NCBI GenBank assembly: GCA_964486935.1
Contig: CAZAPG010000007.1
Span: 1 to 40,000, forward strand
Length of the DNA stretch: 40,000 nucleotides
Direction: 5' to 3'
DNA from: an uncultured Caldilineaceae bacterium
GTDB taxonomy: Bacteria > Chloroflexota > Anaerolineae > 4572-78 > J111
Positions within the stretch are counted from its first letter, which is position 1. Each line of letters starts with the position of its first letter. Shown here piece by piece: positions 1-40,000 of the stretch. The notes under the pieces were generated by a model. That model was not told where the DNA came from. It saw nothing but the letters and a program-made list of their open reading frames with translations, and did not search any database. Both the position numbers and the translations under genes were made by a program.

Positions 1-1536
1 GACTGGATCAGCGAGAGCTTCCCCGGCCAGTTCCGCAACTGGTTCTACAGCATGCTGGTAATGGGCGGCATTATTGACAAAAGTCCGTCGTTTACCACCA
101 ACTTTGGCTACGCCACCCTGTGGGCCGAAGATGGCCGCCCCATGCACAAAAGCTGGGGCAACAGCATCGAGTTTAACGAAGCCGCCGACAAAATGGGCGT
201 CGATGTGATGCGCTGGATGTACTGCAACCACAAGCCGGAACAAAACCTGCTGTTTGGCTACCACCGCGCCGATGAAGTGCGCCGACAGTTTCTGATTCCG
301 CTCTGGAACGTTTACAACTTTTTTGTGACTTACGCCAAACTCGATGAGTGGGAACCACCAAAGGACGAAGGTCAAAATAGTCATTCGTCATTCGTCACTC
401 GTCATTCGTCAATATTAGATAAATGGATTCTGGCCCGGCTCAACCAGGTGGTGGCCAAAGTGACCACCAACTTTGAAAATTACGACGCCTACACCGCCAC
501 GCTGGCTATTCAGGATTTGCTGGAGGATTTGACTAACTGGTACGTGCGCCGCTCTCGCCGCCGCTTTTGGAAATCTGAGCATGATACCGATAAGGAGGCG
601 GCCTATGCCACCCTGTACCACGTGCTGACCACGCTCATCAAGGTGCTGGCCCCGGTAACGCCCTTTGCCACCGAGGTCATGTACCAGAATCTGGTGCGCG
701 GAGTCGACCCGCGCGCGCCGGAGTCTATCCACCACTGCCAGTGGCCCCAGGCCGACGAGTCGGCCATTGACCAGGCATTATTGGAACAAATGGATTTGGC
801 TCGACGCATCGCCAGTTTGGGGCTGGGCGCGCGCGGCAGCGTTAACATCAAGGTGCGTCAGCCGTTGGGCAAAGCGCTGGTGCATGTGGGTCAGTCTGAC
901 AGCCTGCCCCACGATGGCCTGTCAAAAGAGCTAACCGAGATTGTGGTGGATGAGCTAAATGTAAAGGCGCTGGAATTTGTCAGCGAAGCCAGCGACCTGG
1001 TCAGTTACAAAATACTGCCCAATCTCAAGCTGGTTGGCCCCAAACTGGGCAAACTGGTTCCGGCGGTACGCAGCGCGCTGGAGCAGGCCAACGCCGATGA
1101 AGTTGTGGCCAGGGTGAATAGTGGCGAAAATGTGGTGTTGCAGGTTGACGGCCGGGCGATTGAACTGGCCCCCGATGAAGTGCTGGTGCAAACCGAACCG
1201 GCCGAGGGGCTGGCCGTAGCCGCCGATAAAGTCATCACCGTGGGCGTGGATGTGGTTATTACCGACGAGCTGGCCGCCGAGGGGTTGGCCCGCGAGCTGG
1301 TGCGCCGCATCCAGAATATGCGTAAGGATGCCCAATTTGATATTGCCGACAAAATCAATATCTACTACCAGGCCGAGGGCGCAATTCATCACGTGCTTGA
1401 GGATTGGGAAGATTACATCAAAAACGAAACGCTGGCCGTAGCCATCGAGCACCGGCTCATTCCCGAAGCCGCCTTTCAGCGCAAAGAGCAGGTGGACGGG
1501 CTGGATGTGATGCTGGGTGTGAAGCGGGCGGCGTAA
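1..1536 (+). CDS. ileS: Isoleucyl-tRNA synthetase, C-terminal ~510 aa (5' end lies outside the window)
   Basis: Frame is open from nt 1 (ORF track begins at first ATG, 52). KMSKS-loop variant GRPMHKSWGNSIEF, GVDVMRWMY, LDKWILARL anticodon-binding signature. A strong terminator follows. Confidence 0.9.
   Translation, partial: DWISESFPGQFRNWFYSMLVMGGIIDKSPSFTTNFGYATLWAEDGRPMHKSWGNSIEFNEAADKMGVDVMRWMYCNHKPEQNLLFGYHRADEVRRQFLIPLWNVYNFFVTYAKLDEWEPPKDEGQNSHSSFVTRHSSILDKWILARLNQVVAKVTTNFENYDAYTATLAIQDLLEDLTNWYVRRSRRRFWKSEHDTDKEAAYATLYHVLTTLIKVLAPVTPFATEVMYQNLVRGVDPRAPESIHHCQWPQADESAIDQALLEQMDLARRIASLGLGARGSVNIKVRQPLGKALVHVGQSDSLPHDGLSKELTEIVVDELNVKALEFVSEASDLVSYKILPNLKLVGPKLGKLVPAVRSALEQANADEVVARVNSGENVVLQVDGRAIELAPDEVLVQTEPAEGLAVAADKVITVGVDVVITDELAAEGLARELVRRIQNMRKDAQFDIADKINIYYQAEGAIHHVLEDWEDYIKNETLAVAIEHRLIPEAAFQRKEQVDGLDVMLGVKRAA
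380..411. repeat. Tandem heptanucleotide repeat GTCATTC x4.5 inside ileS
   Basis: Read directly: GTCATTC GTCATTC GTCACTC GTCATTC GTCA. Translated in frame as SHSSFVTRHSS. Confidence 0.85.
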
Positions 1537-1554
1537 TTTTGCTGCTGCTACCCC

Positions 1555-1585
1555 AAAGTCCCCGCCAACAGGTGGGGACTTTTTT
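1555..1585 (+). terminator. Rho-independent terminator of ileS
   Basis: AAAGTCCCCGCC-AACA-GGTGGGGACTTT stem (about 12 bp) followed by a T-run, 19 nt after the stop codon. Confidence 0.7.
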
Positions 1586-1670
1586 ATTATTCAAATTGAA
1601 TTCCAACAAAATCTTAACAACTTCTGAACATCTTTTTGTTAGGCTATCAACCAACAGAGAGAGGTAAGGG

Positions 1671-2498
1671 ATGAACTCAAAAGATTGGCTGCGCATTACA
1701 AGTGTGGCGATAGTTATGCTAACTTTTTTTGGGCTACCCGTGTTTATAGCCCCCAATGTGTCACCCCTGAATGTGGAGGGCCATACCCACGCCGGATACG
1801 CAAACGCCATCCCATCCGAAACAACGCCCCCGCTGCCCGCCCAAATAACTTACACGCTGGATTGGGACTGGGGCAAAGCTTCGCCAGGCGGCGCCGGCTG
1901 GCGCGTCACCAACAACCTGGGTTATCACATCCGGGTTGAGCAGGGATATCTGGTCACCCGCAGCGTAGAGTTGATTGCATGTGAACTTGACCACTCTCTT
2001 TCTCAAATAATATTCGACGCGCTGCCGCAACCGGCCTATGCCGGCCACGGCGTTACCGGGCACGACCTGTCCAGAATTAGCGTTCCCCAGGTTGAGTCTC
2101 TAACAGCACCCACAGCGGTAACGGTTGTGTCCACTTTTGGCAGCGAGCCGGCCTATTGCCAGGCTCACTATCTGCTGGCGCCGGCCATTGAAACCGCATC
2201 CAATTTACCCGGCCAGACAGACATGCTGGACGTCACCCTTTTTATCCGGGGAACATACACCGCTCCTACCGGCCACCCGCCCACGCCGTTTACCATCACT
2301 ACCCAACTGGCCTGGGGCGCGCTGGTAGATTTGCCCCAGGCAGTGCCGACACCCCGGCAAGCGACGCAAATTACCATCCGGCGCAATTTGGGTTCAATGT
2401 TCGATAATCTGGATTTTAGCCGGATGTCTGAGGCTGAGCAGGCCCAAACAATCCTGCGGTCGCTGGTCGCGTCAACGCAGATAGAAGTTTTGCCCTGA
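1671..2498 (+). CDS. Hypothetical exported or membrane-anchored protein (275 aa)
   Basis: N-terminal hydrophobic segment ITSVAIVMLTFFGLPVFIA. His motifs EGHTHAGY and AGHGVTGHD. No family recognised. Confidence 0.6.
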   Translation: MNSKDWLRITSVAIVMLTFFGLPVFIAPNVSPLNVEGHTHAGYANAIPSETTPPLPAQITYTLDWDWGKASPGGAGWRVTNNLGYHIRVEQGYLVTRSVELIACELDHSLSQIIFDALPQPAYAGHGVTGHDLSRISVPQVESLTAPTAVTVVSTFGSEPAYCQAHYLLAPAIETASNLPGQTDMLDVTLFIRGTYTAPTGHPPTPFTITTQLAWGALVDLPQAVPTPRQATQITIRRNLGSMFDNLDFSRMSEAEQAQTILRSLVASTQIEVLP

Positions 2499-2519
2499 CA
2501 TTTTTTGCAAGGAGGCCCG

Positions 2520-2732
2520 ATGAATCCGTTAACGTCCCATAATTCTCCCCATTGGCTGACGGTATGTATGGGGTGCAACAAAGCCCGAAACAAGCAGGGC
2601 GCCTGGGAGCAGGTAGATTTAACAAAGTTTGCCAAAATAAAGCTTGAAATCTCGCACGGAATCTGCCCCGATTGCGGCCCCAAACTATTCCCCAATTTCT
2701 GGCGCTCAGAGTCTGAGCATCAAATTTTATAA
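2520..2732 (+). CDS. Small zinc-ribbon-like protein (70 aa)
   Basis: AGGAGG lies 6 nt upstream of ATG 2520. Two CxxC pairs (CMGC ... CPDC). The longer antisense ORF 2168..2695 has no such support. Confidence 0.55.
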   Translation: MNPLTSHNSPHWLTVCMGCNKARNKQGAWEQVDLTKFAKIKLEISHGICPDCGPKLFPNFWRSESEHQIL

Positions 2733-2750
2733 TTCAAATGGAGGATTGTA

Positions 2751-3953
2751 ATGCACTTATTGAAAGCAAGCCTGGTTTTTATCGCCCTGGTTATAATTAT
2801 TGGCTGCGCCGGGCCACCACCCCCACCTCCCCCGCCCGCCGAACAACCCCAACACGCCCAGGCCAAAGCGCCCGTTAGCAACCGACCGGCCGCCGAGTCT
2901 GCCCCCGGCCAAACCGGCAACGTAGCCCCGGCTCTCAACCTGGAAACCGGAGCCGAACCAGTAGCAGAAACTGCCCCGGAAAGCGGGGGCGAACCGGCTG
3001 CGGCAGAAGCCATGGCCAACGCGCCTGGCGATTGTCCGGCAGCTCACTTTTTAAGCGTTCAGGCCCATCCCGCTAATGGGGCTTACCCGGCCCCGCAACT
3101 GAGCGCCACCTGTACCGGCAGCACCCTGGTAGTGCAATCAAACGGCATCCCAAATTTTGAGTTTGTGCAGATTACCCCCAATCGTTTGCAGGCCCAAAAT
3201 TACAACTGGGAGATTCCGCTCAACCCCCGGCCGGCGGCTCAACCCGGCGATATTCCGGCCCTGGGCGCGGTGGCAGTAGCCGTTAACGGCATCCCCATTT
3301 TTGGCCCCAACGAAGCCCCCCAGGATGACTGGGGCGACCCCTATCTGGATGGTCTGCTTGATTACTGCAATGGACACACCGCCCAGCAGGGTATCTATCA
3401 CTTCCATACCCGGCCCGACTGCATTTTTGCCAATATCGAGGGCCAGGTGGGGCTGGTGATTGGCTACGCCTTTGACGGCTACCCCATTCTGGCCCCTTAC
3501 ATTTGCCAAACCGAAGATTGCAGCCAAACCCAAAAAGTAACCAGCAGTTGGCAGCGCACTCAGGATGTCCGCAACGCCTGGGAAGCCCACCAATATGTGG
3601 CCGGCTCCGGCAATTTGGACCGCTGCAACGGAATGGAAATGGCCGACGGTAGTTACGCCTATTTTGCTACCGATACCTTCCCTTATTTTTTGGCCTGCTA
3701 CCACGGGGTAGCCAATGTGTCAAACCAGCTGCCCGGCAGCGGGCCGCCCCAGGGCGAAAATGCAAATCAGGGCGGCGCACCCCAAAACCAGAACCAGGGC
3801 TTCGCGCCCAACCTGGCCGCTGCCGCCGTCCGGCTGGGCGTCAGCGAACAGGCCCTGCGCGAAGCCCTTGGCCCACCGCCGCCGGATATGGCCGCCGCGG
3901 CTGCCCGACTGGGGGTTAGCGAGCAGGCTTTACAGCAGGCCCTTCAGCCCTGA
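2751..3953 (+). CDS. YHYH-domain lipoprotein
   Basis: Lipoprotein signal MHLLKASLVFIALVIIIGC followed by P8. CNGHTAQQGIYHFHTRPDC and DRCNG..YAYF match the YHYH-domain signature. C-terminal tandem RLGVSEQAL motif. Confidence 0.8.
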   Translation: MHLLKASLVFIALVIIIGCAGPPPPPPPPAEQPQHAQAKAPVSNRPAAESAPGQTGNVAPALNLETGAEPVAETAPESGGEPAAAEAMANAPGDCPAAHFLSVQAHPANGAYPAPQLSATCTGSTLVVQSNGIPNFEFVQITPNRLQAQNYNWEIPLNPRPAAQPGDIPALGAVAVAVNGIPIFGPNEAPQDDWGDPYLDGLLDYCNGHTAQQGIYHFHTRPDCIFANIEGQVGLVIGYAFDGYPILAPYICQTEDCSQTQKVTSSWQRTQDVRNAWEAHQYVAGSGNLDRCNGMEMADGSYAYFATDTFPYFLACYHGVANVSNQLPGSGPPQGENANQGGAPQNQNQGFAPNLAAAAVRLGVSEQALREALGPPPPDMAAAAARLGVSEQALQQALQP

Positions 3954-3967
3954 TGATAGTACCATTT

Positions 3968-3989
3968 ACCCTGCTTTCAGAGGGTTTTT
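3968..3989 (+). terminator. Possible weak terminator after the YHYH gene
   Basis: ACCCT-gctttcag-AGGGT followed by TTTT. The stem is only 5 bp. Confidence 0.35.
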
Positions 3990-4124
3990 GGGCCTTGTTA
4001 AAGGATGCGTCTTTATAATATACTGTACAAAGGTTGCCACGCTAAAAATCTCAACCGATGCCCCGGTGTGGTGCCGGGGCATCAGCTCTATTTTACCCCC
4101 AACAATCGTTTTGGAGCTCGCGCC

Positions 4125-5582
4125 ATGGAAAATCTCACAGGTAAACAATTTGGGGCATATCGCATTGTTGCGCCGTTGGGCGAAGGCGGCATGGCTGCTG
4201 TGTACAAGGCCTTTCAACCCGGCATCGACCGCTACGTTGCGATTAAGGTGCTGCCGCGACACCTTGCCAACGACCCTCAATTTATTGGCCGCTTTGAGCA
4301 AGAAGCAAAGGTGCTGGCCAAACTACAACACCCTCATATTTTGCCCATTCACGATTATGGCGAGGCCGAAGGATTTACCTATATTGTCATGCCTTTGATT
4401 GATGGGGGGGATTTAACCGACCTGCTCCAGCGCAAGCAGTTCACCCCGGCAGAAATTGAACAGGTCATTTCTCAGGTGGGCGACGCCCTGGATTACGCCC
4501 ACTCCCTGGGCGTGGTTCACCGGGATATCAAACCGAGCAACATTCTGGTAGACCATCGCGGCAATTGCCTGCTGACCGATTTTGGCATTGCCAAACTTGT
4601 CGAAGGCGCTGCATCAGACAAATTGACCGCTACCGGCCACGTGGTTGGCACCCCCTCTTATATGTCGCCAGAGCAGGGCTACGGTAAACCGCTGGATAGC
4701 CGCAGCGATATCTACTCTCTGGGAGTCATTTTATATGAGATGGCCACCGGCCGGGTACCCTTTAGGGCAGAAACGCCCATGGCAGTGGTCATCAAACATA
4801 TGAACGCCCCCCTGCCCCCGCCGCGCGAATTTAACCCCAACCTGCCCAACGGCCTTGAACGGGTCATTCTCAAAGCAATGGCTAAAAACCCCAACGACCG
4901 CTACCCCACCGCCGGCGAGATGGTAACCGCCTTGCGCCACACCCTTCAGCAGGGTAGCCAGGCGCCGGTAGCAGCCGCTATACCCAATGACCCCGGCCTG
5001 ACTTCGTTGAGCCAAACCGGACCGGTCGCCCAACCTGCGGCTCAAACTGTCAAACTTTCCGCATCAACCCGCAATCGCATCTCCCTTTGGCTGGTTGTGG
5101 GCGTGCCGCTGGTAATTATTTTGTTACTGGCCATTCTGCTTGGCCTCTGGTTTTTAAGCCGTCCTGGCCCTATTCCGGCCGCTCCGCCACCACCCCCGCC
5201 ACCGGCGCAACCCGCCCAGGAGCAGCCGGCCTTACAGCTTCCTCCACCGCCAACGCCTAGCCGCCAGCCACAAGCCACGGCCACAAGAGTAGTACCAGAG
5301 CAATCCCCCACCCTGGAACAACAACAGCCCCCGCCTGAACCGCAACAGACACCCTTGCAGCAGCAGCAACCGCCGCCCCAACCACAACAACCCTCGAGGC
5401 AGCAGCCACCGCCACCCCCAGGCGACGGGCCGCCGCCAGAGGCTATTCAGGCTTGCGCTGGGCAAAGCCAGGGGGCTGCCTGCCGATTTACGGCTCCTCA
5501 CGGCCCGGTAACCGGCAGTTGTATGCTCATTCGGCAACAACTGGCCTGCGTTCCGCCGGGAGGGCCGCCCCCGCAACCGTAG
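4125..5582 (+). CDS. Hanks-type Ser/Thr protein kinase with one TM helix, a Pro/Gln-rich linker and a 4-Cys C-terminal ectodomain
   Basis: GEGGMAAVYKA..AIK, HRDIKPSNIL, DFGIAK, SYMSPEQ. TM segment LWLVVGVPLVIILLLAILLGLWFL. Start moved to ATG 4125 (GGAG 8 nt upstream; the kinase domain begins there). Confidence 0.9.
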   Translation: MENLTGKQFGAYRIVAPLGEGGMAAVYKAFQPGIDRYVAIKVLPRHLANDPQFIGRFEQEAKVLAKLQHPHILPIHDYGEAEGFTYIVMPLIDGGDLTDLLQRKQFTPAEIEQVISQVGDALDYAHSLGVVHRDIKPSNILVDHRGNCLLTDFGIAKLVEGAASDKLTATGHVVGTPSYMSPEQGYGKPLDSRSDIYSLGVILYEMATGRVPFRAETPMAVVIKHMNAPLPPPREFNPNLPNGLERVILKAMAKNPNDRYPTAGEMVTALRHTLQQGSQAPVAAAIPNDPGLTSLSQTGPVAQPAAQTVKLSASTRNRISLWLVVGVPLVIILLLAILLGLWFLSRPGPIPAAPPPPPPPAQPAQEQPALQLPPPPTPSRQPQATATRVVPEQSPTLEQQQPPPEPQQTPLQQQQPPPQPQQPSRQQPPPPPGDGPPPEAIQACAGQSQGAACRFTAPHGPVTGSCMLIRQQLACVPPGGPPPQP

Positions 5583-5612
5583 GGGCGTTGATTTAAAAAC
5601 GGAACAAACATT

Positions 5613-6305
5613 ATGTCTAACACCATTCTGGTTGTCGATGATAAAAAAAGCATGCGGGCGCTGGTGAGAGATTATCTAACCCAGGAAGGTTTCAAAGTGG
5701 TTACGGCTGAAAACGGGCGCGAAGCCCTGTTTGTGGCCCGCCGTGAAAAACCCAATTTAATTCTGCTGGATATCATGATGCCTGAAATGGGCGGCTACGA
5801 TTTTATGCGCCTCTACAGCAAAGAAAGCGACACGCCCATTATTCTGTTGACAGCCAAAGTGGAGGAGTCTGACAAGGTGCTAGGGCTGGAGTTGGGCGCC
5901 GACGACTACATCACCAAACCCTTTAGCATGCGCGAGCTAACTGCTCGCGTTCGGGCCGTGCTGCGCCGGCTGCAAAAACAGGGAAGAGCGGCAGAGGTTA
6001 TTCGCGCTGCCGATATGACGCTGGATAAAAGCAGCCGCCTGGTGCAGCGCGGCAGCCAGACATTCAATCTGACCCCTTCTGAATTTGACCTGCTGGCGCT
6101 GCTGATGGCTTCGCCGGGGCGGGCCTTTTCTCGCGTCGAGTTGCTCGACCGATTGCAGGGCGCCGGCTTTGAGGGTGTCGAACGCACCATTGATGTCCAC
6201 ATCAGAAATCTGCGCGCCAAAATTGAACCCAATCCCGGCTCACCCCAATACATTGAAACCGTCTTTGGGATTGGCTATCGCTTTAGGGCCGACTGGCTGG
6301 CCTGA
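5613..6305 (+). CDS. OmpR/PhoB-family response regulator
   Basis: Receiver domain (VVDDKKSMR, LLDIMMPEMGG, LTAK) plus winged-helix domain (IDVHIRNLRAKIE, GIGYRF). Confidence 0.9.
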   Translation: MSNTILVVDDKKSMRALVRDYLTQEGFKVVTAENGREALFVARREKPNLILLDIMMPEMGGYDFMRLYSKESDTPIILLTAKVEESDKVLGLELGADDYITKPFSMRELTARVRAVLRRLQKQGRAAEVIRAADMTLDKSSRLVQRGSQTFNLTPSEFDLLALLMASPGRAFSRVELLDRLQGAGFEGVERTIDVHIRNLRAKIEPNPGSPQYIETVFGIGYRFRADWLA

Positions 6306-6316
6306 AAGCTGCTGAC

Positions 6317-7729
6317 ATGTTGCATCGCTCGCTGACTTTGAAGTTGTTAGGGGCTTTTTTGGTTGTTAGCCTCATCGGCATTGTGGGAGTGGCGCTGCTG
6401 GCCGGCAGAATTACCGTCAGGGCATTTGACCGTTATTTTCTTGAGCAAGCCCGCCAGAACTTTATGGCCACAACCACCAATTATTACCGGCAAACCGGCT
6501 CGTGGCAGGGGCTAAATGAATTTCTGCGCCAACAGAACCGGCAACCGCCGCCACGGCCCCAGGCTGGCGCTTCCTCACCCCCGCCGGTAAAACCCCCGCC
6601 TTTTATATTGGCCGACCAAAATGGGCAGGTGGTGGTGCCTGGAATAGCCTACCGCCCCGGCGACCGCCTGCCGGAGACCTTGTTGGCCCGTGGCACGCCG
6701 CTTGAAATTGACGGCAGAGTGGTTGGCGCCATCCTGGACCCGGATGAGAACCTCGTCCGCAACCCGGCTGAGGCAGAATTTTTGGCGCGAATAAACCGTA
6801 CCCTGCTGTATGCCGCCCTTGGAGCCGCCGCTATTGCCCTGTTGCTGGGCATTCTTTTGGCCCGCGCGTTGACCCGCCCCCTGCGAGAGCTAACCGCCGC
6901 CACCCAGGCCATGGCCCAGGGCCATTTGCAACAATCGGTGCCGGTGCGCTCGGAAGATGAGTTGGGGCAACTGGCCGCCGCCTTCAACCAGATGAGCGAC
7001 GACCTGGCTCGCGCCAACCAACTGCGCCGCCAGATGACCGCCGATATTGCCCACGATTTGCGCAGCCCGCTGGCGGTAATTGCCGGCTACATCGAATCGC
7101 TGCGCGATGGCGTTTTGCAGCCAAACCCGGAAATGTTTGACACCCTGCACACCGAGGCCCAGCATTTACAACATCTGGTTGAAGATTTGCGCACCCTCTC
7201 GCTGGCCGACGCCAATGAATTACCCTTGCAGCGACAGCCGGTGCGGGTGGTCAATTTGCTAAACCGGCCGGCGCTGGCCTACCGGACCCAGGCCGAACAA
7301 CAGCAGATAACCCTGCAAGTTGAGGCCAACGATTCTTGGCCAGAAATCAACATTGACCCGGAACGGATGGCGCAAGTTTTGAGTAATCTGGTGAGTAACG
7401 CCTTGCGGTACACGCCGGCCGGTGGAAAAATCACCTTATCGGCCCAAACCCAGAATGGAGCAGTAACACTAATGGTGCAGGATACCGGCAGCGGCATCCA
7501 CCCCCAAGACTTGCCCCACATTTTTGACCGATTTTACCGGGCCGACACGTCGCGCCAGCAAAATGAGGGGGAGTCGGGGTTGGGGTTGGCCATTGCCAGG
7601 GCTATTGTGCAAGCGCATGGGGGAGAAATATTTGTAGAAAGCGAAGTAAATTGGGGGACAACCTTTAAGGTTGTGCTGCCGCTAACCGCAGTGACACCCA
7701 CCAATCACAGCAGCAGCGAAAAGGCGTGA
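6317..7729 (+). CDS. Sensor histidine kinase (TM-periplasmic-TM-HAMP-HisKA-HATPase)
   Basis: H-box IAHDLRSPLAVI, N-box LSNLVSNALRYTP, G-boxes QDTGSGI and GLGLAIA. Lies 11 nt after the response-regulator gene. Confidence 0.9.
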   Translation: MLHRSLTLKLLGAFLVVSLIGIVGVALLAGRITVRAFDRYFLEQARQNFMATTTNYYRQTGSWQGLNEFLRQQNRQPPPRPQAGASSPPPVKPPPFILADQNGQVVVPGIAYRPGDRLPETLLARGTPLEIDGRVVGAILDPDENLVRNPAEAEFLARINRTLLYAALGAAAIALLLGILLARALTRPLRELTAATQAMAQGHLQQSVPVRSEDELGQLAAAFNQMSDDLARANQLRRQMTADIAHDLRSPLAVIAGYIESLRDGVLQPNPEMFDTLHTEAQHLQHLVEDLRTLSLADANELPLQRQPVRVVNLLNRPALAYRTQAEQQQITLQVEANDSWPEINIDPERMAQVLSNLVSNALRYTPAGGKITLSAQTQNGAVTLMVQDTGSGIHPQDLPHIFDRFYRADTSRQQNEGESGLGLAIARAIVQAHGGEIFVESEVNWGTTFKVVLPLTAVTPTNHSSSEKA

Positions 7730-8982
7730 ATCGCAAAACCAACCAGCCCGCCAACCAGCGTGCCATTGATGCGGATAAACTGCAAATCTTTGCCTACCTG
7801 AACTTCTATTTTGCGGGCCGCATCCTGTCCATCCCATTTGTTGATGGTGTGGGCAATCAAATATTCCACTTCGTGGCCGTATTTTTCAATCAGGTAAAGC
7901 AGCACTTCTTCCACCCAGTGGTCAATTTTTTCCAGCAGGGATTGGTCATGTTGGGCCGTTTGCCCAAACCTGACCAGCCCCTCTTGAATAGAGTGGCGAA
8001 TATTGGCGTTGGCCTCTGAGGCGTGGCTCATGAGCGAGGCTTTAATATCGGCCCACAGCGAAGATGAAAACTCGCGGACCACCGGCTGCTGCAACAATTC
8101 TTCTTTTAGCGCCGCTTCTCTGGCCAGCATCTCCGGCGAGTTCTTTAAATCTTCTACAAAACGGTCTATGGTAAAGCTGAAATTTCTGTGCAGCGGGTGG
8201 TCGGGATTGGCGTTTACCTCTTGGAGGGTGTCGTCAACCGCATCGACAATTTTTTGATAAATTTTGTTGTCGATGTTGCGCGGCAGCCACCAGGGAGTCT
8301 CCTGGTTGATTTTTTGTTTGATGATGATTTTGTTCTCTCGGATAAATTGCCCGCCCGTTTTGACCGACATGGAGAGGAGTTCCTGTTTGCGGTTGCCCGA
8401 TAGCACCAGCGATAGCAAATTGCCCAGCAGCGGCGCAAAGCGCATGGTGCGAATTTGGGCAGCCATGCTTCGCTCTATCAGCGCCTGAACATCCTCATCT
8501 TTCATTACCTGCACGGCGGCGGCCAGCCCTTCGGCCAGGTGTTTGGCAATCAATTGGCTGTTCTGGGGCCGGCTCAACCAGACGGCCACCCGTTTGGTAA
8601 TTTCCAGCGTTTGCAATCGCTCGGAAATAACATCTCTGGACAAAAAGTTGTCTCTAATAAACAGCCCCAACTGGCGGCCAATTTCTTCTTTGCGGTTGGG
8701 CACAATGGCTGTGTGCGGAATTTTCAGCCCCAGCGGATGTCGAAACAGAGCCGTAACGGCAAACCAGTCGGCCAGCGCCCCGACCATGGCCGCCTCGGCC
8801 GTGGCCCGCACAAAACCTATCCACACGGCCCTACCCTCAAATATCGAAGCGACCACAAAAATAATAAAGGCCGCCACCAGCAGCGAGGTAGCAATAAATT
8901 TCATCCGGCCAAGTTCGGCCACCTTGTGGGGATTCTCAAGCAGGGGCTGCTCTGTTTGTAAATTTACGCCCGAAAGTTGCAT
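7705..8982 (-). CDS. DUF445-type membrane protein
   Basis: GALADWFAVTALFRHPLGLKIPHTAIVPNRK signature. Hydrophobic N- and C-terminal segments. Confidence 0.7.
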   Translation of the reverse strand: MQLSGVNLQTEQPLLENPHKVAELGRMKFIATSLLVAAFIIFVVASIFEGRAVWIGFVRATAEAAMVGALADWFAVTALFRHPLGLKIPHTAIVPNRKEEIGRQLGLFIRDNFLSRDVISERLQTLEITKRVAVWLSRPQNSQLIAKHLAEGLAAAVQVMKDEDVQALIERSMAAQIRTMRFAPLLGNLLSLVLSGNRKQELLSMSVKTGGQFIRENKIIIKQKINQETPWWLPRNIDNKIYQKIVDAVDDTLQEVNANPDHPLHRNFSFTIDRFVEDLKNSPEMLAREAALKEELLQQPVVREFSSSLWADIKASLMSHASEANANIRHSIQEGLVRFGQTAQHDQSLLEKIDHWVEEVLLYLIEKYGHEVEYLIAHTINKWDGQDAARKIEVQVGKDLQFIRINGTLVGGLVGFAIHAFSLLL

Positions 8983-9084
8983 TGGTTACACCTGCCAGTT
9001 TTATTACTAACATTTTATCAGCAAGCTGTAAGGGATACAAACCTTTTTGGGGCGCAATTAACGGAGGATTGCGAACCGTACCGG

Positions 9085-9591
9085 CTAGACAGCGTTGTAA
9101 GAAATCTCAACATCAGGGGCGCGGCGCAGGGTTTGATAGACAACACAATAACGCTCTGTCAAACGGACCAGGGTTGCCACTTCTTCTTTGCTGGCGTTCG
9201 TTTGCAGGTCAAAGGCTAACCGAATATCTTTGAAGCCAACCGGCGCTTCTTTGGAGACGCCCAGCGTACCCCTAAAATCCAAATCACCTTCGGCTGTAAC
9301 TGTTCCGCCCTGTAGTTCTACCCCAATAGCGGTTGCCACCGCATTGAGCGTAACTCCGGCGCAGGCTACCAGCGCCTCAAGGAGCATGTCGCCAGAACAG
9401 GCGGCAAAACCATCGCCGCCGGTGGCCGGATGAAGTCCGGCTTTAACCAGCGCCCGACCAGTTTCCACATTACAGGTGATCCCTTCGTCAATTCGGCCCT
9501 GGGCTTTTAAGGTTATCACCGCTGCCTGGGGTTCTTCTTGATATTTTTGCTTTAGCGGCGCTTGCAGCGCTTTGAGTTGTTGCGCATTCAT
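9085..9591 (-). CDS. OsmC/Ohr-family peroxiredoxin-like protein
   Basis: Two-Cys OsmC pattern GFAACSGDMLLEALVACAGV. Start set at ATG 9591, which has GGAGG 8 nt upstream. Confidence 0.8.
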   Translation of the reverse strand: MNAQQLKALQAPLKQKYQEEPQAAVITLKAQGRIDEGITCNVETGRALVKAGLHPATGGDGFAACSGDMLLEALVACAGVTLNAVATAIGVELQGGTVTAEGDLDFRGTLGVSKEAPVGFKDIRLAFDLQTNASKEEVATLVRLTERYCVVYQTLRRAPDVEISYNAV

Positions 9592-9613
9592 CAATCTTGC
9601 CTCCATAAAAATT

Positions 9614-10306
9614 TTATATCAAACCTCTCAAAACCGCTCCAGCCTTGTCAGAGAGCAGCGCTGTTCGCAGCCCGACCAGCAGCAATGCAATACCGGCCAT
9701 TTGAATAAGGTGGTACGCGCCGTTGTAATTAAACTGCCAGATTAGGGTAAATAATATCGCTTTATTGGCTTGCGCCCCGGCGGCAACCATTGTCACCAGA
9801 ATACCGGCAACCATCCACCAGGCTCCATCCAGCCGGCCCTGCCAGGCCAGCCAGATATAGCTGCCCAGGGCAAAGAGCATGGCGACGCCTTCGTAAACAA
9901 TAAATACAGTAAAGGTATCGGGCCATAACAGCGTAATTCCAAAAAAGACAACCCCCGCAACCAGCATCAGCGGCAGAGCGCGCCGGGCGACAGCCTGGCC
10001 CCAAACATCGTAGATGGCCCCCACCATAAACAAAGCCACCAGCAGCCCCAACGAGAGATAAAGCGGATGCCAGATAAGGGCGCGGGTGGCGTCGGCCAGT
10101 TGAAAGCCGTGGGCAATGGTTCCTAAAATGGAAGCCAGAGCCAGCAGGCCAAACGCCCAGGCCCACAGTTGGGCTTTCCACGGCTGTTGCTGCCCAATCT
10201 GGAGGATATAAAACACCGCCGCCAGGGCCATTAGGGCTAAAACAGCATCGGTGGCGGCGGTAGTTTGTTCAACGGGTTTGTCGATGAACTGGATTTTGCC
10301 GTTCAT
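9614..10306 (-). CDS. Polytopic membrane protein (6-7 TM helices), function unknown
   Basis: Repeated hydrophobic helices. GGAGG lies 9 nt upstream of ATG 10306. Confidence 0.65.
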   Translation of the reverse strand: MNGKIQFIDKPVEQTTAATDAVLALMALAAVFYILQIGQQQPWKAQLWAWAFGLLALASILGTIAHGFQLADATRALIWHPLYLSLGLLVALFMVGAIYDVWGQAVARRALPLMLVAGVVFFGITLLWPDTFTVFIVYEGVAMLFALGSYIWLAWQGRLDGAWWMVAGILVTMVAAGAQANKAILFTLIWQFNYNGAYHLIQMAGIALLLVGLRTALLSDKAGAVLRGLI

Positions 10307-10384
10307 AGAAGTCAACCTCCAGCTGCCGGCTGTACCCGGCGTAGACAAAAACGGGGAATACTCCCGGCCTTGCGGCCTGCGGCG

Positions 10385-11161
10385 CTATTTATTAAGGCGG
10401 TCAACAAAACGGTCAATCAGGCTGATGACCAGTTGCTCGGCAGCGCGGTCGGTGTCCATTTCGGGGTTCCACATGCTCACCGAAACGGCTACAATTTGCC
10501 GGGTGTTGGTCAAATGGGCCAGCGAGGCTTCGACGGTTTCTAAAGAGGGGCCGCCCTGGGCCGGGTAACTTACCGCGGGCAGGTCGGCCAGTTGCAGCAC
10601 GTCGCAATCAAAGTGAACGTAGATGGATTTGTCAGGCAATTTATGCGCGGTTAAATTGGCGACGTTGGGCAGATGGGTAAGACCGGAACCGGCCACGGCT
10701 TCGGCTTCGCCGGGGTCCAGGTCGCGGGCGTCGGTCAAAATAATATCGGCTTCGGGGTGATTTTCAGCGCCGGCGCCTTCAACAATAGTTTGCTCACCCC
10801 GGCCGCATAACATGGCCAGGGGCATACCGCCGATGAATCCGCTGGGGGTGGTGTCGGGCGTGTTGAAATCGCCGTGGGCGTCGTACCAAACCAGGGTAAA
10901 ATTAGGCGACTCGCGCTGCAAGCCGGCCAGCACGCCGATGCTGGCGGTGCAATCTCCGGCTATAACCACCGGCAGATTGCCTTCGGCCCGCACGGCGGCT
11001 ACTTCGTCGGCCAGGGCGCGGTTCAGGGCGCCCATTCGCCGGGTGGGGCTGCCCTGGGGCAACAGAGGAGTTACCAGCCGCCAGGTATGTCGAGCTACGG
11101 CGGCGTGAAGCGGGCTAAAATCGCCCATCCAATGAGGAACTAAAATATAAATTGGTCTCAT
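10385..11161 (-). CDS. Arginase/agmatinase/formiminoglutamase-family ureohydrolase
   Basis: Metal-site motifs DAHGDFNTP, GGMPLAML, HFDCDVL. Start at ATG 11161 (MRPIYIL). Confidence 0.8.
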   Translation of the reverse strand: MRPIYILVPHWMGDFSPLHAAVARHTWRLVTPLLPQGSPTRRMGALNRALADEVAAVRAEGNLPVVIAGDCTASIGVLAGLQRESPNFTLVWYDAHGDFNTPDTTPSGFIGGMPLAMLCGRGEQTIVEGAGAENHPEADIILTDARDLDPGEAEAVAGSGLTHLPNVANLTAHKLPDKSIYVHFDCDVLQLADLPAVSYPAQGGPSLETVEASLAHLTNTRQIVAVSVSMWNPEMDTDRAAEQLVISLIDRFVDRLNK

Positions 11162-11326
11162 GGTAATTTTACCTGGAGTCGGACAGTTCCAACAAGATGA
11201 CACCCATACCCAAAGGACACGGGCAGACACAGTAAATAAAAACCTGGGGAGTCAAAGTATACTTTGACACTCCGCCACCGTTATTTTCAGAGGAATCGTC
11301 ATGAGCCTGCGGCGCGCTGCCAAGAA

Positions 11327-12109
11327 TTAATCTTCGTAATCAATGCCGGGCGGCAAAAACCATTGGTGTTGGGTATAAATGCTAAAACCAAATCGGTTAA
11401 ACAGGTGGTAGGCGTGGGCGGTAGAAAAGAGCGCAGTAATATCCGCGCCAAATTCGCTGGCATCAACCAGCATGCTGTGCAGCAGGGTGGTGGCGACGCC
11501 CCGCTGCCGGAACTGGTCGATGGTGCACAGGTTCCAAACGCTGGCCACGCCATCGGCGCAAATGATGGTTCCCGCGCCTACGGGTTGCTCATTTAAAAAA
11601 GCCAGGTAATGTTTGATGCGCGGCTCTTCAAAATGCCGTGCCGGGTAAAATTTAATCAAATCCTTGAGTGGAAAATCAAACACGGCATGCAAGGTAGTGC
11701 AAAAAGCAGTGAGCGAAGGCACGGTTGTAACCCGTTGAACGGTAACATCTGGATTTAGCTCTACCTTATCGTGCGCGCCCTGCAACATCATGGCCGGCTG
11801 CGGCGGCAGCGATTGGTAGCGCAGTTGGCTTAGATAATCCGGCCCGTCGGGCAACTGGTCGTGGATAATTTCTACCACATAATGAATATTTCTGGATGAA
11901 AAAAAGGCAGAAGTATCGGCCAGGGTATCTTCTGTTAACCCTTTAGGGTCAAGCGGCATAAACGTATTGAAGGTGGGCAGGTGAACGCCGCTGTAGCCCC
12001 GCACCCAATGAGGCATCACTTCAAATAATCCGCCCGAAATTGTGCGATAAAAAACAGCCTTGGCTGTAATCAAATGTTGGTCTATGGCAAATCGGGTTGC
12101 AGAATCCAT
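11327..12109 (-). CDS. GNAT-family N-acetyltransferase
   Basis: Motif A: IDQFRQRGVATTLLHSML in the C-terminal half. Confidence 0.7.
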   Translation of the reverse strand: MDSATRFAIDQHLITAKAVFYRTISGGLFEVMPHWVRGYSGVHLPTFNTFMPLDPKGLTEDTLADTSAFFSSRNIHYVVEIIHDQLPDGPDYLSQLRYQSLPPQPAMMLQGAHDKVELNPDVTVQRVTTVPSLTAFCTTLHAVFDFPLKDLIKFYPARHFEEPRIKHYLAFLNEQPVGAGTIICADGVASVWNLCTIDQFRQRGVATTLLHSMLVDASEFGADITALFSTAHAYHLFNRFGFSIYTQHQWFLPPGIDYED

Positions 12110-12221
12110 ACCTTACCCATTGTTTTTCAGGATAGAGAAGGATAACATATCAGGAAACTTTTTGCCAAATTGTCAGCGCGGTGTGAGATTATTTACGCCT
12201 GGTCACAATAAAACAGAGCCG

Positions 12222-12812
12222 TTACCAGTCGCCATCTTTACGGGGCCAACGTTCCATAAAATCTTCTTCGGGGGGGACTCCCAGAGCATCGGCAATACGA
12301 TTGATGTAGTTAAAATAAGCGGCAATTTGGGTAATATCGTGAATTTCCTCGTCGCTGTAACCGCAGCGCCGCAATTGTTTGATATCTTCCTGACTCATCT
12401 GGCTGGGGGTCAGCGTTAATTTCTCGGCAAAGGCCAGCGCTGTCTGAGTGCGTTCCGGCAGCCCCGCCGAGCGCCAATTTTGGGCAAACCGGTCAACCAG
12501 GGCGTCGTCATCGGCCTCTTCACGGAGGTCGTGCAAATGGGCTTGCGTTCAATAATGGCAGTGGTTGGCCTGAGAAACCACCACTGCAATCATCTCTCGC
12601 TCTGGCCGGCCCAACATGGGGCTGCTTTGGTGCACTATGGAGCCGTACAATCGCATCGAGGCTTGCAGCGTAGCTGGCCGCAGGCTCATAATCCGCACAA
12701 TATTCCAGATTTTTCCGGCCCGTTTAATGGCGGCATTGTACTCTTTTTTTAGCAAGCCGGTGGCTTCTTCATTATAGAGCCAGCGAATCCAGGGTTTAAG
12801 GGTGGGGTTCAT
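12222..12812 (-). CDS. AhpD/carboxymuconolactone-decarboxylase-like 'peroxidase-related' protein with one in-frame TGA (candidate selenocysteine, alternatively a nonsense pseudogene)
   Basis: Track ORFs 12549..12812 and 12222..12536 share one frame and are separated only by TGA (complement of 12549..12551) plus 4 sense codons. The joined reading is EREMIAVVVSQANHCHY[TGA]TQAHLHDL. This fits the family pattern VS..N.C.YC..AH with TGA at the second Cys. Confidence 0.6.
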
Positions 12813-13767
12813 GGTGTCGCTTTTCGTACCAGTTTTTTATATCGGGCAAATGGTCATGGTAATGCTCACTTATATAAGTGATAAGTTCGGCCAGCGTGCC
12901 CCGGTCGCCCAGCCAGGGATAAGAGCCGCGTAGTTTCCAATCGCCGGGTTTAAGTTTGGTTACAAATTTATCAACAACCCGCTGGGTCTCGCGCAGATAG
13001 TGGTGATTTTCGGGCCAGCTTTTGTCAGCTCGATTGGCGGCCATAATTTCGTTCCACCCGGCAATGGTTTGGGCTACCGGCTCTACGGCGGGCTGAGAGG
13101 GGTCGTGAATGTGTCGCGCAACCATCAGGATTACCTGTTCCCAATCGGCAATGTGCCCCACCAGGTCGCTAATTGACCAGCCATTTACCGCACCTTTGGC
13201 CAGCACATCGCCTTCGGTGAACTTGTCCAAAACAATCATAAATTGGGCGCGGCGCTTTAACAGCTCGGCTTTAATAGCCGCCGGCTCTATCGCGGCTTCC
13301 AGTTTTTTACGCCATTGCTCAATCTCTATGGCATGGCGACGCTCGTGCTCCATCATAATATCAATCACGTAACTGCGAATGGTCAGCACCCGGCCCCGGC
13401 GTTCGTGCCGGCGGTCAATCTCCACATGGTCAATTGAGGTGATGATATCCAAAATCTGCTGGTGGGTCGATTGAATTGCAGCCAGCACTTCCGCCAGTGA
13501 TTTATCCTTCCAGGCCGCCACCGACTGCTGGTTGTGCTCTTCAACCTCAACGCCGGGTATTTCACCGGCTCTATCTTGCAAAATTAGCGGCAGGGTTGCC
13601 AGCACGCGCCGGTCCCAGCCAATCACATGGGCCAGCACATCTTTTATCGTCCAGTTCTCGTAGATGGGCGTTTGGGTCAACTCACGCTCAGATAGGCCGT
13701 CAATGGCGTCGAGCAGGGTTGAGCGTCCAAATTTCAATTCTGATACAATTTCAGCGATGCTTCCCAT
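12796..13767 (-). CDS. Tandem DinB/DinB_2-like four-helix-bundle protein
   Basis: Two ~160-aa halves. Each has a W(T/S)I.D(V/L)..H motif (WTIKDVLAHVIGWD, WSISDLVGHIADWE) and a C-terminal EH..H..I..W motif. The stop overlaps the downstream AhpD-like start by 17 nt. Confidence 0.7.
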   Translation of the reverse strand: MGSIAEIVSELKFGRSTLLDAIDGLSERELTQTPIYENWTIKDVLAHVIGWDRRVLATLPLILQDRAGEIPGVEVEEHNQQSVAAWKDKSLAEVLAAIQSTHQQILDIITSIDHVEIDRRHERRGRVLTIRSYVIDIMMEHERRHAIEIEQWRKKLEAAIEPAAIKAELLKRRAQFMIVLDKFTEGDVLAKGAVNGWSISDLVGHIADWEQVILMVARHIHDPSQPAVEPVAQTIAGWNEIMAANRADKSWPENHHYLRETQRVVDKFVTKLKPGDWKLRGSYPWLGDRGTLAELITYISEHYHDHLPDIKNWYEKRHHEPHP

Positions 13768-13776
13768 AATTATCCC

Positions 13777-15651
13777 CTAACTTTGCCCAACCCCCGCCGC
13801 AACCACTTCTATCACCTCGGCGGCCAGGTCGTACCGGCCAAAAGCCGGAATCAGATAAACACCCTGCACAAAGGGTTGCAGTTGCCTGATTAAATCGCGG
13901 GCCAGCCCGACGCCCATTTCCGCGCCGTTATCGCCAGCTGCGCGCATTTGCTGCCGGTACTCATCGGGAATATAGATGCCGGGCACTTCGTTGTGCAAAA
14001 ATTCGGCGTGGCGGCCATTGTACAGGGGCAGCACCCCGGCAATAATGGGCAGCGGCCACGGGCCGTATTCATCTTCGTATCGGGTTATAAACGCTCTGGC
14101 TCGTTCAACATTGTAAACAGGCTGGGTGAGGGCAAAATCGGCTCCGCTTTCAATTTTGCGATGCAATATTTTTAGCTCTCGCTCCGGGTCGGTAGGGGTC
14201 AGGTTGAGGGCGCAGCCAACCAAAAAATTGGTAGGTTGGGCCAGCGGCTCGCCGCCGTAATCAAGCCCTTTGTTGAACCCTTGCTTGAGCAGTTTTATCA
14301 GGCCGGTAGGCACCAGGTCATACTCATTGAGCGCTTCGGGATACTCGCCAATGGAAGTGGGATCGCCCATCACCGCAAAAATATTGCGCACGTTAAGCGC
14401 GTGCGCGGCCAGCAGGTCGCCCTGCACCCGCAAAATATTGCGCCCGCGGATGGGAAAGTGCAGCACCGTTTCCAGGTCAAGCCGGGTTTGAATCAGATGG
14501 CAGACCGCCCAGGGACTCATGCGCATGTGGGCGCGGGGGCTATCGGCCACGTTAATGGTGTTGGCTCCGGCAGATTTTAGGGTAGACACCCCGGCCAGCA
14601 CCCGCTCTACCGAAAAGCCTTTGGGCGGGCTGATTTCGGCGGTAACAACAAACTCGCCGGTTGACAGGCAACGGGCCAGACGGGTCGGCCCCAACACGTC
14701 AACCGTTCGGCCTGCCGACAGGTCATCACCCGGCAGGCGGGGCAAATCGGGCGCGTGGCGGGTTGGGTCATCCAGCGCGGCCCGCATGTAGGCTATATGC
14801 TGCGGGGTAGTGCCGCAGCAGCCGCCCACCAGCCGGGCGCCGGCCTCGATAAAAGCCAGGGCGTACTCGCCAAAGTATTCGGGGGTGGCCGGGTACATAA
14901 TCCGCTCGCCTACGCGCTCCGGCCAGCCGGCGTTAGGCTGGGCCGAAAGGCGGGTTTGGCCGGGCAAAAACTCGCCCAGGGTGCGGAGCGCGCGCAACAC
15001 GCCGGCGGGGCCAATAGAGCAGTTAATGCCAATTACGTCGATGGGCAGGCCGGCCAGTAGTTCGGCCACTTTTTGCGGCGTGTGGCCCAGGGGCGTGCGC
15101 ATATCTTCGGTAAAGGTAACGTGAGCCACAAGGGGGATATCTGGCGACACCTCGCGGGCGGCCTGTACGGCCTGGCGCAGCTCGTGCAGGTCAGAAAAGG
15201 TGTCGAAGATGAGCAGGTCTGCCCCGGCTTCAATTAAGGCGCTCACCTGCTCAACAAAGGCGCTGTGGGCCTCTTTGCTGCTTAACCGCCCCAGCGGGGC
15301 CAGCCGCAGGCCGAGTGGCCCAACGGTGCCGGCCACAAACAGATTTTTGAAGGCGGCATCCACCACCCGCCGGGCCAGCGAGACTCCGGCCCGGTTGATA
15401 TCGGCCACTTTGTGAGACAGGCCGTGCTCGGCCAGTTTGTAGCGATTGGCTCCAAAGGTGTTGGTTTCAATCACGTTAGCGCCAGCCTCAATATAGCCGC
15501 GATGAATGTCGGCAATCAGGGCCGGGTGGCTTAGATTGAGTTCATCGAAACAGCGTTCAAAGGGGATGCCTTTGGCGTAAATCATTGTTCCCATTGCGCC
15601 ATCGCACAGCAAGGGACGGTTATCAAGTTCGGTCAGAAACTTGTAAGTCAT
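13777..15651 (-). CDS. Bifunctional homocysteine S-methyltransferase / methylenetetrahydrofolate reductase (YitJ-type fusion)
   Basis: N-terminal Hcy-binding domain (LCDGAMGT, zinc-ligand motif GGCCGTTP). C-terminal MTHFR domain (FALTQPVY, IIAGVLPL). Confidence 0.9.
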   Translation of the reverse strand: MTYKFLTELDNRPLLCDGAMGTMIYAKGIPFERCFDELNLSHPALIADIHRGYIEAGANVIETNTFGANRYKLAEHGLSHKVADINRAGVSLARRVVDAAFKNLFVAGTVGPLGLRLAPLGRLSSKEAHSAFVEQVSALIEAGADLLIFDTFSDLHELRQAVQAAREVSPDIPLVAHVTFTEDMRTPLGHTPQKVAELLAGLPIDVIGINCSIGPAGVLRALRTLGEFLPGQTRLSAQPNAGWPERVGERIMYPATPEYFGEYALAFIEAGARLVGGCCGTTPQHIAYMRAALDDPTRHAPDLPRLPGDDLSAGRTVDVLGPTRLARCLSTGEFVVTAEISPPKGFSVERVLAGVSTLKSAGANTINVADSPRAHMRMSPWAVCHLIQTRLDLETVLHFPIRGRNILRVQGDLLAAHALNVRNIFAVMGDPTSIGEYPEALNEYDLVPTGLIKLLKQGFNKGLDYGGEPLAQPTNFLVGCALNLTPTDPERELKILHRKIESGADFALTQPVYNVERARAFITRYEDEYGPWPLPIIAGVLPLYNGRHAEFLHNEVPGIYIPDEYRQQMRAAGDNGAEMGVGLARDLIRQLQPFVQGVYLIPAFGRYDLAAEVIEVVAAGVGQS

Positions 15652-15678
15652 AAAATTATCTCAATTTAATCTGACTTT

Positions 15679-16341
15679 TTAACTTTTAACTTTCTTGGGG
15701 AGCTGTTTCTCTACATACAGCTTGCCGGCGGGAGTGACGCTCAGGTTGCCTGATTTGGAAATTTTTATCCAGCGGTTCTGCCGGGCGGTTGATTGCAGGC
15801 TGGCTTCCAAATCGAGCGGGGCGCGGATTCTGGCCGCCCGGTAGCAGGTATAAACGTGGTCGGTAGTAATGGATTTGAGATGGCGCATATTTTGTAAATA
15901 GTGCAAAAACACCAGGTTGCGTTCTTCGTTGGTGATGGGGAATTTGGCATCCATAAACTCTACCAAAGAAGGACGGCCACCGTTGGCAGACAGGTCGAGA
16001 TTATCTAAATAGGTGTAAATTGGTTTTTGCGGCGCGGGTTTGGGTTGAGGCGACTCCGGTTGAGGTTGGGCGGCAGGCTGTTCTTCCTGTAGGGGGGCCG
16101 GGGCGGGTTCCGAAGCCTCAATAACAGTCGTTTTTTCTTCTTTGGCGGGCGCTTTGCTGGCGGCTTTGGTTTTGGAGCTTTTTCGGGGTTTACGGGTTCG
16201 GCGAGGCACCAGTGACGTTTCGGCGGCCTCTTCGCTAATAAAATGGGCTTTGAAATCCGTATAGATGGCCTTTACAAAAGACTCGCTACCTTCAACCTCC
16301 AGAACACCTTCGGATAAGTCAATCTTTAACCGCGTTGTCAT
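15679..16341 (-). CDS. Hypothetical protein with a Pro/Gln/Ala-rich linker
   Basis: Start set at ATG 16341 (GGAGGAG upstream). The 27-nt gap to the downstream gene suggests co-transcription. No family recognised. Confidence 0.6.
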   Translation of the reverse strand: MTTRLKIDLSEGVLEVEGSESFVKAIYTDFKAHFISEEAAETSLVPRRTRKPRKSSKTKAASKAPAKEEKTTVIEASEPAPAPLQEEQPAAQPQPESPQPKPAPQKPIYTYLDNLDLSANGGRPSLVEFMDAKFPITNEERNLVFLHYLQNMRHLKSITTDHVYTCYRAARIRAPLDLEASLQSTARQNRWIKISKSGNLSVTPAGKLYVEKQLPKKVKS

Positions 16342-16393
16342 TGAGATGCTCCTCCGTGTGGCTAGCAAAATTACCCCTTGCCAGATTATCTGG

Positions 16394-16402
16394 ATTATAT
16401 CA
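16394..16402 (-). promoter_or_regulatory. Possible extended -10 (TGATATAAT) for the minus-strand operon
   Basis: The minus strand reads TGATATAAT about 50 nt upstream of ATG 16341. It is followed by the palindrome CCAGATAATCTGG. The -35 is poor. Confidence 0.3.
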
Positions 16403-16430
16403 CATTCTAACAAATCCATAAAACAGTTAA

Positions 16431-16459
16431 TTGACAAGAACCCCAATTACGACCATATT
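16431..16459 (+). promoter_or_regulatory. Possible sigma-70-type promoter for the glycosyltransferase operon
   Basis: TTGACA, a 17-nt spacer, then CATATT. ATG 16466 follows almost immediately and has no RBS, so the mRNA may be leaderless. Confidence 0.3.
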
Positions 16460-16465
16460 TAAACC

Positions 16466-17635
16466 ATGACGGTTCAAATAGGCATTGATTACACCGCCGC
16501 TATCCATCAAACGGCGGGCATTGGCCGCTATGTTCGAGAACTGGTTGGCGCCCTGGCCGGGATGCAAAACAATGGCTTCGTCCCGCAATATCGGCTGTTT
16601 GTAGCCGCTGCCGGGCGCAATTTTCATCTGCCGCCGCCTGCGGCTAATTTTAGCTGGCATCCCACCCAAATTACCGAGCGCTGGCTGGCCCGGTTCTGGT
16701 ACCGCCTGCGGCTGCCGCTGCCTGTTCAAACCTGGACCGGCCCGCTAAATCTGTTTCACGCGCCAGATTTTTTTCTGCCGCCGGTGCGTCGCCAAACGCG
16801 AACCCTGGTAACGGTTCACGATCTCTCTTTTGTGCGCCTGCCAGAAACCACCATGACGGGCATGGAACGGCAGTTGAATACCTGGGCGCCGCTGTCGGTG
16901 CAGCGGGCCAACCACGTGATTGCCGTATCTGAGGCCACGCGGCAAGATTTAATTGAGTTGTACGGCACCCCCCCGGAAAAAATCAGCGTGCTGTATCATG
17001 GCGTGGGTTTGGCCTTCAGACCAATCACCGACGCCGCCAAATTGAACGCCGTCCGTAAAAAATACAATCTCAATGAGGCTCCATTTGTATTGAGCGTGGG
17101 CACCATCCAGCCCCGCAAAAATTACGGGCGACTCATTCAGGCGCTGGCCCGGCTAGACCCGCCGGTTGCGTTAGTAATTGTGGGTAGCAAAGGCTGGGCT
17201 TATGAATCGGTGTTCAACCAGATTGCCCAACTTGGCCTGGAAAAACGGGTTCATTTTCCCGGCTTTGTAGACGATACCGACCTGCCCGCGCTCTACAGCG
17301 CCGCCGCGTTGTTTGCCTACCCCTCGCTGTACGAGGGCTTTGGCCTGCCCGCCCTGGAGGCGATGGCTTGCGGTACGCCGGTGGTGGCCTCAAATCAGTC
17401 GGCCCTGCCAGAAGTGATCGGCCAGGCTGGTTTGCTGGTAGACCCGTATAGCGTCGATGAAATCGCAACGGCCTTGAACCAGATTTTGACCCATGACCGG
17501 TTACGCGCCAAATTATCAGTTGCCGGTATGGCTCAAGCCGCTAAATTTACCTGGCCCAAAATGGCAGCCGAGTTGATAAAGTTGTATCAACAACTAATTG
17601 GAAAAGGAGTCAAGGGAGTAGGCAGTAGGGGGTAA
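16466..17635 (+). CDS. Family-1 (GT4-like, GT-B fold) glycosyltransferase
   Basis: FAYPSLYEGFGLPALEAMACGTPVVAS (E-x7-E motif). Confidence 0.85.
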   Translation: MTVQIGIDYTAAIHQTAGIGRYVRELVGALAGMQNNGFVPQYRLFVAAAGRNFHLPPPAANFSWHPTQITERWLARFWYRLRLPLPVQTWTGPLNLFHAPDFFLPPVRRQTRTLVTVHDLSFVRLPETTMTGMERQLNTWAPLSVQRANHVIAVSEATRQDLIELYGTPPEKISVLYHGVGLAFRPITDAAKLNAVRKKYNLNEAPFVLSVGTIQPRKNYGRLIQALARLDPPVALVIVGSKGWAYESVFNQIAQLGLEKRVHFPGFVDDTDLPALYSAAALFAYPSLYEGFGLPALEAMACGTPVVASNQSALPEVIGQAGLLVDPYSVDEIATALNQILTHDRLRAKLSVAGMAQAAKFTWPKMAAELIKLYQQLIGKGVKGVGSRG

Positions 17636-17688
17636 GGGGAGGGATGTATATTGGTTCCTCTGCTCCTTACTCCCTACTCCATACCCCC
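17606..17688. repeat. Inverted pair of heptamer arrays forming a long imperfect hairpin
   Basis: Left arm GGAGTAG GCAGTAG GGGGTAA GGGGAGG. Right arm CTCTGCT CCTTACT CCCTACT CCATACC, which is the reverse complement of the same GTAGGGA-type unit. Spans the stop of one GT gene and the leader of the next. Confidence 0.7.
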
Positions 17689-17695
17689 GCTGTTA

Positions 17696-18838
17696 ATGCG
17701 CGTTTGCATCGACGTTTCTCCCACGGCCCAAAAACACGCCGGGCTGGGCCGCTATGCCGGCGAGATTGCCCGCGCCCTGGCTGGCGATAGCGAGATTGAT
17801 TTGTCGCTTTTTTTCAACCGCCAGGGCCAGGCCGCGCTGCCCGATTACCTCAGCCAGGTGCCTCACACAAGCCTCAACATTGGCAACAAACCGTGGCGCA
17901 TGGGGGTGCTGCTCTCGCAGTTGGCGCGCTGGCCGATGGATAAAACCTTTGGGGCCGGGGATATTTTTCACGCCACCAACCATCTGCTGGCTCATTTTCG
18001 CCGCGCCCGCACCGTCTTTACCCTGCACGACCTGATTTTTCTGCGCTACCCCCAATATCACCTGCCTTACAATCGCTGGTATCTCAGCCTGGCCATGCCC
18101 CGTTTTTTAAGGGCGGCAGATATGATTGTGACCCCTTCGGAATGCTCGCGGCAGGATGCCATCAAATTTTACAGCCTGCCGGAATCTAAAATAAAGGTGA
18201 TTTACGAAGCGGCAGCGCCCCATTTTCAGCCCGCCACCGATGCCATCGAACTGAAGCGGGTCGGGCAAAAATATAATTTGCCCGCCCGGTTTATGCTGCA
18301 CGTGGGCACTATCGAACCGCGCAAAAATCTCACGCGACTGCTCGATGCTTTCCAATCGCTACTGGTTGACCACCCTGACTTAAAACTGGTGCTGGTTGGC
18401 AAAAAGGGTTGGCTGTACGACTCGTTCTTTCAGCGGTTGCAGGCGTTGGGGTTGCAGGAATGCGTCATCTTCCCCGGCTATGTGGCTGAGGCCGATTTGC
18501 CGGCTTTTTACCACCTGGCCGAGTGTTTTGTATTTCCATCGCTATACGAAGGATTTGGTCTGGGGCCGCTGGAGGCGATGGCCTGCGGTACGCCGGTCGT
18601 CGCCAGCAATGCCGCCAGTTTACCGGAAGTGGTTGGCAACGCGGGGTTGCTGATTGACCCCGCCGACACCGCCGCGCTGGCCGCCGCGCTGCGCCGCGTG
18701 CTGGCAGACGCCCCGCTCAGGGCGGATTTAAAACAGCGGTCGATAGCGCGGGCCGGGCAATTTTCCTGGCAAAACGCGGCCGAGCAGTTGAAAGCGGTGT
18801 ACCTGTACCTGTCCCAAAACAAAAAACCGCCCGATTGA
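17696..18838 (+). CDS. Family-1 (GT4-like, GT-B fold) glycosyltransferase
   Basis: FVFPSLYEGFGLGPLEAMACGTPVVAS. Start moved to ATG 17696 (MRVCIDVS), because the TTG 17651 extension is encoded by the heptamer hairpin. Confidence 0.85.
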   Translation: MRVCIDVSPTAQKHAGLGRYAGEIARALAGDSEIDLSLFFNRQGQAALPDYLSQVPHTSLNIGNKPWRMGVLLSQLARWPMDKTFGAGDIFHATNHLLAHFRRARTVFTLHDLIFLRYPQYHLPYNRWYLSLAMPRFLRAADMIVTPSECSRQDAIKFYSLPESKIKVIYEAAAPHFQPATDAIELKRVGQKYNLPARFMLHVGTIEPRKNLTRLLDAFQSLLVDHPDLKLVLVGKKGWLYDSFFQRLQALGLQECVIFPGYVAEADLPAFYHLAECFVFPSLYEGFGLGPLEAMACGTPVVASNAASLPEVVGNAGLLIDPADTAALAAALRRVLADAPLRADLKQRSIARAGQFSWQNAAEQLKAVYLYLSQNKKPPD

Positions 18839-18849
18839 GCGGTTTTTTT
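18821..18849. terminator. Bidirectional-looking terminator between the GT gene and tRNA-Cys
   Basis: AAAAAACCGC-ccgattga-GCGGTTTTTTT. An A-run and a T-run flank a short GC stem. Confidence 0.55.
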
Positions 18850-18852
18850 GAG

Positions 18853-18924
<72 letters not shown>

Positions 18925-18972
18925 GGGACCAAATAAAGCTTTGACTGGCGGGGAAATATTTGATTGTGCCCC

Positions 18973-20052
18973 TTATTGTATCCCATCTGCGTTTTGAGTC
19001 AAATTATCATTTTCTGCGGCATCGCTCTGTACGGCGTCGCTCTCCACCGGTGAGTAGCGGGCGTGGGCCTGTTGCAGTTCGGTGGTATCGAAGCGGGCGT
19101 AGATTTTGGTGGTGCTGATATCGCTGTGGCCCAGCAGCTCCTGAAGCTGGGCCGTTGGGATGCCGGCGATGGTGGTATCGCGGCCAAAGGCGTGCCGCCA
19201 GGCGTGGGGGCTGAAGATTTCTTCGTCGAGGCCGGCCCGGACGGCCAGGTTTTTGAATAGTTTGTAGAGGCCATCGTAGGTTAGCTTACCCTGGCGTCCT
19301 TGCCAGACGGGGTCGTTTGGGCCGGAGCAGGCCAGGGTTTGGCGGTAGGTTTTGAGCGCCCGGCGGGTGGGGGGGCGCAGGAAGATATCCCGGCGTTTGT
19401 TGCCCTTGCCAATGACGCCGGCGGCGCCGGTATCCAGGTCAAGATCGCCCCAAGTCAGGCTCAGGGCCTCGGCGGCGCGGCAGCCGGTATCTCTAAAGAA
19501 GAGCAGGAGGGCGCGCTCGCGGGGGGTTTGGGCGGCGGCCAGCATATTGTTGATGTTGTTTTTGAGGATGGCTTTGGGCAGGTTGTTTTTGGGCAGGTCC
19601 GGGGGCTGCACGCCGGCCAGGGGGTGCGCGGCCAGGCGGCCGGCATCTACCAGCCAGCGGGCAAAGCGGTTGAGGATGTGGTAATGGCCTTTGAGGGTAT
19701 AGGGGCTGAGGCCGCGCCGTTTGAGGCCGGCGTAGTAAGCCAGCCAGGTATCGGGCTGGGCGGGGTTGCGGCCAGTTTTTTGACACCAGGCGGCAAACTG
19801 GGCCAGGCGCTTGCGGTAGCCGGCCAGGGTATTGGGGCGGCGGTTTTCGTACACGTCCAGGTAATTGAGAAAGCCGGAGAGATATTCGGCCAGGGGGAGA
19901 GGTGCGGGCGGGGAGAGGCTGTTGTTGGACAGGGGGTGGCTAAGGCGGCGGCCATCGGGCAGGTTGATGGTTATGGTCCGACAATCGGAGGGCAGGCCGG
20001 CCAGGGTGATGATTAGCTGGTTGTTGCGGATATTTATGTTGAAATTAAGCAA
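18973..20052 (-). CDS. int: Tyrosine integrase
   Basis: Catalytic motifs FFRDTGCRAAEAL (Arg), HAWRHAFG (HxxR), LLGHSDISTTKIYAR (Tyr). Start reassigned to TTG 20052 (GGAGG 6 nt upstream), because ATG 20178 overlaps the start and RBS of the divergent gene. Confidence 0.85.
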   Translation of the reverse strand: MLNFNINIRNNQLIITLAGLPSDCRTITINLPDGRRLSHPLSNNSLSPPAPLPLAEYLSGFLNYLDVYENRRPNTLAGYRKRLAQFAAWCQKTGRNPAQPDTWLAYYAGLKRRGLSPYTLKGHYHILNRFARWLVDAGRLAAHPLAGVQPPDLPKNNLPKAILKNNINNMLAAAQTPRERALLLFFRDTGCRAAEALSLTWGDLDLDTGAAGVIGKGNKRRDIFLRPPTRRALKTYRQTLACSGPNDPVWQGRQGKLTYDGLYKLFKNLAVRAGLDEEIFSPHAWRHAFGRDTTIAGIPTAQLQELLGHSDISTTKIYARFDTTELQQAHARYSPVESDAVQSDAAENDNLTQNADGIQ

Positions 20053-20080
20053 TGGGGGCCTCCTTGTAACGGGTTTTTTG

Positions 20081-20092
20081 TGACATTTGTCA
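20081..20092. promoter_or_regulatory. Operator-like palindrome in the divergent int / early-gene intergenic region
   Basis: TGACA-tt-TGTCA within an AT-richer 124-nt spacer. Confidence 0.3.
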
Positions 20093-20176
20093 TTTGTGTG
20101 AAGCCGAAGTGAGGGTACAATATTAGCACGGGCGTTCAATTGGGGAAGAGTCGGGTGTATTTGAAGGAGAATTTTC

Positions 20177-20533
20177 ATGAACCAATCTCAATCTCAAAAA
20201 TTTGAGCCGGAGGACTCTTTTGAACAGTTGTTGGAACGTATCCGGCAACAACGGCATCCGGAGTATGGCTCGTTGGAATGGAACGGGCAGAGCCGGCAAG
20301 CGACGGTTAACATAAGGTTTGAAAACGAGGGGGATGATGAGGCGACGGTTCGCCGGCGGGCATTGACGTATCTGCGGGGGTTGACCCCGGAGGAGCGGGC
20401 CAATTTGAACATAGAGATTGTGTACCGCAAGAATGTGCCGGTGAGGGCTGTTATCCGGGGAAAAACCAGCAATCTGAACCCGGATAGATTAAGGGGTTTG
20501 GACCGGATGGCCAATGGGAAGCAGGGTCCATAG
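20177..20533 (+). CDS. Hypothetical prophage protein (118 aa)
   Basis: GAAGGAGA lies 7 nt upstream of ATG 20177. No family recognised. Confidence 0.6.
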   Translation: MNQSQSQKFEPEDSFEQLLERIRQQRHPEYGSLEWNGQSRQATVNIRFENEGDDEATVRRRALTYLRGLTPEERANLNIEIVYRKNVPVRAVIRGKTSNLNPDRLRGLDRMANGKQGP

Positions 20534-20587
20534 TATCGCCAACAGTATCAAGGCCAATAGTACCAGGCCCTTTTGCCCGATAGTCTC

Positions 20588-20616
20588 TGGACAGATGGGT
20601 CACAATTTTATATAAT
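20588..20616 (+). promoter_or_regulatory. Near-consensus sigma-70-type promoter
   Basis: TGGACA (20588-93), a 17-nt spacer, then TATAAT (20611-16). Four (T/C)AGT(A/C)(T/C)C motifs lie just upstream, at 20531, 20543, 20558 and 20581. Confidence 0.5.
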
Positions 20617-20642
20617 CATTTTGTTCTCCAGGGCGAAGCACG

Positions 20643-20677
20643 CGCGGAGTGGCTATTTAGCTGCTCCGCGTTTTTTT
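20643..20677 (+). terminator. Strong rho-independent terminator about 25 nt downstream of the predicted TSS
   Basis: CGCGGAGTGGCT-ATTT-AGCTGCTCCGCG (12 bp including 2 G-U pairs) followed by T7. Confidence 0.75.
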
Positions 20678-20728
20678 GTTCCTAAAATGACGACTTGAGG
20701 GCTTTTTTATTTATGATAGGATGGGATC

Positions 20729-20941
20729 ATGCCAAAACATGTCATTCCTCCAGCCCAAGGATTTAGTTTTTTGACTTGGGCGCAGATTGAGCAGATCGAT
20801 GCGGAATTGAAGCGGGTGGCCGAGTATGCCAGGTCTTTTGGCTGCCAGGCGCACCTGGTGTTAACAATTAATGAAAATGGCTGGCTAATTAATAGCGGCG
20901 CGCCGATGGCGTGCCAGCGGCTAAGACCAACCATCCAATAG
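20729..20941 (+). CDS. Hypothetical prophage protein (70 aa)
   Basis: ORF with a weak RBS. An antisense ORF of similar size exists. No family recognised. Confidence 0.45.
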   Translation: MPKHVIPPAQGFSFLTWAQIEQIDAELKRVAEYARSFGCQAHLVLTINENGWLINSGAPMACQRLRPTIQ

Positions 20942-20976
20942 CAAACAACATCCTGAAAAATGAAGGATGTTTTTTT

Positions 20977-21276
20977 ATGCCCGACAGAGCCACAGCGCCG
21001 GGGCAGTCCTTAATTGGGGGCTGCCCCGGTTTTTGTTTTAAACCGCTTTCGCGCCGCGAGAGGGAAACCCTGACCCTGGCGGCCTATGGGCACACGGATT
21101 TGGAGATTGCCCGGCGGCTCTGTTTGGGGGCGCGCACGGTGCGGGTGTATTTGTTTAGAGCGCGAGAGAAGTTGCATGCGGCCAATACCACCCACGCGGT
21201 GGCCGTGGCCGTAAGCCTGAAGCTGATTGATTTTGATGCGTGTTTGGCCTCAACGCCAGTGATTTTACAGCAGTGA
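20977..21276 (+). CDS. Stand-alone LuxR/GerE-type HTH regulator (99 aa)
   Basis: LSRRERETLTLAAYGHTDLEIARRLCLGARTVRVYLFRAREKL. Start set at ATG 20977. Confidence 0.7.
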   Translation: MPDRATAPGQSLIGGCPGFCFKPLSRRERETLTLAAYGHTDLEIARRLCLGARTVRVYLFRAREKLHAANTTHAVAVAVSLKLIDFDACLASTPVILQQ

Positions 21277-21284
21277 TTTTACAG
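21257..21284. repeat. Perfect tandem duplication of a 14-mer (CAGTGATTTTACAG x2)
   Basis: Read directly. It spans the stop codon of the LuxR-type gene. Confidence 0.9.
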
Positions 21285-21335
21285 GGATGACCCGGGGGCT
21301 TGTCCATAAGGCCGGGGGGCGGATGGCGGGAATGA

Positions 21336-21363
21336 ATGGCCGAAAATGCGTATTTTCGGCCAT
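21336..21363. repeat. Perfect 12-4-12 palindrome immediately upstream of the RBS of the short recombinase gene
   Basis: ATGGCCGAAAAT-gcgt-ATTTTCGGCCAT. No T-run follows, so it is not a classical terminator. Confidence 0.8.
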
Positions 21364-21376
21364 AAGGAGTTAGAGC

Positions 21377-21907
21377 GTGTCCAGAAAGTTACCGACCTGG
21401 CTAACCCGGGCCGAGCGGAAAAGGTTGCTGGCCACCGAGTTGCCAACGCGAGACCGGGCAATTGTGGCTACGTTTTTGTATGCCGGCTTGCGAAGTAATG
21501 AATTGAGAATGTTAGACACGCCGGATGTGGATTTTGAGGAGATGACACTCCTGGTGCGTCATGGCAAACGCTCTAAGCAGAGATTGGTGCCATTACATCC
21601 GGACGCGGCGGCGGCGATGGAGAAGCACCTGGCCGGCCGGCGCGCCGGACCGGTGTTTATGACGCACCGCGGACGGATTAGCAACCGCCGGCTCAGGTCG
21701 CTCATCGAGCAAATTGGGCGAGAGGCCGGTTTGCAAAAAAAACTTCATCCGCACGTGTTACGGCACACATTTGCCACGTCGCTCCGCGAGGCCGGCCAGG
21801 AGTTGGATGTGATCCAGGCGTTGCTTGGCCATGAGCGCATCGAGACGACGGCGATTTATACGCACTGTAGCGTGGATCAGCTTAGGGCGGCGGTGGACCG
21901 GATTTAG
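21377..21907 (+). CDS. Short tyrosine recombinase (176 aa, essentially catalytic domain only)
   Basis: LYAGLRSNELRML (Arg), HPHVLRHTFAT (HxxR), LLGHERIETTAIYTH (Tyr). GTG start with AAGGAG 7 nt upstream. Confidence 0.8.
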   Translation: MSRKLPTWLTRAERKRLLATELPTRDRAIVATFLYAGLRSNELRMLDTPDVDFEEMTLLVRHGKRSKQRLVPLHPDAAAAMEKHLAGRRAGPVFMTHRGRISNRRLRSLIEQIGREAGLQKKLHPHVLRHTFATSLREAGQELDVIQALLGHERIETTAIYTHCSVDQLRAAVDRI

Positions 21908-21915
21908 GAGGCCAA

Positions 21916-22383
21916 ATGAAGGATACGCGAGACGTTTTTTTCTTATATGTTGCTCTGGCGCTAGTGATAGCGGCCATTGTGATCTGCGGCCTGGAATTTT
22001 TGATTCCCAAGCCATCGCCGGCGGCCACACCGACCGCGACGCACGCGCCGACGAACACCCCAACGGTAGCCGCGATTGTCTCGGCGCCAACTTTTACGCC
22101 AACACCTACGCCGATATCACCCCCCCCTACCTCTACGGCGACGCCTACCCCAACCGCAACCGTTTCGCCAACGCCTGCTGCCCCCGATAAGGCGTGCCTT
22201 ATCCAGCAAAACTCGATTTACGTCATTCAACCCGGAGACACGCTGTGGCGCATTTCTGAGTGCGCTTATGGCGATCCGCTTTTGTGGCCGGTGATTTTTT
22301 TGGCCAATCCACAATTGAGCGATCCCCACCTGATCCACGCCGGCAATTCGCTGATTATTCCACGGAGGCGCGTCGATGGCTAG
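21916..22383 (+). CDS. Membrane-anchored LysM-domain protein
   Basis: N-terminal TM segment FFLYVALALVIAAIVICGL, a Pro/Thr-rich linker, and LysM YVIQPGDTLWRISECAYGDPLLWPVIFLANP...AGNSLIIP. Confidence 0.8.
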   Translation: MKDTRDVFFLYVALALVIAAIVICGLEFLIPKPSPAATPTATHAPTNTPTVAAIVSAPTFTPTPTPISPPPTSTATPTPTATVSPTPAAPDKACLIQQNSIYVIQPGDTLWRISECAYGDPLLWPVIFLANPQLSDPHLIHAGNSLIIPRRRVDG

Positions 22384-22759
22384 AACGACAATAAGCCAGT
22401 TGCGGCAAATGGTTGAGGAGTTGCTCAGTTTGGCTCCACTGGCCGAACGATACACGGAGATTGAAAAAGCGGTCAAGGCCGGCCTGGTCGAGGTGAAATA
22501 CAAGGACCTGGACATTCCGGGCAAAGGCCGGGTTTTTATCAGCCAGAGCGAGCGGGTGACGGTTCCGCCAGAGGTGGCTGTTGATGTGTTGGGCGACTCG
22601 TTGGCCAGCAAAGTGATTGTGGTAAAAAGGGCAGTTTCAAACGACATCCTCAAGGCCTTTGTGAAAGCGGGCGAAATTAGCGAGTCGCAGCGGGAGCAGT
22701 TGTTGGAGCGGGCTGACAAGTCTCCAATCGTTAACCTGTATGTGAGACCGTTGTCATAA
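22376..22759 (+). CDS. Hypothetical prophage protein (127 aa)
   Basis: Overlaps the upstream stop. N-terminal helical region. Resemblance to Gam/Gp157-type proteins is too weak to call. Confidence 0.6.
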   Translation: MARTTISQLRQMVEELLSLAPLAERYTEIEKAVKAGLVEVKYKDLDIPGKGRVFISQSERVTVPPEVAVDVLGDSLASKVIVVKRAVSNDILKAFVKAGEISESQREQLLERADKSPIVNLYVRPLS

Positions 22760-22760
22760 A

Positions 22761-23102
22761 ATGGCGACTGTTGAGGAGATGAGACGGCGCATCGAATGGG
22801 TTGAGGTGGCGTTGGCCGACCTGCGCGACTTTATTGACAAGAATGATGGGCTGTTGGAGGCCAAACTCGACAATCTGAATAAGGCGATGATGGAACTACA
22901 GATTGTAGTGTATGGCAGCGAGCAGTACCGGCTACGAGGGGTTGGCGAGCGGCTCGACATCAGCGAGCAGCGCATTGCGACCGTCGAGAAAACTCTCCAA
23001 TCGGCTCAGGACACGTTGAAAGGGGTTAAAATCGGATTGGCCCTGAACGGCGCGGGCCTGGTCGGGGCGATTGTGGCGGTTATCAACGGTTTTTTGAATT
23101 GA
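22761..23102 (+). CDS. Coiled-coil protein with a C-terminal TM anchor (113 aa)
   Basis: Heptad-like N-terminal region. C-terminal segment IGLALNGAGLVGAIVAVINGFL. Confidence 0.55.
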   Translation: MATVEEMRRRIEWVEVALADLRDFIDKNDGLLEAKLDNLNKAMMELQIVVYGSEQYRLRGVGERLDISEQRIATVEKTLQSAQDTLKGVKIGLALNGAGLVGAIVAVINGFLN

Positions 23103-23117
23103 TGGAGGGGCAGCAGA

Positions 23118-23330
23118 TTGAGCGATTTTGCCAAAAAGTTGTTGTGGGCGTTCGCCGTTGCGAACACAATCCTCAATGTCATTATGTTTATTTTGGTAAT
23201 TCTGCCGCGAGATAAGACGCGGCTAATCCGGCATGCTCTGGCGGCGGCGGTGATGAAGCTATGGATATCCGATAGCCGGCTGTGGGCGATGATTCACGAT
23301 GATTTATGGCAGAAAGGGAACGGTCATTGA
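23118..23330 (+). CDS. Small membrane protein (70 aa), holin-like by size and topology only
   Basis: TTG start with GGAGG 9 nt upstream. TM segment LLWAFAVANTILNVIMFILVIL. Confidence 0.5.
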   Translation: MSDFAKKLLWAFAVANTILNVIMFILVILPRDKTRLIRHALAAAVMKLWISDSRLWAMIHDDLWQKGNGH

Positions 23331-23596
23331 TGAATGCAAATAGTAAAGCGCCGGTGCGCAAGGTGCGGGCGGTGATGGGGGCCGGCCTGAGTCTGACCGG
23401 CCTGGCGGCAGTGTTGGTGTGGCTGGCCCAGGTGTATGAACTAGAGATGCCGTGGGAAGTGGCTTTGTTTTTGGCGGCGCTTTTGACCTCGATGGGGACA
23501 AGCGCGGCGGGATATCTGGCGCGCTCGGATATCAGGGATATGCTGACTTTAGACGACGATAATCAGGGATATGCTGACGAGGATGCTGGAGAATAG
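23330..23596 (+). CDS. Small two-TM membrane protein (88 aa), holin-like by size and topology only
   Basis: ATGA overlap with the upstream gene. TM segments VMGAGLSLTGLAAVLVWLAQV and VALFLAALLTSMGTSAAGYL. Confidence 0.55.
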   Translation: MNANSKAPVRKVRAVMGAGLSLTGLAAVLVWLAQVYELEMPWEVALFLAALLTSMGTSAAGYLARSDIRDMLTLDDDNQGYADEDAGE

Positions 23597-23664
23597 CCCC
23601 CTATGCCTTCCGGCAAGTACCTGGCTGTGTGCCCCGGTAGCCCGCCAGTTAGACCAGGTGCTCG

Positions 23665-23997
23665 ATGCGCAAGAAAAACAGGATTTGCTCACAGCCAGGC
23701 TGCCCCAACTTGAATTGCCAGATACACCAAACTGTCCGCCGGGCAGACAACAGGCCATCGGCGGCTCGCCGGGGGTATGATGCGAAATGGCGGCGCACCA
23801 GGTCTGCGTTCCTGAAGCAGAACCCAAATTGTATCTGCGGCGAGGAAGCAACCGAAGTTGATCATATTGTTCCGTTACGAAACGGTGGAACGAACGCCTG
23901 GAGTAATCTGCGCGGCATGTGCAAAAGTTGTCACAGCCGTCACACCGCCAAATTCGGTGGTGGATTTGGCAACAGGATAGGGCGTCGAAATCGCTAG
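23665..23997 (+). CDS. HNH endonuclease
   Basis: EVDHIVPLRNGG...NLRGMCKSCHSRHT plus an N-terminal Cys cluster. Located directly upstream of terS. Confidence 0.85.
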   Translation: MRKKNRICSQPGCPNLNCQIHQTVRRADNRPSAARRGYDAKWRRTRSAFLKQNPNCICGEEATEVDHIVPLRNGGTNAWSNLRGMCKSCHSRHTAKFGGGFGNRIGRRNR

Positions 23998-24018
23998 AGA
24001 CAATCAACGCGAGACCGT

Positions 24019-24501
24019 GTGCGGAAACCAGATTTTTTTCTGTACAGGATTGGAAATTTGCCAGGACCAACACCAAAACCGCCTGGTTTGCGCCAACGGC
24101 GCAACAAATCGGCGACGCGGGCGATGCTGCCGGCTGAGACTGAGCCGCGAGAGGAGAAGCCGAGTCTGCCGAAGTGCCCGAATGATGGTGGCTGGCACAA
24201 CATGGCGCGACGGTGGTGGGATGATGTGTGGACATCGCCGATGCACCATGAGTTTTTGCGGGGCGATGAGCCGGCGCTATTCCGGCTAGTAACGCTAGTT
24301 GACACATTTTGGAAGACCATGGACCTGGCTGTAGCTCGTGAGATCCGGCTGCTGGAGCGGGAGTTCGGGTTGACGCCGCTGAGCCGCCGGCGATTGGAGT
24401 GGAGCGTGTCTCAGGCGGAGGATGCAAAAGACAGGTATGAGGAGAAGCGCGTCCGCCGGGCGAAGGTTGTTAGTGGCGACCCGCGCAAGGTGCTGGAATG
24501 A
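24019..24501 (+). CDS. terS: Terminase small subunit (P27-family-like)
   Basis: GNLPGPTPKPPGL N-terminal motif, EREFGLTPLSRRRL. GTG start. ATGA overlap with terL. Confidence 0.75.
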   Translation: MRKPDFFLYRIGNLPGPTPKPPGLRQRRNKSATRAMLPAETEPREEKPSLPKCPNDGGWHNMARRWWDDVWTSPMHHEFLRGDEPALFRLVTLVDTFWKTMDLAVAREIRLLEREFGLTPLSRRRLEWSVSQAEDAKDRYEEKRVRRAKVVSGDPRKVLE

Positions 24502-26123
24502 GCGTGTTGACCGTTCCGCCTTTTGATGAAAAATCGGCCTGGCCGACGTTGGGGCCGCAGGTGTGCGATTTCATCGAGTCGTTTCTGGTGTTTGGCCCGG
24601 GCGACCTGCGGGGGCAGCCGGCCATCATTGACGATGAAAAGCGGGCGCTCATTTACCGGATGTACGAGGTGTTTCCGTGCTCTCATCCGCAGGCCGGGCG
24701 CAGGCGCTTCAAGCGGGTTGGTATCTCGCTGCGCAAGGGGACGGCCAAAACGGAGTTAGCCGCGTGGCTGGCCGCGGTGGAGCTGCACCCGGAAGGGCCG
24801 GTAAGATGCGACGGGTTCGACGCCAATGGGCAGCCTATTGGGGTTGGGGTGCGCGACCCATACATTCCGATGGTAGCCTATACGGAGGAGCAGAGCGACG
24901 AACTGGCGTACAGCGCGCTGCGGGCGATTTTGGAGTACAGCGTGCTGGCCGGCGATTTCGACATTGGCCTGGAGCGGATTATGCGCGCGGGCGGCGACGG
25001 GAAGGCGGTCAGTCTCTCGACCTCGCCGGATGCCAGGGATGGGGCGCGGACCACGTTCCAGGTCTTCGATGAGACGCACCGATTTACCACGCCGAGGCTG
25101 CGGGCGGCGCACAAAACAATGTTGGCCAACATCCCTAAACGGCGATTGGCCGATGCCTGGAGCCTGGAAATTACGACCGCGCCGGCGCCGGGGGAGAACT
25201 CGGTGGCCGAGGACACGATGGATTACGCCCGGCAGGTAGCCGGCGGCGCTATCGAGGACAGCCGGTTATTCTTTTTCCACCGCCAGGCATCGGACGACCA
25301 CGATTTAAGCGCGCCGGAGGGGGTGCGAGCAGCGGTGGTCGAGGCGAGCGGGCCGGCGGCCGCGTGGAGCGATATCGACGGCATCTGCGAGCAATGGGCC
25401 GACCCGACCAGTGACAAATCCTATTTGGAGCGGGTCTGGCTCAATCGCCTGGTGCGCGGCAGCGAGCGCGCGTTTGATGTGGAGCGGTGGAAAGCGTTGG
25501 TCGACCTGGATTACCGGCCGCAGCCGAAAGCGTTGATTACCATCGGGTTTGATGGCGGGCGCTGGCACGACAGCACGGCAATTATCGGCACGGAGATTGT
25601 GACGGGCTTCCAATGGCTCATTGGCCTGTGGGAACAGCCAGAAAATATCGAGGGTTGGGAGACGCCGGCCGACGAGGTGGACCAGGCAATGGCCGGGGCG
25701 TTTGATGAATACGAGGTTTGGCGGGCCTACTGCGATCCACCATATTGGGAGACGGCTGTTGCAGAGTGGGCCGGGCGCTACGGCGAAAAACGAGTGCTTG
25801 AGTGGTGGACCAATCGGCCGAAGCAGGTGGCCTACGCCATCAAATCATTCAGCACGGCCATCGCCGGCGGCGAGCTGCTCCACGATGGCAACGAGCATTT
25901 CCGGCGGCACGTGGGCAATGCGGTGCGGAAATACCTCAAATTGCGCGATGAGGACGGCCAGCCGTTGTGGACCATCTACAAAGAGAGGCCGGATTCGCCG
26001 CACAAGATCGACGCGGCGATGGCGGCGATTCTGAGTTGGGAGGCGCGAAGCGACGCCCTGGCCGCCGGCGTTGCCCTGGTTAAATCGAGTGTTTACGAGC
26101 AGCGGGGTTTGATAACAGCATGA
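24498..26123 (+). CDS. terL: Terminase large subunit
   Basis: 541 aa. ATPase motifs SLRKGTAKTELAA and FQVFDETH. C-terminal nuclease-like ITIGFDGGRWHDSTAI. Confidence 0.9.
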   Translation: MSVLTVPPFDEKSAWPTLGPQVCDFIESFLVFGPGDLRGQPAIIDDEKRALIYRMYEVFPCSHPQAGRRRFKRVGISLRKGTAKTELAAWLAAVELHPEGPVRCDGFDANGQPIGVGVRDPYIPMVAYTEEQSDELAYSALRAILEYSVLAGDFDIGLERIMRAGGDGKAVSLSTSPDARDGARTTFQVFDETHRFTTPRLRAAHKTMLANIPKRRLADAWSLEITTAPAPGENSVAEDTMDYARQVAGGAIEDSRLFFFHRQASDDHDLSAPEGVRAAVVEASGPAAAWSDIDGICEQWADPTSDKSYLERVWLNRLVRGSERAFDVERWKALVDLDYRPQPKALITIGFDGGRWHDSTAIIGTEIVTGFQWLIGLWEQPENIEGWETPADEVDQAMAGAFDEYEVWRAYCDPPYWETAVAEWAGRYGEKRVLEWWTNRPKQVAYAIKSFSTAIAGGELLHDGNEHFRRHVGNAVRKYLKLRDEDGQPLWTIYKERPDSPHKIDAAMAAILSWEARSDALAAGVALVKSSVYEQRGLITA

Positions 26124-26341
26124 AATTTTTGGGATGGACCCGGCCATATCCTGAGTTGAAGCCGGCAATTATAAATTTGAAATCCGGCACATCGTTCCGG
26201 GGGGTAGTCTGGCGAGTCAAGCGGCCATTCCTGGTCGTTCGGAACGCAGAGATTTTGAGCCAGGCCGACAAAAAATTGACGCCGGTCAGGGGCGAGGTAG
26301 TGGTGTTGCTAGAGCACGTGGATTTCGTCCAGGTGATATGA
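26120..26341 (+). CDS. Small protein between terL and portal (73 aa)
   Basis: Overlapping stop/start codons on both sides. Position is analogous to gpW-type head-tail joining genes, but no motif was recognised. Confidence 0.55.
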   Translation: MKFLGWTRPYPELKPAIINLKSGTSFRGVVWRVKRPFLVVRNAEILSQADKKLTPVRGEVVVLLEHVDFVQVI

Positions 26342-28275
26342 TGGCATTTGTGCAAACGCCCAACGGCCTGGAGATGGTGCAGCCCTGGTGGTCGCCCGGC
26401 CCGCTGCGGACCGGCATCCGGCTGTATGATAAATTCAATTACGATTACGCCACGCTGTACCGCACGCAGCCGAACATGCGGGTTTGCGTTGATTTTTTGG
26501 CCAGGAATATCGCCCAATTGGGCCTGCATGCGTTCCGGCGCGTGTCTGACATTGACCGCGAGCGGTTGACCGACCATCCCTTGCCACAGCTGTTGAGCAG
26601 GCCGTTGCCGGTCCAACTAAAAATGACGCGCTTCCGGCTGATCAACGCGCTGGTGAGCGATCTTGGCATCTATTTCAACGCCTACTGGCTCAAAATCAGG
26701 CGGGGTGGGCAGCTGGGGCTGTTACGGATACCGCCAATTTATGTGACGCCCTACGGCAACCTGGCGCCGATGGAGTACGAAGTGACCATTGGCGGCCGGA
26801 CGAGACGATTTGGGCCGGATGAAATCATTCATTTCTGGGGGTATAACCCGGAAAATCCTATTAGCGGCCTGGCCCCGGCGGAGACATTGCGCCGCATCCT
26901 GGCCGAGGAGCACGCGGCCGGCAACTACCGCGAGGGCTTTTGGCAAAATGCAGCCCGGATTGCCGGGGTGGTCGAGCGCCCGGCGGAAGCGCCGGAGTGG
27001 AGCGAAACGGCCAGGGAACGGTTCAAGGCCGAATTTGAAGAGCTGTATTCCGGGGAGGCGAATAGCGGCAAAACGGCTGTCCTGGAAGAAGGGATGAAAT
27101 GGCGGCCTAACACATTCACCCCCCAGGAAAGCGAATACCTGGGCGGGCGAAAATTGACCCGGGAGGAGTGCGCCAGGGCGTATCATATCCCGCCGCCGCT
27201 CGTTGGCATTTTGGACCACGCCACCTTTAGCAATATCCGGGAGCAGCACAAAAACCTGTACCAGGACACCCTGGGGCCGTGGCTGGTGATGATCGAACAG
27301 GACATCGAACTGCAACTCCTAACGGAGTTTGAGGATAGCGATGATGTTTATCTCGAATTCAACATCGCCGAAAAACTCAAGGGCGATTTTGAGGAGCAAG
27401 CCAAGGCGTTGCAATCGGCCGTGGGCCGGCCCTGGTTAACGGCCAACGAGGCCAGGGCGATGATGAACAAGCCCAGCCGGACCGGCGACGCCGACGAGCT
27501 GGTGACGCCGTTGAACGTGCTGGTTGGCGGGCAGGCGTCGCCGCGCGATAGCGCGCCGGAGCAGCGCGGCCGGGAAATGTTTGCCCGCAAACAGGCAACA
27601 AAAGGGTTTGATAGCCACGCGCCCAGGCTGCGGGAGCGACACCAACAGAAGTGGGCGGAGACGCTATCGCGGCACTACCGGCGGCAGGAGGCGGCCATTG
27701 TGAGCCGCGTGCCGGCCGGCGGCGTAGGAGGAAAATCGGACATTGGCGGGGTCTGGTGGGATGACGACCGCTGGAATAGCGAGTTATCGGCCGACCTGTT
27801 CCGCCTGAACCGGTTGACGGCTGTGGCCTGGGCCGAACGGCTGGCTGAACAAATGGAAATCGAGATATCCGAGGAGGCGATGTTGCCCTGGCTGCAAGAG
27901 CACTCGCGCATCCAGGCTGAAAACATCAACGAGCAAACCCGCGAGGCCGTGGCCGGGGCGCTGCAAGAGCCGGAGCCGCTGGAGGCGGTGAAGAACATTT
28001 TTAGCCAGGCGCTTACCGCGTGGGCTACGCGCCAGGCCGTGAGCGCCGTAACCACGGCGATTAGTTTTGGGGCCAACGAGGCGGCCCGGGCCGGCGGCCT
28101 GAGCCAAAAAACCTGGCGAGTCAACAGCAGCAACCCCCGCGACGGGCACGCCGCGCTAAACGGGGAGACGGTTGGCATCCGGGATTTATTTAGCAACAGA
28201 ATGCGCTGGCCCGGCGACCCGGCCGGCGGCGCGGAGAACGTGGCCAATTGTCAGTGTAGTGTGGAATTTTCGTAA
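26338..28275 (+). CDS. Portal protein (HK97 family) fused to a C-terminal Mu F / SPP1 gp7-like minor-head domain
   Basis: Portal core covers roughly aa 1-420 (YLGGRKLTREECARAYHIPPPLVGI). The C-terminal ~200 aa end in NPRDGHAALNGETV...WPGDP...NCQCS, typical of MuF-like domains. Confidence 0.9.
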   Translation: MMAFVQTPNGLEMVQPWWSPGPLRTGIRLYDKFNYDYATLYRTQPNMRVCVDFLARNIAQLGLHAFRRVSDIDRERLTDHPLPQLLSRPLPVQLKMTRFRLINALVSDLGIYFNAYWLKIRRGGQLGLLRIPPIYVTPYGNLAPMEYEVTIGGRTRRFGPDEIIHFWGYNPENPISGLAPAETLRRILAEEHAAGNYREGFWQNAARIAGVVERPAEAPEWSETARERFKAEFEELYSGEANSGKTAVLEEGMKWRPNTFTPQESEYLGGRKLTREECARAYHIPPPLVGILDHATFSNIREQHKNLYQDTLGPWLVMIEQDIELQLLTEFEDSDDVYLEFNIAEKLKGDFEEQAKALQSAVGRPWLTANEARAMMNKPSRTGDADELVTPLNVLVGGQASPRDSAPEQRGREMFARKQATKGFDSHAPRLRERHQQKWAETLSRHYRRQEAAIVSRVPAGGVGGKSDIGGVWWDDDRWNSELSADLFRLNRLTAVAWAERLAEQMEIEISEEAMLPWLQEHSRIQAENINEQTREAVAGALQEPEPLEAVKNIFSQALTAWATRQAVSAVTTAISFGANEAARAGGLSQKTWRVNSSNPRDGHAALNGETVGIRDLFSNRMRWPGDPAGGAENVANCQCSVEFS

Positions 28276-28285
28276 GGAGCGAGAC

Positions 28286-28894
28286 ATGAAACGAAAAACA
28301 TTTACCGCGCCATTGGAGTTAAAAGCGGAAGGAGACGGGGAGCGAGGCGAGTTCAAGGCGGTCTTTGCCACGCTTAACGTGGTAGACCACCACGGCGATG
28401 TGACCATGCCCGGCGCGTTTGAGAAGCAGGAAGTTGTTGTTGAGCCGTGGAACCACGACTGGACGCTGCCGGCCGGCAAGGGCGTCATCAAAGCCGATGA
28501 TTCGGAAGCCTGGATAGAGGGGCAATTTTTTTTGGACACCAACGCGGGCCGGGAGAATTACCAGACGGTGAAAAATCTGGGGGCGCTGGCGGAGTGGTCT
28601 TACACTTTTGATATCATCGAGGCCGACCGGGGCCAACACGCGGGCGAAGAGGTGCGATTTTTGAAAAAAATGGACGTGGTTGGCGTAGGGCCGGTGACGC
28701 GCGGCGCGGGTATTGATACCCGCACGGTGGCGATTAAATCGCAGCAGGATTTAAAAAATGCGGACGACAAGGGAGGCGAGGCTGAAAGCGCCGAAACCGG
28801 CGATGACGGTAAGCCCGGCGGGATCGGGCCGCAGGTTGTTTTAGCTCAAATTGAACTTATTGAATTGGAGGCGGAGGATGCCATTAGACATTAA
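28286..28894 (+). CDS. HK97-family prohead protease
   Basis: GEFKAVFATLNVVDHHGDVTMPGAF. AAGGAG lies upstream of ATG 28286. Located between portal and capsid. Confidence 0.85.
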   Translation: MKRKTFTAPLELKAEGDGERGEFKAVFATLNVVDHHGDVTMPGAFEKQEVVVEPWNHDWTLPAGKGVIKADDSEAWIEGQFFLDTNAGRENYQTVKNLGALAEWSYTFDIIEADRGQHAGEEVRFLKKMDVVGVGPVTRGAGIDTRTVAIKSQQDLKNADDKGGEAESAETGDDGKPGGIGPQVVLAQIELIELEAEDAIRH

Positions 28895-30182
28895 CAAAAC
28901 CAAAGAAGAAATGCAGGATGCGCTGACCAAGGCGCGAGATATAGTTGATTTGACCGAGCAAGAGCAGCGCGATTTTACCGACGATGAGCGGAAATCGGTG
29001 GGCGACCTGCTCAAAACCGCGCGCGAGAAAAAGAAGCTGCTGGAGCAGGCCAAGGCGGACGATGAAATCCGCCGGGCGGTGAATGAACTCGGCGAGGGGA
29101 TTGAACTGAATGAGGCTGGACAGCAGGGAGAGGGCAAGCAACAACGGCGCAAAACGCTGGGCGAGCGGTTTACCACGGCCGACGCCTGGGTAGCCTGGCT
29201 GAAGCAGAACACCTCCGGGGGCGTTATCCCCGACAGCCGCAAGGGGATCACCTCGCCGCCGCTTGAGGTTAAGGATTTTGGCCTGTTCGGGCGCAAAGAG
29301 CTATTGACCGGCGTATCCGATGTAAGCGCCGGGGCGCTGGTAGAGAGCGACCGGACCGGCATTTATGAGCCTCTGGGCCGCTACCCGCTGACCATCCGCG
29401 ACCTGATTAGCGTGCGCCAGACCACGAGCGACACGGTGGAGTTTGTGCGCCAGACCCAGCAGGTGACCCAGGCCGCGCCGACCCCGGAGGCCAATGTGAC
29501 CACGCCGAGCGGGGCCACCGGCGAAATTAGCGGCGAGAAGCCGGAAGCGACGATGCGCTTTGAGCGGGTGACCGAGCCGGTCAAAACCATTGCGGTCTGG
29601 ATACCGGCCACCAAGCGCGCCCTGAGCGACGCGGCCCAGCTGCGCGGCCTGATTGATATGGAGCTGCGCGACGACCTGGCCGAGGAGCTGGAGGACCAGA
29701 TTTTGAACGGCGACGGTGTTGGCGAGAACTTTACCGGCCTGGCTAGCGTGGCCAACACGCTGGCGCAAGCCTTTGTAACGGATATTCCGACCACCACCCG
29801 CAAGGCGTTGACCCACCTGCTGGTCACCGGCAAGCAGATACCCACCGCCTGGATGCTCAATCCGGTAGACTGGGAAGCGGTTGACCTGTTAAAAGATGAC
29901 CAGGGGCGCTACTACTGGGGCGGGCCAATGGCTATGGGAACGCGCACCCTGTGGTCGTCTCCCGTGGCCCAGGGGTTTTTCCAGACCCAGGGCGCGGGCT
30001 GGCTGGCTAACTGGCGAAAGGCGGTGCTGTGGGATCGCGAGCAAGCGACGGTCAGCGTGACGGACAGCCACAGCGACTTCTTCATCCGCAATATGGTGGC
30101 CATCCTGGCCGAGATGCGGGCCGCCTTCGGCGTGATCCGGCCTAGCGCGTTTGTTGAAGTGGACCTAGAAGCGGGCAGTTAG
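28878..30182 (+). CDS. HK97-fold major capsid protein with an N-terminal coiled-coil delta domain
   Basis: GGAGG lies upstream of ATG 28878. Charged helical N-terminus, then VKTIAVWIPATKRALSDAAQLRGLID and ILNGDG. Confidence 0.9.
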   Translation: MPLDINKTKEEMQDALTKARDIVDLTEQEQRDFTDDERKSVGDLLKTAREKKKLLEQAKADDEIRRAVNELGEGIELNEAGQQGEGKQQRRKTLGERFTTADAWVAWLKQNTSGGVIPDSRKGITSPPLEVKDFGLFGRKELLTGVSDVSAGALVESDRTGIYEPLGRYPLTIRDLISVRQTTSDTVEFVRQTQQVTQAAPTPEANVTTPSGATGEISGEKPEATMRFERVTEPVKTIAVWIPATKRALSDAAQLRGLIDMELRDDLAEELEDQILNGDGVGENFTGLASVANTLAQAFVTDIPTTTRKALTHLLVTGKQIPTAWMLNPVDWEAVDLLKDDQGRYYWGGPMAMGTRTLWSSPVAQGFFQTQGAGWLANWRKAVLWDREQATVSVTDSHSDFFIRNMVAILAEMRAAFGVIRPSAFVEVDLEAGS

Positions 30183-30189
30183 GTTGTAG

Positions 30190-31083
30190 ATGGGCCTGGC
30201 CGTCAATGTTTTATGCCGGAATTTGAATGATGACCGCGTGATTCCGCGTTTCAGCCGGTATCTGCGGGATCATCTGGGCTGGCAATTGACGACCAGGCCG
30301 GACACAGCGGCGGATGCTTATTATCTATCCGGGTATTTTGAATGGCCGGTGATGAGAAAGGGCATGGCGGATCGGCCAGTGGCGGCTTACTTTACGCACA
30401 TCGAGGAGGAGCCGCCGGGCAACAGCAAGGCCAGGCTGTTTCACAGCGTGGCCGGGCTGGTCGATCTTCGGATTGCGACGGCGGCGATGTATGCCGGGCC
30501 GCTGGCGGAGTACGGACCGACGGCGCAGATCAACCCACCGGTGGAGCGACGCAGGTTTGCCCTCACCCCCGGCCCCTCTCCCGTTCACGGGAGAGGGGGG
30601 AAGCTGGTGGCCGGCTTCAGCGGGTACACGTATGGCAACGGGCGCAAGGGCGAAGGTATGGCCCGGGTGTTGGTGCGGGCGCAGCCGGATTTGGAATGGC
30701 GGGCCTCGGGCCGGGGCTGGCCGGCGCCGACCAGAATGTACAAATGGGCAGAGATGCCGGCGTTCTACCAATCGCTGGACATTTTGATTGTGACCGCGAC
30801 GGTGGAAGGCGTCCCTATGCCGCCGCTGGAGGCCCTGGCTTGCGGGGTGTCGCTGGTAATCCCGAGGGGGGTGGGGCTGCTGGATGAATTGCCTGAGCTG
30901 GCGGGCATCCACCGCTACCGGCGCGGCGACGCCGGGGATTGCGTCCGGGCGTTGTTTGAGGCGACGCAGACGCGCGCTCACGTGGATCGGGAGGCGCTGC
31001 GGGCCGCAACCGAGCCGTACAGCATTTTGGCCTGGTGCGAGCAGCACCGGCAGGCGTTTGAAGAAATTATCTTTTGGAATTAA
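30190..31083 (+). CDS. GT-B-fold glycosyltransferase (family-1-like)
   Basis: C-terminal Rossmann half with DILIVTATVEGVPMPPLEALACGVSLVIP (E-x7-E). Starts 8 nt after the capsid stop. Confidence 0.7.
   Translation: MGLAVNVLCRNLNDDRVIPRFSRYLRDHLGWQLTTRPDTAADAYYLSGYFEWPVMRKGMADRPVAAYFTHIEEEPPGNSKARLFHSVAGLVDLRIATAAMYAGPLAEYGPTAQINPPVERRRFALTPGPSPVHGRGGKLVAGFSGYTYGNGRKGEGMARVLVRAQPDLEWRASGRGWPAPTRMYKWAEMPAFYQSLDILIVTATVEGVPMPPLEALACGVSLVIPRGVGLLDELPELAGIHRYRRGDAGDCVRALFEATQTRAHVDREALRAATEPYSILAWCEQHRQAFEEIIFWN
30573..30598. repeat. Perfect 11-bp/4-nt-loop hairpin element inside the GT-B gene
   Basis: CCCCTCTCCCG-TTCA-CGGGAGAGGGG. Translated as PSPVHGRGG at the inter-domain linker. Confidence 0.9.
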
Positions 31084-31100
31084 AAAGGGAGGGTGGACGG

Positions 31101-31322
31101 ATGGTCCGCGCAAAATTTACGGTAACTGCGATTACAAATCATTTGTATGGTGGCACTGAAATCGAAGCGAAGCCGCAGTATGATGAAAGCATCCCTGAAG
31201 ACCAGCGTTTTCAGGAGGCCACACCCACGGGTGAGTTAAAAATGTTTGTGTCAAATCCCGCCGCTTTAGCTGAATTTGAGCTGGGCAAGGATTTTTATTT
31301 AGATTTTACGCCAGTCAAATGA
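31101..31322 (+). CDS. Small hypothetical protein (73 aa)
   Basis: GGGAGGG lies upstream of ATG 31101. MVRAKFTVTAI... Confidence 0.55.
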   Translation: MVRAKFTVTAITNHLYGGTEIEAKPQYDESIPEDQRFQEATPTGELKMFVSNPAALAEFELGKDFYLDFTPVK

Positions 31323-32062
31323 AACGAGGGATTTACTGCGTGGCTTTCGGCGAGCCGGCGCGCCGATGCGCCCGGCGGATGATGGAAACGGCGAAGGAAT
31401 GGCTGCCGGAAATCCCGATTTGCCTGGCGGGGGCCAAGCCGATTGGCCTTGAAGATGTCTTCATCGAGCAGCCGGACAGCGACGTGGGCGGGCGGCGGGC
31501 CAAGCTGCGGGCCTACGAGCTGGCCCCGGCCGAGTGGCAAGCGGTGCTCTATCTTGATGTGGACACCGAGGTTTGCGGCGATATCCGGTTTTATTTTCAG
31601 CTCATCGAGGATGGTTGGGAGTTTGTGATTGCCAAAGACCCGCATTTGATGGACACGATGCACTCGTTCCAGCGGCACAACAACCTGGCTGAATTACGAG
31701 AAACAGAAAGGGAAATCCTCACCCTGCACACCCTCCAGTTTAACGGCGGGGTGTGGGCCTTTGGCCGCAACGAGCGGGTGGCGGCGTTTTTTGAGCGGTG
31801 GCAGCGCGAGTGGGAGAAGCACGCTCAACGCGACCAGGGGGCGCTCATCCGGGCCATGTACGCCGACCCGCTGAGGGTTTACGTGCTGGGCAACGAGTGG
31901 AATACGTTTGAGAAATATTCCAAAGGCATCGAGACGGCCGGGCTGCGGCATTATCCGGGCCGGGCGCGGCGCTGGAAGGGTTTAATCCCGGGGCGGATTG
32001 ACAGCCAGATAGCCTGGCAAAGAGTCAAAGTATTTGAGCAACAAACAAAAGGCAGGCGATGA
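31319..32062 (+). CDS. GT-A-fold (GT8-like) nucleotide-sugar glycosyltransferase
   Basis: DxD motif in AVLYLDVDTEV. N-terminal RGIYCVAFGE beta-strand. ATGA overlap with the upstream gene. Confidence 0.65.
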   Translation: MKRGIYCVAFGEPARRCARRMMETAKEWLPEIPICLAGAKPIGLEDVFIEQPDSDVGGRRAKLRAYELAPAEWQAVLYLDVDTEVCGDIRFYFQLIEDGWEFVIAKDPHLMDTMHSFQRHNNLAELRETEREILTLHTLQFNGGVWAFGRNERVAAFFERWQREWEKHAQRDQGALIRAMYADPLRVYVLGNEWNTFEKYSKGIETAGLRHYPGRARRWKGLIPGRIDSQIAWQRVKVFEQQTKGRR

Positions 32063-32511
32063 AAACTCTTAACCTGGGAGCGGGCAATAAACCCCTAAAG
32101 GACGCGATCAACCACGACCGCATAAAACACCGGCCCGAGATAAAAACGGCGCACGACCTGAATGTGTTGCCCTGGCCGTGGCCGGACAGCTCTTTTGACC
32201 GGATTATTGCTCATTCCGTGTTTGAGCATCTGGATATTGACCTGGTGCAGGCGCTGGATGAGTGTTGGCGTATTTTGCGTCCGGGCGGCTCATTGCAGGT
32301 GAAAGTGCCGCACTGGCAACATGACAACGCCTACGCCGACCCCACTCATCGCTGGCGCTATAGCCTGCGCTCGTTTGACGTATTCCTGCCCAAGACGGCG
32401 CTGGGCCGGGAGCACAGCTTTTATACGGAGCGCAAATGGCAACTCTTGAAGGGGCCGCAATTGAACAAGGCAAAGTCATCGATGTTTGTAACGCTGAGGC
32501 CAATTAAATGA
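32059..32511 (+). CDS. Class I SAM-dependent methyltransferase
   Basis: Motif I LNLGAGN, FDRIIAHSVFEHL, ILRPGGSL. ATGA overlaps on both sides. Confidence 0.75.
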   Translation: MKTLNLGAGNKPLKDAINHDRIKHRPEIKTAHDLNVLPWPWPDSSFDRIIAHSVFEHLDIDLVQALDECWRILRPGGSLQVKVPHWQHDNAYADPTHRWRYSLRSFDVFLPKTALGREHSFYTERKWQLLKGPQLNKAKSSMFVTLRPIK

Positions 32512-33155
32512 GCAGAGGAATTGTGTTACTAGGCGGCAAGGATGCGGCCATTCAGGGCCGGGGCAAAAAGGCCGGGTTGCCGGTGATGGTTTCTGGCTCA
32601 TATGAAATCCCCTTTGAAAAGACCCTATTTGTCGAGCCGGGCACGCGCGTTCCCTGGGGGCTGCTGCCGGCCGCCTGGCATTTTCTGGACAAATGGGATG
32701 CGTCCGTTCCGCTGTGGCGCTACGGAACCACAGCGGCGGATGTAGGCATAGCCGAAGAGCGGGCCGCGACGCAGGCCATTGCGCGCGATTTGCGGGTGCT
32801 GCTGCACGCGGTCGAACTGTTGTTTGTACGCAAAAATGAGGACGGGGCGGCTCTGGTTAAACGCTGGAGCGAGGAGCGCGCCGGGGGCGGAGACAAGCGA
32901 TTGGCTTTTTTGCGGGCGCTATACCAGGTGAAGCCGAGGTTGTGTGTGCTGCCCACCTCCTGGCTGGCAAGTAACGTTGCGGGCAGGTTGGCAAGTAACA
33001 TCGCGAATATGAAGGTAACGGAGCATGGCCGTGGCGTGTCGAAGGGGGGGCCGCTGGTGCGGGTGGAGTTAGAGCCGGGCCGGTATGTAAAGTGTCACGC
33101 CGGCGATGAAGAGCGAGTGCTGGCGCATTTCAGGCGACAGAAGGAGGTTGGATAG
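32508..33155 (+). CDS. Diverged paralogue of the GT-A gene that lacks the DxD motif
   Basis: KTLFVEPGTRV aligns with AVLYLDVDTEV. LLFVRKNEDGAALVKRWSEE...LAFLRALYQVKPRLCVLPTSW aligns with VWAFGRNERVAAFFERWQRE...GALIRAMYADPLRVYVLGNEW at similar spacing. Confidence 0.55.
   Translation: MSRGIVLLGGKDAAIQGRGKKAGLPVMVSGSYEIPFEKTLFVEPGTRVPWGLLPAAWHFLDKWDASVPLWRYGTTAADVGIAEERAATQAIARDLRVLLHAVELLFVRKNEDGAALVKRWSEERAGGGDKRLAFLRALYQVKPRLCVLPTSWLASNVAGRLASNIANMKVTEHGRGVSKGGPLVRVELEPGRYVKCHAGDEERVLAHFRRQKEVG
33041..33098. repeat. Direct repeat copy 1 (about 55 nt), encodes GPLVRVELEPGRYVKCH
   Basis: About 80% identical to 33211..33265 by eye. Confidence 0.75.
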
Positions 33156-33601
33156 TGGCAATTTTGAGCAGTAAATCGTTTGAGTTGTCTACCCCGCAAA
33201 CGCGGGCCAGGAAGGGGCCGCTGGTACGGGTGGAAATTTCGCCGGGCCGGTATGTGAAGATGCATGAGACGGACGCTGTGGCCCGGGGGTACATCAAGGC
33301 CAGGCCGCCGGCAGGCGATAAGGTGCTCAAGCCGGCCGGGGATAAAACGGTTCAGGGGTCGGGGTTCAGGGTTCAGGGTTCGGAGATCGGGGTTCAGGGT
33401 TCGGGTGATGAGTCGCAAAACTCTGAACCAAAAGATGATTTTACGATCATTGCCGGCGTAGGGCCGGCAACGGCCAGGGCCTTGCAGGCGCGGGGGATCG
33501 TCACATTCGAGCAGCTTCGCCAGGCCGGGGCCCTGGATTATGTGTCTGCGCAAGCGATGCAGGCCATCGAACAGTGGAGAAACCCTGATGAAGCCGATTG
33601 A
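33155..33601 (+). CDS. Hypothetical protein with a C-terminal helix-hairpin-helix motif
   Basis: GTG start with AAGGAGG 7 nt upstream. DDFTIIAGVGPATARALQARGIVTFEQL. Contains the heptamer array. Confidence 0.6.
   Translation: MAILSSKSFELSTPQTRARKGPLVRVEISPGRYVKMHETDAVARGYIKARPPAGDKVLKPAGDKTVQGSGFRVQGSEIGVQGSGDESQNSEPKDDFTIIAGVGPATARALQARGIVTFEQLRQAGALDYVSAQAMQAIEQWRNPDEAD
33211..33265. repeat. Direct repeat copy 2, encodes GPLVRVEISPGRYVKMH
   Basis: See copy 1. Confidence 0.75.
33349..33404. repeat. Tandem heptanucleotide repeat GGTTCAG/GGTTCGG x8 inside a phage ORF
   Basis: GGTTCAG GGGTCGG GGTTCAG GGTTCAG GGTTCGG AGATCGG GGTTCAG GGTTCGG. Translated as VQGSGFRVQGSEIGVQGSG. Confidence 0.85.
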
Positions 33602-33899
33602 CCACCAATTTACCAATGTAACCCTCAACGCCCCGGCCGGCCAGGAAGATGAGATTTTGCCCCTGCGGGTCTGGACCGATGGGGAGCAGTGTATCTCTTG
33701 CTGGCAGATGGGGTGGCGCGAGCGGCTATCCGCGCTGGTATTTGGGCGGGTATGGCTGTCGGTTTTGAGCGGGCGCACCCAGCCACCGGTCTGGTTGATG
33801 GCGACGCGGGAAGCGTTGAAAGAAGCTCATCAAACTTCGCAGGAGAAGAAATGGCTAACTTTGCTACGGTTGAGGACATCGAGGCTTTTCTCCAGATAG
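33588..33899 (+). CDS. Hypothetical protein (103 aa)
   Basis: ATG 33588 overlaps the upstream stop. The 3' end overlaps the next gene by 49 nt, so the true end and reality of this ORF are uncertain. Confidence 0.45.
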   Translation: MKPIDHQFTNVTLNAPAGQEDEILPLRVWTDGEQCISCWQMGWRERLSALVFGRVWLSVLSGRTQPPVWLMATREALKEAHQTSQEKKWLTLLRLRTSRLFSR

Positions 33900-34462
33900 A
33901 AATCTCGACGGTGGAGCAAGTTGACTCGGCGCAGCGGGCGCTGACGGAGGTGACGGCGGCCATTCGCAATTATTGCCACCAGTTTCTGGAGAAAGTCGAG
34001 GATGAGACAATCAACCTCGACTCGACGGGTGGGGCGCGGCTGTTCTTGCCGGAGTTGCCGGTCATTGAGGTCTCCGTCGTCATCGAGGATGGTCAGGCGC
34101 TGGCGGTAGATGACGATTACAAATTGGGGCAGTACGGCATTTTGCACCGCGTGGGCCGCAAATGGGCCAGCGGCGTGCAAGTCATCGCCATCACCTACTC
34201 GCACGGCTACGAGCCGATTCCGGATGAAATCATCGCCGTGGCTACCCGGGCAGCGGCCAGGGGCTACCAGGCCGGGTTGCGGGCGGCAAACGACGACGCG
34301 GTGGTGGGGGTGCAGGCCAAATCGCTGGGTGATTTCTCGGTGAGTTATGGCAGCGAGCACGGCGGCGGCAGCGGCGAGGGCGTGATGGGAGCCTCGGCGG
34401 CAAGGATGTTGTTGATGAGCGAGAAGGATATGCTCGACAAGTATCGGATTAAGCGAGCGTAA
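33851..34462 (+). CDS. Head-tail connector (gp6-like adaptor)
   Basis: AGGAGAAG lies upstream of ATG 33851. N-terminal FATVEDIEAFLQIE...QRALTEVTAAIRNYC helix pair. Position is consistent. Confidence 0.7.
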   Translation: MANFATVEDIEAFLQIEISTVEQVDSAQRALTEVTAAIRNYCHQFLEKVEDETINLDSTGGARLFLPELPVIEVSVVIEDGQALAVDDDYKLGQYGILHRVGRKWASGVQVIAITYSHGYEPIPDEIIAVATRAAARGYQAGLRAANDDAVVGVQAKSLGDFSVSYGSEHGGGSGEGVMGASAARMLLMSEKDMLDKYRIKRA

Positions 34463-34463
34463 A

Positions 34464-34814
34464 ATGACTGTTTTTCAAAGCTTGCTCAATCATGAATTTA
34501 CCATTTCGCGGCGCAGGCGTAGCCCGGATGGGCGGGGCGGCTGGGCGATTGATTACGCAGAGATCGGGACGGCGCGGGGGCGCATCCGGCCAGCATCGAG
34601 CCGGGAGCGGGAGGCGGCCCGGCAAGAGGAACGGGAGATTACCCACGTGCTCTACGTGGCGGCGGGGACGGACATTCGCCGCGGCGACCAGGTAGACCTG
34701 GGAGATTTGTCGGTCGAGGTTCAGGCCGTCCGCGAGCCATCGCAGGCCGGGGAACACCTGGAGGTTGATTGCCGGGAACGGCAGCCGGAGGCGTCGCTGG
34801 AAGAGGGTAGTTAG
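34464..34814 (+). CDS. Head-closure / head-tail adaptor protein (HK97 gp9-like)
   Basis: GRGGWAIDYAEIGTARGRIRPASSRE...THVLYV...IRRGDQV pattern. Confidence 0.7.
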   Translation: MTVFQSLLNHEFTISRRRRSPDGRGGWAIDYAEIGTARGRIRPASSREREAARQEEREITHVLYVAAGTDIRRGDQVDLGDLSVEVQAVREPSQAGEHLEVDCRERQPEASLEEGS

Positions 34815-35180
34815 GTGTCAAACATCAAATCGTGGTCGCCGGAGCAGTTGAAAAAGAAAATTATGGACGACCTGGTAGCCAACGGCGAGATTGCCGGCAA
34901 GTTTGTAGAGACGGACGCCCGGCGGCGGCTGGTGTCCATTAAAGAGCCGGAATGGGGCGCGGGATATCGCCAGAAATTGGTGGCCCGGTTGCTGCGCAAC
35001 GAGGTGGAGCGCGGGTTTAATGAGGTGGTAATCAGGGTTGGCGTGGCGGTGAGCAACGAGGCCCGACATCACGGATTTTACATCGAGATGGGCAGTTCGA
35101 CCGCCCCGGCGCAGCCGTTCTTGCGTCCGGCGGTATTTGAGAACGGCCGCAAAATTGTAGCGTTGTTGGCGGGTAAATGA
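34815..35180 (+). CDS. HK97 gp10-family tail-component protein
   Basis: HHGFYIEMGSSTAPAQPFLRPA signature. GTG start directly after the upstream stop. Confidence 0.8.
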   Translation: MSNIKSWSPEQLKKKIMDDLVANGEIAGKFVETDARRRLVSIKEPEWGAGYRQKLVARLLRNEVERGFNEVVIRVGVAVSNEARHHGFYIEMGSSTAPAQPFLRPAVFENGRKIVALLAGK

Positions 35181-35590
35181 GCATCTTGACAGCAGCAATC
35201 TACGACAAGCTGGCCGGCGACACGACGCTGGTCGATTTGCTATCTACCTACAAGGGCAGCCCGGCCATTTTTACCACCGACCCGGCGCCGGGGGACGCGA
35301 CGCTGCCCTTTATTGTGACCGCCGGCGAGGTGAGCCAGGCGCCGTTTGATACCAAGACGACGCGCGGGCGGGATTTGATCAGGGATGTGCGCTGTTACGC
35401 GGCGGCGGACGGGAGCGCGGTGGTCATCGAGGCGATTGCGGAGCGGGTGCGGGCGCTGCTGCACCGGCAGCCGCTCAACATCAACGGCTTCAAATGGATT
35501 TTATCCAATGTATCCGGCCCGATTGTGGCCGATGAACGCGACGTGTACGGTCGAGTTATCAGCGTGAGCCTGATAGCCACAGAATTATAA
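35177..35590 (+). CDS. Tail completion/terminator protein (DUF3168-like)
   Basis: MSILTAAIYDKLAGDTTLVDLL...PFIV N-terminal pattern. Position is immediately before the tail tube gene. Confidence 0.7.
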   Translation: MSILTAAIYDKLAGDTTLVDLLSTYKGSPAIFTTDPAPGDATLPFIVTAGEVSQAPFDTKTTRGRDLIRDVRCYAAADGSAVVIEAIAERVRALLHRQPLNINGFKWILSNVSGPIVADERDVYGRVISVSLIATEL

Positions 35591-35621
35591 ACAATGAATT
35601 TTAGTTTCAGGAGGCGTAAAA

Positions 35622-36029
35622 ATGGGAATGAGTGGCACTAATTTATTGCTGTTGGCCAACACCGGCACGGCTGAAACGCCGGTGTACGAGGCGGTTGGCA
35701 GCCAGCGAGACGCGACGATAGAGGAAAGCTCGGACACGATTGACATCTCGAACAAGAGCAGCCGGGCGCAGCGGGTTTTGCCGGGCCGGTTTTCAGGTTC
35801 GATATCGCTGGACGCGCTGTACGTGCCCAACGACGCGGCCTACCTGGCCCTGCGGAAAGCAAACAGAGATGGCGAGCTAATCCTGGTGGCGCGCGAGCTG
35901 GAGGGCGTGGTGCAGGAGATTGTGAGCGCCAAAATAGACTCGATATCCGAGGCGTTCCCGGACCAATCGGAGGCAACGATCAGCGTATCGCTGACGATTG
36001 ACGGCTTCTGGCAGGAGGTTGGCAGTTAA
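35622..36029 (+). CDS. Major tail (tube) protein, TP901-1/phi13-like
   Basis: CAGGAGG RBS. GTNLLLLANTGTAETPVYEAVGSQRDATIEESSDTIDISNKSS. Confidence 0.75.
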   Translation: MGMSGTNLLLLANTGTAETPVYEAVGSQRDATIEESSDTIDISNKSSRAQRVLPGRFSGSISLDALYVPNDAAYLALRKANRDGELILVARELEGVVQEIVSAKIDSISEAFPDQSEATISVSLTIDGFWQEVGS

Positions 36030-36421
36030 TGGCCGGCGCGCGAGGCGAAGGGATTATCGAGGCCGGCGGGCGGGAGGTGCGGGTTTTGTTTACCAACCGG
36101 GCGCTGGCGGACTTTGAGCGACAGACCGAGAAATCAATCATCGGCGCGACGCAGGGGTTTTTGGACGGCCGCTCCGGAATGACCGAACTGGCGCACCTGC
36201 TGCGGGCCGGCATGGAGGCGGCCCGGCGCGACGCGCGAGAGCCGGGCCGGGTCATCCATCTGAAAGAAGCCTACCAGGTGCTGGACCAGGTCGGCTTTGG
36301 GGCGGTGATGCAGGTGGTGCTGGAGGCGGTATCGGCGGTGCTGGGCTACAACGCCGAGAACGAGGATGAGAGCGCCCAGGACGAAAGCGAAAAAAACGCA
36401 AACAGCGCCTCGGGGAATTAG
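36029..36421 (+). CDS. Tail assembly chaperone (gpG analogue)
   Basis: Lies between the tube and tape-measure genes. Acidic C-terminus. TAATG overlap with the tube gene. Confidence 0.75.
   Translation: MAGARGEGIIEAGGREVRVLFTNRALADFERQTEKSIIGATQGFLDGRSGMTELAHLLRAGMEAARRDAREPGRVIHLKEAYQVLDQVGFGAVMQVVLEAVSAVLGYNAENEDESAQDESEKNANSASGN
36391..36397 (+). other. Candidate -1 programmed frameshift slippery heptamer A AAA AAC
   Basis: In the zero frame it reads gaA AAA AAC. The -1 frame is open from 36370 and runs into ORF 36436..36753. Confidence 0.6.
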
Positions 36422-36753
36422 ACCTCGAGGCGCTATTGCAGCAGGCGCTCCGCAGTGGGCTGGCCGTGGCGGAATTTTGGGAGATGACGCCGCGGGAAAC
36501 ATACATGGCCATCGAGGCGGCCGGCTGGCGCGAAAATCAACGCTTACGGCAGCGGATGTCGATGGCCTGGCTGACGGCGGCGCTGGGCCGACAGAAACGT
36601 ATGCCATCGTTGAAATCGCTGCTGGCGCGATCCAAACCGGCGCGGAAGTTGAGCGGCCAGGAGCTGCGCCGGCGGCGGCAAGAGTTTGGCGAGATGGCCA
36701 CGGCGGAGAATGTTAAACGAATTAATGAGCAGGCGGCAAAGGCTAGTAAATGA
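36397..36753 (+). CDS. gpT-like extension of the tail chaperone, expressed as a G-T fusion by -1 frameshift
   Basis: The -1 frame relative to 36029..36421 has no stop from 36370 to 36753. It has no independent ATG or RBS (the track start is TTG 36436). It ends with an ATGA overlap into the tape measure gene. Confidence 0.65.
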   Translation, partial: RKQRLGELDLEALLQQALRSGLAVAEFWEMTPRETYMAIEAAGWRENQRLRQRMSMAWLTAALGRQKRMPSLKSLLARSKPARKLSGQELRRRRQEFGEMATAENVKRINEQAAKASK

Positions 36754-39017
36754 GTAGCCAATTAGGTGAGGCGTTTGTCCCCATCCGGGCGACGCTGGAC
36801 AAATTAGACGGCGATTTGAAGCAGGCGCGCTCTAAGATAGAGGGCGCACTGGGCGCCGTGAGCGCCAATGTGCAGAAAATTGGCGGCCTGGCGCTGACCG
36901 GGGCTGCGGCCGGTATTCTGGGGATTGGAGCGGCGGCGGTAGCGGCGGGGACGGCTAGCCTGTCAGCATTTATTCCATTTGAGCAGCAAATGAATGAGGT
37001 GTTCACGTTGTTGCCCGGCATCTCTAAAGATGCAATGGACGAGATGACCGACCAGGTGATAGGATTTTCCAAAGAGTTTGGCGCGCTACCTAACGAGGTT
37101 GTTCCCGCGCTATACCAATCTATTTCAGCTGGCGTGCCGGCCGATAATGTTTTTAGCTTTCTCGAAACGGCGCAGAAAGCCGCAATTGGCGGCGTGACTG
37201 AACTAGAGACGGCGGTGGACGGCATTAGCTCGGTGGTGAACGCCTATGGCGCAGACGTGATTGACGCGGCCAGGGCCAGCGATCTGATGTTCACCGCCGT
37301 CAAACTCGGCAAAACCGATTTTGAACAATTGTCCGGCTCTTTGTTTAACGTGATTCCCACGGCCGCATCGCTGGGGGTTGAATTTGGCGATGTGACTGCG
37401 GCTCTGGCCTCGCTGACGGCTCAGGGGACGCCGACCAGTGTAGCCACAACACAGATGCGCCAGCTTTTTGTGGAGTTGTCGAAATCGGGCGGAGAGGCCG
37501 CGCAGATTTTTGAAGAAATGGCCGGCGTCACATTTAAGGAATTTATTGCCCAGGGCGGCAACACGGCGGACGCCCTGGCGATTATGGAGCAGGCAGCGCA
37601 GGCATCGGGTATAGGTATTAACGATTTATTCAGCAGCGTCGAGGCCGGCAACGCGGCCCTGGGTTTGACCGGGAAAGGATCGGAGACATACGCTGCCAAC
37701 CTGGACGCGATGGCCAACAGCGCGGGGGCGACCGATACCGCTTTTGAGACAATGGACAAGGGCCTGGGCCGCGCCATCGAGCGGCTGAAGGCGTTTGGTT
37801 CCACGGCGCTATTGCAAGTTGGCGACTCGCTTGGCGGGTTAGCGGGCAAAGTTTTAAATGTTGCCGAGGGCGCGCTGCCAAAAATCCAGGAGGTTTTGGA
37901 TACCTATGTTACGCCGGCGGTGGAAACAGTCACCGGCGTGATCGGGTCGTTTATCACCAATCTCCAGGAAGGCCAAGCTCCCCTGGACGCCTTTATCGGG
38001 GCCATCGAGGGTTTGGCCCCGCCGGGGGTGGTGGATTTTCTGGTCTCGCTGCGCGACGAGATATTACCGGGGCTATCGGCCTGGTTTGCAGAGAACGTGC
38101 AGCCCATTGTGGATATGGCGACCGAGTTCGTTAGCTGGAAGGATATTTTAATTGCCCTGGGGATTGCCATTGCCGCGGTGGTGCTGCCGGCGCTGTACGG
38201 CATTGTAACGGCGGCGGCGCCGGTGATTGCGACGGGCCTGGCCCTGGTGGCGATTATCTCTCTGGCCCGGAACGCCTGGGAGAACGACTGGGGGGGTATC
38301 CGCAGCGCGGTAGCCGGGGCGATTGACGACCTACAACCCTACTGGGAGCGGCTTAAAGAGGCGCTGAACGAATTTTGGCAGGAGCTGGTGCCGGCGCTGC
38401 AAGAGGTGTGGCAAACGCTGGTAGATGTGTGGCAAAGCGAGTTGCAGCCGGCTCTTTCCGATTTGTGGACCGCCTTGCAAGATTTGTTTGAGGCGCTAGG
38501 GTTTGGTGTGGAAGATACGGATTATTTGTCGGCGGCCCTGGGGTTTCTGAAAATAGCCCTGGCCTTTGTGCTGTTTTACATTGATATGCTTTCGCCAACC
38601 CTTGAATTTTTTGCGGGCCGGATCAAGAACAGCATTGATCAGGTCAAGATGCTCGTAGAATTTTTGACCAGCCTGAAGCGAGCCGTAGACGCGGCGATTG
38701 AGCCATTCAAACGGCTGGCAGGGAAGATTGGGGATTTGATAGAGCGGGCCACCGGCCTGCCGGATTGGCTGATACCGGGCAGCCCGACGCCGTTTGAGCG
38801 CGGACTGCGGGGGATTGGCCAGGCGATCAACGCTATGCCGGATTTGGAGTTCAATATCCCCAATTTCTCCCCGGGAGAAGAGACCCTGGCGGCAGCGGGG
38901 GCAGGCGGCCCGATCGGGCCGGTTGAAATTCGCATCGATGGGGCGCGCGAGCCGCAGGCGGTGGCCCGGGCGGTGCGGACCGAGCTCGAGCGGCTGTTCG
39001 GCCAGGCTCGCGGGTAA
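36750..39017 (+). CDS. Tail tape measure protein (755 aa)
   Basis: AAIGGVTELETAVDGISSVVNAYG core motif, Gly/Ala-rich hydrophobic segments, Trp-periodic helical repeats. Position is consistent. Confidence 0.9.
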   Translation: MSSQLGEAFVPIRATLDKLDGDLKQARSKIEGALGAVSANVQKIGGLALTGAAAGILGIGAAAVAAGTASLSAFIPFEQQMNEVFTLLPGISKDAMDEMTDQVIGFSKEFGALPNEVVPALYQSISAGVPADNVFSFLETAQKAAIGGVTELETAVDGISSVVNAYGADVIDAARASDLMFTAVKLGKTDFEQLSGSLFNVIPTAASLGVEFGDVTAALASLTAQGTPTSVATTQMRQLFVELSKSGGEAAQIFEEMAGVTFKEFIAQGGNTADALAIMEQAAQASGIGINDLFSSVEAGNAALGLTGKGSETYAANLDAMANSAGATDTAFETMDKGLGRAIERLKAFGSTALLQVGDSLGGLAGKVLNVAEGALPKIQEVLDTYVTPAVETVTGVIGSFITNLQEGQAPLDAFIGAIEGLAPPGVVDFLVSLRDEILPGLSAWFAENVQPIVDMATEFVSWKDILIALGIAIAAVVLPALYGIVTAAAPVIATGLALVAIISLARNAWENDWGGIRSAVAGAIDDLQPYWERLKEALNEFWQELVPALQEVWQTLVDVWQSELQPALSDLWTALQDLFEALGFGVEDTDYLSAALGFLKIALAFVLFYIDMLSPTLEFFAGRIKNSIDQVKMLVEFLTSLKRAVDAAIEPFKRLAGKIGDLIERATGLPDWLIPGSPTPFERGLRGIGQAINAMPDLEFNIPNFSPGEETLAAAGAGGPIGPVEIRIDGAREPQAVARAVRTELERLFGQARG

Positions 39018-39021
39018 CAGG

Positions 39022-39387
39022 ATGAGCTATATTACTCTGGATGGGAAGCGGTACCACACGGTTTCGCTGGAGAGCCGGCGCAAAAAGAGCCAGTCTACGG
39101 GGGTAAGCCTCAGCGGCAAAACGCTCTCGCAAACCTTCGCTTTTACGGATATGGCGTTTGTGGCCAAATTGCGGGTTTACCACAACGAGAGCGACCCCAA
39201 TTACGGCGACCTGGACGACCTGCGGGCGGCTTACGCGCAGGTTTACGTGCCCTTTGTGGACCTGGCCGGCTCGCCGTCTATTGACGTATTTATTGAGGGG
39301 GAATTGCCGGAGATGGATGATTTGAACCGGTCGCACCCCGGCGCGCCGCTGGAGATAACCCTGGCGCTGCGGAAACGGCAGGTGTAG
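39022..39387 (+). CDS. Small tail-associated protein (121 aa)
   Basis: ATG 39022 lies 5 nt after the tape-measure stop. The call rests on position only. Confidence 0.55.
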   Translation: MSYITLDGKRYHTVSLESRRKKSQSTGVSLSGKTLSQTFAFTDMAFVAKLRVYHNESDPNYGDLDDLRAAYAQVYVPFVDLAGSPSIDVFIEGELPEMDDLNRSHPGAPLEITLALRKRQV

Positions 39388-40000
39388 ATGGCGCGGACAT
39401 TGAGCGCGGCCTTGACCGCTGAAATGAATAGCCTGGAGCGGACGCCCTACGGCGAGCTGACAGCGGAGCGATGGCTGCCCAAGTGGACGGCCCGGATTAG
39501 CGGGCTGTCCGGCGGCAAGCTGGAGCAGTACGCTCACGGCCACGCGGCGGCCGTGGCCGCAGACGCCAACGGCGCCGGCGAAGATATCCTCTTTAGAGCC
39601 AGGTCGGGCAGCTTTGCCAACCCCCAGGATGGAAAATTGTATATCAGCATTGTGAAGGGCGCGGACCTGGCCGCCCCGGCCACGTGGGATGGTTTGTGGA
39701 CGGACACGGGCGTAACCGGCCTGATGCACCCGGCCTGGAGCAACAACAGCGGGGCGGCCTATGGCGGCTCGATAGCGGCGGCGGTCTGGAACAACGCCGG
39801 CACGTGGACGGGCCGCGTTTTTTATATTGTGGCCTCGACCGGCGCTTTGGTACACCGGGATTACAACCTGGCCACCGGCGCGGCTATTGGCGGGGCGACC
39901 ACGATTGCCACCCTGGGCGCGGGCAATTTGGCCAGCATGCAGATTGGGGCCTGCAAACAGGATGAGATATTTGCGCTGTTCACCGGCCAGGTAGAGGCCA
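39388..40000 (+). CDS. Tail/baseplate-region protein, N-terminal 204 codons (3' end outside the window)
   Basis: ATG 39388 directly follows TAG 39385-87. I translated the frame by hand and it stays open to nt 40000 (MARTLSAALTAEMNSLERTPYGEL...). It is absent from the ORF track because it has no stop in the window. Confidence 0.65.
   Translation, partial: MARTLSAALTAEMNSLERTPYGELTAERWLPKWTARISGLSGGKLEQYAHGHAAAVAADANGAGEDILFRARSGSFANPQDGKLYISIVKGADLAAPATWDGLWTDTGVTGLMHPAWSNNSGAAYGGSIAAAVWNNAGTWTGRVFYIVASTGALVHRDYNLATGAAIGGATTIATLGAGNLASMQIGACKQDEIFALFTGQVEA

Follow-up and report, generated by a model that had tools for sequence, protein, structure and literature searches.

The minus-strand gene at 12812..12222 very probably encodes a single 196-residue AhpD-like thiol/selenol oxidoreductase of the TIGR01926 family, with selenocysteine (Sec) inserted at the UGA at 12551..12549. 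Coordinates refer to the window, that is, the whole 40,000-nucleotide stretch of DNA that was analysed, which probably derives from a Caldilineae-like member of Chloroflexota. A Sec codon that creates a CxxU motif was the main reading of the original prediction. It is now supported by conservation of the TGA, by selection on both halves of the gene, and by a covarying hairpin past the TGA.

The gene is one continuous reading frame interrupted by one codon. The frame comprises 196 codons followed by a TAA stop, and its start agrees with the starts of homologues (MNPTLKPWIRWL...). The TGA is the sole internal stop, in the context ...EREMIAVVVSQANHCHY-TGA-TQAHLHDLREEADDD..., and translation of 12812..12222 reveals no further stops or frameshifts. 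The original prediction had described two open reading frame (ORF) fragments that share a frame and are parted by a single TGA. Translation confirms this: a fragment of 87 amino acids (12549..12812) and one of 104 amino acids that begins at a TTG (12222..12536) lie on either side of the codon. The coordinates of the gene, its elements and its surroundings are collected in the table below. We also scanned the window for other selenoprotein genes in the form of TGA-split ORFs, and only 12222..12812 is credible; the remaining split ORFs are spurious, being out-of-frame or antisense.

Features of the selenoprotein gene, its predicted recoding elements and its surroundings (window coordinates)
Feature	Position	Strand	Basis
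AhpD-like / 'peroxidase-related enzyme' selenoprotein gene (predicted), complete	12222..12812	-	sequence, translation, family models
Start codon ATG	12810..12812	-	translation
Stop codon TAA	12222..12224	-	translation
In-frame UGA, predicted Sec codon, residue 88; motif C85-H-Y-U88	12549..12551	-	TGA at homologous codon in relatives
Cys85 codon TGC, first residue of CxxU redox motif	12558..12560	-	C85 invariant in homologue alignment
SECIS-like hairpin	12512..12531	-	covariation, covariance model
Hairpin 5' arm, CGACCUC	12531..12525	-	
Hairpin loop, CGUGAA	12524..12519	-	
Hairpin 3' arm, GAGGCCG	12518..12512	-	
Upstream gene, two DinB_2 (DinB/MST-like four-helix-bundle) domains	12796..13767	-	DinB_2 9.6e-27, two stretches
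Homocysteine S-methyltransferase/MTHFR fusion, upstream of DinB_2 gene	13777..15651	-	
GNAT acetyltransferase, downstream	11327..12109	-	
Arginase-family protein, downstream	10385..11230	-	
DUF6962, downstream	9614..10348	-	
OsmC-like peroxiredoxin, downstream	9085..9606	-	
tRNA-Cys(GCA)	18852..18924	-	
Prophage integrase	18973..20178	-	
Prophage second integrase-family ORF	21377..21907		
Prophage LysM protein	21916..22383		
Prophage portal protein	26338..28275		
Prophage major capsid protein	28851..30182		
Prophage tape-measure-like protein	36750..39017		

The encoded protein is a full-length AhpD-like enzyme. With the TGA read as Cys, it matches the NCBIfam model TIGR01926 ('peroxidase-related enzyme') at 160 bits against a cutoff of 81.8, with residues 8-183 aligned to positions 2-177 of the 178-position model. 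Under the same reading, it also matches the Pfam CMD domain PF02627 (5.8e-13, 49.1 bits; cutoff 23). The closest solved relatives are AhpD-like chains (PDB 6K40 AhpD, E = 1.8e-30; also 3C1L, 2OYO, 2PFX and 2PRR), and these matches point to an all-helical CMD/AhpD fold for the window protein. In the alignment to 6K40, the query segment NHCHY[C]TQAH stands opposite NRCVYCAVSH. The two domain matches and the homologue column agree with the original prediction in placing the TGA at the second Cys of the CxxC motif of an AhpD/CMD-like protein.

The residues around the TGA are those of the AhpD active site. In an alignment of 27 homologues, E73, C85, Y87 and H92 are invariant. The relay pattern E-x11-C-x-[H/Y]-C/U-x3-H is present as E73, C85, Y87, U88 (the TGA) and H92. 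A proton relay has been described for Mycobacterium tuberculosis AhpD (E118, C130, H132, C133 and H137) and for PA0269 (E36, C48, Y50, C51 and H55) (PMC3141380), and the window residues equal both relays in number and spacing. What differs is the residue at the TGA: M. tuberculosis AhpD, PA0269 (2O4D), 6K40, 3C1L, 2OYO, 2PFX and 2PRR all have Cys, whereas the window protein has a predicted Sec at the same place. Two further NCBIfam entries, the alkylhydroperoxidase-related (seleno)protein NF041238 ('AhpD_rel_CFYUT') and the YciW-related (seleno)protein NF053654, also have an AhpD-like domain homologous to that of the window protein, with the motif C-x-Y-U. The window protein scores below both cutoffs (67.8 bits versus 175 for NF041238, and 35.7 bits versus 310 for NF053654). 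It is not a member of NF041238, since the score is far under the cutoff and only positions 152-338 of the 357-position model are matched.

The position of the TGA within this active site bears on whether the 87- and 104-residue fragments could both be real products that together make up a split AhpD-like fold. An open frame does start at a TTG 12 nt past the TGA, and the two halves are entered separately in many databases. However, the second start is not conserved, as the fragments begin with M, V or L at varying positions. A split would also sever the catalytic helix C-x-Y-[U]-x-x-x-H midway through the proton relay (PMC3141380), and Cys-containing homologues are single chains. We consider a split protein scarcely credible, and treat the gene as encoding one chain.

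The TGA is conserved among homologues from many phyla. We searched a collection of 5.8 billion proteins, and among the 120 matches listed, the residue at the TGA column is Cys in 68, 'W' in 33 and 'G' in one. Also among these 120 matches are six to seven N-terminal fragments that stop exactly at ...C-x-Y, and seven C-terminal fragments that start just past the TGA. In a genomic search, using one genome per species (GTDB), 79 of the best 80 loci carry TGA at the corresponding codon. These loci represent about ten phyla, including Chloroflexota, Actinomycetota (Acidimicrobiia and others), Gemmatimonadota, Latescibacterota, Planctomycetota, Acidobacteriota, Poribacteria, Marinimicrobia and Myxococcota. 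TGA was also read at this codon in the DNA of the related loci L001, L002, L088 and L090. The mixture of Cys and TGA that the original prediction expected at this column is therefore present among the listed proteins and the best loci.

The 'W' and 'G' residues at the Sec column (proteins P0002-P0065) are an artefact, because the underlying DNA is TGA translated under code 4 or 25. For example, the contig encoding one 'W' form (protein P0002, contig L002) does not give the listed protein under code 11; its DNA carries TGA at 686..688. A TGA-as-Trp code has evidently been chosen by gene callers on short contigs. Such mistranslated entries are numerous in public protein collections, as the proportion of 'W' forms above illustrates, and constitute a systematic artefact. 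Standard gene callers thus return either the 87- and 104-residue fragments, labelled 'hypothetical', or, on short contigs, a silent Trp or Gly.

Close relatives of the window gene show that the residue itself is variable. The nearest named relatives are metagenome-assembled genomes (MAGs) from Caldilineae/Caldilineaceae. One of these, a Caldilineaceae MAG that is the closest genome match (L003, 68% identity), is the sole exception among the best 80 loci, with AGC (Ser) at 10247..10249. Among the close relatives considered (L003 and proteins P0001, P0035, P0004 and P0021), the redox residue is Ser in L003 and P0001, Cys in P0021 and Arg in P0004. These states indicate that the redox residue turns over quickly in the Caldilineae clade.

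At the level of populations, the TGA is again retained. Ten metagenomic variants from the species-level cluster of the window protein, each at least 90% identical to it and drawn from independent JGI, ENA and Logan samples, terminate without exception at ...C[HP]Y. An identical TGA and hairpin region is found on four Logan contigs. Since the TGA has been kept across phyla and in ten diverged variants, a recent nonsense mutation cannot explain the pattern. This contradicts the alternative raised in the original prediction, namely a pseudogene in which a TGY-to-TGA mutation of a Cys-containing AhpD-like gene would leave an 87-residue fragment as the most that could be made. The fragmentation by gene callers is what such a pseudogene would produce, but the frame carries none of the additional stops or frameshifts of a decaying gene.

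Selection on the gene is equally strong on both sides of the TGA. We compared the window gene codon by codon with L088, L090 and L001, the closest relatives that carry the TGA. Nonsynonymous divergence (pN) is 0.14-0.18 in the 5' part and 0.12-0.22 in the 3' part, while synonymous divergence (pS) is 0.62-0.79, which is near saturation; omega is ~0.06-0.2 in either half. The low pN and the saturated synonymous sites past the TGA indicate that the 3' part is translated and constrained. Purifying selection 3' of the TGA, which the original prediction anticipated for a recoded gene, is thus as strong as in the 5' part, and we regard a pseudogene as extremely unlikely. We also considered a global reassignment of TGA (code 4 or 25). 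This is ruled out, as TGA is the ordinary stop for 6 of the 23 Pfam-supported genes of the window. Recoding must therefore be local.

A conserved SECIS-like hairpin lies downstream of the UGA. We aligned 80 homologue sequences anchored at the UGA, with the U of the UGA counted as position 1. The family hairpin occupies positions 21-40 and consists of the stem (C)GACCUC/GAGGUC(G), whose 3' arm also occurs as GAGGYCG, and a 6-nt loop, C-G-K-G-N-N. In the window, the stem begins 18 nt and the apical loop 24 nt past the UGA, and the hairpin is coded within the peptide H-D-L-R-E-E-A. Across the 80 sequences, 90.6% of cells are in standard pairs, and compensatory changes occur at six of the seven pairs. 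None of 500 shuffles was as good, and 25-45% remained paired when the 3' arm was shifted by 1-3 nt. RNAalifold finds no consensus structure on all 80 anchored sequences; the hairpin emerges once the analysis leaves out six members whose hairpin is of another type, the 74 main-class sequences giving ((.((((......)))).)). A covariance model built from 73 members, with the window left out, matches 12508..12551(-) at 49.9 bits (E ~6e-19), and this is its sole significant match in the 40 kb. Rfam returned no bacterial SECIS or other relevant family, whether the entire window was scanned at gathering thresholds or the vicinity of the site at E <= 10. A conserved structure past the UGA, as the recoding of this codon would lead one to expect, is thus present.

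The compensatory changes run across the protein code. At pair 24-37, C-G is replaced by U-A in 13 sequences, through GAC to GAU, which is synonymous for Asp, and GUC to AUC, which exchanges Val for Ile. Other compensated stems are AGCCUC/GAGGCU in L048 (Asp to Ser together with Val to Ala), GACUUC/GAAGUC in L076, and GACCUG/CAGGUU in L080. The third loop base falls at the wobble position of an invariant Arg codon, and among the 80 sequences, from G+C-rich genomes, it is G in 43 and U in 37, with C or A in none. This bias would fit an RNA-level constraint on a G/U loop determinant. The hairpin-coding peptide DLRxE[VIAG] is found in 20 of 33 TGA forms versus 2 of 68 Cys forms, and the Ser form (L003) has lost the hairpin complementarity. 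Part of the covariation signal could nevertheless stem from protein constraint and phylogeny, as these are related sequences from a coding region.

The original prediction had placed a hairpin 3' of the UGA and noted that its loop lacked a G/U signature. A conserved hairpin is indeed found in the same stretch, but not in the proposed register (CCAUUUGCACG / loop ACCUC / CGUGAAGAGG; pairs 13-22 with 28-37). That register is 48.4% paired in the 80 homologues, the same as in the shuffled and slid controls, and was rejected. The remark on the loop does not hold either, since in the correct register the loop reads C-G-(G/U)-G-N-N.

The window copy of the hairpin is among the weakest of the family, ranking 71st of 80 with a folding energy of -6.4 kcal/mol (family median, -9.5). 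It contains one A·C mismatch (12529/12514), which results from an Ala codon (GCC) in place of the usual Val codon (GUC). Folded alone, the window sequence is no better than shuffles (z = -1.0), and its centroid favours the small CACG/CGUG stem of the original prediction. A weak hairpin with a mismatch could be read as a sign of a pseudogene, but the same one-mismatch architecture recurs in six other loci (L008, L052, L061, L069, L071 and L082).

Six homologues, mostly from Acidobacteriota, lack the main hairpin (L029, L051, L064, L068, L075 and L079). They share instead an 8-bp hairpin with a GGA triloop, CACGGGGA-GGA-UCUCCGUG, which begins 9 nt past the UGA (about 10-31 nt). This alternative hairpin lies nearer the UGA than the main one and is apparently a second kind of SECIS in the same family.

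The SECIS of E. coli fdhF is a SelB-binding hairpin immediately 3' of the UGA. The window hairpin is similar in that it lies inside the coding region, close behind the UGA, and conserves G/U in its loop. It differs in its stem (GACCUC/GAGGUC) and 6-nt loop (CGKGNN), which are peculiar to the AhpD-like family. It would be bound by SelB.

We propose that the hairpin at 12531..12512, 18-37 nt past the UGA, serves as a bacterial SECIS when the ribosome reads this codon. SelB·GTP·Sec-tRNA(Sec) would thereby be brought to the A site, and translation would then run on through the C-terminal 108 residues. In the finished enzyme, Sec88 would be the attacking nucleophile on an oxidised partner, which may be a peroxiredoxin, a peroxide or a disulfide. 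The adduct would be resolved as a selenenylsulfide between Sec88 and its predicted partner Cys85, and a cellular reductant would then re-reduce the pair. A selenol/thiol redox couple is the most likely chemistry. In M. tuberculosis AhpD, the second Cys of the motif attacks AhpC, which would fit Sec at residue 88. The partner of the M. tuberculosis enzyme, which is lipoamide-dependent, is AhpC, whereas no ahpC adjoins the window gene.

The 40-kb window contains no selA, selB, selD or tRNA-Sec, as judged from a tRNA scan and a search for SelA, SelB and SelD domains among 30 window proteins. No tRNA-Sec was found in the flanks of 60 related loci either. Lack of Sec machinery in the window would also suit a pseudogene; we infer the Sec-decoding capacity of the source organism from the gene itself. 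In one related locus (L072, 9165..9255, minus strand), ARAGORN reports a 91-nt 'tRNA-Glu(ctc)' of odd geometry, with its anticodon at position 29.

Another possibility is that Sec decoding has recently been lost, or that a near-cognate tRNA (Trp or Cys) reads the UGA, so that the product would have a CxxW or CxxC motif or be made in low yield. The swaps to Ser (L003 and P0001) or Cys (P0021) in close Caldilineae relatives lend this some plausibility, as they imply that the trait is labile in the clade. However, the hairpin and its G/U loop are kept in the window and in its nearest TGA-bearing relatives, while they are lost from the Ser form. Furthermore, TGA stops other genes of the window, and the population variants retain TGA with no drift to sense codons. 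Loss of decoding or near-cognate reading is thus very unlikely, and decoding of the UGA as Sec remains the preferred reading.

The window gene is an ordinary additional member of a known selenoprotein family. The first description of AhpD-like selenoproteins with a CxxU motif (COG2128), in 2005, drew on the Sargasso Sea metagenome and gave 27 sequences as well as a predicted SECIS (PMC1088965). 'AhpD-like 1' ranked fourth in abundance in the Global Ocean Sampling (GOS) selenoproteome, with 299 sequences (PMC2398784). A 2026 review of prokaryotic selenoproteomes has an entry 'AhpD-like protein, TIGR01926, CxxU' (PMC13188914), and the family has its own page in BSepDB (PMC13326102). The statement in the original prediction that AhpD/CMD-like proteins are among the reported bacterial selenoproteins is accordingly correct (PMC1088965, PMC2398784 and PMC13188914). 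The window gene shares with this family the TIGR01926 domain, a CxxU motif with Sec in second place, a downstream SECIS hairpin with G in the apical loop, and widespread Cys homologues. Nothing essential differs, although the window copy has the A·C mismatch in its hairpin and is probably translationally coupled to a DinB_2 gene that is fused to it in relatives.

Our result is therefore a corrected annotation and not a discovery, and current understanding is unchanged because the literature has covered both the family and the CxxU motif since 2005. Three aspects are mildly new: a clade-specific DinB fusion, the turnover of Sec, Cys and Ser in close relatives, and two SECIS classes in one family. 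The selenoprotein status of the gene implies that the source, an uncultured Caldilineae-like member of Chloroflexota, uses selenium and has the Sec-decoding trait. It would also add one redox enzyme to the oxidative-stress repertoire of this organism. The family SECIS model (a stem coded by D-L...E-V and a CGKGNN loop, with the second type in Acidobacteriota) is well supported and could serve to annotate more members.

The association with DinB-like proteins was not found in the literature on the AhpD-like selenoprotein family (PMC1088965, PMC2398784 and PMC13188914). In the window, the last 17 nt of the DinB_2 gene overlap the start of the selenoprotein gene, and the DinB_2 gene is likely a co-transcribed, translationally coupled partner. 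A single ORF covers the DinB-like and AhpD-like parts in L001 (91..1146), L003 (9029..10573) and L090 (20..1288), and in protein P0048. Across the 80 loci, no neighbours are conserved; the DinB link is restricted to Caldilineae-like loci and is absent in other phyla. Tentatively, the Caldilineae AhpD-like selenoprotein may form a dedicated two-part system together with a DinB/MST-like protein, an idea that we consider possible but rather doubtful. In such a system, a metal-dependent thiol S-transferase-like partner would be regenerated by the selenol/thiol pair or would supply it with substrates, and the lineages with Ser and no hairpin (L003 and P0001) would have abandoned selenium. If true, this would provide the first concrete physiological partner for a long-uncharacterised selenoprotein family.

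The selenoprotein gene sits within a run of same-strand genes (9085..15651, minus strand), which includes the methyltransferase/MTHFR fusion upstream of the DinB_2 gene and, downstream, the GNAT acetyltransferase, the arginase-family protein, the DUF6962 protein and the OsmC-like peroxiredoxin. Elsewhere in the window, a prophage adjoins the tRNA-Cys(GCA) gene, the region extending from 18852 to ~40000. Alongside the integrase, LysM, portal, major capsid and tape-measure-like genes listed in the table, it carries several ORFs without a family match.

Follow-up and report, generated by a model that had tools for sequence, protein, structure and literature searches.

The chlorovirus PBCV-1 glycosylates its major capsid protein with virus-encoded cytoplasmic glycosyltransferases (e.g. 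A64R), using its own soluble GT-A enzymes together with methyltransferase activity and independently of the host secretory machinery. Among phages, sugar coating of the virion has to date been demonstrated in only a handful of mycobacteriophages, whose enzymes are unrelated to those described here. In these phages the capsid and tail-tube subunits are glycosylated at their C-termini (Freeman 2023, as cited in PMC12619734 and PMC12363180), and the Corndog structural operon contains an O-methyltransferase and three glycosyltransferases (GTs) (PMC4351075). The enzymes of Che8 and Corndog are 47-56% identical to each other. Here, we analysed a GT gene cassette in a 40,000-nucleotide stretch of DNA (called the window) that covers about half of a prophage of an Anaerolineae (Chloroflexota) host. 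The phage is temperate, and its integrase gene adjoins tRNA-Cys.

The cassette lies inside the head-morphogenesis operon, immediately 3' of the gene for the major capsid protein (28851-30182, + strand; HK97 type with delta domain; Phage_capsid 8e-41, phrog_10 6e-55), which forms its upstream boundary and whose product ends in ...VDLEAGS. The downstream boundary is the head-tail adaptor gene (33851-34462, + strand; phrog_442 5e-33; 205-aa homologues in the related loci L002 and L004), which probably starts at 33851; a start at 33689 was replaced by this position. An earlier note on this DNA had described six translationally coupled genes (A to F) between capsid and connector genes, and direct reading confirmed the six open reading frames (ORFs) on the + strand, their coordinates and their junctions: A starts 7 nt from the capsid stop, ATGA overlaps are found at 31319, 32059 and 32508 and a TAGTG overlap at 33155, and every junction from the capsid gene to F is overlapping or near-abutting. 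Promoter-like and terminator-like sites in the cassette are not more frequent than in shuffled sequence, which agrees with the predicted embedding in the late operon, and no transmembrane segment was found in any cassette protein. The six genes exist and are coupled, but they do not form one unit, B being a recent foreign insertion and F possibly an ancestral gene of the head module, and the gene list was incomplete, since a seventh ORF (G) had been missed.

The conserved core of the cassette is the A-C pair, usually one fused protein (A-C fusions occur in 30 ORFs of relatives), together with E. Both GT assignments of the earlier note were upheld by different routes. A (30190-31083, + strand, 297 aa) is a GT-B-type (GT4-like) glycosyltransferase that matches Glycos_transf_1 over its C-terminal half only (28.6 bits, cut-off 26.4), and whose profile finds the GT1-family protein 5i45 (3.8e-6) and the glycogen synthase C-terminal domain in the PDB; the N-terminal 160 aa gave no match. 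Its E-x7-E motif (E206...E214) is present as claimed and invariant among 19 A homologues. C (31319-32062, + strand, 247 aa) is a retaining-type GT-A glycosyltransferase (GT8/GT6-like) with the described DxD motif (D80/D82 in YLDVDTE), invariant among 30 C homologues. At the sequence level C has no match in the PDB and remains below threshold for Pfam GT8 (17.1 against a gathering score of 24.3); the assignment comes from an AF2 model (pLDDT 92.3) for which Foldseek retrieved LARGE1, GT6, glycogenin, LgtC and UGGT from the PDB (E about 1e-9, probability 1.0, TM 0.55-0.63). C thus resembles the retaining GT8/GT6 enzymes (LgtC, glycogenin, the LARGE1 xylosyltransferase domain, BoGT6a), UGGT and GlyE in fold, DxD motif and overall size, and differs from its Foldseek GT-A matches in sequence (11-15% identity). 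Glycogenin, UGGT and GlyE use protein acceptors. A BFVD search gave only generic GT-A matches, namely GTs of giant viruses and uncultured phages.

The two small extra ORFs stand outside this core. B (31101-31322, + strand, 73 aa; ATG at 31101 with a strong Shine-Dalgarno sequence, GGGAGG, upstream) has a GC content of 44.6% and a GC3 of 43%, where the neighbouring genes have about 60% and 75%, and no homologue was found in related loci; because of its low GC and GC3 and this lack of homologues we regard B, judged by its sequence, as a recent foreign low-GC insertion that splits the usual A-C fusion and not as a conserved member of the cassette. It occupies the place of the A-C linker of relatives, matches the C-terminal part of phrog_6978 and has homologues scattered among unrelated phages. 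G (33588-33899, + strand, 103 aa) overlaps the end of F and occupies what had been taken for a gap in front of the adaptor gene. It has no match in Pfam or NCBIfam and is a mobile small gene, with 75% identical homologues in the related loci L002 and L022 (same position) and L036, L016 and L021 (other positions).

D (32059-32511, + strand, 150 aa) is a small class I SAM-dependent methyltransferase, as the earlier note had stated: it contains the LNLGAGN and LRPGG motifs and matches Methyltransf_11 (6.7e-10; 39.9 bits, cut-off 21.2) and phrog_6636, and a profile search gave no match to DNA-methylase families. D occurs in some relatives only, is found fused to E in nature (P0299) and is probably a glycan O-methyltransferase. 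E (32508-33155, + strand) was correctly recognised as a DxD-less paralogue of C (hhalign 98%, E 1.4e-13); it misses the DxD motif and about 45 residues, is probably non-catalytic to judge from these losses, and carries a C-terminal beta-hairpin/helix module (GPLVRVELEPGRYVKCH...). E homologues of a second clade retain YVDADT and NSGMIFW. The hairpin/helix module recurs at the N-terminus of F (33155-33601, + strand), where it is followed by a low-complexity linker and a C-terminal helix-hairpin-helix (HhH) domain. In Pfam the HhH domain matches DNA_pol_lambd_f below threshold (2.2e-6; 27.8 against 29.8), and relatives support the assignment. E-F fusions occur naturally in relatives, and in the model of one of these, P0260 from a related contig, the HhH part is confident and shows a weak structural match to DNA polymerase beta, and the E part gives weak GT-A matches (UGGT, probability 0.89). 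Some relatives have the HhH domain fused to E, and this domain hints at contact with DNA, an observation that runs against virion proteins as the substrate. That capsid genes are directly followed by connector genes, as had been assumed, is only roughly true, since related actinophages have a small gene there; F shows weak similarity to Redi gp7, Faith5x5 gp7 and Polka gp8 (hhalign E 4.4e-4, probability 33%) and, on this sequence similarity, may be this ancestral post-capsid gene of the head module and not cargo.

The survey of related prophages proposed earlier covered 58 related loci, those in which the DNA continues for at least 2.5 kb past the capsid gene. GT genes follow the capsid gene in all 58, and wherever the adaptor was mapped (42 loci) they lie between the two, in a gap of 2.3-8.3 kb. 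The survey turned up no lineage member without GTs, which left nothing against which to correlate the cassette with virion features. C is the most conserved gene of the cassette: its median identity to relatives, 71%, is higher than that of the capsid protein (57%) and is exceeded only by the terminase (75%), a level that suits a core function more than it suits an accessory moron. Between the core genes the content varies by phage and includes GT2s, methyltransferases, sulfotransferases, radical SAM proteins and a UDP-sugar dehydrogenase, i.e. enzymes typical of glycan tailoring or precursor synthesis. Long versions of the cassette also encode a beta-helix protein, a 682-aa protein carrying HAHTAE-type repeats and proteins of 340-570 aa without Pfam match; these large non-enzymatic proteins are missing from the window and from most relatives.

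Like Che8 (gp108-110) and Corndog (gp35-38), the phage encodes soluble GTs and a methyltransferase, and as in Corndog these genes lie within the virion structural operon. The junction differs, being capsid/adaptor here, portal/protease in Corndog and the right genome end in Che8, as does the host phylum (Chloroflexota compared with Actinomycetota). Also different are the core fixed throughout the lineage, the usual A-C fusion, the pseudo-GT and the sulfotransferases and radical SAM proteins added in relatives. A, C, D and E showed no homology to the Che8 and Corndog enzymes (hhalign probability below 1%; hmmsearch 2.2 bits or less), and the earlier statement that gene combination and host background differ from those of mycobacteriophages therefore holds. 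This lack of relationship to the proven virion-glycosylating enzymes also runs against virion proteins as the substrate. With PBCV-1 the system would share the principle of capsid decoration by the virus's own soluble GT-A enzymes and a methyltransferase; PBCV-1 differs in being a eukaryotic giant virus with atypical N-linked glycans.

We consider it somewhat likely that the cassette is a late-expressed cytoplasmic glycosylation module with virion proteins as its most likely substrate. Late in infection, A and C would draw on nucleotide sugars of the host and attach a short O-linked glycan to exposed Ser/Thr residues of structural proteins during their assembly; the prime candidate acceptor is the capsid subunit, followed by the tail tube. 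D would methylate a sugar hydroxyl, and E, having lost its DxD motif, would act as a docking or scaffolding subunit and not as an enzyme. The A-C, D-E and E-F gene fusions indicate that these proteins are functionally linked, and the gene content differing from phage to phage would diversify the glycan, as expected of a surface coat. Such variable content resembles O-antigen-type diversity as well, and the enzymes could instead act on a glycan of the host envelope (cell-wall polysaccharide, S-layer glycan, EPS), either directly or on its lipid-linked or cytoplasmic precursors, and leave the virion unmodified, thereby masking receptors, blocking superinfection or keeping progeny off debris. Seroconversion is a common role of phage GTs (PMC12619734), the GT4, GT2 and GT8 families are typical of polysaccharide loci, as are sulfotransferases and UDP-sugar dehydrogenase, and the phage is temperate, like those with GtrABC-type seroconversion GTs, and has its integrase beside tRNA-Cys. 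We nevertheless regard envelope modification as unlikely: Gtr proteins reside in the membrane and have their genes close to the attachment site; the proteins described here, by contrast, are soluble, lack any membrane segment and are encoded in the late head operon, away from the attachment site and immunity region and without a promoter or terminator of their own. Furthermore, conversion morons are usually patchy, whereas this core is present in 58/58 relatives with C more conserved than the capsid protein, and a flippase or polymerase gene was seen in no cassette inspected.

Modification may also be directed at another phage protein (a decoration, fibre or non-virion protein) or yield a free oligosaccharide or small molecule, with capsid and tube not being targets. 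The large non-enzymatic proteins of the long cassettes would suit this possibility, and capsid and tube are only candidate acceptors; we think it quite unlikely, however, as the GT core is universal while the large proteins are missing from the window and most relatives, and no genes were found that would make the scaffold of a small molecule. Glycosylation and methylation of the phage DNA around packaging, which would evade host restriction, is improbable and the least probable of the readings weighed here. T-even and other phages decorate DNA with GT-B and GT-A enzymes (bioRxiv 10.1101/2023.12.21.572611), the cassette adjoins packaging and head genes, and the HhH domain of F, fused to E in some relatives, is of a kind that usually contacts the DNA backbone. 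Beyond having phage-encoded GTs in common with the cassette, however, the T-even DNA glucosyltransferases and 5hmC glycan systems need a hydroxymethyl-pyrimidine pathway, and genes for a hydroxymethylase, TET-like enzyme or cytosine methylase were seen neither in the prophage portion that the window covers nor in the inspected parts of related loci. D matches small-molecule/protein class I methyltransferases and not DNA methylase families, the sulfotransferases and UDP-sugar dehydrogenase of relatives fit glycan chemistry instead, and the HhH protein may be outside the enzymatic system, given that its N-terminal module is weakly similar to the post-capsid gene of GT-less actinophages.

For glycosylation of virion proteins, the C-termini of the candidate acceptors are of interest. 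As in the window's capsid protein, a Gly-Ser (GS) end is found in the head-closure or head-tail joining protein (34464-34814, + strand; its L004 homologue matches Phage_HCP), which ends in ...SLEEGS, and in the tail tube protein (35622-36029, + strand; homologues match Phage_tail_2), which ends in ...WQEVGS; both are candidate acceptors. Among relatives, 80% of 80 distinct capsid proteins, 74% of 34 head-closure proteins and 79% of 29 tube proteins end in GS, and 96%, 85% and 100%, respectively, end in Ser or Thr, compared with GS ends in 0/12 other conserved families. The Che8 and Corndog capsid and tube proteins, whose C-termini are the acceptors as far as the sources cited above describe them, likewise end in GS or DS. 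GS ends also occur in GT-less phages (HK022 capsid protein and gp6, Redi capsid protein), and as a glycosylation signal the GS tails, read from sequence, are suggestive but non-specific. In the capsid genes, the GS end is encoded with every one of the four Gly codons and with Ser codons of both families. The head-closure tail reads GAG GAG GGN TCR TGA TG and the tube tail GAG GTG GGY AGC TAA TG, with AGC as the Ser codon in 21/23; each tail contains a Shine-Dalgarno sequence, either GGAGG or GAGGTG, which lies 6-9 nt ahead of the following gene's overlapping start, so that translational coupling explains much of the GS motif in these two proteins.

The first part of the window (1-18.8 kb) is bacterial and encodes a tRNA-ligase C-terminus, a Ser/Thr kinase, a histidine kinase, a bifunctional homocysteine methyltransferase/MTHFR and two GT4 glycosyltransferases. 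It is followed on the minus strand by a tRNA-Cys gene (18852-18924) and, adjoining it, the gene of a tyrosine integrase of 401 aa (18973-20178, minus strand). From there the prophage continues with a short early region, terminase, portal, S78 protease, capsid, the cassette, adaptor, head-closure, neck and terminator, tube, chaperones and tape measure. This gene order from integrase to tape measure places the cassette, which lies on the plus strand between the major capsid gene (28851-30182) and the head-tail adaptor gene (33851-34462), in the late operon of a siphovirus-type prophage that is integrated here. The integrase-to-terminase distance is only about 4.3 kb, and a second, short ORF with a Phage_integrase domain (176 aa, 21377-21907) is found 1.2 kb further into the prophage. 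The two host GT4 genes (16466-18838; Glycos_transf_1 at 1e-42 and 9e-41) adjoin the attachment-site tRNA and are related to cassette gene A no closer than at family level.

All six ORFs described in the earlier note, together with their overlaps and quoted motifs, are present in the window, and both glycosyltransferase assignments withstood the profile searches and structure prediction it had proposed, that of A by Pfam and a PDB profile and that of C by a structure model. Protein A (30190-31083) scores 28.6 bits with Pfam Glycos_transf_1 (cut-off 26.4), with the C-terminal half alone aligning. A profile built from 19 homologues matched the GT1-family protein 5i45 in the PDB at 3.8e-6 as well as glycogen synthase C-terminal domains, and the E-x7-E residues E206 and E214 are invariant in these homologues. 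Residues 1-160, where a second, acceptor-binding Rossmann domain would be expected, matched no family by Pfam or PDB profile. Judged by its sequence, A is probably a GT4-like enzyme whose C-terminal Rossmann domain, containing the E-x7-E motif, would bind the nucleotide sugar. Protein C (31319-32062) stays below the Pfam Glyco_transf_8 gathering threshold (17.1 bits vs 24.3), NCBIfam matches are sub-threshold at most, and neither the C nor the E sequence profile gave a significant match in the PDB. The AlphaFold model of C (pLDDT 92.3, pTM 0.90) was matched by Foldseek with a probability of 1.0, E about 1e-9 and TM 0.55-0.63 to retaining GT-A enzymes, namely the LARGE1 GT8 domain, the GT6 ABO transferases, BoGT6a, glycogenin, LgtC, UGGT and GlyE. 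The DxD residues D80 and D82 are unchanged throughout 30 homologues, and the modeled fold and this motif together predict a retaining GT8/GT6-like glycosyltransferase of GT-A fold.

Two further assignments were also borne out. Protein D (32059-32511, 150 aa), proposed to be a class I SAM methyltransferase, reaches 39.9 bits with Methyltransf_11 against a threshold of 21.2 (with the alignment confined to the distal portion of the profile) and carries the Gly-rich motif I LNLGAGN at residues 4-10; no DNA-methylase family of Pfam or NCBIfam was matched. Protein E (32508-33155), proposed to be a paralogue of C, was recognized as such by hhalign (98%, E 1.4e-13). Its homologues come in two forms: a divergent clade keeps YVDADT and NSGMIFW, and in the clade of the window the DxD and about 45 residues have been lost. 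In the structure model of P0260, a natural E-F fusion protein of a related contig, the E part forms a confident reduced GT-A-like core with weak matches to UGGT and LgtC and ends in a beta-hairpin plus helix module, which is repeated at the start of F; the HhH domain is likewise confident. A fold search with this model gave matches limited to weak GT-A and polymerase beta hits and found no structural relative of the hairpin/helix module.

The module spans about 35 residues (PLVRVExxPGRYVK...DA.ARG) and is located at the C-terminus of E (33050-33155) and at the N-terminus of F (33155-33300), where it reads KGPLVRVEISPGRYVKMHETDAVARGYI and is followed by a Lys/Pro/Ala 'xNK/xDK' linker. E thus holds a copy of the N-terminal module of F (33155-33601), and natural E-F and D-E fusions exist. 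A weak, in-register hhalign alignment (E 4.4e-4, probability 33%) relates the F module to Redi gp7, Faith5x5 gp7 and Polka gp8 (L101 5753-6004, L106 2755-3009 and L107 2812-3015 among the comparison loci), the products of a small gene after the capsid gene in actinophages that have homologous capsid proteins and no glycosyltransferases. Corndog gp42, a small protein of similar size and composition, is encoded at the same position and was detected in virions (PMC4351075). The resemblance to the small post-capsid gene of actinophages suggests that F may be an old gene of the head module to which an HhH domain was added.

The six-gene cassette of the earlier note is thus real in its ORFs, and it is not an intact unit: B is an insertion, and a seventh ORF, G, had been missed. 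B (31101-31322) has its own strong Shine-Dalgarno sequence and is a compositional outlier (GC 44.6%, GC3 43%; all neighbours about 60% and 75%) at the place where relatives have the A-C linker. It has no homologue in any related locus; homologues are scattered over Rhizobium, Bradyrhizobium, Synechococcus, E. coli and Elizabethkingia phages. Relatives encode A and C as a single protein of about 570 aa, with a linker of 30-70 residues, in 30 ORFs, and this fusion together with the composition of B marks B as a recent insertion that split an A-C unit. G (33588-33899, 103 aa) shares its first part with the end of F and its last part with the start of the adaptor gene. Its homologues, 75% identical, occupy the same position in the related loci L002 and L022, whereas in L036, L016 and L021 they lie upstream of the terminase; G behaves as a mobile small gene.

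The survey of relatives suggested in the earlier note was carried out with the capsid protein, which retrieved 80 viral contigs (52-81% identity, many of about 40 kb), and metagenomic and MAG loci were added through the contexts of C homologues. Loci with at least 2.5 kb of DNA downstream of the capsid gene were taken as informative (n=58). In all 58 of them the capsid gene is followed by glycosyltransferase genes, no cassette-less relative for a presence/absence comparison was found among them, and the capsid-to-adaptor gap is 2.3-8.3 kb. In clade 1 (48 loci) A is present, C is at least 52% identical and E is degenerate. Clade 2 (15 loci; L042-L054, L047, L050, L053, L060) is devoid of A. C shows about 32% identity in this clade and is in most cases joined to a Methyltransf_24 domain in a fusion protein of about 397 aa or, in a few loci, preceded by that domain; E is intact there, with the DxD. 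Median identities to the window in clade 1 are 75% for terminase, 71% for C, 62% for portal and 57% for capsid, which puts C above the capsid protein in conservation. In relatives the spaces that separate the core genes are taken up by several different GT2s, by methyltransferases of the Methyltransf_24/O-methyltransferase-like and other kinds, by Sulfotransfer_3 and Sulfotransfer_4 proteins, and also by a radical SAM/SPASM protein and by a UDP-glucose/GDP-mannose dehydrogenase.

Three proteins of the lineage share a C-terminal Gly-Ser end, namely capsid (30165-30182), head-closure (34797-34814) and tube (36012-36029). Among distinct lineage sequences, 80% of capsid, 74% of head-closure and 79% of tube proteins end in Gly-Ser, and 96%, 85% and 100%, respectively, end in Ser/Thr, with S-to-T swaps seen at the last position; none of 12 other conserved families of the lineage ever ends in GS. 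In the capsid gene the final Gly is written with each of its four codons and the final Ser with codons of either family, which indicates selection on the amino acids themselves. Che8 (capsid KTGS, tube SDGS) and Corndog (capsid LVGS, tube KGDS) have comparable ends. A dedicated glycosylation tag was considered for these tails and downgraded, since Redi, for which no glycosyltransferase is annotated, has a homologous capsid protein ending in SGS, and HK022, an HK97-like coliphage without glycosyltransferases, ends its capsid protein in SSGS and gp6 in EEGS (L105 2362-2379 and 2722-2739); the capsid proteins of Faith5x5, Polka and phiL7 have other endings. In addition, the head-closure tail (GAG GAG GGN TCR TGA TG) and the tube tail (GAG GTG GGY AGC TAA TG, with the Ser codon AGC in 21/23) form the Shine-Dalgarno sequence and spacer of the overlapping next gene. 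The same endings in HK022 gp5 and gp6 suggest that part of the tail is shaped by translational coupling. In view of these controls and the embedded Shine-Dalgarno sequences, the tail fits an acceptor site yet is not diagnostic. The capsid and head-closure termini of clade 2 (AAT, ELS, VTA, VNT) are more variable than those of the GT-B-bearing clade.

Searches of 50,697 isolated phage genomes at the DNA and protein level, including tblastn of A and C, gave no match for A, C or the tube protein and no cultured relative carrying the cassette; the capsid gene alone matched, weakly, cluster N mycobacteriophages and Arthrobacter and Gordonia phages. A fold search in BFVD returned generic viral GT-A matches only. 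We also compared A, C, D and E with the virion-glycosylation enzymes Che8 gp108-110 and Corndog gp35-38, which are 47-56% identical to each other, and rejected them as homologues (hhalign probability <1%, hmmsearch at most 2.2 bits, no BLASTP match). As in Che8 and Corndog, glycosyltransferases are phage-encoded and a methyltransferase is present (the O-methyltransferase of Corndog, D here). As in Corndog but unlike Che8, the genes lie beside virion structural genes: in Corndog an O-methyltransferase and three glycosyltransferases are encoded between the genes for portal and protease (PMC4351075), here the coupled genes occupy the capsid/adaptor junction. Glycans of Che8 and Corndog are reported to sit at the C-termini of capsid and tail-tube subunits (PMC12619734, PMC12363180), and the same is reported for Myrna in papers summarising Freeman et al. 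2023. The lineage of the window differs from the mycobacteriophages in its independent enzyme set, junction and host phylum, and also in its lineage-wide fixation, pseudo-enzyme and hypervariable tailoring content. Given the absence of detectable enzyme homology, the system would resemble the mycobacteriophage one in its working without being a member of that family; the expectation that gene combination and host background differ is upheld by this and by the Anaerolineae assignment.

Cassette genes run in the same direction as the head genes, to which they are coupled, and promoter-like or terminator-like sites show no excess in the cassette region. Taken with the lack of membrane segments in the proteins, their fixation and strong conservation in the lineage and the fusions that link them, this pattern fits a cytoplasmic late modification of something each particle needs, and a conversion moron fits it less well. 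Solubility, coupling, fixation, conservation, the fusions, the tailoring enzymes and the mycobacteriophage precedent favour virion proteins as the target, and on balance we lean towards the cassette glycosylating them; which residue is the acceptor, which sugar is used and what E does we infer. The interpretation in the earlier note thus holds in part: its glycosyltransferase, methyltransferase and paralogue calls stand, and the survey it suggested speaks for it. That the cassette modifies the host envelope instead is unlikely in view of gene position, solubility and universality: Gtr-type seroconversion modules have membrane flippase/glycosyltransferase components near the attachment site, whereas the cassette proteins have no membrane segment (maximum 19-residue hydropathy at most 1.6, with the peak in a Rossmann strand) and the cassette lies about 10 kb from the integrase, inside the head operon. 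Another protein or a small molecule as the target is distinctly improbable. Modification of DNA, for which the HhH domain is the sole point in favour, we rate as very unlikely, because the enzyme types speak against it: as annotated from sequence, the tailoring enzymes point to carbohydrate rather than DNA chemistry. Nor was a hydroxymethyl-pyrimidine pathway (dCMP/dUMP hydroxymethylase, or C5-methylase plus TET-like enzyme) found in 18.9-40 kb of the window or in the inspected parts of related loci, which cover about half of each phage genome.

To our knowledge, the only phages shown to glycosylate their virions with enzymes that they encode are a few mycobacteriophages, and the abstract of Freeman 2023 reportedly finds little evidence of it among phages at large. 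In the present case a module of this kind, made up of unrelated enzymes, is fixed in all sampled members of an environmental phage lineage associated with a different phylum. Virion glycosylation by this cassette, a well-grounded and testable hypothesis, would extend the trait well beyond actinobacteriophages. A more far-reaching scenario, tentative as a whole, pictures a large lineage of uncultivated siphoviruses of about 40 kb, apparently from Chloroflexota, for which a particle coat of glycan made by the phage is obligatory. Its enzymes would have arisen independently of the mycobacteriophage set (a GT-B/GT-A fusion plus a pseudo-glycosyltransferase), the docking module of the pseudo-enzyme would derive as a copy from a small head protein, capsid and tube subunits would accept the glycan on their terminal Ser/Thr, and hypervariable tailoring (methylation, sulfation, radical SAM) would diversify the coat. 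If such an independent coat exists, virion glycosylation would be ancient, ecologically widespread and unrelated to antibody evasion. Should the virion carry the product, coating with glycans would be a general strategy that phages evolved independently and that serves purposes beyond immune evasion, such as particle stability, protease resistance, matrix sticking or avoidance and receptor interplay. The variable tailoring genes would then open a new field for arms races of phage with host or with environment, and the A-C fusion would supply compact soluble protein-O-glycosylation enzymes for engineering.

The named homologues among the top matches of the flanking host methyltransferase/MTHFR protein (about 59-78% identity) are all Anaerolineae or Chloroflexota, from which we infer an Anaerolineae host. 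In GTDB genomes, C homologues are mostly found on contigs of about 41 kb binned into MAGs of many phyla, the commonest labels being Anaerolineae, Anaerolineales, Dehalococcoidia and Chloroflexota. Cassette contigs of about 41 kb (L087-L093, L097), probably complete phage genomes, are labeled Pseudomonadota, Gammaproteobacteria, Thermoprotei archaeon, Zixibacteria, Eisenbacteria and Sideroxydans, a mixture that suggests mis-binning of phage contigs and not a wide host range. The longest capsid-adaptor intervals of relatives also hold large non-enzymatic proteins, among them a beta-helix protein, repeat proteins including one of 682 aa with repeated HAHTAE-type units, and proteins of 340-570 aa without Pfam match (L005 12988-15309, L056 12156-13595, L077 6796-10658, L092 12069-14740), which may be head fibres or decoration proteins.
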